DNA from: Flavobacteriales bacterium
Lineage (GTDB): Bacteria > Bacteroidota > Bacteroidia > Palsa-965
Direction of reading: 5' to 3'
DNA length: 64,000 nucleotides
NCBI GenBank assembly: GCA_040377305.1
Contig: JBEIPA010000014.1
Location: forward strand, 64,001 to 128,000
The translations under genes were made by a program, and so were the position numbers. Numbering within the stretch: the stretch's first letter is position 1; the number at the start of each line of letters is the position of its first letter. This document shows, one piece after another, positions 1 through 64,000 of the stretch. Under the pieces are notes generated by a model. It saw only the letters and a list, made by a program, of their open reading frames with translations. It was not told the DNA's origin and made no database searches.

Positions 1-2302
1 CCCACATGTCCGTATCATCAAAACCCGGATCGTAAATTCCTCCCGGAGAATCGTCTTCGTACTTGCTGCAATCGAGATCCATCATCATTTTACGCTTCGG
101 TTTTTCGAATGCGCCCTTGGAAATCTTGATCGTTTTATCCGCGTAAACACGTTGGAAGAAATACGCCCAGATCGGCAATGCCATACTTGCACCCTGGCCT
201 TCACTCGTGTTGTCGAAGTGAACGCTACGGTCTTCGCCACCAACCCACGCACCGGCTACTAGCTCTGGTGTAATTCCCATGAACCAACCATCCGAGTTGT
301 TCTGCGTGGTTCCGGTTTTACCTGCGATAGCCGTGTTGAGATTGTATTTGTAACGCAAACGAACACCTGTTCCGGAGGACACAACGCCTTCCATCAGATT
401 GACCATGAGGAATGCCTTTTCCTCGCTGAGCACTTCCTTCGATTCCGGAATAAATTCTTCGAGCACTTTGCCGTTACGATCTTCAATGCGCGTGATGAAT
501 GTTGGTTCAATCCACGTGCCTTTGTTCGCGAATGTACTGTACGCGCCAGTCATTTCGTAAAGAGAAATGTCTGCGCTGCCGAGACACAGCGATGGAACAG
601 GATCAAGCGGACTTGTGATGCCAACGTTTCTTGAAAACTCAACCACGGCAGCAGGACCGAATTGCTTCATGATGTACGCTGTAATGTAGTTCACGGAATT
701 CGCCAATGCTTTTTTCAGTGTGAGCATTTGTCCGTTCATCTTGTTGTCGGAATTTTCCGGACACCATTCCACATCTGTTTCAGTTGTGATACAGGTTTTC
801 ACATTCGGAATCTGATCGCATGGCGACCACCCTTCCTGAATTGCGAGCGCGTATACAAACGGCTTGAACGTAGAACCAACCTGACGGCGGCTTTCTTTTA
901 CGTGATCGTATTTGAAGTGGTGAAAATCAATTCCGCCAACCCAGGCACGTATGTAACCGGTTTGTGGTTCCATGGCCATGAATCCCGCCTGCAAAAATCC
1001 TTTGTAATAGCGAATAGAATCCAACGGCGACATCACCGTGTCTATTTCACCTTTCCAGGAGAAGACAGACATTTCCACAGGTGTTACGAATGCGGTATCG
1101 ATTTCCTCTTCGGTTGCACCATCCGCTTCCATGTGCTTGTACCGATCAGAACGTTTCTTCGCGGAGTTCATGATGTTCGTTATCTCATCCTGCTTCACCT
1201 GCCAACTGAACGGACGATTCTTCTTCTTCTCCAGCGATTTGTCGAACTGCGCCTGCAAGTCAGTCATGTGTTGTGTTGTAGCTTCTTCCGCATATTGCTG
1301 CATGCGCGAATCGATTGTGGTGTAAATCTTCAATCCATCGCGATACATATCGTATGGCTTTCCGTTTGGCTTGAGATGTTCTGCGCACCATTTCTTCAGG
1401 TAATTGTCGCGCAGATACTCCCGGAAATACATTGCCAATCCTTCGTTGTGTGTTTCCGGATTGAAGTCAATCTCTAATGGGATTTCTTTGATAGAATCGT
1501 ATTGTGCCTGCGAGAGAAACCCATTCTTCTTCATCTGAGAAAGAACTATGTTTCGACGCGTGAGTGCATTCTCCGGAAAACGAATTGGATTCCAGCGGGA
1601 AGGATTCTGACACATTCCAACGAGCATGGCAGCTTGTTCTACGGTGAGCGAATCGGCTGTTGCTCCGAAATAAACTTTCGAAGAAGATTTGATTCCTACC
1701 GCGTTGTATGTGAAATCGAATTTATTCAGATACAAAGCGAGAATTTCTTCTTTCGTGTACAAACGCTCGAGACGAATGGCGATGATCCACTCTTTCAGTT
1801 TCTGGAACACACGCTCAAAGAATCCTGCTGTTTGAGATTCCTCCTGGTGAAATTGCATTTTCGCAAGCTGCTGTGTAATTGTTGATGCACCACCTCCCTT
1901 GCCCATTTTCACAATTGCACGCACGAGTGAACGAGCATCTATTCCGGAGTGTTCGAAGTAACGTTCATCTTCTGTTGCGATGAGTGCGTTGATTACATCC
2001 GAATCAATTTCATTGTACGCAACGTTTACGCGGTTCTCTGCATAAAAACGTCCGAGCTCTTTTCCATCAGAAGAATACAATACCGTTGCCTGATTACTTT
2101 CCGGATTCTGCAATTCTTCCACATCCGGAAGATCCGCAAACCACGCAATGCCCAGCATCAATCCAACAAAACCAAGAATGGGAGCGAGAAACATAAACCA
2201 GAAAAGGCGCACGATGTATTTCTGCAACTTGCTTTTCTTCTTACCTCCGACCGCTTTTTCCTTCGGTTTATTCTCGGATTTTTCTGGTTTTTCTTCAGCC
2301 AT
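1..2302 (-). CDS. Penicillin-binding protein 1A (transglycosylase/transpeptidase), 3' end runs out of the window
   Basis: Manual minus-strand reading from ATG at 2302 (MAEEKPEK...): N-terminal TM, GGASTITQQLAK transglycosylase motif, RQVGSTFKP and KTGTTQN transpeptidase motifs. Confidence 0.9.
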   Translation of the reverse strand, partial: MAEEKPEKSENKPKEKAVGGKKKSKLQKYIVRLFWFMFLAPILGFVGLMLGIAWFADLPDVEELQNPESNQATVLYSSDGKELGRFYAENRVNVAYNEIDSDVINALIATEDERYFEHSGIDARSLVRAIVKMGKGGGASTITQQLAKMQFHQEESQTAGFFERVFQKLKEWIIAIRLERLYTKEEILALYLNKFDFTYNAVGIKSSSKVYFGATADSLTVEQAAMLVGMCQNPSRWNPIRFPENALTRRNIVLSQMKKNGFLSQAQYDSIKEIPLEIDFNPETHNEGLAMYFREYLRDNYLKKWCAEHLKPNGKPYDMYRDGLKIYTTIDSRMQQYAEEATTQHMTDLQAQFDKSLEKKKNRPFSWQVKQDEITNIMNSAKKRSDRYKHMEADGATEEEIDTAFVTPVEMSVFSWKGEIDTVMSPLDSIRYYKGFLQAGFMAMEPQTGYIRAWVGGIDFHHFKYDHVKESRRQVGSTFKPFVYALAIQEGWSPCDQIPNVKTCITTETDVEWCPENSDNKMNGQMLTLKKALANSVNYITAYIMKQFGPAAVVEFSRNVGITSPLDPVPSLCLGSADISLYEMTGAYSTFANKGTWIEPTFITRIEDRNGKVLEEFIPESKEVLSEEKAFLMVNLMEGVVSSGTGVRLRYKYNLNTAIAGKTGTTQNNSDGWFMGITPELVAGAWVGGEDRSVHFDNTSEGQGASMALPIWAYFFQRVYADKTIKISKGAFEKPKRKMMMDLDCSKYEDDSPGGIYDPGFDDTDMW

Positions 2303-2410
2303 AGAGCGAAATTACGGAAAATAGGACACCATAGCCGCTACGGGAATAACTGTTAAGAGTGTTTGAATAAGTGTTATTGGATATGTTGGATTTCCCTAAC
2401 TTAACAGTGT

Positions 2411-3349
2411 ATGTTGCTTCGAGTCGCCTTCATCGTCGTTTGCTTGTCGTGCACACAGCTTCACGCACAAAGAACAATAACCGCATCAGACGGGTCTCAA
2501 TTCGTTATTGAATATTATCTCCAAGGCGATAGCTTATTCAAGCTAGGTCAGTACGATAAATCAATTGAAGCTTTTCGAAAAGAATATGCTATTTCAGCAA
2601 TGTTTACGTCGTATAATCTCGCATGTGCGTTTGCCAAGGCTAATGAACCAGATTCGGCTTTCAAGTATCTCTTTGAGGACTTAAAATTTGATAGTTCTAA
2701 GTATCCTTTAACGAATCCTGATTTTATCGGTTTACGAGGCGATAAGCGCTGGACCGAAGTTGTGAGCATTTCAACGAACAGTATAGCTGCATCAACTCCT
2801 AATGGAATCCCCGATTTACCCTTGGCGGTTAAGTTGTGGGATATGAGTGCTTGGGACCAGGCATATTATCATGAGATATTTATTGCCGAAGCCGAACTGG
2901 GAAAAAAATCCTCACGATGTGATTCACTCTGGAAGATGAAAGAAACAGTCAATATAGAGAATCAGCGCTTGTTGGATTCTATCATTACTGTAAAAGGTTG
3001 GCCGAAAAACTCACAGGTTGGAGACTATGCTGCGTCGGCAGCTTTTCTGATTATACAGCACTCTACTGAGGAGAAACAAAAAAAATATCTACCCATTATT
3101 AAAGACTTATGCGAGATCAAGGAAGCTTCATGGGAGTCTTATGCACTGATGTATGATCGGATTCAATTTCATGAAGGTAAACCTCAGCTATATGGTACGC
3201 AGATCATTTCTGATGAAGAAACTCATCAGATGAAATTCTACCCGATCGAAGACGAAGCGAATGTCAACAAACGCAGAGCAGAATTCGGGATGATGCCAAT
3301 TGAAACTTATGCGGAAATGATGGGTGTAAAATACACTCCGAAAAAGTAG
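2411..3349 (+). CDS. Secreted TPR + DUF6624-like protein
   Basis: Signal peptide, YNLACAFA TPR helix, GWP...AFLIIQHS and DR....GKPQLYGTQ motifs. Confidence 0.7.
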   Translation: MLLRVAFIVVCLSCTQLHAQRTITASDGSQFVIEYYLQGDSLFKLGQYDKSIEAFRKEYAISAMFTSYNLACAFAKANEPDSAFKYLFEDLKFDSSKYPLTNPDFIGLRGDKRWTEVVSISTNSIAASTPNGIPDLPLAVKLWDMSAWDQAYYHEIFIAEAELGKKSSRCDSLWKMKETVNIENQRLLDSIITVKGWPKNSQVGDYAASAAFLIIQHSTEEKQKKYLPIIKDLCEIKEASWESYALMYDRIQFHEGKPQLYGTQIISDEETHQMKFYPIEDEANVNKRRAEFGMMPIETYAEMMGVKYTPKK

Positions 3350-3365
3350 TTTCTATTCTATCCGA

Positions 3366-3818
3366 TTGCGTAAATTTCGCATGATCATGGTCTACAAAAA
3401 GGAACATAAATACTCCTCATTTGTGATGCGCAACTTAAAAGATGCGTGGCCTGTGTTGCTGCTCGCATGCATACCGTTCGTAATCTGGCGCGACTTTCAT
3501 TTCGGCGTGTTCGCTTTTGCTCTGGTGATTATCGGAATCGGAATTGTGCACAACGAAAGACGACAGCGCTATTTCGTGGAGGAAATTACCGTTGAAGGAA
3601 ATCAGACCACCGTTGTTTACTACAAATACGGAAAACGACACACCATGATTCTGGACAAAAACCCAGTTTCTTCGATCAGAACATTTGATTACAAAGGGTT
3701 CAAATGGCGCGAACCTGTTCTGGAAATTGGAGATGGAAAAACACGTCTGTTGCAGTTTGCTGTGAGTGGCTGGACGCCTGAGGACTTTCAGAATTTAAGC
3801 GCTGAGTTCGCAGCTTAG
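3366..3818 (+). CDS. Hypothetical membrane protein
   Basis: ORF with two hydrophobic segments; start uncertain. Confidence 0.55.
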   Translation: MRKFRMIMVYKKEHKYSSFVMRNLKDAWPVLLLACIPFVIWRDFHFGVFAFALVIIGIGIVHNERRQRYFVEEITVEGNQTTVVYYKYGKRHTMILDKNPVSSIRTFDYKGFKWREPVLEIGDGKTRLLQFAVSGWTPEDFQNLSAEFAA

Positions 3819-3820
3819 AA

Positions 3821-4768
3821 TCACTTCAAAAGTTTCGACATCACTCTTCCTGTCGCTGTTGGCATTGGGAAACTCATGAGCGTGCTTGTTGTTTTTGCAA
3901 TGTCGCACAGCACGTATGATTCGTCGCAGGAATAATTCTCTTTGAAGTCAGGGCCCATTGCGAGAAGCATAATGTGTTTGCAACCTTCGCAATTGTCGCC
4001 GTGGCTTACAAACCCATCGAGGTGACCATCGTCGTGGCGACCATGATCGTTGGTAACGAAAAGCGTTGTGGTTCCTGCGTAGTATGGATCGCTCTGCAGA
4101 TAGTCCCAGATTCGCTGCACGTAAATATCGCCCTGAATAATTCCGTTGAGGTAGCCGGGCCAGTTGTTCGAGTGTGCATATGCATCGGGATCTTTGAAGT
4201 TAACGAGCATAAGATCGGGTTGATGCATTGTCAGAATACTCAATGTGCGATTGAACGTAATCGAATCATCGCGATAACCAGTGAAGGGTCCATTCACACC
4301 ACAGTCGTAAGAAGCGATGAACTGATTGTCGTAAGAAGAATCAGCAGCGTTGTCGCAATTCGCAAGCACGAACAATTTGTCTTTACTCGATACAACCCAG
4401 CATTTTGCTTGCGGTGCGCCCGTAGCCTGTCGCCAATACTGGAAAATGCTTGGATACGTTGGATACTGATAACCGCTGTTGTTGATGAACTCATCGACAC
4501 CCGTTGTCATTGCACAGTGTCCACCATTCGTAAAAGTGAAAGAGGGATTGTGAAAGTTCGTGCATACGCTTCCGCTCAGGCTCATCTGTGCCATGTTTGG
4601 AATGTACGTGAGTTCCCCGTTGCCAAATGTTTCCTGGTACCGCGCACCATCTAGAACGACGATGATGACGTGTTTGGTTTTGTAAGGAGGAATTTCCGGG
4701 TCCTTCTTACACATGGAACACAGCACAAAAATTGCTGCGGCGAGAAAAATAGAATGGAGTGGTTTCAC
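3821..4768 (-). CDS. Alkaline phosphatase/sulfatase-superfamily lipoprotein
   Basis: VIIVVLDGAR, D..AH and TNDHG metal motifs; lipoprotein-like N terminus. Confidence 0.75.
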   Translation of the reverse strand: MKPLHSIFLAAAIFVLCSMCKKDPEIPPYKTKHVIIVVLDGARYQETFGNGELTYIPNMAQMSLSGSVCTNFHNPSFTFTNGGHCAMTTGVDEFINNSGYQYPTYPSIFQYWRQATGAPQAKCWVVSSKDKLFVLANCDNAADSSYDNQFIASYDCGVNGPFTGYRDDSITFNRTLSILTMHQPDLMLVNFKDPDAYAHSNNWPGYLNGIIQGDIYVQRIWDYLQSDPYYAGTTTLFVTNDHGRHDDGHLDGFVSHGDNCEGCKHIMLLAMGPDFKENYSCDESYVLCDIAKTTSTLMSFPMPTATGRVMSKLLK

Positions 4769-4952
4769 GTGACACTAAGTTAACTATTCCGCTACGGAAA
4801 CAGAGTAGCTAACGACGAAATGCGGTCAATGTGCTCGGTTTTGTGAGAACCAAGATTATTCTCGGTGCGTGAGAGACGATATTGTAGCTTTATTTTGCCG
4901 CAGATTCGCAGATTGCGCAGATTGTATTCAACCGAGCACTGAGAACCGAGCA

Positions 4953-5420
4953 CTATTCAACCGAACGTTCAATCCGAATCCCAACGTCCTTCACTCCAGG
5001 AAGTTTTTCCATGCGCATGGCTTGCTCAATTTCCATGTGATATTTTCCAGCAACAGGGAAGCGAACGTTTTTGCGGAAGATGAGTTGACAATCGTGAATG
5101 TCTCCCTGACCATTGCCGATCCATGAGCCGTCTGGATTTGTCAGAGGCAATTCGATGGTGTCGGTTCCGGTTTTGCCGTTGGGAAATGTAATGTGCGAGA
5201 ACACGTACAAATTGCTGAACGGGTAATCGTCGGTATTGCGCACGTTGAAGTAGAAATTGTAGAAGGTGGTTGTATCGGGAACATCGAAATCGAAAACAAC
5301 GCGTTCGCTGATGTCCCAATCGCCACCGGGAATTTCCTGGTTCTCTTCGAACATGCGGGTGTCATCGCAAGAAGTAAATGCGAGACAAACAATAACGAGA
5401 AGCGAAAGAAAATACTTCAT
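4953..5420 (-). CDS. gldH: Gliding motility lipoprotein GldH
   Basis: Lipobox FTSC, RNTDDYPFSNLY, G.W.G.G and EQAMR motifs. Confidence 0.9.
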   Translation of the reverse strand: MKYFLSLLVIVCLAFTSCDDTRMFEENQEIPGGDWDISERVVFDFDVPDTTTFYNFYFNVRNTDDYPFSNLYVFSHITFPNGKTGTDTIELPLTNPDGSWIGNGQGDIHDCQLIFRKNVRFPVAGKYHMEIEQAMRMEKLPGVKDVGIRIERSVE

Positions 5421-5423
5421 GCT

Positions 5424-6911
5424 CTATTGAGACGGAGGACTTGGCGGATTATTGTTCCCACCCGGTTTTGGACCACGATTTTGATTGCGGTTCTGATTAT
5501 TCGGATTGCGCTGATTCGGATTCAGTCCGCTTCTATTTTGCGGAGGACGATTCTGATTCGGCGGCTTCGGTCCTTGCTGCGGAGGTCTATTCGGATTTGG
5601 TCCTTGCGGCTTAGGAGTTTGCGGTCCTTTATTTTGCGGTGGACGATTCTGCTGAGGCTTTGGTCCTTGCTGTCTCGGTCCTTGCTGTTGTGGAGGACGC
5701 GGATTAGGTCCTTGCGGTCTATTCTGCTGCGCACCTTGTGGATTGTTCTCGCCACCAGGTCCTCTGCCCTTGCCCTTTTTCCTTTTCTTGTTGCCAGTCT
5801 TCTGCTTGTCAAAACGCGTCAGAGAATCTTGTCCCACGACGTTTTCAAAATCAGGAGCTTTCACTGCTACTTTTTCTTCTTTCACTTTCTCGATAAGAAC
5901 ATCCGCTTTTTCACCACGCTTATTCATCTCAATCAATTCCTTCGCGCGAAAATTCGGAACCGCAATAAACTGGTCCGGCTCATCGAAGAACGTGTAATAC
6001 ATCACGCCTTTGAAAATATCTGTCTTCTGGTGACGTGCTCTTCCGCGAGTAGTTTCAATGTCGGTTGCTTCCGGAAAATCTTTCAGCGCATCGAGATACG
6101 AATCGAGTTCGTAATTCAGACAGCACTTTAATTTTCCGCACTGACCGGCAAGCTTCAACGGGTTCAACGAAAGCTGCTGATATCGCGCAGCACTCGTAGT
6201 CACTGAACGGAAATCAGTAAGCCATGTACTGCAACACAATTCACGTCCACAAGAACCAATTCCTCCCAGACGGGCTGCTTCCTGTCGCGCACCGATCTGA
6301 CGCATTTCAATCCGCACCCGGAAATCGTCCGCCATTACTTTGATGAGCTCACGGAAATCAACGCGGTCCTCAGCAGTGTAATAGAAAATTGCCTTCGTCT
6401 TATCGCCTTGATATTCTACGTCACCAATTTTCATTTGCAATCCGAGTCGAATCGCAAACTCACGTGCTTTCACAAGAGTTGCTTTCTCGTGCGACTGCGC
6501 TTCCATCCACTTGTCAATATCGTTTTGCTTCGCCTTGCGATATACTTTCTTCATCGCAGGATCGGCAGCATTTACGTTCTTACGCTTGAGTTGATTCTTC
6601 ACAAGCTCTCCCGAAAGTGAAACTGTACCGATATCGTGACCGGGTGATGATTCAACCGCAATCACATCGCCCATTGCCAAAGGCAGATCATTCACGTTGC
6701 GGAAAAATTCCTTGCGATTGTTTTTGAAACGAACCTCAACAACATCGAATGGTTTTTGTCCGGGCGGCAACGACATATCCGACAACCAGTCGAACACGTT
6801 CATCTTGTTACATCCGCCTGTACTGCATGACGTAGCCGCACCACCTTCTCCGGTTTTACCCGAAGTTGCAGTGCTGCATCCTCTTCCGCTTGAACATCCT
6901 CCACAGGCCAT
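5424..6911 (-). CDS. ricT: PSP1-domain / RicT (YaaT)-like protein with Q/N/P-rich tail
   Basis: GGIGSCGRELCC and KLAGQCGKLKCCLNYE motifs; located between holB and gldH. Confidence 0.8.
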   Translation of the reverse strand: MACGGCSSGRGCSTATSGKTGEGGAATSCSTGGCNKMNVFDWLSDMSLPPGQKPFDVVEVRFKNNRKEFFRNVNDLPLAMGDVIAVESSPGHDIGTVSLSGELVKNQLKRKNVNAADPAMKKVYRKAKQNDIDKWMEAQSHEKATLVKAREFAIRLGLQMKIGDVEYQGDKTKAIFYYTAEDRVDFRELIKVMADDFRVRIEMRQIGARQEAARLGGIGSCGRELCCSTWLTDFRSVTTSAARYQQLSLNPLKLAGQCGKLKCCLNYELDSYLDALKDFPEATDIETTRGRARHQKTDIFKGVMYYTFFDEPDQFIAVPNFRAKELIEMNKRGEKADVLIEKVKEEKVAVKAPDFENVVGQDSLTRFDKQKTGNKKRKKGKGRGPGGENNPQGAQQNRPQGPNPRPPQQQGPRQQGPKPQQNRPPQNKGPQTPKPQGPNPNRPPQQGPKPPNQNRPPQNRSGLNPNQRNPNNQNRNQNRGPKPGGNNNPPSPPSQ

Positions 6912-7075
6912 AGGTCATTTTTTGAATGAACACAAATATACGGTCAGACGAGGGACTGGAAACGGGCATCTTGAGAATCTACTATCGAAATTGGGCGAAT
7001 TTTAACGAATTGAATGTGGATAAGTAGTTGGTTAGATCCGCGACCATCCGCTTGATCCGCTAAATCCGCGTTCCA

Positions 7076-8218
7076 TTACACCGATGCCTTATCGGGATTT
7101 GGCACATTCAGCTGCTCATTCGCCTTGAACGAAAGATCCATGAACACAATTCTTGCACTGCCGTTTCTTTCGATATGCTGCAGCGCAAGATTGATTTCGT
7201 TCATGAACTTGTAAGCATTTGCAGCATGAACGAACGGAGCGAATTTTGTGACGAATGCTTTCTCATCGCCGGCAATCCGTACGAGCGACTGATCTGCATA
7301 ATTCACGAGCAGGCTTTCGCGAATCATTTCGAGTGCGTACGCCAGAAATTGTTTTTGCCGCTCACGGCCCGCAGTTGCAAATTCATCTACTGCTTCCATG
7401 AGCACAGGCATGTTGAATTTCAGACATCCGCGCATCCATTTCTGGAATACCTGCAGATTGAAAACTGCTTGTTCGTCGGTGGTTACCAATTGCGATGCCG
7501 CAGCAAAACTTCCGTCGGCCTGAAATGTAATTCGTGTGGCGTCTGTATCACTCAATGAAAAGCGAACCTTGAGTGCAGCGTGTATATCATCATCATTGAG
7601 TCGCGACAATTTCACAAGTTGTGTGCGCGAAACAATGGTTCGAAGCAATTGATCTTCTGCTTCAGTGACGAGGAGGAACAACGTTTTATCCGGTGGCTCT
7701 TCGAGAATTTTCAGAAGCTTGTTCGCTGCAGTCAGGTTCATCTTCTCTGCCATCCAGATGATCATGATCTTGTATTCCGCTTCGAATGTGGTGAGTGAAA
7801 GTTTCTTCAGAATTTCTCCGCTCTCTTCTGTGCCGATGACTGGCTGCTTGTTCTCTGCTTCGATCTTTCCGAACCAATCGTCGAGTGTGAGATACGGATT
7901 CGCCAAAAACGATTCGCGAAATTCTTTGATCACAACTGTGCTCACACGCATTTCCTTCGATAATGCAATCGGATAAACGAGATGCAAATCGGGATGCACC
8001 AGTTTGTCGTGTTTCTGGCAGCTCGGGCAACTTCCGCAAGAATCATTCTCCCCGCGATTCGTGCAATGCACATAACGTGCGTAAGCAAACGCCATAGGTA
8101 ACGTTCCACAGCCGTCCGGACCGAAAAACAATTGCGCGTGAGAAATGCGATTGTCGCGCACGCTATTGACGAGTCGTTCTTTAATTGGGTGCTGGCCGAT
8201 GATGTCGCGGAAAAACAT
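7076..8218 (-). CDS. holB: DNA polymerase III subunit delta'
   Basis: HAQLFFGP, Zn cysteines, HPDLH, AANKLLKILEEPP, TIVSR. Confidence 0.9.
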   Translation of the reverse strand: MFFRDIIGQHPIKERLVNSVRDNRISHAQLFFGPDGCGTLPMAFAYARYVHCTNRGENDSCGSCPSCQKHDKLVHPDLHLVYPIALSKEMRVSTVVIKEFRESFLANPYLTLDDWFGKIEAENKQPVIGTEESGEILKKLSLTTFEAEYKIMIIWMAEKMNLTAANKLLKILEEPPDKTLFLLVTEAEDQLLRTIVSRTQLVKLSRLNDDDIHAALKVRFSLSDTDATRITFQADGSFAAASQLVTTDEQAVFNLQVFQKWMRGCLKFNMPVLMEAVDEFATAGRERQKQFLAYALEMIRESLLVNYADQSLVRIAGDEKAFVTKFAPFVHAANAYKFMNEINLALQHIERNGSARIVFMDLSFKANEQLNVPNPDKASV

Positions 8219-8317
8219 GGGGCAAAAGTAGGGATTAAGGGATTAGGGAATTTGGGAATCGGGCGCGCTGAAAAAATAAAAGGGATTCAGCCTGCGCCAA
8301 ATTCCCAATTCCTATTA

Positions 8318-8779
8318 CTACGTTGACGTCTTGAACGCGTGCACAATTCCAACGATGTGCAATCCGAGCAATGCGATACCCGCGAGAATAAATGCTGGAG
8401 CAACTTCATCGAATGAAATGTTGTCAGGTGAAGTCATTGGGAGCAATGACCACAAAAGGAACAATCCGGAAAGTGAAAGTCCGATAATGGAAATCACTTT
8501 CATGGTTTTGGTCTTGATCTTCATGAGCGCAAGCACAAATGCTCCTACAGACATTAGCATGTACAGCACGCTCACAATTCCGCCCATGCGAGTTGAATCG
8601 TTTGCTTCCTCCTCGTAGAAAGAAGAGCCGTCGTAATCGTAACTGTAATCATTGTTGTAGTAATCGTTACTATCAAAATAAGCCCATCTTGCGTCTCGTA
8701 CTTCCTTTGCAATGCCAATACAGGCAACAATGTAGACCAGCGATAAAACACAGGCAGTGATAAAAAATGCGCGCATCAT
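8318..8779 (-). CDS. Hypothetical membrane protein (4 TM)
   Basis: Four hydrophobic segments with a Tyr/Asp-rich loop. Confidence 0.6.
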   Translation of the reverse strand: MMRAFFITACVLSLVYIVACIGIAKEVRDARWAYFDSNDYYNNDYSYDYDGSSFYEEEANDSTRMGGIVSVLYMLMSVGAFVLALMKIKTKTMKVISIIGLSLSGLFLLWSLLPMTSPDNISFDEVAPAFILAGIALLGLHIVGIVHAFKTST

Positions 8780-8858
8780 AGGAGCATGGGTTTTCGTGTT
8801 CGACTAAGATAATCCAGTGGACAATTACCGTGCATTGCACCGGGAAGTATTTTTCTCC

Positions 8859-9557
8859 TTAGTGCATTATTTCGACTTGTTCAACGAAAATCCGTCCTTC
8901 TGAGTCGATAACACGACAGAAGTAGACTCCATCTGAGATAGATCCCGTAGAAATTTCGCTCGTGGATGTCATTGGAACACTTGTCATAACGACTTCTCCG
9001 ATCATGTTTACAATTTCAACCCGCACAATTGTACCCGCAGAAATTTGTACCGATAAGTTCTCTGAAGCAGGATTCGGAAATACGCGCGCATATATTTCAG
9101 GCAATGCCGGAATGTCGAGAACGGTTGAGACCTGAAACTGTAGAGTATCTTCATCATCAGCTTGAAAGCCCGGAGTGCAGTTTGGTATGCCGTAACCCGA
9201 ACTCAAGGTGAAGTACACGGTATAGTTGCCCGCGGTGAGTGGTGGAAACACCAAGGTATCTACGTCGTTACAGATAAACATAGCGGCGCCCATGCAATGC
9301 AGTGTGCTTCCGTAAATACTGTTTCCTACTACGGAGCCATAAGCTACGCCTGCGCAATTGCCTTGCGGAAATGTGAGATAAGCGTAGATGCGCACGGTGT
9401 CATTAGCATCTGGCATAGCAGGTGAAACTACCAGAGAATCGATCCACTGGGCCTTTGCGGCGAATGAGAACAATAAAATTGCGCTGAGTGTAAATAATTT
9501 TTTGATGGGTTTTAAGTTTGCTGCTGCGAAGTTACCTCCAATTGACACGCAGCGCAA
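8859..9557 (-). CDS. T9SS type A sorting domain protein (start uncertain, possibly ATC at 9506)
   Basis: Signal-like IKKLFTLSAILL; C-terminal VFPNPA...GVYF domain. Confidence 0.7.
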   Translation of the reverse strand: MRCVSIGGNFAAANLKPIKKLFTLSAILLFSFAAKAQWIDSLVVSPAMPDANDTVRIYAYLTFPQGNCAGVAYGSVVGNSIYGSTLHCMGAAMFICNDVDTLVFPPLTAGNYTVYFTLSSGYGIPNCTPGFQADDEDTLQFQVSTVLDIPALPEIYARVFPNPASENLSVQISAGTIVRVEIVNMIGEVVMTSVPMTSTSEISTGSISDGVYFCRVIDSEGRIFVEQVEIMH

Positions 9558-9674
9558 TAGGCAATGGGCAATAGGGCATTGCGACGATGGGGATAGACAT
9601 TCGTCACTTCCTTACCTCGATGCCCTATTGCCTTAATGCCTAATACTTATCTTTGCGTCCGAATAAATTTTCCT

Positions 9675-10868
9675 ATGAAAACTGTTGACCAACTCAATTT
9701 CTCAGGCAAAAAAGCCCTCATCCGTGTCGATTTCAATGTGCCGCTTGATGCCGCCTTTGCAATTACAGATGATACGCGCATGCGTGCCGCAATTCCCACA
9801 ATCAGGAAAATTCTTGCTGATGGTGGCGCCTGCATTTTGATGTCGCATCTTGGCCGACCGAAAGAAGGACCGGCAGAGAAATTTTCTCTGAAGCATCTGG
9901 TGAGTCACTTGTCGACCTTGCTTGGTGGAACAAAAGTTCATTTCGCGACGGACTGCATTGGTACACCTGCACAGGATGCAGCGAAGAATTTGCAGATGGG
10001 AGAAGTTTTGTTGCTGGAAAATCTGCGCTTCCATAAGCAGGAAGAAAAAGGTGATGAAACATTTGCACAGGAATTATCGAAGCTTGGTGATGTGTATGTG
10101 AATGATGCTTTCGGAACCGCGCACCGTGCACATGCTTCCACTGCAGTGATCGCAAAATTCTTCGCCGGGAATAAGTGTTTTGGCTATGTCATGAACGGAG
10201 AAATTGCGAGCGTGAATAAAGTTCTCAATGGTGCTTCAAAACCATTTACCGCAATTATGGGCGGAGCAAAAGTTTCTGATAAAATTCTCATTCTCGAACA
10301 GCTCATTAAGAAAGCGGATAACATCATCATTGGTGGCGGAATGGCTTTCACATTCGTCAAAGCACAAGGCGGAAACATCGGAAACTCATTGGTAGAAGAA
10401 GATCGTTTGCCGAATGCCTTGAAAATTCTGGAAGAGGCGAAAAAGCTAGGCGTAAATATTTACATTCCCGTAGATGCGATTTGTGCTGACAAATTCGATA
10501 ACGCTGCCAATAAAATGACCTGCGATGTGAAATCGATCGGAGAAGGCTGGATGGGTCTCGACATTGGTCCGGAAACAGAAAAGCTGTATGCTGATGCTAT
10601 CGCGAAATCGAAAACTATTTTGTGGAATGGTCCGATGGGTGTTTTCGAAATGGAAAACTTTGCACACGGAACAAAATCTGTTGCCGATGCAATTGTTACC
10701 GCTACTGCGAACGGTGCTTTCTCGCTGATCGGCGGTGGCGATTCGGTTGCTGCGATCAATAAATACAATCTTGCCGATAAAGTGAGCTATGTTTCAACTG
10801 GTGGCGGTGCATTACTCGAATACATCGAGGCCGGAACTCTTCCAGGTGTAGAAGCAGTAAATAATTAG
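9675..10868 (+). CDS. pgk: Phosphoglycerate kinase
   Basis: [37 protein letters not shown]. Confidence 0.98.
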
Positions 10869-10877
10869 TAATTCGGA

Positions 10878-11402
10878 TTGATCATGAAACGAATTCTCGC
10901 TTGTTTGACTTTCGTCGTTTTGCTTGCCGCTGGTTGCATGAGTGGTGGCTGGCGCGTCGTAGAAGATGAAGAATTCACGATTGAATTTCCGGGTATTCCT
11001 GTCGATACCGTAACTGCAGTTGGAGAAACGGCCGGAGCAAAAATGTACTTTATTCCTGTCGACGGCGGATTAGATTCAAACGCTTACTACGCAGTTTCCG
11101 TTTACGAACTCAACGATTCCGCAAGCATACTAGGTGATCAACTCGATGATATGCTATTGAAAGATGCCGAGATTTACGCGTGGTCGATGGGCGCATTTCT
11201 CACCGACAGCGGAAGAGTAGTAACGAGCGGAACATACGAAGGACGTGAATACACCATCTTCCTTGCGGAGAATGCAGGCGTGCTGAAGATGAGAAAGTTT
11301 GCGAAAGGAAAAAATCTCTATACCCTCGTTGTGATTACACGGAACGCGTACATGGATAACCGCGATGTGTTTCGCTTTCTGGATTCGTTTAAACTCAAAT
11401 AA
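10878..11402 (+). CDS. Hypothetical lipoprotein
   Basis: Lipobox AAGC; ends FLDSFKLK. Confidence 0.6.
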   Translation: MIMKRILACLTFVVLLAAGCMSGGWRVVEDEEFTIEFPGIPVDTVTAVGETAGAKMYFIPVDGGLDSNAYYAVSVYELNDSASILGDQLDDMLLKDAEIYAWSMGAFLTDSGRVVTSGTYEGREYTIFLAENAGVLKMRKFAKGKNLYTLVVITRNAYMDNRDVFRFLDSFKLK

Positions 11403-11480
11403 TTTGAAATTTGAAGATTTGAAATTCTGATGGTGCTAGCTACGCCCAAGAATCAAATTTTCGAATCTCGAATCTTCGAA

Positions 11481-12056
11481 TTACCAGGAACCCGCACTAT
11501 CCTTCGGCGATAGTGTTACATCAACTTCAACATTCGCAGAGTCAGTCTCCGGAATCATCTTTCCTAAGTCGCTGTCCTGTAATCCCGGAATAACTTTCGG
11601 TGCAACAGTTGCAACAGGACGATACAGCAACGAGTTGTTTTTCATTCCCGCAGGAATTATGTTGATGCTCTTTTCGATTGCATCAATCACGAAAAAAATC
11701 ACGCTGAGAATGAGTACGAATTTGAATCCTCCGAAAGCTGCTCCCGCAATTTTGTTGATGATGCCAATGGAAGCTTTCTCCATCAGCTTCTCAATCAACT
11801 TCGCCACACCGAACACGAGCATGAGAATGCCAACGAAAATCAGCGCAAATGCAATCAGCGGAATGTATGGCGATTGAGAATCAAACCAATCGCTAATCCA
11901 GCCTGCGATAAGGTCTGAGAATTTCATTCCACCCCAAACGCCCAGGAAGAATGCAGCGAGTGTTCCCACTTCCATCACCACTCCTTTCATGAAGCCGCGC
12001 CAGAATCCCCAGAGAACAGGAATGATGATTAAGATATCAATGAAATTCATACTCAA
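11481..12056 (-). CDS. CvpA family membrane protein
   Basis: MNFIDI...GF.RGF.KG..E, NKIAGAAFG, SLLY motifs. Confidence 0.85.
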   Translation of the reverse strand: MSMNFIDILIIIPVLWGFWRGFMKGVVMEVGTLAAFFLGVWGGMKFSDLIAGWISDWFDSQSPYIPLIAFALIFVGILMLVFGVAKLIEKLMEKASIGIINKIAGAAFGGFKFVLILSVIFFVIDAIEKSINIIPAGMKNNSLLYRPVATVAPKVIPGLQDSDLGKMIPETDSANVEVDVTLSPKDSAGSW

Positions 12057-12245
12057 AAGTAATGTGCTAACATGCTAATGGGATAATGTGCTAAAAGCAG
12101 TTGTGAATATCCATTGGTTGACAAGTCGGATAGTACTCCTTGAAGATTATGTCTTGCTTGATTTTTCGCGAACGTTTTTACGACGCAGCTAACCTGTACC
12201 TTTGGCTAGCACATTAACTTATTGGCACATTAGCATATTGTTCGA

Positions 12246-12590
12246 ATGCACATTGATGAACTCATCGCAAGTTGGAAAGCCCTGAAAGTCGCACTCAGAC
12301 CAAAGTTTGGTGACGATATCGACATGCAGGCTATTCTTTTTCTGATCGGCATGCAGGAGCTAGGTCAAGGACCGAAGAAACTTGAAAAGGCAGAGAAGGT
12401 GGATATCATGCATGTTGCAATTTGCACTTTACTCGAACCGCTAGGCTACTACATCTACAAAGGTCGCGACGAAGACAACTGGCCTCATTGGGAAAATACC
12501 GGAAAGATGCCACACATGACTTCCATGGAACAAAATCGTTTTATGCAGATCAGAATCATCGAGTATTTCCGTAGGCAGGGCCTCATCTAA
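12246..12590 (+). CDS. Conserved hypothetical protein (Bacteroidota)
   Basis: ILFLIGMQELG and HVAICTLLEP.GYY...GRDED.WPHW pattern. Confidence 0.7.
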   Translation: MHIDELIASWKALKVALRPKFGDDIDMQAILFLIGMQELGQGPKKLEKAEKVDIMHVAICTLLEPLGYYIYKGRDEDNWPHWENTGKMPHMTSMEQNRFMQIRIIEYFRRQGLI

Positions 12591-12712
12591 TGATCGGATG
12601 ATAGGATTATGTGATGATAGGATAGCGTGAGTCGAAATAAAAAATCCGGACTCATAGCCCGGACTTATATTTTTTCATCAGATGATTTTATCATCCAATC
12701 ATTCTATCATCA

Positions 12713-13063
12713 TTACATCTGCACCGTAACGTTATCCGTTTTGTCGTCCTCGAAGCGAGCTACACGACCTGTAGGATTTCCGTTTACGAAGATGTCGAGA
12801 ATCATTGGGAGATTCGTTTCGAAATTTACTGTTCCTGATCCATCAGTTGTTGCAGTGAGGGTTACATCACCACTCGTGCAATCTACCTGCGCACCAGCCA
12901 TTGGCGCTCCGCCAGGAGCAAGTACAGTGATAACAGCTTTGCAATTGATTTCCTTTGCGCAGCCGGTTGTGAATGTCGTAATCGACACCATCAGCACGAA
13001 AACAAAGAGTCCTGCGAATTTTACGACGAGTTTGTTCATATTTGTGTCCTGTTTGCCAGCCAC
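12713..13063 (-). CDS. Small hypothetical lipoprotein (beta-sandwich)
   Basis: Signal peptide with TGC lipobox; likely start at MNKLVV. Confidence 0.55.
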   Translation of the reverse strand: MAGKQDTNMNKLVVKFAGLFVFVLMVSITTFTTGCAKEINCKAVITVLAPGGAPMAGAQVDCTSGDVTLTATTDGSGTVNFETNLPMILDIFVNGNPTGRVARFEDDKTDNVTVQM

Positions 13064-13144
13064 AAGACGGCTTTTAAGCGGGTTTGCTGCAAAGTAGCCG
13101 AATAACTACTTTTACATTCTAACAAATATAACAAAGTTTTCAAC

Positions 13145-14005
13145 ATGCTTCGTAGGATTACTGCGCTCTTAGCGCTCCCGTTTATCTTCCTGTTATGCAC
13201 CTCTTTCATTGCGGCCGATAACAGGTCTAAAGTGTTGATCTCCACCGAGTTTGGTGACATTAAAATCGTCCTTTTTGACGAGACTCCTAAGCACCGGGAT
13301 AACTTCCTGAAGCTGGTAAAAAACGGCACTATCGACAGCACTCTTTTTCACCGGGTGATCAAATCTTTCATGATTCAGGGTGGTGATCCCGACTCGAAAA
13401 ATGCGAAAAAGGGCGCCATTCTCGGCAACGGAGAAGTTGGTTACACGATTCCTGCAGAGATTCATCCAAACTTATATCACAAACGCGGTGCACTCGCTGC
13501 TGCGCGTCAGTCCGATGACGTGAACCCAAACAAAGAATCTTCAGGTTGTCAGTTCTACATCGTTGAAGGAAGTGTGTGGACAGACAGCTCACTCGATGCA
13601 TTGGTTCAGCAGCGCTGGTACCAGCCTATCAAGCAAAAGATTTTTGATACGTACATCAACAAACCGGAGAACGCAGCAACTAAGTCTGCATTCGTTCGTG
13701 CACAAATTCGCGCGCAACAACTGCGGAACCACGATTCTCTAAACTATTGGGTCGGTGTTGTGAATCCTATTATCGAAGCAGAGTTTGAAAAAACGCCACA
13801 TCGCATTTTGACTGCAGATCAGCGCAAGATGTATACAACCTTTGGTGGTACTCCGTTTCTGGATGGATCTTACACCGTGTTTGGTGAAGTGGTATCAGGC
13901 ATGGATGCAGTTGATGTAATTGCTTCTCAACCAAAAGACAAAAATGATCGTCCGTTCCGCGATGTGAAGATGACGGTGAAATTGAATACTGGTAAGGCTA
14001 AGTAA
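13145..14005 (+). CDS. Cyclophilin-type peptidyl-prolyl isomerase
   Basis: FHRVIKSFMIQGGD, SSGCQFYIV, LDGSYTVFGEV. Confidence 0.92.
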   Translation: MLRRITALLALPFIFLLCTSFIAADNRSKVLISTEFGDIKIVLFDETPKHRDNFLKLVKNGTIDSTLFHRVIKSFMIQGGDPDSKNAKKGAILGNGEVGYTIPAEIHPNLYHKRGALAAARQSDDVNPNKESSGCQFYIVEGSVWTDSSLDALVQQRWYQPIKQKIFDTYINKPENAATKSAFVRAQIRAQQLRNHDSLNYWVGVVNPIIEAEFEKTPHRILTADQRKMYTTFGGTPFLDGSYTVFGEVVSGMDAVDVIASQPKDKNDRPFRDVKMTVKLNTGKAK

Positions 14006-14013
14006 AAAGACGG

Positions 14014-15021
14014 ATGCGCGATAGAATAGAAGAACTGTTCAAAGAAGTTGAGGAATTTTCAGCGAAGACGAAAGAACACGCTGAGGAATTCCGTCTGAAA
14101 TATCTTAGCCGCAAGGGAAAAATTTCTGAGCTCTTTGATGAATTCAAAAATGTTTCTCCCGAGCTTAAGAAGGATGTGGGGCAGATGCTCAACAAGCTCA
14201 AAGTAAAAGCTCAGGAAAAACTCGATGGTGCGAAAGGTGATGCTGATGAATCGTCTGCTTCAACGGGAGAAGATCTCACACGTCCTGTTGCTGAATGGAA
14301 AGGATCACGTCACCCGATTTCAATCGTACGAAAAAACATTCTTGATATTTTCACGCGTCTTGGATTCACCGTTGAGGAAGGTCCGGAGATCGAAGACGAC
14401 TGGCATAACTTCACGGCACTGAATTTCCCGGAAGAACATCCTGCACGTGATATGCAAGACACGTTCTTCATTGGAAATGAAATTGCATTGCGCACACACA
14501 CTTCAAGTGTACAGGTTCGCATTCTTGAAAAAACAAAACCGCCCGTGCGCATTATGATGCCGGGCAGAGTTTATCGCAACGAAGCTGTTTCTGCGCGCGC
14601 ACATTGTTTCTTCCACCAGGTAGAAGGATTGTATGTAGACAAAGGCGTTTCATTCGCAGATCTGAAGCAAACACTTTTGTATTTCGCTCAGGAGATGTTC
14701 GGATCGGAAACTAAAATTCGTTTGCGTCCCTCCTACTTTCCGTTTACAGAGCCGAGTGCTGAGATGGATATCTCGTGCACAATCTGTCACGGAAAAGGAT
14801 GCAACGTTTGCAAACACTCCGGCTGGGTTGAAATTCTCGGTTGCGGAATGGTTGATCCGGCTGTACTTACGAACTGCAAAATCGATCCGGAAGTTTATTC
14901 GGGATTTGCATTCGGAATGGGCATCGAGCGTATCACTATGCTGAAGTACGGCGTGAATGATTTGCGTTTGTTCTCGGAGAACGACGTACGTTTCCTCGCT
15001 CAGTTCGAATCAGAAATCTAG
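14014..15021 (+). CDS. pheS: Phenylalanine--tRNA ligase alpha subunit
   Basis: HPARDMQDTF, LRTHTSSVQ, FHQVEGL, YFPFTEPS, GFAFGMGIER. Confidence 0.98.
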   Translation: MRDRIEELFKEVEEFSAKTKEHAEEFRLKYLSRKGKISELFDEFKNVSPELKKDVGQMLNKLKVKAQEKLDGAKGDADESSASTGEDLTRPVAEWKGSRHPISIVRKNILDIFTRLGFTVEEGPEIEDDWHNFTALNFPEEHPARDMQDTFFIGNEIALRTHTSSVQVRILEKTKPPVRIMMPGRVYRNEAVSARAHCFFHQVEGLYVDKGVSFADLKQTLLYFAQEMFGSETKIRLRPSYFPFTEPSAEMDISCTICHGKGCNVCKHSGWVEILGCGMVDPAVLTNCKIDPEVYSGFAFGMGIERITMLKYGVNDLRLFSENDVRFLAQFESEI

Positions 15022-15072
15022 ATCGAGGCTGTTTTCTGCTACAAAGCTCACTAAGTTCACTAAGCTAAAATC

Positions 15073-15390
15073 ATGACTGTTTCGCGGCTTGATCAATTGC
15101 AGCAAATGTTGACCGAAGAACCAGGCGATTCTTTTCTACAATACGCTGTAGCAGTAGAATATGCAGTCGCTGGAAATATTTCAGAAGCCATCTCAAGAAT
15201 AGAAACGTTGATCGCCGACAAGCCGGATTATCTCGGTGCTTACTACAAACTCGGACAACTTCACGAACAAGTCGGTGCTACTGAAAAAGCCATTGATGTT
15301 TACCGCAGAGGTGCGGAAGTTGCGAAGAAGCAGAATAATGTTAAGACGTTGGGTGAGTTGAATACGGCGATTCTGTTGCTCGAAGATTGA
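15073..15390 (+). CDS. Small TPR protein
   Basis: P.DSFL.YA and PDYLGAYYKLG TPR pattern. Confidence 0.8.
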   Translation: MTVSRLDQLQQMLTEEPGDSFLQYAVAVEYAVAGNISEAISRIETLIADKPDYLGAYYKLGQLHEQVGATEKAIDVYRRGAEVAKKQNNVKTLGELNTAILLLED

Positions 15391-15454
15391 CTACGGACGA
15401 TGTGCAGATTTGCAAATGTGAAGATGTGCAAATGCGAAACTCAGATTGTAACAA

Positions 15455-16006
15455 TCAAAGCTGCGGCTCTAAGGTTCCCATCGTGACCACCGAATCAAGA
15501 ATCAAGAGTTCGGTGTCAAACTTTTCCGTCTGCCTCAAGCGCATCATGTAATCCGCTAGCGAATCGTACGCAACATTTACAAAACTTGAGTCGCGTAGAA
15601 TAAATCTAAATGAATAATACGCAGGCGGTTCGGAACCTTCAAAACATGAATCGAGGGAAACTTTAGAAAACATTCCGGGATTAGGATTTCTCAGCTCCCG
15701 AGAATAACCCTTCGCCATGATTGTTTGTCCATCAATCTCCATCCATTCTATCAATTCACCATTCTCAAAAATATATTCTCCGCGATGCCGTGCACCAGTG
15801 TGCCTGATGATCGTAAATTCACCTTCCATTAGTTCTCCCTGGTAATAGCACTTGCCATTCTTCGTCGCAATTTCATTAGACCCAATATCTTTCGGGCCAC
15901 ACGAACAACAGCACACGCACAGGAGACAAATAAAAATGAAGGTGCCTGTATTACACATTTTTTGAGAGAAAATAAATTCAGCATCTGCACATTTGCAAAT
16001 CTGCAC
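15455..16006 (-). CDS. Hypothetical lipoprotein (true start probably near 15958)
   Basis: Hydrophobic stretch + Cys; the annotated N terminus runs through a repeat. Confidence 0.45.
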   Translation of the reverse strand: MQICKCADAEFIFSQKMCNTGTFIFICLLCVCCCSCGPKDIGSNEIATKNGKCYYQGELMEGEFTIIRHTGARHRGEYIFENGELIEWMEIDGQTIMAKGYSRELRNPNPGMFSKVSLDSCFEGSEPPAYYSFRFILRDSSFVNVAYDSLADYMMRLRQTEKFDTELLILDSVVTMGTLEPQL

Positions 16007-16021
16007 ATCTGCACATATACC

Positions 16022-17467
16022 CTACTCGACTTGTGTCAGCTTAATCATGTTCGTCTTCCCTTTCTCGCTGATCGGAATACTCGCGATGTTAACCAGGAAA
16101 TCGTCTTTCATGATGTGTCCTGCCTTTTTCAGGATGAACTTGATGTCGGCGATCGTATGATCAGTGCTGATGTCGCGATCGTAGTATAGGCCACGTACGC
16201 CCCACACGAGAGAAAGTTGTGTAAGAATTCTATAGTTATCCGTGAAGACAAAAATGTTTGCTTTCGGACGATACGATGAAACTTTAAAGGCCGTGTATCC
16301 CGAATGCGTCATGGTAACGATTGCAACTGCATCGACTTGTTTTGCGAGTTGTGTAGCGCCAAAACAAATGTGATCGGAAAGATAACGCTGCGGATCAGAA
16401 ATTTCGCTGCTGATTTCGGAATAGTACAAATCACTTTCTTCTTCTACCTGCGCAATAATTTTCGACATTGCTCCCACAACTTTGTGCGGATGACGTCCGA
16501 CAGAAGTTTCTCCGCTCAGCATTACTGCATCTGCACCTTCCATTACCGAATTAGCAACGTCGCTTACTTCAGCACGTGAAGGAGAAATGTTCGTGATCAT
16601 GCTTTCCATCATTTGCGTAGCAATGATTACGGGAATTGCAGCACGGCGACATTTACGCACGAGCATTTTCTGAATAACAGGAACGCGCTGCATCGGAACC
16701 TCAACACCGAGATCGCCACGCGCAACCATGATAGCATCCGTTTGTGCGAGAATTGCATCAATGTCCATCACCGCTTCCGGCTTTTCAATCTTCGCAATAA
16801 CTTTCGCTTTGCATCCCGGATCAAGAGTCTGGATGATTGATTTTAATTCGATGATGTCGGTAGAATTTCGCACAAACGACAATCCGATCCAATCGAAATT
16901 GTGTTTCAAAGCGAACTCAAGATCTTTCAGATCCTTTTCGGTAAGACAAGGCAAAGAGATTTTCGTATTCGGAAGGTTCACTCCCTTTTTCGAAGAGAGA
17001 ATTCCTCCGTGCAGAATTGTGGCCACGACTTCATTTACTCCGTTCGTACTGTCGACGTTCAGTACCAGTTTCCCATCGTCGACCAGAATATTTTCACCGG
17101 CTTGTACATCCTTCGGAAACTGCGGATAGGTGATGAATACTTTCGAAGCATTCCCGATCATTTTCTCTGTGGTGAAAATGATCTTCGCACCCTCTACGAG
17201 TTCTACACCATTGTTCTCCACTTCACCAATACGCAATTTCGGACCCTGCAAATCGCCAAGAATTCCGACGTGAGAGCCGAGCTTACGATTCACTGCGTAA
17301 ATATTATTGAGCTGTGCTTCCACCGCAGAATAATCTCCGTGAGAAAAATTGATTCTGAAAATATCAGCGCCTGCCTTTACCATTTCCTCCAGCATCTCGG
17401 GTGAAGAAGATGCGGGGCCCAGCGTTGCAACAATTTTCGTGCGGTTGAATTGTAAACGTTCACTCAT
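16022..17467 (-). CDS. pyk: Pyruvate kinase
   Basis: TKIVATLGPAS, RINFSHG, DLQGPKLR, MVARGDLGVE, MLSGET. Confidence 0.98.
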   Translation of the reverse strand: MSERLQFNRTKIVATLGPASSSPEMLEEMVKAGADIFRINFSHGDYSAVEAQLNNIYAVNRKLGSHVGILGDLQGPKLRIGEVENNGVELVEGAKIIFTTEKMIGNASKVFITYPQFPKDVQAGENILVDDGKLVLNVDSTNGVNEVVATILHGGILSSKKGVNLPNTKISLPCLTEKDLKDLEFALKHNFDWIGLSFVRNSTDIIELKSIIQTLDPGCKAKVIAKIEKPEAVMDIDAILAQTDAIMVARGDLGVEVPMQRVPVIQKMLVRKCRRAAIPVIIATQMMESMITNISPSRAEVSDVANSVMEGADAVMLSGETSVGRHPHKVVGAMSKIIAQVEEESDLYYSEISSEISDPQRYLSDHICFGATQLAKQVDAVAIVTMTHSGYTAFKVSSYRPKANIFVFTDNYRILTQLSLVWGVRGLYYDRDISTDHTIADIKFILKKAGHIMKDDFLVNIASIPISEKGKTNMIKLTQVE

Positions 17468-17471
17468 GTCT

Positions 17472-17915
17472 TTAGAAAATCAGATTTTGTTTAGACTTCA
17501 GCACCTGAGGGTCGATGCGGTAAGCCATTAATATAAACGGAACTCCGCGCATACCGGCAATCATTTGCTGTTCATCTTCCTGCGTGAACGGCCCTTGTGC
17601 GAGGAGAAAATAATCGGCTTGATGTTGTTCAGGCACTAGCAAGCCATGTGTGCCTTTATTGCTGAGCAAAGTGTAGGTTGCTTCGAAATCGGGGTGATCC
17701 CAGGAGTACTGCGTAAAATCGGAAGTAGGTTCGCCCTTCTTCAATGCAAGACTGTACGGTTCTGTTTTCGCCAAATCAATTTCAAGTGATGTATTCAATC
17801 CCCATGCAACACGGTGTGATTTTTCGTGAGATGATATTCCTACGAGAATAAAATCATACTCGTATTCTACTTCCAGCTTATGGCGTTGGATGGGCATTCC
17901 GGTAAAGTTAGTCAT
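17472..17915 (-). CDS. IPExxxVDY-family protein
   Basis: LVPEQHQADY motif, ends LKSKQNLIF, upstream of pyk as is usual in Bacteroidota. Confidence 0.8.
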   Translation of the reverse strand: MTNFTGMPIQRHKLEVEYEYDFILVGISSHEKSHRVAWGLNTSLEIDLAKTEPYSLALKKGEPTSDFTQYSWDHPDFEATYTLLSNKGTHGLLVPEQHQADYFLLAQGPFTQEDEQQMIAGMRGVPFILMAYRIDPQVLKSKQNLIF

Positions 17916-18025
17916 TGCCTGTGTTCTGCAAGTTATGATTACCTGCTGTTACCAACAACCCCTTGTGAACCGTTTTAAACACATAGCATCATAGTCCTTT
18001 GTTTTCTTGCCGGGCGAAAGGAATT

Positions 18026-18124
18026 CATAGCTCACAAGAGAATATCGCTAAGCGATATTTCTCCTGTGTTCTATGATCGCGGTGCACATTAGCACCTAAC
18101 GAAACCTATGATACTATGTGGTTA
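18026..18124. repeat. Dispersed palindromic repeat, copy 1
   Basis: caagagaatatcgctaagcgatatttctc...ctatgat...ctatgatactatg; second copy at about 58562-58661. Confidence 0.75.
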
Positions 18125-18682
18125 GAGTTCCGTTCGAAGTCCCGAAGCAACCGCAATGACAACAGGAATTCCGGGAAGAATATTGGTTGACCAGTCGAGC
18201 GTTTCCGTAATCGGATAGTTGTATTCAATCTCCCCACCGTGCCACACAAATTTTTTCTGCCATTTTCCGGAAGGTGAAAGCTTGAAGTAGCCATCGTCTT
18301 CGTATCCTGAAATATTGAACCACGAACGTCGATAATACCAGAATGGCCCGAGCCCGGCGCTTATGTCGCCCGCATCGCCCATGTCAATTGTGCCGCGTAA
18401 ATTAATCATCGTCATTCCGGCAAATTTTCCTGCACAGTCGCGAAAACCCGATTGGCTGGCTTTCACAGAAAAGAAGCTGTTGATTTTGTATTCACAGGTT
18501 ACTGCCAATCCAAAGTGAAATGCAACCCGATTCTTCTTTCCGATCGCAGTTTTGTAGAGATGGCCGTTGAAATTGTTGTCGGTGTGAATAGAAACTCCCA
18601 TGAATTTGACGCCGACGTACCACTGCGCGTAATTCTGCAAAGCGAATAAAAGAAAGGCAAACAGGAGTATCGTTCGCTTCAT
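18122..18682 (-). CDS. Hypothetical outer-membrane beta-strand protein
   Basis: Signal peptide, alternating aromatic/polar strands. Confidence 0.6.
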   Translation of the reverse strand: MKRTILLFAFLLFALQNYAQWYVGVKFMGVSIHTDNNFNGHLYKTAIGKKNRVAFHFGLAVTCEYKINSFFSVKASQSGFRDCAGKFAGMTMINLRGTIDMGDAGDISAGLGPFWYYRRSWFNISGYEDDGYFKLSPSGKWQKKFVWHGGEIEYNYPITETLDWSTNILPGIPVVIAVASGLRTEL

Positions 18683-18737
18683 AAGCTTGCTGTAAATCTA
18701 CACGTAAATGTTCTATTTTCGTTGCAAGAACTCTGCC

Positions 18738-19976
18738 ATGAAGAACATTCTCCTGTTGTTTGCATTTGTAATCGGTTTCGCATCGTGCGGAACGAAAGAA
18801 GATCCGTTCACCCGAGAACAAAAAGAAATTGATGAATATCTTTCTTCCGATGGACTGAATGTTTACAAAGCATTCAAGGTTTCTATTCGCGGCACGAAAG
18901 CGGCAGGACAAGATCCGGAATTCGATAAAGCACGTGCACAGTTGTTTCTGCTAACCGGATATCTGCTGCAACAGGCGACAGACACCACGCACGAAGTAGA
19001 TGCGTTTGAAGTTTACGAAACTGTTACCGAAGCAAAACCTGCAATCGATGAACTAATCAAGAAAGACGAAGACAGTCTTCCAACGGTGATGGAAAATATT
19101 TCATTCGTGGTAGGGCCAACAAGCGGGGAAGATCCGTTGGCCGGTATGTTTACAGAGAGTGAAGAACATCTTATCCTAAGCGGACTTTGGTTTGCTGGTG
19201 CACATGCACATCCGGACCTTGCGCTGTACGAATTGAATCGCGTGCAATCTGCAGACATTCGCGATCCTCAATTCAAGTGTCTTGCTGAAATGACGCGTTC
19301 ACTATTGTATCTCACGAACAACTGGCCGTATCATGCTGAGAAAAGTGCGGATGATTTTCTCGCAGTTACTGAATCAGAAAAAGCGGCACTGATTGCGAGT
19401 CCATGGCCGATGGTCGATGCAAACGGTAACGAAGTGACACCGGAACAATCATGGCATCAGTTACGTGCGATCGGATATGTATTGCGCGGTGTTGCCCGTG
19501 AGAAATGCGAAGAGGATGAAAAGAAAGAACAGGGTATTGAAGATTTTGAAACCTTCATAACGGAAGCAGAAGCCGGCGGACTAGATCACAAAGTTGTGGA
19601 TCTGGTAGGTTTGCTGGTTGCACTGGAGAAAAAAGATGCCGACAGGGCGAACAGCTACATTGTGAAACTCGAAGCACGTCCTGATCTGACTCAGGAAGAA
19701 AAAGATCTGATTGCGGAAATCAAACCACTCGTTGCAGAAATGAAAGCGGAAGAAGCAAAGGATGCAATTGGTGAGAACAATTTACTCCCCTCTTTCGCGA
19801 CCAACCTGTTTGCAGAACAGTTCATGAATCTACAGGTTGTGAAAGATCTGAAAGCATCGGAAGGCGGAAAGAAATTCATTGGCATAACCGAAATCAAAGC
19901 TCAAGAGCTGATTCCGACCGATGCCATCGACAGCCTCAAAAAGGATGCTGAAGGATTGTTTGAGAAAGTTCTCTAG
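18738..19976 (+). CDS. Hypothetical alpha-helical lipoprotein
   Basis: MKNILL...FASC lipobox, long ORF. Confidence 0.7.
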   Translation: MKNILLLFAFVIGFASCGTKEDPFTREQKEIDEYLSSDGLNVYKAFKVSIRGTKAAGQDPEFDKARAQLFLLTGYLLQQATDTTHEVDAFEVYETVTEAKPAIDELIKKDEDSLPTVMENISFVVGPTSGEDPLAGMFTESEEHLILSGLWFAGAHAHPDLALYELNRVQSADIRDPQFKCLAEMTRSLLYLTNNWPYHAEKSADDFLAVTESEKAALIASPWPMVDANGNEVTPEQSWHQLRAIGYVLRGVAREKCEEDEKKEQGIEDFETFITEAEAGGLDHKVVDLVGLLVALEKKDADRANSYIVKLEARPDLTQEEKDLIAEIKPLVAEMKAEEAKDAIGENNLLPSFATNLFAEQFMNLQVVKDLKASEGGKKFIGITEIKAQELIPTDAIDSLKKDAEGLFEKVL

Positions 19977-20299
19977 TACGGATTCTTCATCGTTTCGCCC
20001 GCAACAGATCCGTTCTGATCAATGCACTGACCCTCTTTCAATGAAAAGCGTACGCCGTCTTTAGAGATGACCGTACCATCGGGTTTGATTGTGCTTCCGT
20101 TTTTCAGGAATACATCTCCCGTGATTTCTTTCCCGTCGAAAAGGACAACCATTTTTCCGTCTCGCATTCTCGCACAATATTGTCCTGGCTCGTCTGCAGA
20201 GAACTCGGTTTTAACAACTCGAGTATTCGCATCGTATGCGTAAGCCGCACCTGTTGAAAGCATTGCTCCTAATGACCAAATGAATAATCGATTTTTCAT
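19973..20299 (-). CDS. DUF6799-like small secreted protein
   Basis: MRDGKM...L.NG..I.PDGTV...DG....LKEGQCID pattern. Confidence 0.65.
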   Translation of the reverse strand: MKNRLFIWSLGAMLSTGAAYAYDANTRVVKTEFSADEPGQYCARMRDGKMVVLFDGKEITGDVFLKNGSTIKPDGTVISKDGVRFSLKEGQCIDQNGSVAGETMKNPY

Positions 20300-20427
20300 G
20301 ACCGTTTTGCTTTAGTTTGTACTTGTAATGGTCGCAAAATCGTGCCGTAAGAAAAAGGAGGGAAAACGTTCGGTAACAAGGGGTTTTTCGCTTCCTGTCG
20401 TGCAGGAGTGTTGACCTTACTCCACAA

Positions 20428-20463
20428 AAAAAGCGTCCCGTCAGTTTAAATTGCCGGGACGCC
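20428..20463 (-). terminator. Intrinsic terminator
   Basis: gcgtcccg...cgggacgc hairpin with A-tract on + strand. Confidence 0.65.
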
Positions 20464-20485
20464 TTAATTGTAATTATCGTGAAGA

Positions 20486-21055
20486 CTATTCGTAAGGCTC
20501 TTCGAAGTAAATCAGGATGTAACCTGCTTCGCTGTCGATCATGCGCTGAGTAGTAACTTCTGTTTTTTGTCCGCCGATTTCAGCAGTCCAGAGGTACTCT
20601 TCCCAATCTTTGTCATCAGTGCGTTTACCTTTGCCATATTTCGCATCGAAATTTGCAACGATGTCTTTGTACAGCTCTTCACCTGATTGTGCGTCAGGCA
20701 TAGTGATGTCCAAATGCACTTTCCAGACCTTCTTTGTGTCTGAATCATAAGCGTACTCGAGCATATACTCGTGATCGTACTCTTCAGTTCCCAGCTTGTA
20801 TAGGTAAGTGAGGTAACCGTCTTCGTCGCTGTCAGCAACTTCACTTCCGTGTTTTTTGCGGACATCATCGATAGACATACCTATAACAGCGCCATTCTCA
20901 AGAATAGTTGTGTTGCTGAAATGTAGTTTAGCGAAATCTGCAGATTTAGCTGCTGGAACTGTTACCGTGCTCTCTTCAGCATCTCCGGTTTTTTCGCCGC
21001 TTCCGCCGCATGCGATCAATGCGCAAAGTGGAAGTGCAAGTAGTAGATTTTTCAT
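20486..21055 (-). CDS. Hypothetical lipoprotein
   Basis: MKNLLL...LIAC lipobox. Confidence 0.65.
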   Translation of the reverse strand: MKNLLLALPLCALIACGGSGEKTGDAEESTVTVPAAKSADFAKLHFSNTTILENGAVIGMSIDDVRKKHGSEVADSDEDGYLTYLYKLGTEEYDHEYMLEYAYDSDTKKVWKVHLDITMPDAQSGEELYKDIVANFDAKYGKGKRTDDKDWEEYLWTAEIGGQKTEVTTQRMIDSEAGYILIYFEEPYE

Positions 21056-21363
21056 TTTCGGTTTTGATTTTGCTGCAAATGTACGAGCCACCACGACATA
21101 CGCCAATATTTATTCATAAATGGGTTCGCTTGATTGACCGTTACTGCTGCACATTTAACAAATGAAATTGCCAATTCGCCCATTTTGAAAGACTTGGGGT
21201 GAATCCAGATAACCGTAGTCCCAAAGGCTGGCACCTTGTATTCATGTTTATTCCGCTGATTTCAAAAGGAACCGGGCTGATGATTCCTTTAATCTCGCTG
21301 CATGCGGGTGGATTGTTCAGCATTTCCTGGGATTTCAATCTGAGGTTTTATCCAGTGATCGTC

Positions 21364-21882
21364 CTATTCAAGTTTCTCGATGCGCGCTACTTTGAAAATA
21401 TAAAGCATGCGGTCATCCCACACTTTTCCGGTTACACGCACCTTATCACCATGAACGATTTCGTTCCCACTATTGTCGTAAATCAATAGATCCTTGTCTT
21501 CGTAATCTTCCGGAATGGGTGCCATGGTGTTTTCGCAATCGCCTTCCCAAATCATCATGGTTACGTAGTCTCCTTCCATTGTTGAATCCTGTTTAAGATT
21601 CACGAGATACGTTCCGCTGTTCAGGTAAGTCATATTAGGCATTTCCGCATAACCTTCGAAGGTTACAAGTTCTTCCTTCGCAGGATAATTTGCGGCCGTA
21701 TCCCATTCGAGTGGCGTGCCGTGTGCAACCTTTGCAGGGCCTCCAGGACAAACTTCTTCTTCAGGCGTCTTGTGTACAGCAGGTTTGTCGTTGCAGTTTG
21801 CCCAGATTAAACCCGTTGTAATTCCACCAACAACGATCAATGCCATGATAAATCGGACGATAGCTTGTGCTTTGCTTTCCAT
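21364..21882 (-). CDS. Hypothetical membrane-anchored protein (possible OB fold)
   Basis: N-terminal TM; GDKVRVTGKV near the C terminus. Confidence 0.55.
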   Translation of the reverse strand: MESKAQAIVRFIMALIVVGGITTGLIWANCNDKPAVHKTPEEEVCPGGPAKVAHGTPLEWDTAANYPAKEELVTFEGYAEMPNMTYLNSGTYLVNLKQDSTMEGDYVTMMIWEGDCENTMAPIPEDYEDKDLLIYDNSGNEIVHGDKVRVTGKVWDDRMLYIFKVARIEKLE

Positions 21883-21903
21883 ATTCCAGATATTTAGTTT
21901 GTT

Positions 21904-22455
21904 CTACTGTTCAGTACCATGAAGCCAGAATCGCGATACTGGTTTACTGCCGCGTTCATCTATATTTTTGTCTATCTCTTCGTCAAAGAAATAATAAATT
22001 CTGTTTCCGGGAAGCGAAAAACTTTGGCAGGACCATGCTTGAATTGGAATTACTTCACTGCTTCCGCTATTCCCACTTAGTGTGTAAATGATTTCCTCCA
22101 GCAAAAGCGTGTTGAATGAATTATTGATAATCATCACCGAATCGGAATCATAGGTTTTTGTTATCTCGTTTCCATCGGCGAGCATATAACTGAAAGTTCC
22201 GAAAGCGCGGTAAGTAGAAACTTCATTCTCTGCGTCAACAATATACAGTCGCCCGACTCCGAACATCAGTCCCGCAAACAATACACCTGCAAGAAATAGT
22301 CCGACCACAAAACCCTGGCGGCTTTTCATTTTTGTCCGGATGAACCACGAAACACCCCAGAAAATTGCGATGGTAAAAAGTGAGACGAGAATAGTGTAAA
22401 TGATATTGTTGATCAGCATGCAGGCAAAAGGTATAAAAAAAGGTCCAGACAACAC
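21904..22455 (-). CDS. Hypothetical membrane protein
   Basis: Two N-terminal TM segments. Confidence 0.55.
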   Translation of the reverse strand: MLSGPFFIPFACMLINNIIYTILVSLFTIAIFWGVSWFIRTKMKSRQGFVVGLFLAGVLFAGLMFGVGRLYIVDAENEVSTYRAFGTFSYMLADGNEITKTYDSDSVMIINNSFNTLLLEEIIYTLSGNSGSSEVIPIQAWSCQSFSLPGNRIYYFFDEEIDKNIDERGSKPVSRFWLHGTEQ

Positions 22456-22475
22456 CAGGTCATCCGGACTCTTTT
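22436..22475 (-). terminator. Terminator after rtcB (end of the Ro60 operon)
   Basis: ggtccaga...tccggact imperfect hairpin with flanking A7 tract. Confidence 0.5.
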
Positions 22476-22481
22476 CATTCT

Positions 22482-23885
22482 TTACCCATCCATTCGCACG
22501 ATACGCGGACTGAACTTTCCTACGATGTCGACTAAATCAACTTGCGCCTCCATCACCTGAAAAATGTCTTTGTACGCATGTGGCGATTCATCCAGACCAC
22601 CACCGATTAACGTCACGTTATTTTCTTTCAGCACAGATTTCATCTCTGCATTCGTTACGTTTTTCATTGCTGCTGTACGCGACATTTTACGTCCCGCTCC
22701 ATGAGAAGCAGAGTTGATGGAAATGCTCGCACCTTTTCCGCGTACAATGAATCCCGGTGCAGTCATCGATCCCGGAATAATTCCGAGAACGCCTTTGCCG
22801 GCAGGTGTTGCACCTTTACGATGCACGATTACATCTTTGCCGTTGAATTTTTCTTTCCATGCAAAGTTGTGGTGGTTTTCTACCATCGCGATGGGTTCAA
22901 CACCAAGCGCAGCTGCAATCTTCTCGTGAATTTTGTGATGACACGCCGAAGCATAATCACCAGCGAGATTCATTGCAAGCCAATACTCTTGTCCTTCCTG
23001 AGTTGAAAGATCAAGCCACGCAAGATGTTTTGCTTCCTGCGGCAAACGACATTTCTCCATTGCCACTTTCGTGTAATGGTTCGCAATCGTTGCGCCAAGT
23101 CCGCGCGAACCGGAATGCGACAACAACGCGAGGTATCGACCTAATGGAAGATTGAACTCGTTGTTCTCATCGCTGATATCAACAACTCCGAATTCCACAA
23201 AGTGATTTCCCGAACCGGATGTTCCCATTTGCTTCACTGCTTTCAGCTGCAGACCTTTCAGCAATGGAATTTCATCGAACAACTTTCGGTCAGTCACTTC
23301 AAACTCTTTGTTCTCCTTGAACTCTTGTCCTGAACCAAAGAGTGTATTATCCGTAAGCACTTTGTAAAGTCCGCGCGAGTCGGTGTCGATGATCTCGTGC
23401 GGAGTCGGAAAAATACTCAGGCACATTCGGCAACCGATGTCGACGCCAACTCCATAAGGAATAATTGCGTTTTCCGTAGCGAGTACACCACCGATCGGCA
23501 ATCCATAACCCTGATGCGCATCCGGCATCAAAGCACCGGCAACTGCAACCGGCAAACGAATTGCCACATCCATTTGTTTACGCGCACCATCTTCGATCTG
23601 ATCTCCACCGTAAATTGCGTAAGATCCTTGTTCGATGCGCAATGCAATTTCGGGACCTTCCGCTTCTTTCGGCTTTTCCGTCAACGCATCCGCAATCGCA
23701 GCGAGGTTCGTGTCGTCGAGATAATCCGCAGGTGCAGCAAGAATATTTTTCAGCATCTCCATCACATCTTCACGTGATGATTTGCGGTAATACTTTTCAA
23801 TGATGTTGAGGGCAATTCCCACAACGCGTCCTTGTTTGTATCCAAGTTCGCGAAGGTGATCTCCGGTGATGTTTAATTTGTTCAT
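22482..23885 (-). CDS. rtcB: RtcB RNA ligase (copy 1)
   Basis: MPDAH.GYGLPIGG, VGVDIGC, GNHFVE, HSGSRG, HNFA, HRKGAT, SHGAGR. Confidence 0.95.
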   Translation of the reverse strand: MNKLNITGDHLRELGYKQGRVVGIALNIIEKYYRKSSREDVMEMLKNILAAPADYLDDTNLAAIADALTEKPKEAEGPEIALRIEQGSYAIYGGDQIEDGARKQMDVAIRLPVAVAGALMPDAHQGYGLPIGGVLATENAIIPYGVGVDIGCRMCLSIFPTPHEIIDTDSRGLYKVLTDNTLFGSGQEFKENKEFEVTDRKLFDEIPLLKGLQLKAVKQMGTSGSGNHFVEFGVVDISDENNEFNLPLGRYLALLSHSGSRGLGATIANHYTKVAMEKCRLPQEAKHLAWLDLSTQEGQEYWLAMNLAGDYASACHHKIHEKIAAALGVEPIAMVENHHNFAWKEKFNGKDVIVHRKGATPAGKGVLGIIPGSMTAPGFIVRGKGASISINSASHGAGRKMSRTAAMKNVTNAEMKSVLKENNVTLIGGGLDESPHAYKDIFQVMEAQVDLVDIVGKFSPRIVRMDG

Positions 23886-24514
23886 TTTACTAATTGTATT
23901 TCTTGTGTAACATAAATTCGAGGTTGTTCAACTTTATTTGTTGACTCGAATTTCATAGCGATGATTTCTTCGCAAGCGCGAGTAATGTGCACAACCATTT
24001 CATCGACATTAATATTTAATATCCCGTCTGCACGAAGAATTGTACCTCCACCTTGCGCATGTGAAAACCTGAGTTTGCCCTTTGGGGCAAAACAGTGAAC
24101 TAAGCCGCATCGCATTTCATCATATAGATCAAATGTTCCATTGGATTCTGCTTTTAAATACGCTCGATAATCCTTAAGAGATGCGAGATTCCGAATGGAG
24201 CGCTCAAAGTCCTCACGAACAGTGCCCGATTTATCCCAAACTGTTGGGGAATTTTCATTTATACACTTTCCGAAGAATTCAATTGCCGAACTCATGCAAA
24301 TTGCCCCGAGCCATGGCGATACTTTAACCACAGCTTGCATTTCGTCAATAAGTACAGTCCGCATAAATTGCTTAGTTGGAATGGGCATCTGCACAACAAA
24401 ATGTGATTTATCATCAGTAAAGCCAAAGACAACATTTTTCATTTGTTCATCCGTGAAAAGGTGCTTTCGTTGAAACTCTTGAAGGATCGATTGAACTGAT
24501 ATTTCTTTCATCAT
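23882..24514 (-). CDS. Putative HEPN-domain protein
   Basis: Helical ORF with AIEFFG and RCGLVH (Rx4H); 4-nt overlap with the rtcB start. Confidence 0.55.
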   Translation of the reverse strand: MMKEISVQSILQEFQRKHLFTDEQMKNVVFGFTDDKSHFVVQMPIPTKQFMRTVLIDEMQAVVKVSPWLGAICMSSAIEFFGKCINENSPTVWDKSGTVREDFERSIRNLASLKDYRAYLKAESNGTFDLYDEMRCGLVHCFAPKGKLRFSHAQGGGTILRADGILNINVDEMVVHITRACEEIIAMKFESTNKVEQPRIYVTQEIQLVK

Positions 24515-24552
24515 GATTATTCTATACTAATCAATTTACAAAATTTGTTTTG

Positions 24553-24623
24553 ACGACCGACAGGGATTCGAACCCCGATCCTCAGATTCGTATTCTGAGA
24601 TTCTTCCGTTGAACTATCGATCG
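24553..24623 (-). tRNA. tRNA-Arg(ACG), atypical
   Basis: CGATCGA/TCGGTCG acceptor, TCAGA-ATACGAA-TCTGA anticodon arm, GGTTCGAATCC. Confidence 0.85.
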
Positions 24624-24656
24624 AAATACAGTGTCGGGATACGATCCCGACACCTC

Positions 24657-24788
24657 ACAGGCAAAAAGCGAAAAGAGACTGTTTGCATTGCTCTACCACT
24701 GAGCTACACACAACTTTCGCTATGTGGCCGGATTCGAACCGGCGTCCCATGGATTGGAAGTCGAAGTAACTCTTTTCTACGGCACTGT
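24657..24788 (-). ncRNA. Y RNA (YrlA-like) with circularly permuted tRNA domain (Y1)
   Basis: 5' GTGCCGTA-GAAAAGAG-TTACTTC stem closed by CTCTTTTC; T arm precedes a GAAA-capped acceptor stem and a D arm (TAGCTCAGTGGTAGAGC); downstream of the TROVE gene. Confidence 0.85.
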
Positions 24789-24794
24789 TCATTG

Positions 24795-24868
24795 GGTGTT
24801 AGATCGGTTTCGATCCGATTACCTCTTGCTTCACAAGCAAGCGCTCTCCCGAGTGAGCTACAAACACC
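24795..24868 (-). tRNA. tRNA-His(GTG)
   Basis: G-1:C73, CTTGC-TTGTGAA-GCAAG arm, unusual T loop ATCGAAA. Confidence 0.85.
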
Positions 24869-24873
24869 GTGTT

Positions 24874-24957
24874 CAGTAGGCAGTTTGGCAGTAGTGCAGT
24901 TGGCAGTCAAAATATAATTCTCTGACTGCCTACTGCCCAACTGCTTACTGCCTACTG
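24874..24957. repeat. CAGTAGG/CAGTTGG heptamer hairpin spacer
   Basis: Tandem cagtNgg units followed by their reverse complement. Confidence 0.8.
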
Positions 24958-24963
24958 TTCTTG

Positions 24964-25037
24964 TACTCTGTGTGGGATTCGAACCCACGTGATCTGGTCG
25001 AAAACCAGATATACTAGACCAACTATATGAACAGAGC
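24964..25037 (-). tRNA. tRNA-Glu(TTC)
   Basis: GCTCTGT/ACAGAGT acceptor, TCTGG-TTTTCGA-CCAGA arm, GTGGG-TTCGAAT-CCCAC. Confidence 0.88.
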
Positions 25038-25122
25038 CTGATTGATTTGCGGATGACGCGCCGGGTTCTCTCCTTTGGAGAGTTAGAGAGGCGCGGCGCG
25101 TAATCCGCAAATCAATCTTCAG

Positions 25123-25196
25123 TCGCGACAGCAGGATTCGAACCTACATCTTCTCCAGTCCAAGTGGAGAGGCTTAGCCAATTAGCCGACCTCGCG
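25123..25196 (-). tRNA. tRNA-Pro(TGG)
   Basis: C1-G72, A73, CTCCA-CTTGGAC-TGGAG arm; one acceptor mismatch. Confidence 0.82.
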
Positions 25197-25285
25197 ATGT
25201 TGATTAGCTGATTTTTAATTTCTGATTTCTGATGCTGAAAGGTGTTACCCCAAGAGCTAATCAAAAATCAGCTAATCCTATTTAT

Positions 25286-25390
25286 TGTGAGGAAAAAATC
25301 ACAGAAAAGACGAAAGCGCCATCTTTCGATGTCAGGATTCGAACCTGTTTCTTCCTGCCACGAAGTATCTCTTCTGTTACGTCACTCACA
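25286..25390 (-). ncRNA. Y-like RNA Y2 (T arm + short capped stem)
   Basis: GTGACGTA-ACAGAAGAG-ATACTTC stem; CAGG-TTCGAAT-CCTG; CATC-GAAA-GATG. Confidence 0.7.
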
Positions 25391-25421
25391 AACTCAAAGA
25401 ACAAATTCAATTTCAAAATAA

Positions 25422-25510
25422 GCGGGCAAAAGTCAATCAGAGTCTGCCGGGATTTGAACCCGCGTCTTTCGACTTTCTACCAAAGAAGTATCTCTGATTT
25501 ACGGCACCGT
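25422..25510 (-). ncRNA. Y-like RNA Y3 (T arm only)
   Basis: GTGCCGTA-AATCAGAG-ATACTTC paired with CTCTGATT; CGGG-TTCAAAT-CCCG. Confidence 0.7.
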
Positions 25511-25523
25511 TTACTTTTAACTA

Positions 25524-26051
25524 TTATCTCGTCGGGATCTTCAATCCCATTTTCTTCATCGCAAGCAATGCTTCTGCATTTCCGATTGCGTCGTTGACCG
25601 GGTTGTGATCATGACGCGTTTTGCGAAACAATCGCTTCCACTCGCTGTTCAGTCCTCCATCCATTTTCATTCCACAATACAGATCACCGATTCGTCTGCC
25701 TGAAAATCCAAACGGATTTTTTCCCAGGTAGAAATGGAAGTAATAATTAATCCACTGCCAATCGAACGCGAGGTTATCGCTGATGAATATTGCTTTGCCG
25801 TCGGATGTTGCGTTCAACCATTCGGAGAAACGTTTCATCACTTCGGCGGGCTCCTCGAACGACTCGTGTTGCCCGCGTGTGAAACCACTTACTGCAAGTG
25901 CATCCGGAATCCATTCTTTGGAAATTGGTTGCGTCTTTCCGTAGAATGTTTTCGCGAGTGTGGGTTCTATCACCACTGCACCGAAGCAAACCATCGAATA
26001 TTTATTTGGGATGGGCCCATCGGCCTCTACATCCACTACTATGTAACTCAT
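25524..26051 (-). CDS. DEDDh 3'-5' exo(ribo)nuclease
   Basis: VDVEADG (ExoI), DNLAFD (ExoII), HNPVNDA (ExoIII). Confidence 0.85.
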   Translation of the reverse strand: MSYIVVDVEADGPIPNKYSMVCFGAVVIEPTLAKTFYGKTQPISKEWIPDALAVSGFTRGQHESFEEPAEVMKRFSEWLNATSDGKAIFISDNLAFDWQWINYYFHFYLGKNPFGFSGRRIGDLYCGMKMDGGLNSEWKRLFRKTRHDHNPVNDAIGNAEALLAMKKMGLKIPTR

Positions 26052-26083
26052 TTTGTTTTTGTTTTTAATCAATTTAATAATTT

Positions 26084-26156
26084 AAGCTGGCAACAAACTC
26101 GCAGAGGTTTTGGTCTAATTAACAGTTAGAAGTAACTCTGCAATACGGCACAGCTT
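26084..26156 (-). ncRNA. Y-like RNA Y4 (minimal, anticodon stem-loop cargo)
   Basis: GTGCCGTA-TTGCAGAG-TTACTTC stem with CTCTGCGA; TCTAA-CTGTTAA-TTAGA hairpin. Confidence 0.7.
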
Positions 26157-26214
26157 GCCGATGTGCCGATTTCCAATATGCCAATATGCCGATTGGAAAT
26201 ACCTCAATAAAATT

Positions 26215-26332
26215 CGGAAGCAAAAAACGATTCGGGTGGGGCGTCGCAATGAGGATTTGCACCTCTTCCTGGTTTTTACATCAGGACCCTTGCCCCCTGT
26301 CGAGCGAAGTATCCCGGCTCTACGGCATTCCG
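26215..26332 (-). ncRNA. Y-like RNA Y5
   Basis: ATGCCGTA-GAGCCGGG-ATACTTC, terminal CGGAA/TTCCG pairing, GAGG-TGCAAAT-CCTC T-loop-like hairpin. Confidence 0.62.
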
Positions 26333-26335
26333 TTT

Positions 26336-26421
26336 CAGTAGGCCGTTTGGCAGGCGTTCAGTAGGCAGTCAAAATTTATTCCTAATGACTGCCGACTGCA
26401 CTACCGCACTACTGCCTACTG
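26336..26421. repeat. CAGTAGG heptamer hairpin spacer
   Basis: Same family as 24874-24957. Confidence 0.75.
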
Positions 26422-26427
26422 ATTAAA

Positions 26428-26645
26428 CAACGGTAACTGGCAACAAGTCTGCTTTCTGCTTTCACAGAATACGGCCGTCCTATTTCTGTATTGCTACAGA
26501 CAGTTGACTGGTAATCATCATCCGCATGGTGTCAGGATCTGAAATCCTGATACTGCGCACTCAGATTAACGTTCGCGAACCACAGTTACCCGTGCATCAC
26601 TACCTTAGGACCGTTATCGAAGTATGACCCGTTTACGACACGTTG
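26428..26645 (-). ncRNA. Y-like RNA Y6 with 23S rRNA H69/H70-like cargo
   Basis: CAACG/CGTTG ends, GTGTCGTA-AACGGGTC-ATACTTC paired with GACTTGTT; cargo contains ATAACGGTCCTAAGGTAG and CGGCCGTA. Confidence 0.65.
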
Positions 26646-26766
26646 TGTGATGTCAGGATCCTATCCTGACAGTGCACATAATTTTTTCAAAGAACGTTTG
26701 TACTAACCAAGCCGTCGGGCGACCTCTCCTTCAGTGCAATTTCCGAAGGAGAGGCGTAGCCGTAAA

Positions 26767-28281
26767 CTACAACTCGAGTTGTTTTATCATCGCGATTGCA
26801 TCTGTACCGTTTTCTGCAGCATACAATACGTCGAACACTTTATCTGACCAGCCCGCGATGAGTGTTACATCGTCGCGCTGCACACTGATTGGTGTGTTAC
26901 CGTAACCTGCGAGGTCGAACAAGTACAGTTTCGCCATTGGCGCAATCTGTTTGTATTCTTTCCACGCCGTCTGCAACGAATCACCGTCAGCTTTGGTATT
27001 CCACATCTGGCAGTCAGTGAACATCATCACTTTGTCCATCACAACATTGCGCTGAACAAGATCTTTGATCACCAGGTAACCATTTGTGGCGTAACCAACT
27101 TCACCTTCCCGCTTGTAGTACTCATCAACATTCGCAAGTACTCCACGGTTAGGCATGTTGATTACCTTCCAGCGATCTCCGAACATTCCGGAAACCACTC
27201 GTTCACACTTGCTCTGCATCAGCATACCCAGTACCAGACCGATATCGAACAAATACACTTTGCTCTTCGCCGAGATTGGTTTCTGCATTGAACCCGAAAC
27301 GTCACACGCAATCAACACACGTGTTTTGTAATCGAATCCGCTGATGTTTTTCGCTGAAGCTACAATTGCATCTTCCAGCGCGTTAAGTATCATCGACACG
27401 TAATCAGCTTTCAGCACTTTCACTTCACGGTATGCAGACAGGAAACGGAATGGCAACTGCTTCGATTTCGCAACCTGGTTTGCATCAGAAAGCGTATCAC
27501 ACACTTTTTTGATTGCATCCCATGATACACCCGCTTCAATCATGTTACGGATGTTACGCAACATCGCCATGTATCCCAGCTTACCGCTGAAGATCAGTTC
27601 TTCCCATTTCGCACGAACCGCAAGCTCTTTTGCTTTTGCATCAGCGAATTTTTGCTGACCCAAAGCAGAAAGTTCAGTTTCCCAGGTATAAGCAACAGAC
27701 AGCTCTTTCGCAGCGATCTTGTTGAAGACTGCTTGCTGTTCATCACTTTTCGCTTTCGGGTGAACAAGGAACAATGCATCACGCAACGTTACTGCCGCTT
27801 CACGGTTGTATTTCGAGAACTGGTATTCATCAAAACGATTGAACGCCTTTGCGAGTCCTTTCTGTACCTGTTTCGAAAGCTTGTTCAGTTTCTTAGTTCC
27901 CGAACGGTTGTTCGCCAGTTGGTAGTAAGCCAGAAGCTCAGTGATCTCATCAGCACGCTGAACGACACCGTTCACCGCTTTGGATACAACTATATTTCCG
28001 GAGTTACGTTTTGCAAGTTCGACTGCAAGCACCTGTGGAATAGAACGCATGTACATTTTGTTACGTGCATACACCGCAAGCTTCGCCACGAATTCAGCAT
28101 CTGTCTTCTCCATGAGATCCACGATACGTTGAAGACGCTCGTTTCCTTTCTCATAGAACGAATCGCTCAGTCCTGCGGTTACTACCGCTGAATACAGTTC
28201 GAGCTCAGGAGTCATTGCGAATGCTTTTGCGCCTTCGTAATTAGTGACTGCTGTTTTACGTTTGAAGATGTTGAATTTCAT
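26767..28281 (-). CDS. rsr: Ro60/Rsr TROVE-domain RNA-binding protein with vWA domain
   Basis: NYEGAKAF, FDEYQFSKY, YTWETELS, LGYMAMLRN, QLPFRF, DVSGSM MIDAS, FTDCQ. Confidence 0.93.
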   Translation of the reverse strand: MKFNIFKRKTAVTNYEGAKAFAMTPELELYSAVVTAGLSDSFYEKGNERLQRIVDLMEKTDAEFVAKLAVYARNKMYMRSIPQVLAVELAKRNSGNIVVSKAVNGVVQRADEITELLAYYQLANNRSGTKKLNKLSKQVQKGLAKAFNRFDEYQFSKYNREAAVTLRDALFLVHPKAKSDEQQAVFNKIAAKELSVAYTWETELSALGQQKFADAKAKELAVRAKWEELIFSGKLGYMAMLRNIRNMIEAGVSWDAIKKVCDTLSDANQVAKSKQLPFRFLSAYREVKVLKADYVSMILNALEDAIVASAKNISGFDYKTRVLIACDVSGSMQKPISAKSKVYLFDIGLVLGMLMQSKCERVVSGMFGDRWKVINMPNRGVLANVDEYYKREGEVGYATNGYLVIKDLVQRNVVMDKVMMFTDCQMWNTKADGDSLQTAWKEYKQIAPMAKLYLFDLAGYGNTPISVQRDDVTLIAGWSDKVFDVLYAAENGTDAIAMIKQLEL

Positions 28282-28327
28282 GACTGTTTGTTTTAATTGT
28301 TATTGACGCTGCAAATGTTTTACTCAT

Positions 28328-28348
28328 CTACGCAATGGTCTTGCGCAG
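28328..28348. promoter_or_regulatory. Candidate WYL-regulator operator (site 1)
   Basis: CTACGCAA-N5-TTGCGCAG just upstream of the TROVE gene. Confidence 0.6.
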
Positions 28349-28434
28349 TTCGATTTATTTTAACTTTTTGTTTTAATCGCCTGATTTTCAGTTGGCATTA
28401 ATTCGTTTTTTCAATCGCAACATTTATTGCGGCG

Positions 28435-28507
28435 TTGGAAAGGAAGGGCTCGAACCTTCGACCTTGTGCGTATAAGGCACGTGCTCTTACCACTGAGCTA
28501 CTCTCCA
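28435..28507 (-). tRNA. tRNA-Ile(TAT)
   Basis: TGGAGAG/CTTTCCA acceptor, GTGC-CTTATAC-GCAC arm, canonical D and T arms. Confidence 0.82.
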
Positions 28508-28514
28508 AGTCTTG

Positions 28515-28586
28515 CGGCGCGGATTGGACTTGAACCAATATAATCTCCCTTAACAGGGGAGAGCTCTACCATTGAGCTACCAGGCC
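28515..28586 (-). tRNA. tRNA-Asn(GTT)
   Basis: CTCCC-CTGTTAA-GGGAG arm, G73; one acceptor mismatch. Confidence 0.85.
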
Positions 28587-28591
28587 ATTTG

Positions 28592-28664
28592 CGGTAACGA
28601 TGGGATTCGAACCCACAACTTTCCGATAGACAATCGGACGCTCTAGCCGTTGAACTACGCTACC
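28592..28664 (-). tRNA. tRNA-Asp(GTC)
   Basis: GGTAGCG/CGTTACC, TCCGA-TTGTCTA-TCGGA arm, G73. Confidence 0.87.
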
Positions 28665-28669
28665 ATTTG

Positions 28670-28742
28670 TGGACAAGGAAGGAATTGAACCTTCATCTTC
28701 TGATCTTCAGTCAGCCGCATTCACCGCGTTTGCTACCTGTCC
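28670..28742 (-). tRNA. tRNA-Phe(GAA)
   Basis: GGACAGG/CTTGTCC, CTGA-CTGAAGA-TCAG arm. Confidence 0.85.
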
Positions 28743-28748
28743 GTTTTG

Positions 28749-28822
28749 TTGACCCACCAGGGCTCGAACCTGGAACCCCCACTTTAAAAGAGCGGTGCAT
28801 CTAACCATTGAGCTATGGATCA
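28749..28822 (-). tRNA. tRNA-Lys(TTT)
   Basis: TGATCCA/TGGGTCA, CCGCT-CTTTTAA-AGTGG arm. Confidence 0.85.
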
Positions 28823-28835
28823 ATATTTCTTCGCT

Positions 28836-28891
28836 TGTCCTCCTTCGGCAAAGCCTGTGCTGAGCGAAGTCGAAGTGCTCAGTCTGACAAG
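28836..28891. repeat. REP-like element (CTGAGCGAAGTCGAAG family)
   Basis: ctgagcgaagtcgaag core; inverted relative cttcgactacgctcag at about 28988-29003. Confidence 0.6.
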
Positions 28892-28894
28892 TCG

Positions 28895-28965
28895 TTGTCG
28901 GAAATGGATTTGAACCACTATAGCCAGATTCAAACTCTGGTGTCCTACCATTAGACGATCCGACA
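28895..28965 (-). tRNA. tRNA-Gln(TTG)
   Basis: TGTCGGA/TCCGACA, CCAGA-GTTTGAA-TCTGG arm. Confidence 0.87.
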
Positions 28966-29010
28966 TTCAGTGTGTTTTCTTGTCATTCTTCGACTACGCT
29001 CAGTATGACA

Positions 29011-29041
29011 ATAAAAAAACCCGGTCGTGTGCGGACCGGGT
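29011..29041 (-). terminator. Attenuator terminator 2
   Basis: ACCCGGTC-loop-GACCGGGT followed by a T tract on - strand. Confidence 0.85.
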
Positions 29042-29064
29042 CTAACAAATCAGTTCAACTGATT

Positions 29065-29154
29065 TCAGTTATGACAACATCGGTCCACGAATTTTCCTTT
29101 CTGAAAATCTCGTTCGCTAAAATTGGGCAAGGCTATATAACTATGTTTCTTCAT
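29065..29154 (-). CDS. Leader peptide 2 (MKKHSYIALPNFSERDFQKGKFVDRCCHN)
   Basis: 29-aa ORF ending just before the terminator; contains GGACCG complementary to the terminator 5' arm. Confidence 0.7.
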   Translation of the reverse strand: MKKHSYIALPNFSERDFQKGKFVDRCCHN

Positions 29155-29252
29155 GGTGTTTCTTTCTCTTCAACTTTTTTATTGTCAGGCCGAGTAGTCA
29201 TTGCAGTCTGCGGAGCAACTTGTGCTTGAAGATCGACGTACCGAGGTCGGGC

Positions 29253-29282
29253 AATAAAAAAGCCCCGAATCTCTCCGGGGCT
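29253..29282 (-). terminator. Attenuator terminator 1
   Basis: AGCCCCGG-loop-TCGGGGCT followed by TTTTTATT. Confidence 0.85.
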
Positions 29283-29307
29283 TTACTTCAGTTATATCCT
29301 AAAGCAA

Positions 29308-29385
29308 TTACACCCCGTGCAACAGACGATCTCCTTCGAGATTTATCTGTTTGCGTGTTTGCGGATATGTAAAATGCTTTTTCAT
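29308..29385 (-). CDS. Leader peptide 1 (MKKHFTYPQTRKQINLEGDRLLHGV)
   Basis: 25-aa ORF after a TATATTTG promoter; ends in CGGGGT complementary to the terminator 5' arm. Confidence 0.7.
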   Translation of the reverse strand: MKKHFTYPQTRKQINLEGDRLLHGV

Positions 29386-29404
29386 TTTTCTTCTTATTCT
29401 GCGA

Positions 29405-29412
29405 CAAATATA
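29405..29412 (-). promoter_or_regulatory. Bacteroidota -7 promoter element TATATTTG
   Basis: Matches the TAnnTTTG consensus, about 20 nt upstream of leader 1. Confidence 0.65.
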
Positions 29413-29489
29413 TTGTAAAGAAATAATGCGATCCAAATTATTCTGCAATTATTTTTCATGATTTGCAGTATTTACTTCACTTTGTCCAA

Positions 29490-29510
29490 CTGCGCAAATA
29501 CATTGCGCAG
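29490..29510. promoter_or_regulatory. Candidate WYL-regulator operator (site 2)
   Basis: Perfect CTGCGCAA-N5-TTGCGCAG 35 nt upstream of the WYL gene. Confidence 0.65.
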
Positions 29511-29545
29511 ATAATTCTATCTTAGATGAGCCAATCACGCACATC

Positions 29546-30574
29546 ATGCCGATAAACAAACTCGCACTCATCCGCTACAAGACAATTGATAACTGTCTGC
29601 AGAACCGTTTCCGCAAATGGACACTTGACGATCTAGTGGATGCATGCTCGCGTACACTGGAAGAGTTCGAAGGAATTACACAAGGAGTAAGCAAGCGTAC
29701 TGTTCAGCTCGATATTCAGACGATGCGCAGTGAAAAGCTAGGATACAATGCTCCTATTGTGGTCAGCGACAAGAAGTATTATTCGTACGAAGACAAGAAT
29801 TACAGCATCACGAATATTCCGTTGACGAGTCAGGATTTAGGAACGCTCACGGAAGTTGTAGATATTCTACGCCAGTTTAAAGGGTTCGGTTACTTCGAAG
29901 AGCTCAGCACAATGGTGAACAAGCTCGAGGACAAAGTGCAGTCTCAGAAGAACAAAGGTCGCTCGTATATACACTTTGAGAAAAATGATTTGCTAAAAGG
30001 TCTCGAGTACATCGAATCATTGCACAAGGCGATCATTCGTCAGAAAACGATTGACGTATTATATCAGTCGTTCAAAGCACGTGAAGCGACAAGCATCATT
30101 TTTCATCCTTATCTGCTCAAGGAATACCGCAACCGCTGGTTTGTGATCGGCTCAACGCAAAAGAAAACAATTCTTACTCTGGCACTGGATAGAATTTTTT
30201 CTGTGAAAGAAGTCGGTGGAGAGAAATACATCAAGAATACCTTCTTTGATGTTGACTCGTACTTTGATGATACGATTGGCGTTACGAAGAATCTCGGGAT
30301 TCGACCACAATTGGTCGTGATGAAAATTGATCGTACGAATGCGCCATACGTAATCACAAAACCGATTCACCACACGCAGAAGATTCTGAAGACAGAACCC
30401 GACGGAATGATTTTCAGTATTAACGTGACGTGGAATTTTGAGTTGGAAAGAGAAATCCTTGGGTTTGGTGAACAGATAAAGGTGTTATCGCCAAAGAGAT
30501 TGCAGAATAAGATTAGCTGGAGGGTGAAGAGGATGGTGGAGAGGTATGAGGAACTTCAACCAAATGAACGATGA
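29546..30574 (+). CDS. wHTH-WYL-WCX transcriptional regulator
   Basis: N-terminal HTH (VSKRTVQLDIQTMR), HPYLLKEYRNRWFV and LALDRI WYL motifs, VLSPKRL tail. Confidence 0.92.
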   Translation: MPINKLALIRYKTIDNCLQNRFRKWTLDDLVDACSRTLEEFEGITQGVSKRTVQLDIQTMRSEKLGYNAPIVVSDKKYYSYEDKNYSITNIPLTSQDLGTLTEVVDILRQFKGFGYFEELSTMVNKLEDKVQSQKNKGRSYIHFEKNDLLKGLEYIESLHKAIIRQKTIDVLYQSFKAREATSIIFHPYLLKEYRNRWFVIGSTQKKTILTLALDRIFSVKEVGGEKYIKNTFFDVDSYFDDTIGVTKNLGIRPQLVVMKIDRTNAPYVITKPIHHTQKILKTEPDGMIFSINVTWNFELEREILGFGEQIKVLSPKRLQNKISWRVKRMVERYEELQPNER

Positions 30575-31659
30575 GCGGCAAAGTAAATTCATTTCACGAA
30601 GCAGTTCGAACGAGACCTGGCATGTATATTGGCAGATTGGGTCCCGCTGGTTTCGGTTATCTTGTCAGCGAACTGATTAGAGATTTTGCTGCTGACCTGC
30701 AAGCAAAAGAAGCGCATGTGAGGATCGACATAAAAGGGAAGGTCACAATTAAATTTCCCGAAATAAATTGCACTCAGGCTGACCTTTATACTTTAATAAA
30801 AAATGGTCGGATGAGTCGCAGTTCTTCATTTTGGAGGACATCACTTGCCATTATCCCGCCGTTATCAAAAGCGACCACGCTCAAAATCGGAAGCACTAAG
30901 TATACTGTCAGCCGCAACGCTAAACTTAATCCTCACTTCGAGTCCGATACCGCTAAAGCTATTTCACGATTTGAAATAACCTTTCAACCGGATGCAGGTA
31001 TTCTCAAAGCCAAAGCGCCTGAAATACTTACTTTATGTGCTCGCTTGCATGAGCTCACGGTGGTTTGTCCCGGATTAAAAATCACTTACCGTGATGACAA
31101 TACAAAACCATTTACGCAAATGGTCTGGCATACTCCTGAAGGAATACGCACACTATTGGCGCCGGCACGAAATATGTTTTATGAAAAGAAATTAGAAGGA
31201 GGTTTTTCCTTTAACGAAAAAGGACTACGCGGTGAGGTGTACTGGTTATGTGCAAACGGGGGATGTGATCCTATCTATTCATTTGCTAACGGTGAACGTA
31301 CTGTGAAAGGCGGATCGCATGTGAAAGGATGCGTACAAGGTATACTGGACGCGTTGAAGGATTTAGTCAAAGGAAATGGCGAGAAATATGACTTCAGTGT
31401 GTCTCGTGCAATCCGACATCAATGTCTCGTAGTTTCCGTTTGGGGAAACGGCCTAAGCTATGCGGGCAGTACAAAAGAATGTCTGGAACATAAACCTACA
31501 AACCAAATTCTCCGCAAACTTGTTGGTGCGCACATGGAGCAGCTGTGTGCGTCGAATCCAAAGGATGCTATACAACTTACGTATCGGTTGCAGAAATGGA
31601 ATCTTGCGGAGATGTATCCTGAATTGTATTCCGGAAAATCAAGGAAAAAGAAGAAGTAA
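30571..31659 (+). CDS. Stand-alone degenerate GyrB/ParE N-terminal (GHKL + transducer)-like protein
   Basis: EAVRTRPGMYIG, SFANGERTVKGGSHVKG, YAGSTKECL; no TOPRIM domain. Confidence 0.75.
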   Translation: MSGKVNSFHEAVRTRPGMYIGRLGPAGFGYLVSELIRDFAADLQAKEAHVRIDIKGKVTIKFPEINCTQADLYTLIKNGRMSRSSSFWRTSLAIIPPLSKATTLKIGSTKYTVSRNAKLNPHFESDTAKAISRFEITFQPDAGILKAKAPEILTLCARLHELTVVCPGLKITYRDDNTKPFTQMVWHTPEGIRTLLAPARNMFYEKKLEGGFSFNEKGLRGEVYWLCANGGCDPIYSFANGERTVKGGSHVKGCVQGILDALKDLVKGNGEKYDFSVSRAIRHQCLVVSVWGNGLSYAGSTKECLEHKPTNQILRKLVGAHMEQLCASNPKDAIQLTYRLQKWNLAEMYPELYSGKSRKKKK

Positions 31660-31660
31660 G

Positions 31661-32293
31661 ATGAAAATCATAGCCATTTCAGATACACACGGTCAGCATG
31701 GGAAGGTTGTGCTACCGGAAGGTGATGCGATTATTCACGCTGGTGATGTTTCCGTACGTGGAACTGAATCGCAGATCGTCGATTTCATCAACTGGTTTTC
31801 GGGACTGAACTATCGGTACAAGATTTTCATTGCGGGCAATCATGACTTCTTCTTCGAAAGAGAGTCACAGGAGAAAATCAAATCTCTGATTCCCGAGAAC
31901 GTTATATACCTGAACGATTCCGGTATTGAACTAGAAGGAATCAAAATCTGGGGCTCGCCGATTCAACCCTGGTTTCAGGACTGGGCGTTTAATCGGCAGA
32001 GAGGAATTGATATTCGTAAACACTGGGACATGATTCCGGGTGACACGGATATACTCATCACTCACGGGCCAGCGAAAGGAATTCTCGATCGCTTGGTTTA
32101 CGGAGAAGAAGTTGGTTGTGTTGATCTTCTTGACGCGGTTAACAGAATCAATCCCGCCTTTCATGTCTTCGGCCACATTCATGAAGGATACGGAGAGCAT
32201 CAAGAAGGGAAAACTAAATTCATTAACGCTGCCGTTCTCAATGAAGATTATTTCCTCGCGAATTCACCAATAGCATTTGAGTTCCTAAAATAA
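31661..32293 (+). CDS. Calcineurin-like metallophosphoesterase
   Basis: SDTH, HAGD, AGNHD, THGP, GHIH. Confidence 0.92.
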   Translation: MKIIAISDTHGQHGKVVLPEGDAIIHAGDVSVRGTESQIVDFINWFSGLNYRYKIFIAGNHDFFFERESQEKIKSLIPENVIYLNDSGIELEGIKIWGSPIQPWFQDWAFNRQRGIDIRKHWDMIPGDTDILITHGPAKGILDRLVYGEEVGCVDLLDAVNRINPAFHVFGHIHEGYGEHQEGKTKFINAAVLNEDYFLANSPIAFEFLK

Positions 32294-32294
32294 G

Positions 32295-32380
32295 TTGGGT
32301 AGGCCGGATTCGAACCGACATGTTTAGCACGTGGCAGCAGATTTACAGTCTGCCCCCTTCACCAGTTTGGATACTACCCA
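32295..32380 (-). tRNA. tRNA-Tyr(GTA) copy A
   Basis: TGGGTAG/CTACCCA, GCAGA-CTGTAAA-TCTGC, long variable region. Confidence 0.87.
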
Positions 32381-32384
32381 GTTT

Positions 32385-32455
32385 CAGTAAGCAGTTGTGC
32401 AGTTGGCGGTATCATAATTTGACTGCTTGCTGCCAGGCTGCACTACTGCCTACTG
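32385..32455. repeat. CAGTAAG/CAGTTG heptamer hairpin spacer
   Basis: Same family; duplicated together with tRNA-Tyr. Confidence 0.75.
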
Positions 32456-32461
32456 TTTCAG

Positions 32462-32544
32462 CGGAAGATATAGGAGTCGAACCCTGTCCTTTCGGACCGC
32501 CCCAGATTTCAAGTCTGGTTGACCACCATCGGTCGCTATCTTCC
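32462..32544 (-). tRNA. tRNA-Ser(TGA), non-canonical cloverleaf
   Basis: 8-bp GGAAGATA/TATCTTCC acceptor, G73, CCAGA-CTTGAAA-TCTGG, GTCC-GAAA-GGAC variable arm, short T stem. Confidence 0.75.
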
Positions 32545-32552
32545 AATAATTG

Positions 32553-32640
32553 CGGAGAACATTGGAATTGAACCAATAGTTCACTTTCGCGAACGCACAT
32601 TAGCAGTGTGCTGCAACGAGCCAATAGTTGCCTGCTCTCC
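32553..32640 (-). tRNA. tRNA-Ser(GCT), atypical
   Basis: GGAGAGC/GTTCTCC, G73, GCACA-CTGCTAA-TGTGC, 6-bp variable arm, A8, 5-bp D stem. Confidence 0.82.
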
Positions 32641-32643
32641 TTA

Positions 32644-32725
32644 CAGTAGGCAGTTGGGCAGTCGTTCAGTAGTCAGTCAAGTATTTTTTTGACTGCCTAC
32701 TGCCAAACTGCATTACTGCTTACTG
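32644..32725. repeat. CAGTAGG heptamer hairpin spacer
   Basis: Same family. Confidence 0.75.
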
Positions 32726-32731
32726 GCAAAG

Positions 32732-32805
32732 TACTCCGAAGCAGATTCGAACTGCTACTTAACGGGGCTTAACGCCGTTGTCTCTTCCAGTTGGACTACC
32801 GGAGT
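32732..32805 (-). tRNA. tRNA-Leu(TAA), short variable loop
   Basis: ACTCCGG/TCGGAGT, loop GTTAAGC, A73. Confidence 0.75.
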
Positions 32806-32814
32806 AAAAATTAG

Positions 32815-32900
32815 TTGGGTAGACAGGATTCGAACCTGTACGTTTAGCACATGGCAGCAGATTTACAGTCTGCCCCCTTCACCAGTTTGGATACTACCCA
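32815..32900 (-). tRNA. tRNA-Tyr(GTA) copy B
   Basis: Near-identical to copy A with compensatory T-stem changes. Confidence 0.87.
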
Positions 32901-32904
32901 GTTT

Positions 32905-32980
32905 CAGTAGGCAGTAAGCAGTTGTGCAGTTGGCAGTATCATAATTTGACTGCTTACTGCACACTGCACTGCTGCCTACT
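32905..32980. repeat. CAGTAGG heptamer hairpin spacer
   Basis: Same family. Confidence 0.75.
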
Positions 32981-32987
32981 TCTTTCG

Positions 32988-33060
32988 TAGCGATAAAGAG
33001 ATTCGAACTCTTACTGAACGGTTTCTAAGACCGTTGCCTCTGCCGTTGGGCTACATCGCT
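32988..33060 (-). tRNA. tRNA-Leu(TAG), short variable loop
   Basis: AGCGATG/TATCGCT, ACGGT-CTTAGAA-ACCGT, A73. Confidence 0.83.
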
Positions 33061-33120
33061 ATTTTTTACACAACACTCTTCCACCTCCACATCGCGAATA
33101 TTTTTTCGCAACATGAACTA

Positions 33121-33154
33121 AAAACAAAAAGCCTCCTGATGTTTTCAGGAGGCT
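33121..33154 (-). terminator. Attenuator terminator 3
   Basis: AGCCTCCTGA-loop-TCAGGAGGCT followed by TTTTGTTTT. Confidence 0.88.
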
Positions 33155-33179
33155 CTCGTATACTGTATGATATTACAGA

Positions 33180-33260
33180 TTACACAATACAATCCTCCCT
33201 GTCATTCGTGAGTGAATAACTGCTCAATAAGAGGAGAGAATATGTGTTTACTGTTTTCAT
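33180..33260 (-). CDS. Leader peptide 3 (MKTVNTYSLLLLSSYSLTNDREDCIV)
   Basis: 26-aa ORF between a CACCTTTG promoter-like element and the terminator; CAGGGAGG can pair with the terminator 5' arm. Confidence 0.8.
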   Translation of the reverse strand: MKTVNTYSLLLLSSYSLTNDREDCIV

Positions 33261-33340
33261 TCTGATGCAAAGGTGAAACTTTTTTTCAATCGCTCCGACA
33301 TGAAGTGGAAAATATTTTTTTGATGCGTGAAAACTAAAAC

Positions 33341-33348
33341 TACATTTG
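33341..33348 (+). promoter_or_regulatory. Bacteroidota -7 promoter element TACATTTG
   Basis: TAnnTTTG consensus with upstream TTTG. Confidence 0.6.
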
Positions 33349-33363
33349 CCGTGAAAGACAACC

Positions 33364-33402
33364 ATGAAGGAAGTCTTCAACCATCAACCGCTTCACTCTT
33401 GA
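33364..33402 (+). CDS. Putative leader peptide MKEVFNHQPLHS
   Basis: 12-aa ORF directly after the promoter, ahead of the RNA ligase operon. Confidence 0.45.
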   Translation: MKEVFNHQPLHS

Positions 33403-33506
33403 AGTCATGTAATGCCACAGTCATAACCGGTTCGCGCCGGTAATATCATCTGCCTCTTCCTGAGCGCGGACTGTGATTTTATTATCTTTTCTTAATTCAA
33501 ATTACC

Positions 33507-34205
33507 ATGGCTATTTCAAGAAAATACGGCCGTACATACCATTATCCATTTTCTCCCGGAACTACAAGCGATGATCGCATCAGCCACGACTACTGGAATG
33601 ATGTGACAAAAATTGCTTCGCTGATTCACACGGAAAAACTGGACGGTGAAAACAATTGCCTTAATCGTTATGGTGTTTTTGCGCGTTCGCATGCGGCCCC
33701 ATCGCAATCGCCGTGGACGGCATGGTTGCGTGAACGTTGGGAGTTACTGAAACATGATCTCGGTGATCTGGAAATATTCGGCGAGAATCTTTACGCAATA
33801 CATTCAATCGAATACGCGAAGCTGGAAAATCATTATTATGTTTTCGGTGTGCGGCGCGAAGATCATTGGTTGTCGTGGGAGGAAACTAAGTTCTATGCGA
33901 GTATGCTGGACTTTCCGACTGTACCTGAGATTCAACTTATTTCGACACCCATCGACCGGAAAGTATTCGAAGCCGATGTGCTTTCGATTGTTTCGCAGGA
34001 AAGTAAAATGGGAAGCCTCGATGCTTTCACCGGCAAAGTCTGCACGATGGAAGGAATTGTAACCCGCAACACCGGCGAATATGCCGTAACTGATTTCGCG
34101 CATCATGTTTTCAAATACGTGCGAAAAAGTCACGTGAAAACAGATGCACACTGGACACGTAACTGGAGAAGATCAAAACTGATCTGGGAACGAGCCGGCG
34201 ACTAA
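33507..34205 (+). CDS. ATP-dependent RNA ligase family protein
   Basis: KYGRTYHYPFSPG..DD, motif I TEKLDGEN, FGEN, EGIVTR, FKYV. Confidence 0.88.
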   Translation: MAISRKYGRTYHYPFSPGTTSDDRISHDYWNDVTKIASLIHTEKLDGENNCLNRYGVFARSHAAPSQSPWTAWLRERWELLKHDLGDLEIFGENLYAIHSIEYAKLENHYYVFGVRREDHWLSWEETKFYASMLDFPTVPEIQLISTPIDRKVFEADVLSIVSQESKMGSLDAFTGKVCTMEGIVTRNTGEYAVTDFAHHVFKYVRKSHVKTDAHWTRNWRRSKLIWERAGD

Positions 34206-34223
34206 CTAACAATTTCAAAATGA

Positions 34224-35336
34224 ATGTTTATGTGGACAATTTCGGATATAAAGCAATGGCAAACGCTCTACGACAAGTTCGACTGGGTGCGCGATATGCG
34301 TGGCGTTCCCCAGGATCGCGTGCATCATGCAGAAGGTGATGTGGAAGTACATACGCGCATGGTACTTGATGCGTTGGAAAATCTTCCAGACTATCAGCAA
34401 CTGAATGAACAGGACAGAGAAATTCTTTGGGCTTCTGCTTTGCTGCACGATGTAGAAAAACGATCAACTACTATTCACAATGAAGACGGACGTATATCTT
34501 CTCCCAATCACGCAAAAAAGGGTGCAGCTACAACGCGCAGTTTGTTGTACCGCAACATTCCCGCACCGTTTCATATTCGCGAAGCTGTGGTGAAGCTCGT
34601 GCGTTATCACGGCTTACCGCTGTGGGTATTCCATAAACCTGATCCGGCAAAAGCGCTAATTGCGGCAAGTCTTTCCGTGAATACGCATCACCTTAGTCTG
34701 CTCGCTGAAGCAGATGTGCTTGGAAGAGAATGCGCGGATCGTAATGAACTTCTTTATCGTGTGGAAATGTTTCGGGAACTATGCAAAGAACAGCTCGCGT
34801 ATGGAAAAGCAAAATCCTTTCCATCTGAACTCAGCAAGATGAACTATTTCCGGAAAGAAGACGGTTCGCCGGACTATGAACCATTCGACGTTACGCAATG
34901 TGAAGTAGTTTTACTTTCAGGTTTGCCGGGATCAGGAAAAGACAATTATCTGCGGAAATATCTGAAAGAGTGGCCGGTGGTAAGCATCGATGACATTCGA
35001 AAGAAAAATAAAATCTCCCCGACGGATAAAAAAGGAAATGGCCAGGCGATACAGATGGCGAAGGAACAGGCGCGAGTATACCTGCGAAGCAAAACTTCAT
35101 TCGTGTGGAATGCAACGAACATCACGCGATCTATGCGAGGGCAGTTGATTGATCTGTTTCTCACTTACAAAGCGAAAGTGAAGATCGTGTACGTAGAGGT
35201 TCCTTACGCCACATTGCGTAGACAAAACCGCGAACGTGAACACGTGGTTCCGGCAGCTGCATTGGAGAAATTAATCGATAAGCTGGAGGTTCCAACGCCG
35301 GACGAAGCGCATGAGATCATATATGAAATAAAATAG
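34224..35336 (+). CDS. HD-domain phosphohydrolase + P-loop (polynucleotide kinase-like) protein
   Basis: HHAEGDV..HT, ALLHDVEK, GLPGSGK Walker A, WNATN. Confidence 0.87.
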   Translation: MFMWTISDIKQWQTLYDKFDWVRDMRGVPQDRVHHAEGDVEVHTRMVLDALENLPDYQQLNEQDREILWASALLHDVEKRSTTIHNEDGRISSPNHAKKGAATTRSLLYRNIPAPFHIREAVVKLVRYHGLPLWVFHKPDPAKALIAASLSVNTHHLSLLAEADVLGRECADRNELLYRVEMFRELCKEQLAYGKAKSFPSELSKMNYFRKEDGSPDYEPFDVTQCEVVLLSGLPGSGKDNYLRKYLKEWPVVSIDDIRKKNKISPTDKKGNGQAIQMAKEQARVYLRSKTSFVWNATNITRSMRGQLIDLFLTYKAKVKIVYVEVPYATLRRQNREREHVVPAAALEKLIDKLEVPTPDEAHEIIYEIK

Positions 35337-35431
35337 TGCCCGGACAATCAATTGCAGATGTTCCTTTTTTTAAATATCCATTAAACATGACACTTTTTAT
35401 TGCATCTTAGCTGCTCAACAAATGCATTCTT

Positions 35432-35983
35432 ATGTCCGCTATTTATGATTCCTACGCCATCTTCGGCGAATTTACCGGTAAAGATCTCGGCACCGAAGAA
35501 ATGAAAATGGGATTAGCAAACCGCGTCTTCAATCGTACAGAGGCGCTTCACGGTGACGCAATTTCACTCGTCAAAAAATCCAATCATGAACGCATCCGTC
35601 TGAAACGGGGAGTGTACCGCATTACGGCAACTTCTTTTTTAACCATGCTCACTGCGGGAGTTCCGCCGGTACCTCCGGTGAAGACAGAATTTCTCTCCGA
35701 TGTGTACCCCGGCTACTGTATGTTGTATGATGCAAACGATCCTCCTACCGAAGCGGACATGTCTAAGATGCTTTATCCCGGAACCATGGGAACGGCTTAT
35801 GATGGCGTTCCAAGTCTTCTCGATTGTGTGCTCAAAGTAAAAGACAAACACATGGACATTTCACTCGGCCACCAGTGCAGCTACGATGGACCTAAGGGAG
35901 ATCTCCGGCCAAAAGTTTATCTGCGTATCGGCGGTTCAGACTTCCACGTATGCGCACGCATTTCCATTTTTAAGATCGCTTAA
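35432..35983 (+). CDS. Hypothetical protein
   Basis: 183-aa ORF, no motif recognised. Confidence 0.6.
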   Translation: MSAIYDSYAIFGEFTGKDLGTEEMKMGLANRVFNRTEALHGDAISLVKKSNHERIRLKRGVYRITATSFLTMLTAGVPPVPPVKTEFLSDVYPGYCMLYDANDPPTEADMSKMLYPGTMGTAYDGVPSLLDCVLKVKDKHMDISLGHQCSYDGPKGDLRPKVYLRIGGSDFHVCARISIFKIA

Positions 35984-36005
35984 AACAACCACAATTCTGA
36001 GCTGT

Positions 36006-36779
36006 ATGAAAATATTTCTTGCACCTGTTGCATTGGGTCTGCTGCTGCTCACATGCAGTTCACCGAAAGAAAGTAATCACGCCGTTGATTCCGCTGCTGT
36101 TGACACAACGAAAAACGACACCCCGTTAGTCAGCGGCAATGGAGCTGCATTTGTCTACGGCATCGACATCTCTTCCTACCAGGGCGACGAGATCGATTTT
36201 CTTAACAGCAAACAGGATACACTTTCGTTTGTAATCTGCAGAGCAACACTCGGTATTACGGTTACCGACACCGACTTTAAGAACAACTGGAGCCTCATTC
36301 CACAAAAGGGATTTATCCGCGGGGCTTATCACTTTTATGAATGTAACGACGATCCAACCGAACAGGCGCAACATTATCTCGACATTGTTGGTACTCTTGC
36401 TGCCGGAGATCTTCCTCCTATTCTTGATTTTGAACAGGCGGGCCTCGCCGACATTATAGACAAGCAGAAAATTCAGAGTGACCTACTGACTTTTCTCAGC
36501 ACAGTGGAAAGCGCAACCGGGAGAACACCTTTGATTTATGTAAGTCCGGACTTTGCGAATGTGTATCTGACTGATCCGGCATTTGCGAAGTATCCCTTGT
36601 ACGTTGCCGACTACAACGGACAACAGAAGCCATCCGTTCCGACGGTGTGGAAATCGGAGCAATGGACGCTCTGGCAAAAAACGGACACCGTTCACGTGAA
36701 CGGAAATCAAAATGACTACGACATGTTCAATGGTAGCGCAGAAGCCTTACAGGCATTCATTAACGGAACCGGCAAGTAA
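36006..36779 (+). CDS. GH25 lysozyme/muramidase lipoprotein
   Basis: GIDISSYQG, RGAYHFY, PPILDFE, WTLWQ. Confidence 0.9.
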   Translation: MKIFLAPVALGLLLLTCSSPKESNHAVDSAAVDTTKNDTPLVSGNGAAFVYGIDISSYQGDEIDFLNSKQDTLSFVICRATLGITVTDTDFKNNWSLIPQKGFIRGAYHFYECNDDPTEQAQHYLDIVGTLAAGDLPPILDFEQAGLADIIDKQKIQSDLLTFLSTVESATGRTPLIYVSPDFANVYLTDPAFAKYPLYVADYNGQQKPSVPTVWKSEQWTLWQKTDTVHVNGNQNDYDMFNGSAEALQAFINGTGK

Positions 36780-36787
36780 AATTATTG

Positions 36788-37402
36788 TCAGAGCGGCTCG
36801 CGTATTATTTTACCCGCATTTCCCCTCTGCAACGAATGGTGCTCCAGCCATTGCGACCTTTGTTGCGCGTTCAATTCATCGACATGCATACCGAGCAGTT
36901 TATTCTTCAAACGTTCAGTAGCTGCTTTTTTATTCAACATCTGCGAACGTTCCTCTGAAGCCGTAACACTGATTCCGCTTGGAACATGCGTAGCACGAAC
37001 TGCTGATTCCGTTTTGTTCACATGCTGTCCACCGGGACCTGATGCGCGCATGGTTTGATACGTAACGTCTTTCTCTTTCCATTCAGGAAAAACGGATACA
37101 TCATAAACGTGGATGCCCGCAAACCAATTTTTTCGTTTGTGGTTTTTCCGGAACGGACTCTGCGCAATCCACTGCACGGTTCCTTCCCACTCTATATAGA
37201 ACGAAGACACGTTTTCTCCTCTGATCCGGATCAGTGCCGACAACAACGTATCATCCGGCTTCCCGGGAACAAGCTCAATGATTTCCACACCGAGCTGTTC
37301 CCGTTCTGCCGCTTTCGTAATCTTCTTAAGAAGAAGCGCCACAACTCTTTCGCATTCTGCCGGACCTTTGCCGGAAGTTATCTGCATGATTTTTTCTTTC
37401 AT
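36788..37402 (-). CDS. prfH: Peptide chain release factor H
   Basis: TSGKGPAEC, GTVQW...SPFR..HKRKNWF, GGQ motif; adjacent to rtcB. Confidence 0.93.
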   Translation of the reverse strand: MKEKIMQITSGKGPAECERVVALLLKKITKAAEREQLGVEIIELVPGKPDDTLLSALIRIRGENVSSFYIEWEGTVQWIAQSPFRKNHKRKNWFAGIHVYDVSVFPEWKEKDVTYQTMRASGPGGQHVNKTESAVRATHVPSGISVTASEERSQMLNKKAATERLKNKLLGMHVDELNAQQRSQWLEHHSLQRGNAGKIIREPL

Positions 37403-37407
37403 CGTTT

Positions 37408-38814
37408 CTATTCTTTATTCATGCGTACAATCTTCGGCGTAAACTTTCCGTGAACCTCCACGAGATCCTGCTGTGCCTTCATCACGTCATCGATGTCTTT
37501 GTATGCAAGAGGCGATTCTTCAGAACTTCCTCCGACCATCGTTACATCTGCAGCATTCAGCATTTGTCGTAATCCGGAATTCGTAATAGATTCCTTCGCT
37601 TTTTTACGCGACATTTTTCTGCCCGCTCCATGCGAAGCAGAGTTTAGTGATTCCGGAACTCCTTTGCCACACACGAGATATCCACCGTGAATCATGTTAC
37701 CAGGAATAATTCCAAGCTCGCCTTTGTGCGCCGGCGTAGCACCTTTACGATGAACAATCATCTCTGCTCCATCTTCCATCGTCTCTTTCCATGCAAAGTT
37801 GTGATGATTCTCTACTTTCGCAACTGGTTTAATTCCGAGTGCACGAGAGAGATTGATGTGAATCCTGTCGTGACACGCTTTCGCGTAATCGCCTGCAAGA
37901 TTCATACTCAGCCAATATTCCTGTCCTTCCGCGCTGGTGAGATCAAGCCACGCCATGTGTTGTGCATTGCGCGGAAGCTTGCACACGTCCATCGCAACAT
38001 CCGTGTAGTGCTTTGCGATTGTTGCACCCAATCCGCGTGAACCGGAATGCGACAAGAGTGCAACATAATTTCCTGCCGCCATGCCCAGTGTATTTTCCTC
38101 ATTGAGTTCAATCACACCAAACTCTACGAAGTGATTTCCTCCACCCGATGATCCCAGCTGTCTGACTGCTTTACCATGCAATTTTTTCAGCAGTTGCGTT
38201 TCATTGAACGACGGATCATCAAGCACATCATGATCCTGCGCGAATTCCAGACATCCTTCCATTCCGAAGTGCGTGTAATCTTTCAGCGCCATTTTCAATT
38301 CGTGCCGGTTATGTTCAAGATACTTTTCCGGCAAATCAAAAATGGAAAGCGCCATGCGACAACCAATGTCAACACCAACTCCAAATGGAATTACTGCATT
38401 CTCCGCAGCAAGCACACCTCCAATCGGCAAACCGAATCCGCTGTGCGCATCAGGCATCAGCGCTCCTCGTCTGCTTACCGGTAAGCTCAACGCAATTTCC
38501 ATTTGCTGAATTGCTGAGTACTCGATGTGTTGACGTCCGTAGATTTTCACCGGAGCCAACTCGCTGAGCAATTCATGCGTGCGATACTTTTTGTCGGGTA
38601 ATCTTTCCATGAACGTAGACGCCAGTTTCGACAACACTCCATCGCCCAGAAATTCTTCCGGATTTGCTTTCACCTCACAGAACAATTTCAGCACCTCTTC
38701 CTTTGCAGTGTGCTTGAAATGTTGCGACGCGATGATCACTGCCAGACTTTTCGATGTATTGTGATGAAAGCCCATGCGATCGAGATCTTTACTTTTAACT
38801 TTATTCTTACTCAT
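37408..38814 (-). CDS. rtcB: RtcB RNA ligase (copy 2, PrfH-associated)
   Basis: All RtcB motifs present; start MSKNK at 38814 by comparison with copy 1. Confidence 0.93.
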   Translation of the reverse strand: MSKNKVKSKDLDRMGFHHNTSKSLAVIIASQHFKHTAKEEVLKLFCEVKANPEEFLGDGVLSKLASTFMERLPDKKYRTHELLSELAPVKIYGRQHIEYSAIQQMEIALSLPVSRRGALMPDAHSGFGLPIGGVLAAENAVIPFGVGVDIGCRMALSIFDLPEKYLEHNRHELKMALKDYTHFGMEGCLEFAQDHDVLDDPSFNETQLLKKLHGKAVRQLGSSGGGNHFVEFGVIELNEENTLGMAAGNYVALLSHSGSRGLGATIAKHYTDVAMDVCKLPRNAQHMAWLDLTSAEGQEYWLSMNLAGDYAKACHDRIHINLSRALGIKPVAKVENHHNFAWKETMEDGAEMIVHRKGATPAHKGELGIIPGNMIHGGYLVCGKGVPESLNSASHGAGRKMSRKKAKESITNSGLRQMLNAADVTMVGGSSEESPLAYKDIDDVMKAQQDLVEVHGKFTPKIVRMNKE

Positions 38815-38971
38815 TTGTTTCTTCGTTGTTGAATTTAAGTTCTTTGAATTCTCTTCCCACTGTAAGCCGAATCCGTTGCTTCTCCTCTTGTGTCTTTCGG
38901 ATCTGAGTTCTTCTTCGTTTTGTTCTGAACCTTCCGGACAAGACATAGGAATCCCATGTGGCTGTTGCCAT
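38807..38971 (-). CDS. Small basic protein (54 aa) coupled to rtcB copy 2
   Basis: MATATWDSYVLSGRFRTKRRRTQIRK...; A-rich initiation context; stop overlaps the rtcB start (ATGAGTAA). Confidence 0.5.
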   Translation of the reverse strand: MATATWDSYVLSGRFRTKRRRTQIRKTQEEKQRIRLTVGREFKELKFNNEETNE

Positions 38972-39123
38972 TGTTTTTTGTTGTGTTGAATAAACAGTGA
39001 ATTATTCCGATGAATCAGAAGACCTGCAAATGCAACCACGGGCCACAGAAATTCTGTAGTTAGTCAGCGCCGACTATGAAAACTTTATTCGTAAAAAATG
39101 GAAATAGAATTCAAAGCCGCGCT

Positions 39124-39168
39124 TTACGCGGAGAACTGCAGAGGTGATATGTTCGCTTGTTCTTTCAT
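39124..39168 (-). CDS. Putative leader peptide MKEQANISPLQFSA
   Basis: 14-aa ORF preceded by TAAGGAGG at 6-nt spacing. Confidence 0.55.
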   Translation of the reverse strand: MKEQANISPLQFSA

Positions 39169-39282
39169 GATGCTCCTCCTTACTTGTTAGAAGAGATTTG
39201 AATTCTGTGGCAAATATGATGAAATAAATAAATCACTTCCAAATTTATTTTCATAAAATAATTTTGGAAGTGCGTGGACTCT

Positions 39283-40182
39283 CTACGGGTAGTCCGTATT
39301 AGCTTTATTTATCCATCCCATAATGTGCGTACAACGGCTTGTAGAATCATAGGTCATTACGCGTAACCAGTTGCGTCCGTCGACAACCTTTTCTTCATAG
39401 ACACCAAGTTGTGTATGCTCATTCACACGTATTGTTCCATAATAGTAAGTGCGCGTATGGGTACTCTTTAATGGAAACGGATGCATGTTCGTGCCGTGAA
39501 CAACATGCGTAAGACCCAACAATGTGAGCTTCGACATGGTTTGCGTTCTTTTCGATACACAGGTACGTAGCTCAATAGAGAATCCTTCGTTTGTAACACG
39601 TATATCATTATACGTGTCGTAAGGATAATCGCAGCATGCCGGGTATCTGCATCTGATGGAGACGATGCGCCCTTGCATATACTCCAGATGAGTTACGTTT
39701 GCGCCGGTGGTGCCGAAATAACTAAACCTGTTTTGTTTCACCACAAAATATATGCAGGCGTTATCGTCGGCGCCGTTGTTGTACCGAACAACGAGATCGT
39801 CGGTGGTGTCTCCGTTAAAGTCGAAAATGAATATTTCAGCACGCCCGTTTCCTTTAATCCATTTCCCGGTAGAATCGGTGTATGATTCTTCATACGTGTG
39901 CAACGATGTGCTGTCACTGAAATTTGTTTCCAGAAACGCAAGCGGATTTATTTTGAGCACGCCGGATTCGCTAATGGCCTTTCTCAGAAGTGTTATTCGC
40001 TCTTGTATCGCTAGTGGTTTTTTATCGAACCGTGAGAAAGAAACCGTGTCGTGCGAAAAATAATTGCTGTCCAGCACTGCGGGAAAATTATCTGTGCCGC
40101 TCTCCGTTGGAAACTCTGCATTTTGAAAAGAAGTGCAGGCGATTATAATTCCTGCAATGAGTAGTCTGCCAGCAAATTTCAT
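39283..40182 (-). CDS. Hypothetical secreted/lipoprotein
   Basis: Signal with Cys; DFNGD..DD FG-GAP-like loop. Confidence 0.6.
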   Translation of the reverse strand: MKFAGRLLIAGIIIACTSFQNAEFPTESGTDNFPAVLDSNYFSHDTVSFSRFDKKPLAIQERITLLRKAISESGVLKINPLAFLETNFSDSTSLHTYEESYTDSTGKWIKGNGRAEIFIFDFNGDTTDDLVVRYNNGADDNACIYFVVKQNRFSYFGTTGANVTHLEYMQGRIVSIRCRYPACCDYPYDTYNDIRVTNEGFSIELRTCVSKRTQTMSKLTLLGLTHVVHGTNMHPFPLKSTHTRTYYYGTIRVNEHTQLGVYEEKVVDGRNWLRVMTYDSTSRCTHIMGWINKANTDYP

Positions 40183-40197
40183 CCTCGAATATAATAG

Positions 40198-40230
40198 AAA
40201 AGCCCCGAAGATATTTTCTTCAGGGCTTTT
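40198..40230. terminator. Bidirectional terminator-like hairpin
   Basis: aaaagcccc gaaga...tcttc agggctttt. Confidence 0.55.
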
Positions 40231-40295
40231 AGGAATTCCGATTTGTTATTCGAATAAAGTATTCGTTTATTTTCATGATACAACGCCATCAGGTA

Positions 40296-41006
40296 TCAGC
40301 CTTCCATCCTTTTCAAAAAATCACTCTTCCTGCGTCGCGACAACAAAACTGTTTTCCCGTTGCGTAACTCGATGGTGCCACCGTCGTTGTTCGAAAGCTT
40401 TACAACGTGTGAACAATTCACAAGCCACGATTTGTGCACGCGAAAAAATCCGTGCGACGATAATTCCTCTTCGAACTCGCCAATGTTTCTGGTTACGAGT
40501 TGTTGCTTCCCGTCGGATAAGTACAAAGTGGAATAACGCCCCTCTCCTTCAATGCCAATGATGCTATTCGCCGGAACAAACTGAATGCCCGCCGTGGCAC
40601 TGAGCCGAACGCGATAGTCTGAGTGCAATGCAACTTCTTTGTCTCTGCGCACCGCAGCACGAGCAACGGCAACACGAAGCTCTTTGTATGACACCGGCTT
40701 CAGCAAGTAGTGAATTGCTTCGACTGTAAACGCGCGCTGTGCGTAATCAGCATGGCCGGTAACAAAAACAAGTGACGCTCCTGTAGACGCGGCAATTTCT
40801 GCGAGATCAAATCCCGTGCCCTCGGAAAGTTCCACATCCAAAAAAGCGATGTCGGGTTTCACCGAGAGAATTTGCGGAACAGCCTCCTTAATTGAAGAAG
40901 CGGTTCCGATCACATCGACTTCGGGACAATACAATTTGAGTAGCTCGCGTAATCCGTCAATTGCGTGCTGTTCGTCATCAACGATTAATGCTCTCAGCTT
41001 TTTCAT
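40296..41006 (-). CDS. LytTR-family response regulator
   Basis: IVDDE, FLDV, YLLKP, FFRVHKSWLVN. Confidence 0.92.
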   Translation of the reverse strand: MKKLRALIVDDEQHAIDGLRELLKLYCPEVDVIGTASSIKEAVPQILSVKPDIAFLDVELSEGTGFDLAEIAASTGASLVFVTGHADYAQRAFTVEAIHYLLKPVSYKELRVAVARAAVRRDKEVALHSDYRVRLSATAGIQFVPANSIIGIEGEGRYSTLYLSDGKQQLVTRNIGEFEEELSSHGFFRVHKSWLVNCSHVVKLSNNDGGTIELRNGKTVLLSRRRKSDFLKRMEG

Positions 41007-43986
41007 ACGTCGCGGGTTTGTTGGTTGTATACGGAAGAGTGAGCCGAACAAGTGTGCCCGACGCTTCTTTAGTCGATGGATTTATCTTGTCAATTATTTC
41101 GAATGTGTAATTTTCGTTGTACATCTGACCCAGAACCCGAAGGCGATCGCGTGTAATGTCAGTTCCGGCCGACGTATGTCCTTTCTTGTTCTGAGAAGAC
41201 GCGGCTCTTCCGATTCCGTTGTCTTCCACTTCGCAAATTAGTCGTATGCCCTGCAAACTTAAACGAATTACCACCTCACCTCCGCCTTCCTTTCTTCGTA
41301 ATCCATGAACGAGTGCATTCTCTACGAGAGGTTGAATAAGCATGGCGGGTACAGACAGCTTTTCCACTTCAACATCCTTTCCAAGAATAAATTGATAACT
41401 AAGACTTCCCTCGAATCTCACTTCTTCGAGTTCAAAGTACATGGCGAGAATGCGCAGTTCTTCTTCCAGTGGAATATATCGTTCCGTCGAATTGTGTAAG
41501 CTTTTGCGGAGGAGTGTTGCAAATGTGGAAAACATGTCCAACGCTTTCGTTTTTTCCTCCTTAAGAACCAAAGCCTGAATGGTGTTCAATGTATTAAAAA
41601 CGAAATGCGGATTCATTTGTGAGGCCAACGCTTGCTGACGAAAGATCAGGACTTGTTCACGTAACAAATGTCGGCGGCGAATCATTCGGATACGCATAAC
41701 AATGACCATATACATCAGAAGTCCCCCAACTACAATACACCCGGCGATAAACCACCACGTATTCCAGAATGGAGGTACAATTGTAAATGCGAAAATCGCG
41801 GGTTGAGAAGACCACTCTCCCGATTCATTTTGCGCCAACACTTCAAACATATAATCACCCGCTGCGAGCGCCGCAAACTCTACCGTATTTTGCTTTGTGT
41901 AAATCCAGTCTTCCCCGGTGCCAGCCAGCCGGTAACGATACTGCACGTTTCCCCTCATCCTATATGCGATTCCGCAGAAACTAATGCGCAATGAGTTTTG
42001 ATCATGCCTGAGTTCCGATTTCCTGTCTGTCTGCAATGCGCTATCCCCCAATGCTACGCCGGTAATATGAACACGCGGAGCTACTGAATTTGTCGAAAGC
42101 GATGTATTGAATGTGATCACCTGATTTCCGTCACACAACCACAATTGATCTTGCGCGGGAAGATACCCCGGCTTGCCTCCCTGGGTGAGAATACTTCTAA
42201 TAACAAGTTGCTCCTTAAATGTTATGCCAGTGGAAGTACATGATATTTCAAATACACCGTCTTGTGTAGAACACCAGACGGTGTTACCGGCACCGGTAAC
42301 AATTCCATAAATGTGATCACACGGAAATCCATCGGCCTGTGAAAGGGTGCGCACCTCAGAGTTGCTCATAAACACAATCCCATTGCTCTGCGTTGCAACT
42401 ACTAATGTCGAATCAGCAAGCTCACATATCCCGGCAATTCTTCTCGTAAGCAAATCACTGCTGGCACCGACATAGATCATTGATGTATCAACTACTTTGT
42501 ACAATCCATCAAGTGCACCAACCCAGATGGCACCGCTGCAATCTTCAAATAAAACATCAGGTCTGTGCCTGACTTTGTGGTCGCCGAAAATAAATACTGT
42601 TCCGTCTGCATCCACGTTGAACAAATTCCACGATTGACCTACATACGTTTTGTCATCTTTACAAATAATACTGTTTGTCGAGGCCCTAAATATTATTCGA
42701 TGATTCCCGGTGGAGGCAACATATTCATAAGCGCCTTGTGTAGTCCCGATCATAAGCGCATCGTGTTTCTCAGTCCAGACGAGTGCGTTGTACGCTATCA
42801 CATCCGGAATCGGAGGATAAATTGTTGCAGTATCATTGAAAATTGAAACCAAACCGTGATCGCGCCACAATACATACATTCCTCCGGAAGTGTCCGGAAG
42901 AAATTCACGCGCTTCATCATTATCAAAAAAGCTCCACGCTCTGATCGCAACGTTTGGCACAAAGAAAAGACCGTGGTGATGCGTTGCTACCCAGAATGAG
43001 CCTTCAGCGTCTTGCTGTATTGAGGTAATTATTTCGCTTTCATAAAATCGTTCATAGCTTGCGCCCGCTATTCTGGCACCGGGTGCATACTTGTAAATAC
43101 CCGCTCCGTTGGTGCCCATCCAAATGCAACCGGCCTGGTCCTCCATCACGCTGAGGATATTGATTGGCAATTCGGTTTTAGTTGTCCGTCCTGAAACATC
43201 AATTTCGTAAACTTTTCGTCCTACGCAAAACAAGATGCTACCATCGCTTCGCTTCAGTCCCGACAAATCATAATGTGGTGGAATACCTGCTAACGAGTCC
43301 AGCGTAATGGTCTTATCATTCGTAAACTGGACCAGAACTGCGCCGCCTTTTTTGTAGGCCGTGCTAGACCCTATGAGAAATTTTCCCGAACGACTCATCT
43401 TTGCCCAGAATAATCGATCAATGCTATTCTTTGTGGTTGTGCGTTCCAACTTTCCGGATGCACTTATTCTAACATCACCGTACGACAAGAATCCGATTTC
43501 GAGCGCACCGGAAGAATCAACATCCATTGTCCGCACAATGCGAACTCCCGGCAAATATTTTTCAATTGTATCGTTATACTGGTAACTAGTTACTTTGTTG
43601 TTCTCAATGTAACACAGTTCACCATTAAAGGGCATGAGCCAGATTCGTCCACGAACATCTTCGTGCAATCGAAAAACAGTATTGTCTGTTAATCCTTGAG
43701 CTGTAGTGAATGGTTGAAAAGTATAGCCATCAAAGCGGAAAACACCGCGATCGCCAGCCACCCAGATAAAGCCCAACTTGTCCTGGTGAACATCGTAAAT
43801 CTCTTCGCATGTTAAACCTTGCTGCTTGGTGTAACAGAAGTACGCCGGAGATTGTGCCGAAACTAATATTGCAAGGAAGAGTAGAATTAATGACGAAACA
43901 ACCTGCCGTTGGAAGCAGTTAAATTTCGCGAAGGATAATTTTTGTTTCCCCCAATAAATAAAGGTCATGCACAGGTTTGTGCACAT
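40978..43986 (-). CDS. LytS-type histidine kinase with beta-propeller/Y_Y_Y sensor
   Basis: Propeller repeats, YRYRL Y_Y_Y, QMNPHFVFN, IQPLVENA, EDNGIG. Confidence 0.92.
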   Translation of the reverse strand: MCTNLCMTFIYWGKQKLSFAKFNCFQRQVVSSLILLFLAILVSAQSPAYFCYTKQQGLTCEEIYDVHQDKLGFIWVAGDRGVFRFDGYTFQPFTTAQGLTDNTVFRLHEDVRGRIWLMPFNGELCYIENNKVTSYQYNDTIEKYLPGVRIVRTMDVDSSGALEIGFLSYGDVRISASGKLERTTTKNSIDRLFWAKMSRSGKFLIGSSTAYKKGGAVLVQFTNDKTITLDSLAGIPPHYDLSGLKRSDGSILFCVGRKVYEIDVSGRTTKTELPINILSVMEDQAGCIWMGTNGAGIYKYAPGARIAGASYERFYESEIITSIQQDAEGSFWVATHHHGLFFVPNVAIRAWSFFDNDEAREFLPDTSGGMYVLWRDHGLVSIFNDTATIYPPIPDVIAYNALVWTEKHDALMIGTTQGAYEYVASTGNHRIIFRASTNSIICKDDKTYVGQSWNLFNVDADGTVFIFGDHKVRHRPDVLFEDCSGAIWVGALDGLYKVVDTSMIYVGASSDLLTRRIAGICELADSTLVVATQSNGIVFMSNSEVRTLSQADGFPCDHIYGIVTGAGNTVWCSTQDGVFEISCTSTGITFKEQLVIRSILTQGGKPGYLPAQDQLWLCDGNQVITFNTSLSTNSVAPRVHITGVALGDSALQTDRKSELRHDQNSLRISFCGIAYRMRGNVQYRYRLAGTGEDWIYTKQNTVEFAALAAGDYMFEVLAQNESGEWSSQPAIFAFTIVPPFWNTWWFIAGCIVVGGLLMYMVIVMRIRMIRRRHLLREQVLIFRQQALASQMNPHFVFNTLNTIQALVLKEEKTKALDMFSTFATLLRKSLHNSTERYIPLEEELRILAMYFELEEVRFEGSLSYQFILGKDVEVEKLSVPAMLIQPLVENALVHGLRRKEGGGEVVIRLSLQGIRLICEVEDNGIGRAASSQNKKGHTSAGTDITRDRLRVLGQMYNENYTFEIIDKINPSTKEASGTLVRLTLPYTTNKPATYEKAESINR

Positions 43987-44048
43987 AAATCAGCAGAGTG
44001 GTCGCCAGGGAGCGTGGGCGGGTTTGTTCTCTAAATATAAGAACAATC

Positions 44049-44642
44049 TTATTTCGCTACACCTTGTTTGGTCTCTACAGTTGCATGCTCCCTTACACTC
44101 TTCATGGCCTGGCCCCATTCCGTAACCTGGTCGAATAATTTTTCCACCGACTTCAGGTGACGTTCTCTGGGTTTGAAGCGAAAACTGTCTTCGAAATCTT
44201 CGGACAATGAAAGGATGACCTGTGCGCGCACATCGGCAATCATCAGTGCGCCCATTATTACGCGCAAATGTTCTACGGAACGCACCCCTCCCTCGCTTCC
44301 GTAGCTCACAAATCCAGCCGCTTTGTTATTCCACTCTTTAAACAAATAGTCCAATGAATTTTTCAGTGCAGCGTTAATGCCGTGATTGTATTCTGGAACA
44401 ACGAATACAAATGCATCATATTGTGAAATCTTCGCCGACCAATCTTTGGTGTGCTGGTGTGTGTACTTACCTTTCGCTGCTGGGAGCGGTTCGTCAAGTA
44501 GCGGAAGCTTCCAGTCCAACAAGTCTACCAAATCGACTTGCGCGTCTGTGCGCTTGCGGGCTTGTTCGTAAACCCATTTGCCAACTGCGTCGCCGTTGCG
44601 GTTCGGACGCGTACTGCCAATAATAACTGCAATTCTGATCAT
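44049..44642 (-). CDS. NADPH-dependent FMN reductase
   Basis: GSTRP.R, PEYNH, LKNSLD, VSYG. Confidence 0.92.
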   Translation of the reverse strand: MIRIAVIIGSTRPNRNGDAVGKWVYEQARKRTDAQVDLVDLLDWKLPLLDEPLPAAKGKYTHQHTKDWSAKISQYDAFVFVVPEYNHGINAALKNSLDYLFKEWNNKAAGFVSYGSEGGVRSVEHLRVIMGALMIADVRAQVILSLSEDFEDSFRFKPRERHLKSVEKLFDQVTEWGQAMKSVREHATVETKQGVAK

Positions 44643-44656
44643 ACGCTCGAAAGGAT

Positions 44657-45226
44657 TTAGTGTGTTGATTTGTAATTCTCGCGCATCGACCCAACAAAAA
44701 GCACAATCTTCTTCACATCGTCTCTCGAGAGTTGATCTTCTTTGAATGCCGGCATATCGCCCATGCCCTGACGTACCTGAAAGTGGACCAAAAAATCAGG
44801 GAGAGGCTTGTCAATTAAGGATGGTCCGGTGCCTTTATTTCCTCCGGGATGACATTGGTTACAGTGTGTCATGAACAACTGCATTCCCGCATACTCGCCG
44901 TGTGTCATGCGTATGTTGAGTGAATCCGGTTCTTCGTCTTCAATATTTTCGATATCATTCTTCTGAATGTAAACCGTGTAATTGTCCGTCGACAAAACAG
45001 TATCACTACCGTCAGTCTCATCCGCTTTATCTCCGCCGCACGATGCGACAAGTGTAATGGAGAATACGACCAACAGAATTGAAATAGATTTCTTCAGGAT
45101 TTCTCCGTTTGTTCGCGATCGGAGAAACAATGCTGCACCGGTTATAAATGTAACCACTGCAATAAGTAGTTTCAACTCCATGAGGAATGCTGTGTTGTGT
45201 GTAAAAGATAGAAGGGAGTGAAACAT
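44657..45226 (-). CDS. Membrane-anchored cytochrome c
   Basis: CNQCH, GPSL, MPAF. Confidence 0.85.
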   Translation of the reverse strand: MFHSLLSFTHNTAFLMELKLLIAVVTFITGAALFLRSRTNGEILKKSISILLVVFSITLVASCGGDKADETDGSDTVLSTDNYTVYIQKNDIENIEDEEPDSLNIRMTHGEYAGMQLFMTHCNQCHPGGNKGTGPSLIDKPLPDFLVHFQVRQGMGDMPAFKEDQLSRDDVKKIVLFVGSMRENYKSTH

Positions 45227-45251
45227 TCACTCCCTTCGTGATTTATGATCG

Positions 45252-45425
45252 TCACTTCTTGTCCTTGAACAACGCTGCACCAAACAATAATGTCAGTACC
45301 AGCATTACCAGGAAAACGAAGAAGATCACTTTTGCTACCGACGCCGCGCCAGCTGCAATTCCGGTGAAACCGAAAATAGCCGCTACAATTGCGATGACGA
45401 AAAATATGGCTGCCCATCTTAACAT
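45252..45425 (-). CDS. DUF1328 (YtjA-like) small membrane protein, missing from the ORF track
   Basis: [36 protein letters not shown]... Confidence 0.88.
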
Positions 45426-45451
45426 GACCGTACGTTTTAAGTTGTTATTGA

Positions 45452-45997
45452 CTAGGATGATATAGTGTGTTCGCTCAATTGCGAATCATTGTTTTTATTT
45501 TTTGAACGTCGCTCCTTTTTATCCCCACTCTTCTTCGCATGCCAGGATTCGGCTTCTTCGATGGAATGTGACTCTTGCAGATTCTCCGCGTGCTTGGACA
45601 TCTCTGCGAGCTTGCGGTAATACTTCTGCAATACATTCAGTTCTTCTTCCGTGAGATCTTCAACACTTACAAGACGGTTACTCGCGAGTTCATAAGATGC
45701 TACAAGTTCATTCAATTTGAGATGGAGCGCGACTGACTCCTTGTTTTGTGCACGCTGAATCACAAACACCATCAGAAACGTAATGATCGTTGTGCCTGTG
45801 TTAATGACTAACTGCCATTCCGATGAGAAATTGAAAATCGGACCCAGTGCAGCCCACACTACCACTGCGGCTGCCGCTGCAATAAAAGCAGGAGTACTTC
45901 CACTTGCTTTGCTCACCCACATTGAAAATTTTTCAAAGATCGTGTGGCGCTTGCTGCCTATCTTATGGTGAGTCTCCATACAGCATAACCAGAGCAA
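45452..45997 (-). CDS. Low-affinity iron permease (Fet4-like) family protein
   Basis: [23 protein letters not shown]. Confidence 0.88.
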
Positions 45998-46160
45998 ACC
46001 CCAGACCAGTTGGTTTTCCTTGGGGAAATGCAGTCTTTTTGTACCGAATGTGTAGAACTTAATGCCCGTTTCGTGGCAGTGTCGCGCAAGTGTCGGAAAC
46101 TGCTCGCGGCACTTTCCAGATGAAATTCAACCCCGGAATAGTTGTTGGTCTTTATGCAGT

Positions 46161-46646
46161 ATGAACTTACTAATCTCACTATTTATGATTGCTACCCTGA
46201 ATACTGCAGCCACCGAAAATAAACCCGTGAGCAAAATTGACCCTTTGAAATATGCAGGCAAATGGTATGTGATCGGGTGGATCCCCACAAAGTTTGATCG
46301 GAGTTGGGAAAACACAACTGAAACGTATACACTCAACGACAAAGGCAACTACGACATCTTCTCCGCGTACACCAGAGATGGAAAAAATAAATCGGTTCGT
46401 TCCAAAGGATTTCCTGATGAGAAACTCGGCAATGCTAGCTGGAAAGTTCAGTTTGTGTGGCCAATACGGGCCGACTATTGGGTGATAGAAATGGGTGAAG
46501 ACTATTCATACACCGTTGTAGGACATCCCAAGAATAAATTTCTATACATCATGTCACGTCAACCGCAAATGAGCGATTCACTATATGGTGCAATCACCGC
46601 CCGATGCGATGCAAAAGGATATAACACCGATAAACTTCGGAAGTAA
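46161..46646 (+). CDS. Lipocalin (Blc-like)
   Basis: KYAGKWY, YWVI...DY, YIMSR. Confidence 0.88.
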   Translation: MNLLISLFMIATLNTAATENKPVSKIDPLKYAGKWYVIGWIPTKFDRSWENTTETYTLNDKGNYDIFSAYTRDGKNKSVRSKGFPDEKLGNASWKVQFVWPIRADYWVIEMGEDYSYTVVGHPKNKFLYIMSRQPQMSDSLYGAITARCDAKGYNTDKLRK

Positions 46647-46656
46647 TCACAAGCTG

Positions 46657-47931
46657 CTAATCAGTAATCCGGGATGTCTTCTTCGTGTCTCGCATAAAGA
46701 AATACACGAGAAGTGAAATGAATATACATCCGGTGACGTACCAGTAGTAATACGATTCGTGGTTCGCATCCTTGAACAGAAGCGCGATTGACTCTGCCGT
46801 TCCACCGAATATTGCAACCGTAACTGCATACGGAAATCCAACGCCCAGTGCCCGTATTTCTGCAGGGAACAATTCGGCTTTCACGACTGCATTGATGGAA
46901 GTGTAGCCGCTCACAATCAGCAACGCGCACATCATCAAACCAAATGCTTCCCATTGTCCGCTTGCATGACTCAATGCCGTAAGCAGCGGCACTGTTGCAA
47001 TTGTTCCGAGCACACCAAAGCCAATCAGTAGTGGTCGTCGCCCGATCTTGTCGGAGAGCAATCCGAACAGCGGTTGTAAGCAGGCATATATCAGCAATGA
47101 CAGGAATGTGAGCAGGGTCGATTGATCTTTCGTGAGATGCACCGTATTCACCAAAAACTTCTGCATGTAGGTGGTATATGTGTAGAAAGCAATCGTTCCT
47201 CCCAGCGTGAGTCCAACCACGATCGCCACTGCTCGCGGATGCTTCATGAGTTCACGAATTGTTCCTGACTTTTTCGCTTTGGTTTCGTGGGCGTGTTTGA
47301 ACGCTTCTGTTTCATCCATCTGTGAACGCAGATACAATGCAGTTACAGACAACATCGCGCCTATTACAAAAGGTATTCTCCATCCCCATGCACTCAGTTC
47401 TTCCGGTGTGAGAATGAATTTCTGGAGAACCAGCTGAACACCCAACGCAAGTAATTGTCCGCCAATGAGGGTTACATACTGAAAGCTCGAATAAAATCCG
47501 CGTCGGTCGGATGTTGCCATTTCACTCAGGTACGTGGCTGATGTACCGTACTCTCCGCCTACACTCAATCCCTGCAACAAACGGGCGAGCAATAAGAGTA
47601 CTGGCGCTGCATAACCAATGCTTGCAAATCCAGGTGTACAGGCAATGAGTAATGAACCCAACGACATGAGTAACACAGAGAGTGTCATTGCTTGCTTTCG
47701 CCCGACCCGATCAGCGATACTTCCGAAAAGCCAACCACCTACAGGACGCATCAGAAATCCTACAGCGAATATTCCCGCTGAGTTAAGCAACTGCGCAGTC
47801 GGACTACTGTTCGGGAAAAATACCGGAGCGAAATAAAGTGAGAATGCTGAATACGCATACCAGTCGTACCACTCTACGAGGTTGCCGACAGAACCGGAAA
47901 AAATTGCTTTAAGTCGTGCGCGCTGTTCCAC
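46657..47931 (-). CDS. MHS-family MFS transporter (KgtP-like)
   Basis: GNLVEWYDW, GFLMRP, QGLSVGGEYG, KAELFP. Confidence 0.9.
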   Translation of the reverse strand: MEQRARLKAIFSGSVGNLVEWYDWYAYSAFSLYFAPVFFPNSSPTAQLLNSAGIFAVGFLMRPVGGWLFGSIADRVGRKQAMTLSVLLMSLGSLLIACTPGFASIGYAAPVLLLLARLLQGLSVGGEYGTSATYLSEMATSDRRGFYSSFQYVTLIGGQLLALGVQLVLQKFILTPEELSAWGWRIPFVIGAMLSVTALYLRSQMDETEAFKHAHETKAKKSGTIRELMKHPRAVAIVVGLTLGGTIAFYTYTTYMQKFLVNTVHLTKDQSTLLTFLSLLIYACLQPLFGLLSDKIGRRPLLIGFGVLGTIATVPLLTALSHASGQWEAFGLMMCALLIVSGYTSINAVVKAELFPAEIRALGVGFPYAVTVAIFGGTAESIALLFKDANHESYYYWYVTGCIFISLLVYFFMRDTKKTSRITD

Positions 47932-48022
47932 GAAACGTGAGTTTCCGTAAATGTATTAATGAATCGTCGCAAACGATACGGCGGAAGAAAAACATTCGTC
48001 GCCATTGCACCCTGTAAACGCA

Positions 48023-48054
48023 GACAGCGGACTAAATTTCTTTAGTCCGCTGTC
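48023..48054. terminator. Strong hairpin downstream of the SprB-repeat gene
   Basis: gacagcggactaaa...tttagtccgctgtc. Confidence 0.6.
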
Positions 48055-48080
48055 GTAATTATAGTAATCCGTAGTGCCTG

Positions 48081-49097
48081 TTACTGCTTGAACAACTTAA
48101 CTGTTGTTTTAGCTTCCCCTGCTCTAACTTCCAGCAGATACGCTCCTGAAGGATAATTTTCAAAGTTCATTTGAATAGTCGTTCCTTTCGGCGCATTGTA
48201 TTGCTTGCTCTCGAGCAGTTTACCTGTCACGTCGAACAGTGTAACCCACATAACTTGTCCTTCTACATGACCCACTTCAATGTTCGCTACATTGTTAATC
48301 GGGTTAGGATAAACGTGAAGGTAAATGCCCGCCGCGTTTGACTCAATTCCTGTAGGAGAAGTCACGACAATAGTATCCATGATTGTACAACCTTGCGCAT
48401 CAGTAGCTGTGACAGTATAAGAACCTGCAGTGAGATTGGTCGCAGTCTGAGTGGTTTGACCACTTGGTGTCCACAAGTACGAATAGCTGGGAGTACCGCC
48501 ACCAACGTTTGCAGATGCACTACCGTCTGTACACGCCTGGCAAGATGTAGGAACTGCTGACGTAGTAATTGTCATTGCGAGTGGTTGTGTTACTGTTGCT
48601 GCATTTGTTGTTGTGCAACCATTTGCATCTGTTACTAATACCGTGTAAGTTCCAGGGCATAGAGCTGAAGCGGTAGCTGTGATCTGATTTGCTGCTGTAG
48701 AGTCCCAGTCGAACTGGTAAGGCTGTGTTCCGCCAGAAGGAAGTACAGTCGCGTCTCCATCACAATCACCGTAGCAGGAAACTGCATTCGAAGAAGTTGT
48801 AGAAGTAAGGACCGCTGGCTCAGTGATCGTAACCGTTTCAGTTGTCTGACATGAGTTCGCGTCAGTCATTGTTACGGTGTGCGTTCCAGGACAAAGGTCC
48901 GTTGGATTCTGTACTGTTTGTCCGCCTGGTGCCCAGCTGAACGTGTATGGAGGAAATCCAACACCAGTTGCAGTTGCTTGTCCGTCGCATGCACCATTAC
49001 ACGTAACGTTTTGCACGCTGTTAATAATAATGGAGCACTGAGAATATGCTGCTGATCCAATCAGGAGCATTGAAAATAAAGTGTAGATCTTTTTCAT
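48081..49097 (-). CDS. SprB-repeat protein with T9SS sorting domain
   Basis: Three C...CDG.A....GG..PY..W...GTYTV.VTDA.GC repeats; YPNP CTD. Confidence 0.88.
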   Translation of the reverse strand: MKKIYTLFSMLLIGSAAYSQCSIIINSVQNVTCNGACDGQATATGVGFPPYTFSWAPGGQTVQNPTDLCPGTHTVTMTDANSCQTTETVTITEPAVLTSTTSSNAVSCYGDCDGDATVLPSGGTQPYQFDWDSTAANQITATASALCPGTYTVLVTDANGCTTTNAATVTQPLAMTITTSAVPTSCQACTDGSASANVGGGTPSYSYLWTPSGQTTQTATNLTAGSYTVTATDAQGCTIMDTIVVTSPTGIESNAAGIYLHVYPNPINNVANIEVGHVEGQVMWVTLFDVTGKLLESKQYNAPKGTTIQMNFENYPSGAYLLEVRAGEAKTTVKLFKQ

Positions 49098-49230
49098 GTT
49101 GTCGTTTTTTGGGTTTTGTTTTAGACGTACGATGTGTTTCGACTAATTTGTCGGTACATATTTAACGCTATAAAGGAGGGCAGGTCGCGCGAATTCGATA
49201 CTTAGCAGAATGGTGTCGACTTCTTGTAAG

Positions 49231-49264
49231 AAAAAGAGCCACTTCCTAAATCAGGAAGTGGCTC
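49231..49264 (-). terminator. Intrinsic terminator
   Basis: gagccacttcct...aggaagtggctc with A tract. Confidence 0.75.
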
Positions 49265-49285
49265 AAAACTCAGTATTTGGATTGC

Positions 49286-50899
49286 TTACCAACCGATGAT
49301 TCGGCCGGTCTGCGTAATTTCTTCTCCTTCATAAATAGTATAGACATAAACTCCTGATGGCAGGCCGCTGGTGTTAACTGTAGTCGTAGTCGCAGTAATT
49401 GGAATACACATTACTACTTCGCCCAACGTATTGTGCATGACAAAGGTTGTCGTGTTCATCACATTTTGCATCGTTACAGAAACCGATCCGTTAAATGGAT
49501 TTGGGAATACCGTAGCAACGGATGCATTTTGTGAGTTGTTACTAATATCGAGTGACAGACAATTCCCCGGGATCATTGGTGCGTTTGCAGTGGCAGCAGT
49601 TGTTGTCAAAGCGCCTACTGTAGTTAACGCGCGGCCATCGAATAATACTCCAGTGTTCAAAGCGCCAAGTGCGCCGTTATTGCACACGAGTGTTCCGCGG
49701 AATATTGAATAGTCGTCGATGTCTACTGCACCGTTAACAATCCAGTACACGTTTTTAGATTGCGCGCCGTTGATCAAAATAACATTGGAATAAGTACTTG
49801 TTGAAAACGCTCCGTACACCTGAATGACAAATGTAGCATTGGGATTTCCCTGTGCATTGAGATAAACCGAGTCGGTAAATGTTACCGCACCATTCATTAC
49901 ATATGTGTGGGGCGTAAGTACAAGACTGTTTCCAAATTGCGCGGGATACAACAATTCAATATCAGGCGAGAGTGCATTAAGGTAACTTGTTACAGACGTA
50001 AGGTCAGAAGCACATTGTGCAGTTGAGCCATCGGGTGTGAGGTGAATTGTTCCATTAACATTAAGTGAATTGAATCCAGTTGTTAAACCATTGTTAGTTC
50101 CTACATCACCTGTAACATACGTGGTTCCTGTGTTCGAAACGGGTCCGTTAGAGGAGAAGAGCGCATAACACGCTGTCGCACCAAGAAACGGTGCGAGAGG
50201 GCCTGTAAGTATTGGACTTCCGCAACCTACTGGCGTATACGCTAAGATTCCATCAATACTAACTGCACCGGCAGTAGTCATTGCACGACCTTCTAATGTG
50301 TCGTTCGTGCTCAGATTTACAGCAGCATTATTTGCGATAATTGTGCCGCGCATAAATACACCTGCTGCAAGACTAACGAGTCCTTCAACTTTCCAGTATA
50401 CATTGCATGCCTTGGCTCCGTTAAGAAGCATAACTTTTGCATTTGCATTCGCGGATAATGATGCTTGAATCTGAAAGATGAACACCGCATTGGTGTCGCC
50501 CTGTGCATTCAGATTAAGAATATCATTGATGACAGTTGCACCGCTGATTTCGTAAACTCCTTCAACAAGTGTTTGTCCATTGCCGAGTAATGCAGCAGGG
50601 AAATAATTGGGTACGGTTGCATTCAGTTGGTTGTATGCAATCAGCAAATCGACTGCAGCCTGCGAACTTTCAGGACCACCATCATGCATGTTGCCGTCCA
50701 CGTTTCCGAAGCCGGTACTTGATCCGTTGTTCGTTCCGACATTTCCCGTAAGGTGAGAGATGCCAGTATTGGTTACAGAACCGTTTGTTGAAAATAGTAC
50801 AAACGATGCAGTAGATCCAAGATTGGGTTGTGCTTGTAATGTTGCTGAAATCGTGAGCAATGAAAATGCGGCTAACGTAGTAAATATATGGGTCTTCAT
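49286..50899 (-). CDS. Tandem DUF3494 ice-binding-like protein with T9SS sorting domain
   Basis: Two repeats with LNAQG..NAVFIFQI / L.NGA...NVYW.V.G / G...GRA; FPNP CTD. Confidence 0.88.
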   Translation of the reverse strand: MKTHIFTTLAAFSLLTISATLQAQPNLGSTASFVLFSTNGSVTNTGISHLTGNVGTNNGSSTGFGNVDGNMHDGGPESSQAAVDLLIAYNQLNATVPNYFPAALLGNGQTLVEGVYEISGATVINDILNLNAQGDTNAVFIFQIQASLSANANAKVMLLNGAKACNVYWKVEGLVSLAAGVFMRGTIIANNAAVNLSTNDTLEGRAMTTAGAVSIDGILAYTPVGCGSPILTGPLAPFLGATACYALFSSNGPVSNTGTTYVTGDVGTNNGLTTGFNSLNVNGTIHLTPDGSTAQCASDLTSVTSYLNALSPDIELLYPAQFGNSLVLTPHTYVMNGAVTFTDSVYLNAQGNPNATFVIQVYGAFSTSTYSNVILINGAQSKNVYWIVNGAVDIDDYSIFRGTLVCNNGALGALNTGVLFDGRALTTVGALTTTAATANAPMIPGNCLSLDISNNSQNASVATVFPNPFNGSVSVTMQNVMNTTTFVMHNTLGEVVMCIPITATTTTVNTSGLPSGVYVYTIYEGEEITQTGRIIGW

Positions 50900-51088
50900 G
50901 TGTTTGGTTTTGGTAAAAGGAATTGTTCCTAATAGCAAATGTCATCCATGAGCAGACCTATTCCGTTACATAACGAACTCAATCCGTTACATCATTCACT
51001 CTTTACCACTCAGAAGCTCTTAAGGTCAGCCTACTGGAGAATAATTTGGCGGTAAGGTTGAGACCGAATTCAATCAATATCGCCGCAA

Positions 51089-51565
51089 TTAATGCACAGC
51101 GATTCGTCCGTCACATAGCATACGCAATATTTTCCGGACAGAATCATACGCCACCACATCGCGTACCATATAGTACGTGTCATCGTCTTCTGTGAGCAAC
51201 GCATCGTCAACTTTGCGTTTACCTGAGACAATTACAACAGGAACGTAGCCATTCTCCTTTCTGATGCTTCGGAGTAACCGCGCACCACACAAGGATCCAT
51301 TCCCCTGAGAAGCGAGATACTGATCCATGATAATTAGCTGAGGTTCCAACCAAAGATGCTTCACGCACTCTTCTCCGGTTGCAAAGCAATGAACATGATA
51401 GTTGTGGAATGGATTTTCCTTCGTCAATCGATAACCCAGCGCCATTAACGATGATTCCTCGTCGTCAACAATGAATACGTTGAAGTTTTCCTGTCGGGCC
51501 AACTCTCTCTTTCCGGAAATATGAATCGCGCCAAACATGATCAGATAGTTTAAGGTATTTGTCAA
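51089..51565 (-). CDS. Single-domain response regulator (atypical)
   Basis: IVDDE, IMDQ, VSG; conserved Lys not evident. Confidence 0.75.
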   Translation of the reverse strand: MTNTLNYLIMFGAIHISGKRELARQENFNVFIVDDEESSLMALGYRLTKENPFHNYHVHCFATGEECVKHLWLEPQLIIMDQYLASQGNGSLCGARLLRSIRKENGYVPVVIVSGKRKVDDALLTEDDDTYYMVRDVVAYDSVRKILRMLCDGRIAVH

Positions 51566-52260
51566 TCAATCCACTTCCCGTTTTGAATGTACTCCATTGT
51601 TTGAATCTGACCGGAATCTATACGCGAGGTGTTTACCCAGGTACGAATAACAATAACGCCACAAGCTATGCTGAGACCGAACCATAACCAATTCCACCAA
51701 TCACGAAACCCTCCCGTGTCTGCGACGATTGTTCCCGTTACAATTACCGCTATACTGAGAACTCCCATCGCAATCCATTTTGCTACTTTCGATTCCTGTC
51801 GTCTAACCTGAATTTTAATAGATGCCTTACGCACCTGATTGAGCAAACGAGCCAATCCGTTTTTATCCTTCGCAATAAAATCTACAGCACCCGCTTTGAT
51901 CGCAGTTACCGCAACTTCTGTATTCGCAGTTCCACTGAGGAAGATCACAGTTGCCTGATCATTCACCTGTCGAACTTTGCGGAGGACTTCAATCCCATTC
52001 ATCACACCTCCACTTCCGTCTGCACAGAGTCTGTAATCAAGAACAAAAATGTCGGGCTTTGATGTATGATAATTTTTGAAGCACTCCTCTCCCGATTGAT
52101 AACCGAGGACGCGACTGCCAGGAACTTTTTTAAGAGAGACTTCTATTGCCTGACGATACATCATGTCGTCATCGACAACTGCAATGCAAATACTTTCAGC
52201 TGGTGGTGGACTTGCCTTCCCGCCCGCATTTGGTTTCCGAAGTTGCTGAAGAGCTTTCAT
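51562..52260 (-). CDS. Response regulator with C-terminal TM helices
   Basis: VVDDD, VLDY, DFIAK then two hydrophobic segments. Confidence 0.8.
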   Translation of the reverse strand: MKALQQLRKPNAGGKASPPPAESICIAVVDDDMMYRQAIEVSLKKVPGSRVLGYQSGEECFKNYHTSKPDIFVLDYRLCADGSGGVMNGIEVLRKVRQVNDQATVIFLSGTANTEVAVTAIKAGAVDFIAKDKNGLARLLNQVRKASIKIQVRRQESKVAKWIAMGVLSIAVIVTGTIVADTGGFRDWWNWLWFGLSIACGVIVIRTWVNTSRIDSGQIQTMEYIQNGKWID

Positions 52261-52480
52261 GGTGATGGTGCATTATCTACAAAGGTAGATGGGCGCTGAT
52301 TCACCGTCCCTTCGTTTCGATAACTGACTCAAAGCGTCAGGTAATCCGTCAAAAAGCACAACTCATTGGGGATAGATGTCGAATAATCGAAACAAACAGA
52401 GGATCAACGGGGTTATTTGATAACCTTTGTTTACCGTAACGGGTATAACTTCCGGAGCGGTGAAAGAAGCCAGGATAATT

Positions 52481-55400
52481 ATGGCAGGATTTTCATTCAT
52501 TAAGTGGTTTCGAAATGTCTCCATTGCGAAGAAGCTTTACTTCACGATGGGCATCATGGCAGTACTCATTGCAATCGAGCTTGTAACGCTTGGATTCGCA
52601 ATAAGAACACTATCCTCTGTTCGTGCATTTGTTGGAGGTGAAGGTTTGTGGTCAAAGGCGCAGAAAGATGCGATCTATCATCTCGAACGTTACGGACACT
52701 CGCGCAACGAATCCGAATATTTGCTCTATCAGGAATTCATGAAAGTCCCCGATGGCGACTACAAGGCGCGTGTTGAACTTGAAAAACCAGAACCGAATCT
52801 CGAAATTGTTTATGACGGATTCAAACAAGGACGAAACCACGAAGACGACGTGGAAGGGATGGCGTGGCTCTTCCGCAATTTCTATTGGGTCAGTTACATC
52901 GGCGATGCAATTCAAATCTGGAGCGAAGCCGACAACCTGCGCATGCAACTCCTTCCAATTGCTGATAAGCTTCACAACACGATTCAGTCAGGAACCGCAA
53001 CGCAGGAAGAGATCGATGCAATTCTTCACGAGATCGCTCCAATCAATAATCAGCTAACCCGTGTAGAAGACAACTTCTCCTTTACGCTTGGTGAGGGTTC
53101 TCGTTGGCTCGAGAATCTCATCATGAAAATTTTGTTGTCACTCGCGCTTACTGTCGAAGTCAGCGGATTGTTGCTCACCATTTCTGTCACACGGCGAATG
53201 CAGAAAGGCCTGAACGAGATTATTATCACATCCGAGAAAATTTCTCAGGGAGATGCATATGCACGTGCACGTGTGTTCTCGAAAGATGAAATTGGTCAGC
53301 TTGCAGAGTCATTCAACACCATGACCGATGAGCTTCAGCAAAATATTTATGCTCTTGGTGCCTCGCAGGCTATGTTAAAAACGAGCGAGGAAAGAATGGG
53401 CCTGCTCGTCGACAATATCAAGGACTACGCAATTGTAATGCTCGATCCGGAAGGAAATATTCTCAGTTGGAACGAAGGCGCATCGGGAATCAGCGGTTAC
53501 AAATCGGAAGAAATTGTTGGGAAGCACGTTTCGACCTTCTACACACAGGAAGATATTAGCAAGGGCATTCCTGTTGATAATCTTCTGGCGTCGAGTGAGC
53601 GTGGTGAAATGCAAACAGAAGGCTGGCAGCGACGAAAAGACGGTACGCTATTCTGGGCACACGTAACGATTACGCGATTAGTGGACGAAGAGAAGAAGAT
53701 GCGCGGGTATGTGCAAATTACACGCGACATCACCGAACAGATGCGTGCAGAAACTGCAGTTCGGCAGAGTCGTGCCCAACTCGCCATGTCGCAACAACTT
53801 GCGCACATCGGATCATGGGAATTGGATCTTGAAACAAAATCGCTCAACTGGTCAGATGAGTTGTACCACATCTACGGACAAACTCACGAGGAAATTAAGT
53901 TTGATCGTATGTTTTTGCTTACGCATCCTGCCGATCGTGAATTTGTGATGAATACGATTCTCGATGCTGTTAACAAACATTCGTCGTTCGATTTCCGCAG
54001 AAGAATTATCCGGACCGATGGCGCTGTGCGTACGTTGCATTCATTGGGAGAAGTAATTTACAATGAATCCGGAACCGCCGTGAAAATGATTGGGGCTGAT
54101 CAGGACATCACCGATCGTATACACGAAGAGGAAATGGAAAAGTTAGCGATGGCGGCAACGAAATCGTTCAACTCCGTAATCATTGCGAACAATGAAGGAA
54201 AAATTGAGTGGGTAAACGAAGGGTTCACCAAGCTCACGGGATATACATTTGAAGAGGTTCAGAATACACACGGAGAGCTGCTTCGTCGTGGTGGACTTAC
54301 GGGCTTGTCCCGCGAAATGATTGATTACCAAAAATTACTTCAGGACAATAAGCCCGTAGTTTACGAGAGCAAAAATTATTCGAAGAACGGGCACGAGTAT
54401 TGGGTGATCACTACCTTGACTCCTGTAATTGGTCATGACGGAAAAATCGAACGTATCATCGCAATTGATTCTGACATTTCCGAGCGCAAAAAGGTCGAAG
54501 AAGATCTTATTCTGTCCAACCGGATTGCCGAACACTCACTGAAAAAAGGGAACAAAGCACTTACTGATTTGCTGCGTGCTAAGAAAGAGCTCGAAGAATC
54601 GATGACTGTGAAGGAGCAATTCCTCGCGAAAATGAGTCACGAGATCCGAACGCCAATGAACGCAATTGTAGGCTTGTCGGATATTCTCATGGAATCTCCT
54701 CTCACTTCGGAACAGCATGAGTGCATGGATGCGATTCGTCTTTCATCGCATAACCTGCTTTCTATTATCAATGACATTCTGGACTTCTCCCGACTGAGTT
54801 CCGGTAAAATGGATCTCGAATCACTTCCATTCCGACCAACAGAAGTCGCACAGGGAGTATTGCGCACGGTTGGTTTCTCTGCTACGCAAAAGGGAATTGA
54901 ACTTTCTGTTGAGGCCGATGAAGTGAAACTCCCGGAATACGTTGTGGGCGACAGTGTACGTCTCAGGCAGATTCTGATTAATCTCGTTGGCAATGCAATT
55001 AAGTTTACTGAAAAAGGCAAAATCACTATCCGTGTAAAAGTTCTGGAAGAGTTTGACGGAAAAATCACCTTGCAGTTTACGGTTAGTGATACGGGAATCG
55101 GAATTCCGAAAGACCGACTCGATACAATTTTCGACAGCTTTACACAAGCGAGCAACGAAACTTCCCGGAAGTATGGTGGAAGTGGACTGGGGCTAACTAT
55201 TGTAAAACAGCTTGCAGAGCTACACAACGGTTCTGTGAGTGTGGAGAGCACCATTGGCAGCGGTTCTATGTTCATGGTGAATCTTCAATACGCTATTTCC
55301 GGAGCAATGCCATTCGGACCGGAAGAACAGCATCAATCAGTTCAGGAATCTTCGCTCGATGGAAAACGCATTCTTCTCGCGGAAGACAATGAAATGAACC

Positions 55401-56134
55401 AGATGCTTGCGCGCCGGGTATTTGAGAAATGGAACTTTACACTTGAAATTGCAGGCAACGGCAAGATTGCTGTTGAACGTCTTGCGAAAGAACATTTTGA
55501 TCTGGTTCTGATGGATGTTCAGATGCCTGAGATGGACGGATACACAACCACGCAATATATCCGCACCCAAATGCCGAAAGAAAAATCAGGCATTCCTATT
55601 ATTGCGATGACCGCGCACGCCATTGTTGGTGAAGCAGAAAAATGTATTTCACTAGGCATGAACGATTACATTTCGAAACCATTCAATCGGAATGTTCTCT
55701 ACGAAAAGATCTGCGCATTACTGAAGCAACAACCTGCAGAAGAAGCGAAGAGCGAAGAAAAAACGGTGACGAGAAAATCCTCCTACGAAGTAATCGATCT
55801 CTCCTACCTAACTGAGCTCGCAGAAGGCAGCGAGGTTTTTATACAGAAAATGATTCGGGCTTTTCTGTTGCAGACTCCACAACTCATTCAACAAATGAAA
55901 CAGGGTGTTGCACTCAACAACTGGCAGGAAGTTCGCGCGGCGGCACACAAGATGAAACCGTCCATGGATTTTATTGGCATACACTCCCTCAGATCCGTTG
56001 TTGCGGACATTGAGAACGATGCACACAGTGAAGAAAATCTCGACAAGATTCCCACTATGGTTGCAGAAGTTGAAACCGTGTGCGACAAAGCAATGCAGGA
56101 ATTGGAATCTATGCTTGCCACAGAGCACAAGTAA
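52481..56134 (+). CDS. Hybrid histidine kinase (HAMP, 3 PAS, HisKA, HATPase, REC, Hpt)
   Basis: MSHEIRTPMN, NLVGNAIKF, GSGLGL, LMDVQMP, AHKMK. Confidence 0.95.
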   Translation: MAGFSFIKWFRNVSIAKKLYFTMGIMAVLIAIELVTLGFAIRTLSSVRAFVGGEGLWSKAQKDAIYHLERYGHSRNESEYLLYQEFMKVPDGDYKARVELEKPEPNLEIVYDGFKQGRNHEDDVEGMAWLFRNFYWVSYIGDAIQIWSEADNLRMQLLPIADKLHNTIQSGTATQEEIDAILHEIAPINNQLTRVEDNFSFTLGEGSRWLENLIMKILLSLALTVEVSGLLLTISVTRRMQKGLNEIIITSEKISQGDAYARARVFSKDEIGQLAESFNTMTDELQQNIYALGASQAMLKTSEERMGLLVDNIKDYAIVMLDPEGNILSWNEGASGISGYKSEEIVGKHVSTFYTQEDISKGIPVDNLLASSERGEMQTEGWQRRKDGTLFWAHVTITRLVDEEKKMRGYVQITRDITEQMRAETAVRQSRAQLAMSQQLAHIGSWELDLETKSLNWSDELYHIYGQTHEEIKFDRMFLLTHPADREFVMNTILDAVNKHSSFDFRRRIIRTDGAVRTLHSLGEVIYNESGTAVKMIGADQDITDRIHEEEMEKLAMAATKSFNSVIIANNEGKIEWVNEGFTKLTGYTFEEVQNTHGELLRRGGLTGLSREMIDYQKLLQDNKPVVYESKNYSKNGHEYWVITTLTPVIGHDGKIERIIAIDSDISERKKVEEDLILSNRIAEHSLKKGNKALTDLLRAKKELEESMTVKEQFLAKMSHEIRTPMNAIVGLSDILMESPLTSEQHECMDAIRLSSHNLLSIINDILDFSRLSSGKMDLESLPFRPTEVAQGVLRTVGFSATQKGIELSVEADEVKLPEYVVGDSVRLRQILINLVGNAIKFTEKGKITIRVKVLEEFDGKITLQFTVSDTGIGIPKDRLDTIFDSFTQASNETSRKYGGSGLGLTIVKQLAELHNGSVSVESTIGSGSMFMVNLQYAISGAMPFGPEEQHQSVQESSLDGKRILLAEDNEMNQMLARRVFEKWNFTLEIAGNGKIAVERLAKEHFDLVLMDVQMPEMDGYTTTQYIRTQMPKEKSGIPIIAMTAHAIVGEAEKCISLGMNDYISKPFNRNVLYEKICALLKQQPAEEAKSEEKTVTRKSSYEVIDLSYLTELAEGSEVFIQKMIRAFLLQTPQLIQQMKQGVALNNWQEVRAAAHKMKPSMDFIGIHSLRSVVADIENDAHSEENLDKIPTMVAEVETVCDKAMQELESMLATEHK

Positions 56135-56298
56135 TCCGCGTAGCCAGAAATGTTGTCGGGTTGCACCGATAACTTGAGTTCCCAGTGTAGAACTCTTGGT
56201 TGCACCCCCGTATTACTACGGGATATTGCGCAGGTATGCAACTTCACATTTTGTTTTTCGTACTACAAAACGGCAGTAGTATTCACACCAAACACACT

Positions 56299-56991
56299 AT
56301 GAATTGTCTCATAATTGACGACGACGACCTAAGCCGTATTGACCTTGAGAAAAAAGTTGCGAAAGTTTCTTTCCTTAAGCTCGTAGGTTCTTGCGTTTCT
56401 GCGTCAGGTGCACCTGATATTCTGCTGAACAATCGTGTTGACTTGCTCATACTTGACGTGATGATGCCCGGAATTTCCGGAATTCAGTTTCTCGAGAACT
56501 TAACTGAGCGTACATTGCAGGTGATACTTGTATCCAGCGATATGCGTTATGCGGTCAACGGTTTCGATCATTCTGTCGCCGATTTTCTTGTGAAACCAAT
56601 CACCGACGAGCGTTTTCTCAAAGCAGCGATGCGTTCCTATTCTTTACATCATAAACCCAATGGTAAAGAAACATTTCAGAAAGATCATCTCTTCGTGAAA
56701 TCGAACGGAGTTCATGTTCGCGTTATGACCAGTTCCATTTTCTACATTGAAGCGCAGCCCGATCATCTCGACATTGTAACTGAATCCGGAGTATATAAAG
56801 TACACGCGACTTTGAAAAGTGTTGCAGAAAGCATTCCGCTCGATCAGTTTTTTCGCGTACATAATTCCTTCATCGTTAATCTTCAGAAAATTTCAGGCCT
56901 TGATGGAAATTTTGTGCTGATCGGGAAGAAGACTATTCCGGTTAGCAGATCGCGTCAAAAAGAACTGCTAAACAGGATCAATATGATCTGA
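56299..56991 (+). CDS. LytTR-family response regulator
   Basis: IIDDD, LDVMMP, FFRVHNSFIVN. Confidence 0.9.
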   Translation: MNCLIIDDDDLSRIDLEKKVAKVSFLKLVGSCVSASGAPDILLNNRVDLLILDVMMPGISGIQFLENLTERTLQVILVSSDMRYAVNGFDHSVADFLVKPITDERFLKAAMRSYSLHHKPNGKETFQKDHLFVKSNGVHVRVMTSSIFYIEAQPDHLDIVTESGVYKVHATLKSVAESIPLDQFFRVHNSFIVNLQKISGLDGNFVLIGKKTIPVSRSRQKELLNRINMI

Positions 56992-57139
56992 TCTTATACA
57001 GATACACAGGTTTTTCAGCAAAGCACCGACACTTCACGTCTATACATCGACTGGTCCTTTACCTTCCTTAGCACTCCCCGTATAAGGATCAACAGATATA
57101 CACCTACAGGTAAATATCGGTTAGGAATAATCAAAATAA

Positions 57140-57547
57140 ATGGTGAAGTTGAAAGTGAGGAATCAAATGGAGGGTGCAAACATGAATGTACTAATTGTGG
57201 ATGATGATCCAATGATCATCGAACTGCTAACGTTCAAGCTCAGCGAACAGGGCTATACTGTCGACTCAGTTACAAATGGCTGGGGCGCATTATTAAAACT
57301 TTCAAAGAATAAATACGATCTGCTCGTCACTGATCTGATGATGCCGGATATTTCGGGATTAACATTGCTTAGCCTGCTTAAGAATTACACGTTCGAAAGC
57401 ATTCCTATTATTATCATCTCCAGCCTGGATCACTCCACGACTATTCTGTCGGGGTTCGGTCTTGGTGCCGCAGAGTATTTCGTGAAACCAATCAATATGG
57501 ATCTCTTCCTCAATACGGTGGGCAAATTAACGAGCAAGGCTGGTTAG
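57140..57547 (+). CDS. Single-domain response regulator
   Basis: IVDDD, TDLMMP, FVKP. Confidence 0.88.
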   Translation: MVKLKVRNQMEGANMNVLIVDDDPMIIELLTFKLSEQGYTVDSVTNGWGALLKLSKNKYDLLVTDLMMPDISGLTLLSLLKNYTFESIPIIIISSLDHSTTILSGFGLGAAEYFVKPINMDLFLNTVGKLTSKAG

Positions 57548-57600
57548 CATCCCCGGCGAATTGTGGTGGAGGATAATTGCCCTGCGTAAAAACTACAGGT

Positions 57601-58497
57601 ATGAAACTTGAAATCAGAAAAATATTAGTCCCTGTCGATTTTTCGGAGACGAGTGAGAATGCAATAGAACATGCGGCATGGCTGGCAGCAACTACGCAAG
57701 CTGAACTTTATCTGGTTCACGTGCTGCCGCAGAATCAGTTCCGCGCTGATGCTGCAGAGCCATTGGTGCTCTCCGATGATACCGTTCAATCTCAGCGCGA
57801 AACGGAAGAAAAACTTCGCATTGTTGCGCAGGATCTATTGGCCAGGTTCAATGTAGCCGCACGGACCCGCGTACTACATGGGAAAATTTCAGCTGCACTT
57901 ATCGATCTTGTGACTGCAGAAAGTATCGATCTCATTTTGATGGGAACACATGGCGCCAAAGGCCTTGAGGAAATTCTCATCGGCAGTAATGCACAACACC
58001 TGGTTTCGCTTGCGTCGTGCCCTGTTATCACTTTTCAGAAAGAGAAACTGAAGCCCGGATTTTCGAACATCGTATTACCTATCGATCGTTCGCGCCATTC
58101 ACGTGAGAAGGTGAGTGTCGCAATGGATATTGCACTGTTGTGCAATTCGAAAATTCACATTGTGGGACTTCTCGACAGTGCCGACGAAGGCGAATACCAA
58201 AAGTTGCAGGTTGTACTCGATCAGGTAACAATAGCAGTTGACAGCGCAGAGATTCCATACACGCGTCACACCGTGAAAGGTGACAACATCGCTGTGGAAG
58301 CCATTAAGTACGCGCGTTCCATTAACGCAGATCTGATTCTCATTCTTACTGAAGATGAATCGGTGATGGGTAAACTCGATCTTGGTCCATTGTCGCGACA
58401 CATTGTCAACCACAGTCCTATTCCGGTGTTGAGCATGAATTCGCATTACGGAAATTTTGAAGCGCTCGATCTGAGCGGTGCGTCTCGCGCCTATTGA
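57601..58497 (+). CDS. Universal stress protein (tandem USP)
   Basis: ILVPVDFS, MGTHG, IGSNA. Confidence 0.9.
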   Translation: MKLEIRKILVPVDFSETSENAIEHAAWLAATTQAELYLVHVLPQNQFRADAAEPLVLSDDTVQSQRETEEKLRIVAQDLLARFNVAARTRVLHGKISAALIDLVTAESIDLILMGTHGAKGLEEILIGSNAQHLVSLASCPVITFQKEKLKPGFSNIVLPIDRSRHSREKVSVAMDIALLCNSKIHIVGLLDSADEGEYQKLQVVLDQVTIAVDSAEIPYTRHTVKGDNIAVEAIKYARSINADLILILTEDESVMGKLDLGPLSRHIVNHSPIPVLSMNSHYGNFEALDLSGASRAY

Positions 58498-58561
58498 ACT
58501 TCACCCCATAGGAACATAGCCTTCCGCCGCGGCAGGGTTTTCTTGTTGGGCGATAGAGTTA

Positions 58562-58661
58562 CATAGTGCGCAAGAGAATATCGCTTAGCGATATTTCTCA
58601 TGTGTTCTATGATTGCGTAGCTCTTTAACACCCGGCGAAAACTATGATTCTATGCGTTTAA
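58562..58661. repeat. Dispersed palindromic repeat, copy 2
   Basis: caagagaatatcgcttagcgatatttctc...; matches 18026-18124. Confidence 0.75.
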
Positions 58662-59266
58662 AACACGTATCCGGTTCCATAGAACAGCCCGAACGCATTT
58701 ATTCCGAAAGAATAACTCGAGCCGATATACATAATGAAGTCTTCCCGCTTGAGAAAACGGAATCGTCCGGCAATGAGTGGTGCCATACGAACCTGTCCTC
58801 CTTTGTCGAAGAGAAAACTTGCGAGTGGTCCAACCTCAAATTCAATTCCGGAATTTGATCCGAAGTTTTTTCGGAAGACTTTGTACTCCAGTCCTGCGCC
58901 GAATGTGGGCGACGCGCGTTCACTTACCAGATTTCCGTCTAGAATAAATTGTTTCGGTCCTGTTGCAAGACTGAAGAAGACAGGAATACGTAAACGCTTC
59001 TGAGGGCGAAACTCGGCGAAGAAAAGAATGGCATTCGTAGGGACAACAATCGCTTCATCGACATTAAATGCTGAATCCCGCGCGCTAGTGATAAACAACT
59101 TCGACTGACCAAAGCTCAACTCAAAGAGCTGACGATTCTTTTTCTTCGTCGTCGTATCCTGACTCGATTCAGCGACCGTCTGAGCCTGAAGCGTAGACAA
59201 GCCAAGTGTGAACAGAAAGAAGAACAACATCTTCATTCCCGTGATTATTGTGCGGGGGTACATCAT
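58658..59266 (-). CDS. Hypothetical outer-membrane beta-barrel protein
   Basis: Signal peptide; C-terminal YGTGYVF. Confidence 0.65.
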   Translation of the reverse strand: MMYPRTIITGMKMLFFFLFTLGLSTLQAQTVAESSQDTTTKKKNRQLFELSFGQSKLFITSARDSAFNVDEAIVVPTNAILFFAEFRPQKRLRIPVFFSLATGPKQFILDGNLVSERASPTFGAGLEYKVFRKNFGSNSGIEFEVGPLASFLFDKGGQVRMAPLIAGRFRFLKREDFIMYIGSSYSFGINAFGLFYGTGYVF

Positions 59267-59278
59267 AATGAGTGCTGA

Positions 59279-60811
59279 TTGTGCGTTTTAGTAAGACCTT
59301 CTGGATTAGTTGTAATTCACCAAGGCATTACTCGCAAAAATTACATAAATTTCATGACTATGAAGGTTGTCATCTCCTTCGCCGCTGGATTACTTCTATG
59401 CATGCAGGCTTACAGTCAGAACCTACTCGGGTACGGACATAGCAATTATGCAGGTATTTCAGGTGCGTCGTACAATCCTGCTTCTCTCGCCGACAGTCGT
59501 TTTAGCATGGACATTCAGGCTTTTGGCTTTGGTGTTGAAGTCGCGAACAATTATGTAGGTGCGAAACGCATCGATATGTTTCGTTCAGATTTTGACGTGA
59601 GCTATCTTAAACTTCGCACGCGCGACACGAAGAAATCGGTATTCTTCCGGAATGAAATACTGCTTCCGGGTATCATGTTCTCCAATGAAAAATTCGGTTG
59701 GGGTGTCGATCTGAAAATTCGTTCCTACGCAAACGTGGATGGAGTTGAAAGTGAACTCGCTCACATCTTCGTAATGGAAATGAAAGATGCGCCAACTTAC
59801 AACCAGGCTATGTACAATAAGCATATTGGTATACAAGCCATGAGCTGGATGGAAATTGGCGGAACGTATGCACAAACCATCTGGACAGGTGCAGAACACT
59901 TCGTCGCAATTGGTGCGCGACCTAAATTTTTGCTCGGACTCGGCGCTATGTATGCGTTTGTGAATGATGCTGGTTACAGTTTTCGCGATGACACGACACT
60001 GAATCTTGTTCGCGGCGATGTTGAATTCGGACATTCGAACAATTTCGCTTTCGATGGAGGATTTGGAATGCAATACAGCATGGGATTCAATCCTGGCTTT
60101 GGTGTTGACTTCGGATTGGTTTACGAATTCCGTCCTGATGCAATGCAGGAAGAGAATAAAGAAAATAAAGAGAAAAAATGGCCGGGATATCGCGAACGTC
60201 CGACATACAAATACAGAATTGGCGCTTCAATTACCGATTTAGGATTCGTGCATTTCCGACACGGCGAATTCAGCGATCATTATACCGTGAATGCCAATAT
60301 GTGGAATTACGATGACGAAACATTCGATGCTTCATCGCCGAACTCATTGCACAATACCTTCGAATTGCGTCAGGGCGGATCGAAAGAAGGCAAAGGTTTC
60401 TTCATGCGTTTACCACCTGCGCTCAATCTGCAGTACGACTACTACTGGAAGCATAACATCTACTTCAACGCAACTTCGTTCACAGGAATTTATGCTCGAA
60501 ACTGGGATGGCAAACGTGTTCACGAATTAACACGCGTCAGCATAACGCCGCGTTGGGAAAAACGTTGGTTCGCGGTGTGGGCTCCGGTTTCTTTCACGCG
60601 CATGGGAGTAGTTTCCCTCGGAGGTGGTCTTCGTCTGGGACCCGTCGCAATCGGCACCACAGATATTCTCAATCTCGTTCTTCGCAAAAAAACAATCTAC
60701 AATGCCGATGTGTACTTCGTTGTGAAAGTTCCATTGTTCCCAACGAAAAAAGGGCAAGCGAAGAAAGGCAAATCGAAGACGGGTGGACCGATTGACGACT
60801 GTCCGGATTAG
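59279..60811 (+). CDS. DUF5723-family outer-membrane protein
   Basis: SNYAG.....NPAS.AD, YKYRIGASITDLG, LRLGP..IG. Confidence 0.8.
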   Translation: MCVLVRPSGLVVIHQGITRKNYINFMTMKVVISFAAGLLLCMQAYSQNLLGYGHSNYAGISGASYNPASLADSRFSMDIQAFGFGVEVANNYVGAKRIDMFRSDFDVSYLKLRTRDTKKSVFFRNEILLPGIMFSNEKFGWGVDLKIRSYANVDGVESELAHIFVMEMKDAPTYNQAMYNKHIGIQAMSWMEIGGTYAQTIWTGAEHFVAIGARPKFLLGLGAMYAFVNDAGYSFRDDTTLNLVRGDVEFGHSNNFAFDGGFGMQYSMGFNPGFGVDFGLVYEFRPDAMQEENKENKEKKWPGYRERPTYKYRIGASITDLGFVHFRHGEFSDHYTVNANMWNYDDETFDASSPNSLHNTFELRQGGSKEGKGFFMRLPPALNLQYDYYWKHNIYFNATSFTGIYARNWDGKRVHELTRVSITPRWEKRWFAVWAPVSFTRMGVVSLGGGLRLGPVAIGTTDILNLVLRKKTIYNADVYFVVKVPLFPTKKGQAKKGKSKTGGPIDDCPD

Positions 60812-60951
60812 ACGGCAGACAGTTGACGACAGACGGGAGAGATTGACCCGGGAAATAATTAGTTGATGTGCGGATTAGTCAATTAGTTGATTCCTTTGTT
60901 TTCTAACTTAGGGCATGAACTAATTTGCACATAAACTAATTAACTATTTGC

Positions 60952-61758
60952 ATGAGCAAGCACAATTGGGCAACCGAAGTCCAGCCTCTTCTGAAAAAAT
61001 ACGCCGGCAAACCACATCCGCTGGAATACAAAAATCTGTACCAATTGTTGGTGATGGTTGTGCTTTCTGCTCAAGACTCCGACAAGAATATCAACAATCG
61101 GGCTCCTGCGCTCTTCGACGTGTATCCGAATATGGAAGCGCTTTCAAATGCGACCGAAGAAACGCTCGCTCCGTTTTTGAGAAGTATCCGCAGCGGACGC
61201 AACAAAGGCAATTGGTTGGTGCGAATTGCTCAGCAAATCAAAAACGACAAGAACATTCCGCTCTCACAAGAGGAACTCACAAAGCTTCCCGGCATTGGCA
61301 GAAAGTCGGCAAATGTCATCATGCGCGAAGCAAAAGCGAACGCAGGAGGTGTGATCGTTGACCTGCATGTTGTGCGTGTTGCTCCGCGACTCGGCATTTC
61401 AAAAAACGAGGATCCGAAAAAAATTGAAGCCGACATCATGGCTGTTGTTCCGCAAAAGGATTGGGGCGAAATCGGAATGGCTATTTCTTTTCTGGGAAGA
61501 GAAATTTGTCGTCCGAAAGATCCCCTGCACAGTGAATGTCCGATGAATTCGGTTTGTGATTTATACGCACAGGTGAAATCAGGGAAAGTGCAATCGCCAG
61601 CGAAGAAAGCGACGTTGAAGAAAATTGCGACAACGAAAGAAGTCACAAAGACTGTCAAGAAAACTGGAGCGAAGAAATCAGTGGCTGTGAAAAAAGCTAA
61701 AGCACCTGTGAAAAAGAAGGTCGCTGCGAAGAAGAAAACCGTAAAGAAGCGTAAGTAG
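60952..61758 (+). CDS. nth: Endonuclease III with Lys/Ala-rich tail
   Basis: VLSAQ, LPGIGRKSANV HhH, VDLHV. Confidence 0.88.
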   Translation: MSKHNWATEVQPLLKKYAGKPHPLEYKNLYQLLVMVVLSAQDSDKNINNRAPALFDVYPNMEALSNATEETLAPFLRSIRSGRNKGNWLVRIAQQIKNDKNIPLSQEELTKLPGIGRKSANVIMREAKANAGGVIVDLHVVRVAPRLGISKNEDPKKIEADIMAVVPQKDWGEIGMAISFLGREICRPKDPLHSECPMNSVCDLYAQVKSGKVQSPAKKATLKKIATTKEVTKTVKKTGAKKSVAVKKAKAPVKKKVAAKKKTVKKRK

Positions 61759-61765
61759 CATACGT

Positions 61766-62296
61766 CTACCGCTTAACAAGCCACATTGTAGGAACAATTT
61801 CATAAGCCCAAGGTCGATCCAATCTTCCCGGAAAACTTTGAGACCAGTAAGTCAGATCCTGTAATTGAGTTTGTCGCCTACATTCATTTTCACAGAGCCA
61901 TAATTGCAAATCGGAATACGTTTTTCCGTTTCTAAATAGCACCTGGATCGTGGTATCTCCGCACACTTTGATTCTTTCTATTCCATAGGACATAGCAAGC
62001 GTCAAGCTGTCCAGACTTAATTGTTTTATCGGTTGATCCGAAGTTAAAGGTTCCAGGTAAGCCTCATTATTCTTCCAATGCCAGCTCACCGTATAATCCC
62101 CTTCAAGGCCCAATGCGCGTGTATTTCTCCAAATGGAACCAACATCCCATTGCCCCGACGTATAGTCCTCTTTGAAATCTTCAATCTTAGTTTCCGGGGA
62201 ATAAATCTGTTGATTTTGGAATATCACGAAGTACAATAGGACACCAACAGCTCCCAAAGCTATTCTCTTAAATAACCTGCTTCGATCATGCATCAA
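61766..62296 (-). CDS. Hypothetical membrane-anchored protein
   Basis: N-terminal TM. Confidence 0.5.
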   Translation of the reverse strand: MMHDRSRLFKRIALGAVGVLLYFVIFQNQQIYSPETKIEDFKEDYTSGQWDVGSIWRNTRALGLEGDYTVSWHWKNNEAYLEPLTSDQPIKQLSLDSLTLAMSYGIERIKVCGDTTIQVLFRNGKTYSDLQLWLCENECRRQTQLQDLTYWSQSFPGRLDRPWAYEIVPTMWLVKR

Positions 62297-62410
62297 TCTC
62301 GAAAGTACAAATTGATTGTAATTGAATGTCGAACACCAGAACTGCCCTACTGAGGTGAAAAGACAACGTGCATCCGGGCTGTACGTTTAGCACATTAACC
62401 GATTAGCAAA

Positions 62411-62818
62411 TTACTCGCGTCCCTTATCCGCCTGCACTCTAATCGTTCTCGCCAGCGCAACGCACAAATCCGTAAACGAATCGGGCTTCGTAAGATAATC
62501 GGCAGCACCTAAAGCTTTCGTGTCGTCCTTATCCTGCTGGGCATTCGATGTGGAATAAATGACCACCGGAATATTTTTGTAACGCTCCGAAGCTTTCAGT
62601 CGCTCGAGTGTTTCGCGCCCATTCAGTTTGGGCATGTTGAGATCAAGAAAAATTACATCCGGCAATAAATCGAGTGCATCCAATCGCGCCAACGCATCTT
62701 CTCCGTTTTTCGCTTTGTAGCATCCCATTCCCTTGTCAATCTCATTCACAGCCTCTACGAAAAGGTTGATATCATCCTCATCATCGTCGACGATGAACAG
62801 TACTTTATTCTTATGCAT
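62411..62818 (-). CDS. Single-domain response regulator
   Basis: IVDDD, FLDLNMP, LTKP. Confidence 0.92.
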   Translation of the reverse strand: MHKNKVLFIVDDDEDDINLFVEAVNEIDKGMGCYKAKNGEDALARLDALDLLPDVIFLDLNMPKLNGRETLERLKASERYKNIPVVIYSTSNAQQDKDDTKALGAADYLTKPDSFTDLCVALARTIRVQADKGRE

Positions 62819-63099
62819 TTGTTGGATTTAGCGTGAACAATATTAGGTATTATTCGTGGTGGTACCATTACTTTTCCATCATACAACCCCGCCAATCTGA
62901 GACCAAAACGGTTTAACGAAATAATGTGCTCGATTATCAACCAATTGCGCCACCCAACACCTATTTTTCATTGGCAAATCGCATTTTGGCATGCCCAAAT
63001 AAATTTTAATATGGGGAATATATTCTACACACTTTCGGGAACGTAGAAACTAATTTTGTTAGACTGAGAATATTGGTCAACCAACCCAAATAAGCTCCC

Positions 63100-64000
63100 A
63101 TGAAGAGTCAAAAGCTACTTTCCGCAAAAGGCGGGACTGGAAAAACTGTCCACAAAAGTGTCAAGACAGCCCCACGAAAAAAGAAGATTGTTACCAAGCG
63201 AGTTACTCCGGCAAACGGAACTAACGGCAACGGAAATCACGCCATTGAAGTCGATGAAATTGATCAGCAACTTGCCGGTCATTTCGACAGCCGCGAATTG
63301 CTGCGCGTACTTTCTGCAGTAAAGAATGGCGACTTCAGTGTTCGCATGCCACTCGATCAGGTTGGTGTCAGCGGAAAAATAAGCGACACGCTCAACGAAA
63401 TCATTTCTCTCAATGAGAAAATGATCAACGAGTTCACAAGAGCTGGCAATACAATTGGTAAGCAAGGAAAACTTACCCAACGAATCGAGCTTCCTGCTGC
63501 ACGCGGGTCATGGCGACGTGGTACTGAAGCACTGAATGAGCTCATCTCTGATCTTGTTCACCCGACCATTGAAATTGCACACGTAATTTCTTCCGTTGCG
63601 AAAGGAAATCTCTCGCAACAAATGTCGCGCAGCATTGGTGACCACGAATTGCAAGGTGAGTTTGCCCGTATTGCCAAAGAAGTAAACGACATGGTTAAGC
63701 AGCTCAATCTGTTTTCCATGGAGGTAACGCGTGTTGCACGTGAGGTAGGTTCGGAAGGAAAACTCGGTGGACAAGCGAAAGTAAAAGGCGTTGGTGGTGT
63801 ATGGAAAGATTTGACCGACTCTGTAAACCAGATGGGATCGAACCTTACTGCACAGGTACGAAACATCGCCGAAGTAACAACAGCCGTTGCGAAAGGTGAC
63901 TTATCGAAGAAAATTACGGTTGACGTAAAAGGAGAAATTCTCGAGCTCAAGAACACGATCAACACGATGGTGGATCAGCTCAACTCATTCTCTTCTGAGG
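63100..64000 (+). CDS. Poly-HAMP hybrid histidine kinase, N-terminal part (runs out of the window)
   Basis: Manual translation: [53 protein letters not shown]. Confidence 0.9.

Follow-up and report, generated by a model that had tools for sequence, protein, structure and literature searches.

A short leader reading frame in the window studied here (the whole 64,000-nt stretch of a Flavobacteriales genome that was analysed) likely represents trp-type attenuation with tRNA genes as its output: a run of leucine, serine and tyrosine codons precedes an intrinsic terminator and six tRNA genes for the same three amino acids, and a ribosome stalling in the run would probably induce these spare tRNAs, most probably after tRNA damage. 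An attenuator of this kind had been put forward by a sequence-only reading of the window, and it is supported by the match of leaders to their own tRNA arrays and by a modelled switch point that falls at the end of the run. The layout which that reading described (a promoter-like element, a 26-codon leader, a terminator and six Leu/Ser/Tyr tRNAs) could be located in full on the minus strand, as follows.

33275-33268, minus strand: -7 box-like element (CACCTTTG), like a Bacteroidota sigma-A promoter by sequence and orthologue conservation
33260 (ATG) to 33180 (TAA), minus strand: leader ORF of 26 aa, MKTVNTYSLLLLSSYSLTNDREDCIV, from ORF translation
33210..33242, minus strand: control codons 7-17, Tyr/Ser/Leu only, which may double as segment 1 of a 1:2 hairpin
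33194..33201, minus strand: segment 2, the putative antiterminator strand (CAGGGAGG), pairing with the terminator 5' arm in folding
33156..33187, minus strand: predicted spacer hairpin placing segment 2 beside the terminator 5' arm
33117..33157, minus strand: predicted intrinsic terminator, 13-pair stem (33157-33127) and U tract, with the 5' arm CCTCCTG at 33152-33146
32987..33060, minus strand: tRNA-Leu(TAG), 74 nt, short variable arm, A73 (ARAGORN default, Rfam)
32814..32900, minus strand: tRNA-Tyr(GTA) copy 1 (ARAGORN default, Rfam)
32731..32805, minus strand: tRNA-Leu(TAA), 75 nt, short variable arm (ARAGORN default; Rfam 40 bits)
32552..32640, minus strand: tRNA-Ser(GCT) (ARAGORN default; below the Rfam gathering score)
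32461..32544, minus strand: tRNA-Ser(TGA) (ARAGORN at relaxed score only; also called in the orthologue L125)
32294..32380, minus strand: tRNA-Tyr(GTA) copy 2 (ARAGORN default), a 109-nt duplicate 92% like copy 1
32382-32456, 32641-32725 and 32902-32980: three palindromic REP-like repeats between the tRNAs, of a family also found elsewhere in the genome

The -7 box-like element departs from the Bacteroidetes consensus TAnnTTTG reported in PMC9723704 at the first base only, and CACCTTTG is kept unchanged in 4/4 orthologues. It lies 7 nt from the leader ATG, which is preceded by an A at -3, a position whose role is taken from PMC6847099 and which is occupied by A in 15/29 leaders as against 30% in the background (p = 0.011). 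No internal -7 box was found between the terminator and the first tRNA. A sigma-70 promoter scan gave no match at the leader and was dropped as a promoter test, since promoters in this phylum are of another type. The eleven consecutive Tyr/Ser/Leu codons that had been claimed are read exactly so at codons 7-17 (TAT TCT CTC CTC TTA TTG AGC AGT TAT TCA CTC); runs of at least 11 such residues number 0 in the 1.53 million residues of the genome's long ORFs and 6 in its 10.35 million six-frame codons, with the leader's own run counted.

The pairing that had been predicted between a strand downstream of the run and the CCTCCTG arm is also available, as CAGGGAGG (33201-33194) can pair with this arm and, in the in silico fold, forms a helix of 6 pairs (GGGAGG:CCUCCU) that closes the spacer hairpin. 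Leader and terminator together fold with z = -5.4 relative to 200 shuffles. In the switch model, nascent RNA was folded as far as the terminator loop, the ribosome being given a footprint of 15 nt, and pairing of segment 2 with the terminator arm (2:3 pairing) was at least 0.9 with the ribosomal A site at codons 5-16 in all 4 orthologues, 0.3-0.6 at codon 17 and at most 0.1 from codon 18 in 4/4. The modelled switch point (codon 17 ± 1) falls where the Y/S/L run ends, at codon 17, and a footprint of 12 or 18 nt instead of 15 nt shifts the boundary by one codon. A modelled stall at codons 2-6 also permits antitermination, so that general stalls could act as triggers too.

The switch point, like the pair of mutually exclusive folds, is an in silico prediction. 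Even with a stalled ribosome, equilibrium favours the terminator state (-28.3 kcal/mol) over the antiterminator (-18.0 kcal/mol); the complete terminator would win at any ribosome position, and the switch must therefore be kinetic, relying on trapping and coupling. A 1:2 protector hairpin is seen in the full-length and consensus folds and is dominant in the untranslated nascent RNA of only 1/4 orthologues, the 2:3 pairing without a ribosome being 0.46, 0.01, 0.87 and 0.71 in the four, so that a start-codon knockout comes without a firm prediction. Covariation was dropped as a proof of structure because the 4 sequences are too few and too alike (89% identical), with a two-sided change in 1/44 consensus pairs.

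Three orthologous leaders were located, at L111, L113/L131 and L125 (orthologue counts are given over 4). Start, length and stop of the leader are kept in 4/4 and the terminator stem is invariant. All 5/5 variable positions within codons 7-17 remain L/S/Y, the substitutions including TTA/TCA/TCG swaps and a three-base change from AGC to TCA, while only 29/99 of the single-base changes possible in the run would keep these amino acids; at variable positions outside the run, 9/10 alter the amino acid. This pattern supports our reading, in that the amino-acid identity of the run appears to be under selection. The leader of L111 keeps its Ser and Tyr codons though the array there consists of Leu and a broken Tyr only, and at L113/L131 Ser codons are kept without Ser tRNA genes, which indicates that leaders are slow to follow tRNA loss. 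Two further relatives (L114 and L115) hold array remnants without a leader. Little weight is given to a 46-kb contig spanning the leader, where one leader change, at codon 23 and outside the run, is found among the 11 of 16 differences listed.

A leader that senses the tRNAs it controls should follow its array in content, and this expectation of the sequence-only reading was borne out over 38 units (p = 5e-5). These distinct leader-terminator-array units, in 19 leader families, came from Bacteroidota loci; the 307 loci that were searched had been anchored on RNA-repair genes and are hence selected for that context. Units were defined with codon content unread, by a terminator of -13 kcal/mol or lower within 200 nt of the first tRNA and by a reading frame of 10-55 codons whose end lies close to the terminator, the frame being chosen by promoter or antiterminator energy; families were defined by likeness of leader DNA, not by a tree, and tRNAs were called by ARAGORN with an anticodon-arm rule, which replaced a BLAST-based rescue of weak calls that proved too strict. 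Probable junk (the housekeeping Thr-Tyr-Gly-Thr cluster, mis-picked frames) was retained among the 38, and the supportive-looking pairs L180, L211 and L149, which fell below the thresholds, were excluded from the count.

The 12 codons before the antiterminator matched their own arrays with a score of 22.3 against a null of 0.04 ± 4.3 (permutation p = 5e-5, the floor of 20,000 permutations), and the same p was obtained for the whole stretch before the antiterminator and for the whole ORF. The control frames +1, +2 and reverse strand gave p = 0.047, 0.18 and 0.09, codons past the antiterminator showed no match (p = 0.61), and the excess was greatest 5-7 codons upstream of the antiterminator. The result held without the L/S/Y leader family (p = 5e-5), with likely kin then merged into 13 groups (p = 1e-4) and with the strongest remaining pair dropped as well (p = 5e-4). 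Ranked over the 19 families, the own array came first in 7, second in 4 and third or fourth in 2, and in the other 6/19 it ranked 6th-16th (L015, L126 twice, L182, L208, L222). The rule and window were fixed after about 25 pairs had been seen, which leaves L279-L307 as the only out-of-sample loci; in the families from these loci the own array ranked 4th, 2nd and 3rd of 19. These comparisons support the view that leaders of unrelated families follow their own arrays in content, and do so only in frame and only upstream of the antiterminator.

The matching is at the level of the amino acid and not of the Leu or Ser codon box. The earlier statement that both Ser and both Leu boxes are sampled is correct for this leader, but across the unit set its generalisation to codon boxes fails: boxes read by the own array hold 19/26 Leu codons (16.4 expected), 12/23 Ser codons (14.5 expected) and 14/25 Arg codons (15.1 expected), and anticodon-level matching was rejected for these three amino acids as not above expectation. 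For Ile, ATA accounts for 26/31 codons with Ile(TAT) in the array and 18/29 without it (Fisher p = 0.08).

Units stand directly in front of 28/99 distinct arrays of at least 3 tRNAs; among the arrays that lack one are housekeeping clusters, blocks within operons and cases at contig edges. Units directly before Ro60 were found at 8/43 loci with tRNAs behind and 0/56 without (Fisher p = 8.5e-4, with kin not independent), and the content match of leaders heading Ro60 operons with tRNAs inside is a trend only (8 loci, p = 0.066). No unit was found in 9 viral Ro60 loci. The housekeeping control yielded 2 pipeline units in 42 arrays, both at the Thr-Tyr-Gly-Thr cluster; the control unit L015 had 2/12 codons matched, and its family ranks the own array 6th of 19. 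In the genome studied here 4/39 tRNA loci give a unit, namely two island arrays, a Cys/Met leader and one without a match; the Cys/Met-rich leader precedes a tRNA-Cys which heads a sulfite-reductase/cobA-cysG operon. Queries with whole-array DNA mostly matched housekeeping tRNAs or non-tRNA flanks.

The gene past the last tRNA, a metallophosphoesterase whose end is at 32293, is encoded on the other strand and converges on the array, so the leader transcript can hold only the six tRNAs and the repeats; no gene for the biosynthesis of Leu, Ser or Tyr or for one of their synthetases comes after the array. Rfam at its gathering score missed both Ser tRNA genes and confirmed the other four. Housekeeping copies of Leu-TAG, Leu-TAA, Ser-GCT, Ser-TGA and Tyr-GTA are all present elsewhere in the genome. 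In bacteria the tRNA families with a long variable arm are those for Leu, Ser and Tyr, and discriminator bases follow known identity rules for each of them; the bases found here fit in sequence, with A73 for Leu and Tyr and G73 for Ser. The array Leu tRNAs measure 74-75 nt as compared with 81-85 nt, and tRNA-Leu(TAA) has a mismatch in its anticodon stem and is possibly decaying. A comparison of array and housekeeping copies by eye found no systematic anticodon-loop changes that would suggest nuclease escape. The sole exception in that anticodon-loop comparison is A37 in the array Leu-TAG.

The array is part of an RNA-repair island, whose genes were assigned by Pfam and NCBIfam and whose tRNAs number 16, 6 of them behind the L/S/Y leader.

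22482..39039: RNA-repair island
22482-23885: RtcB
24552..25196, minus strand: tRNA array 3 (Pro, Glu, His, Arg(ACG)), after Ro60 and the exonuclease and on the same strand as array 2, by ARAGORN and Rfam
within the island: Rv2179c-like exonuclease
26767-28281: Ro60/TROVE
28434..28965, minus strand: tRNA array 2 (Gln, Lys, Phe, Asp, Asn, Ile(TAT)), by ARAGORN and Rfam
29017..29154, minus strand: sister unit with leader A2 (29154-29065, MKKHSYIALPNFSERDFQKGKFVDRCCHN) and terminator (29043-29017)
29259..29385, minus strand: sister unit with leader A1 (29385-29308, MKKHFTYPQTRKQINLEGDRLLHGV) and terminator (29284-29259)
29546-30574: WYL regulator (WYL-WCX)
ending at 32293: metallophosphoesterase, convergent on the array
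33507-34205: RNA ligase
34224-35336: HD/kinase protein
36788-37402: PrfH
37408-39039: second RtcB

Arrays 2 and 3 make up ten tRNAs on one strand headed by the tandem units A1 and A2, and each of these leaders holds 10/10 of the amino acids of both arrays in 18 codons, a property shared by fractions of only 0.0007 and 0.0005 of random ORF windows (the backgrounds for A1 and A2). With the L/S/Y leader, the island would split 13 amino acids between two sensors. Short ORFs also lie ahead of the RNA ligase and rtcB2-prfH genes of the island; a search for a conserved leader family before RNA-ligase genes found none, 15/80 loci having some short ORF of mixed sequence.

The mechanism we propose would begin when RNA polymerase initiates at the -7 box and the leader is loaded with a ribosome. 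With a normal tRNA supply, the ribosome would move past codon 17-18 and cover segment 2, so that the terminator, as folded in silico, forms and transcription, if coupled to translation as we suppose, ends before the tRNAs. Should the decoding of Leu, Ser or Tyr slow down, the ribosome would halt within codons 7-17, segment 2 would pair with the emerging terminator 5' arm and the polymerase would read through, an outcome seen in silico and presumably kinetic in nature. The six tRNAs would then be processed and decoding restored, closing the loop. The sister tandem leaders would place ten other tRNAs, together with Ro60 and RtcB, under the same control. We infer leader translation, polymerase coupling and induction, as well as the processing and function of the tRNAs; that tRNA loss or cleavage is the trigger, and that the array serves as a replacement, is suggested by the RNA-repair genes nearby and by the array being redundant.

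A wider scheme, possible but not quite probable, is that Bacteroidota hold a modular, self-indexing system of tRNA surveillance, in which each leader would list every amino acid of its own block at least once, the ribosome would audit the pool, and the matching spares and, through tandem leaders, RtcB and Ro60 would be induced when an anticodon nuclease or toxin attacks. The block described here would then serve the long-variable-arm families, and its short-arm Leu tRNAs could escape toxins which recognise the arm.

The same attenuator may have a different natural signal, in that amino-acid starvation, poor charging or synthetase inhibition could stall the ribosome and the array would tune tRNA to charging. 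The stall is identical however charged tRNA is lost, as established for trp and his, the matching is by amino acid and not by codon box, and the Cys/Met leader before the tRNA-Cys/sulfite-reductase operon of the same genome is plainly nutritional. We nevertheless consider this signal unlikely, because the array is followed by no biosynthetic or synthetase gene for Leu, Ser or Tyr, because extra tRNA would presumably be no cure for starvation, and because units cluster with RtcB, Ro60, RNA ligase and PrfH, a context for which the anchors were themselves selected. It is less probable still that the leader is a generic translation-stress uORF similar to E. coli toiL, responding to any stalled ribosome, for instance under antibiotics, with codon content of minor importance. 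Such a uORF would leave the in-frame, position-specific match to the own array and the confinement of substitutions to L/S/Y unexplained, even though the antiterminator is kept with modelled stalls at codons 2-6, other short ORFs stand ahead of the RNA ligase and rtcB2-prfH, and chloramphenicol is reported to induce the Anabaena trn array (PMC8421152; PMC10272220).

That the sensor is real and the induced tRNAs are there for nucleases and the repair machinery to act on, as decoys or substrates, and are not working replacements, seems very improbable to us. The missing long variable arm of the array Leu tRNAs, the stem mismatch of Leu-TAA and the low scores of the Ser genes would agree with it, as would the Anabaena report, in which some operonic but no housekeeping tRNAs were cleaved and the authors raised a sponge role (PMC8421152). 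The discriminator bases, however, fit Leu, Tyr and Ser, and short-arm Leu is the norm in such arrays (19/20 rows of at most 79 nt, two of them probably miscalls of Y-like RNA), which points to a conserved type and not to decay. Chance or a relic, with a decaying array simply kept silent by the terminator and an ORF that is not translated, is hardly credible: array remnants without a leader do exist and the promoter is off consensus at one base, but the L/S/Y run is rare, start, stop and amino-acid class are conserved, and the permutation tests are positive.

If the damage-responsive attenuator is as we propose, the genes for each tRNA isotype would be controlled by way of the codons which that isotype reads, with negative feedback on tRNA supply, whereas the known controls are proteins (TrcR for stress tRNA arrays, RtcR for RNA repair). 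It would also give the redundant tRNA arrays of bacteria a testable purpose and provide a compact reporter of tRNA damage, and from the leaders in genome sequences one could tell which tRNAs toxins and anticodon nucleases target in nature. The case is unusually clean, because the transcript holds tRNAs only and because matching is repeated in many leader families of cellular bacteria that are unrelated to one another. No report of leader-peptide attenuation of tRNA genes was found in the full-text literature searched, which included few subscription papers, and the supplementary leader lists of PMC9723704 and PMC4833913 could hold cases.

Of the known systems compared, T-box riboswitches share antitermination governed by tRNA status, which they achieve by binding tRNA directly; an Rfam scan of the window found tRNAs only and no T-box RNA. 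In trp/his/thr/ilv attenuation, a stall on the control codons of a leader leads to antitermination in amino-acid operons, with trpL, hisL, pheL and pheM-pheST as leaders and multivalent ones before thr and ilvGMEDA. The unit described here resembles them in its short leader with clustered control codons for several amino acids, its antiterminator strand near the 3' end (exclusive in silico), its intrinsic terminator and the setting of the switch by ribosome position. It differs in that the 1:2 protector is not consistently predicted and in that the output is tRNA genes, not enzymes or synthetases, with feedback on tRNA amount; since the regulated genes (six tRNA genes and repeats only) neither make nor attach the sensed amino acids, we regard it as a variant of the trp-type attenuator rather than an ordinary member. 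The pheL leader is described in PMC3082878, and attenuator leaders have been reported before amino-acid operons in Flavobacterium (PMC9723704).

The trn operon and L-arrays of Anabaena likewise consist of redundant, normally silent tRNA genes connected with translational stress and rtcB (PMC8421152; PMC10272220), and redundancy with the housekeeping set and rtcB linkage are found here too; L-arrays have up to 43 tRNA genes, as against 6 in this array and 16 in the island. The Anabaena operon is reported to be controlled by the repressor TrcR on promoter repeats, and the words leader, attenuation and terminator are absent from PMC8421152, whereas here small arrays are matched codon-wise to a leader. 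In the Salmonella rsr-yrlBA-rtcBA operon, Ro60, Y-like RNAs and RtcB are switched on by tRNA damage through RtcR, a CARF-domain sigma-54 activator which binds tRNA halves (PMC7790460). The island also holds Ro60 and RtcB genes together; among 28 neighbouring proteins no RtcR-like CARF/sigma-54 activator was found, a WYL-WCX regulator being present instead, and the proposed sensor would be a ribosome on the leader, with new tRNA genes as part of the output. Stall-sensing short ORFs that respond to translation stress are also found in the tandem attenuators of Salmonella mgtCBR (PMC3641672), arranged in tandem as are the leaders before array 2, and in E. coli toiL, which is reported to act through ribosome-site occlusion and Rho (PMC12121999); both control protein genes and have codons unmatched to downstream tRNA genes, whereas the leaders described here appear to name the tRNAs which they control.

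Each of the tandem leaders A1 and A2, which lie at 29017-29385 (-) in the window and head arrays 2 and 3, contains all ten amino acids of these arrays, and tandem leaders at other loci are built in the same way: those of L228 cover 10/10 array amino acids, twice, as in A1/A2, and those of L146 and L292 cover 8/8, twice. Small independent units were found at L204, L161, L190, L192 and L193, where Cys and Phe tRNAs are preceded by the leader run FCFCCF, a single Cys tRNA by CC, and Pro/Ile(TAT)/Cys/Gln(Phe) tRNAs by IQ(S)C(F)IPQ. A Cys/Glu/His/Pro/Arg tRNA cluster that recurs within a single family of this phylum (L254-L277) has no leader unit.

The Ile codon of A1 and A2 is ATA, and tRNA-Ile(TAT), whose anticodon is unusual among bacteria, is frequent in arrays of this kind; a scan of the window's genome returned no further copy of it at default score. 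Nearly all array tRNA-Leu genes (window 32731-32805 and 32987-33060; L125, L086, L214, L244, L245, L292 and L293) are missing the long variable arm, measuring 74-79 nt versus 81-85 nt for housekeeping Leu.

Further features of the window are as follows:

24620-26780 (-), several tRNA-like, non-tRNA elements behind Ro60 and an exonuclease
28328-28349, palindrome CTGCGCAA-N5-TTGCG(C/T)AG, upstream of Ro60
28434-28507, tRNA-Ile(TAT)
29489-29511, the same palindrome, upstream of the WYL gene
30571-31659 (+), 362-aa protein behind the WYL gene, sole domain a DNA-gyrase-B-like transducer
33364-33402 (+), short ORF MKEVFNHQPLHS, directly after a -7 box, upstream of the RNA-ligase gene
39168-39124 (-), short ORF MKEQANISPLQFSA, directly after a -7 box, upstream of rtcB2-prfH

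The palindrome, whose copy upstream of Ro60 adjoins a second -7-like box, is probably a WYL operator; the Leu/Ser/Tyr promoter does not carry it. Both short ORFs encode approximately one of each amino acid, with no clear intrinsic terminator. The tRNA-like elements begin with a common GTGCCGTAGA-like motif and are probably Y-like (Yrl) RNAs; they have no Rfam match.

Elsewhere in the same genome (locus L308, G000:C50, from 23451 downwards), a Cys/Met leader, MKITRNINSQSYMMCMMCCCMMCSTGGDTRM, is followed by a terminator and then by tRNA-Cys(GCA), the first gene of an operon with nitrite/sulfite-reductase and cobA/cysG. The modelled switch falls at codon 21-22, the end of the C/M run, and the locus looks like a Cys/Met attenuator in which a tRNA is the first regulated gene.
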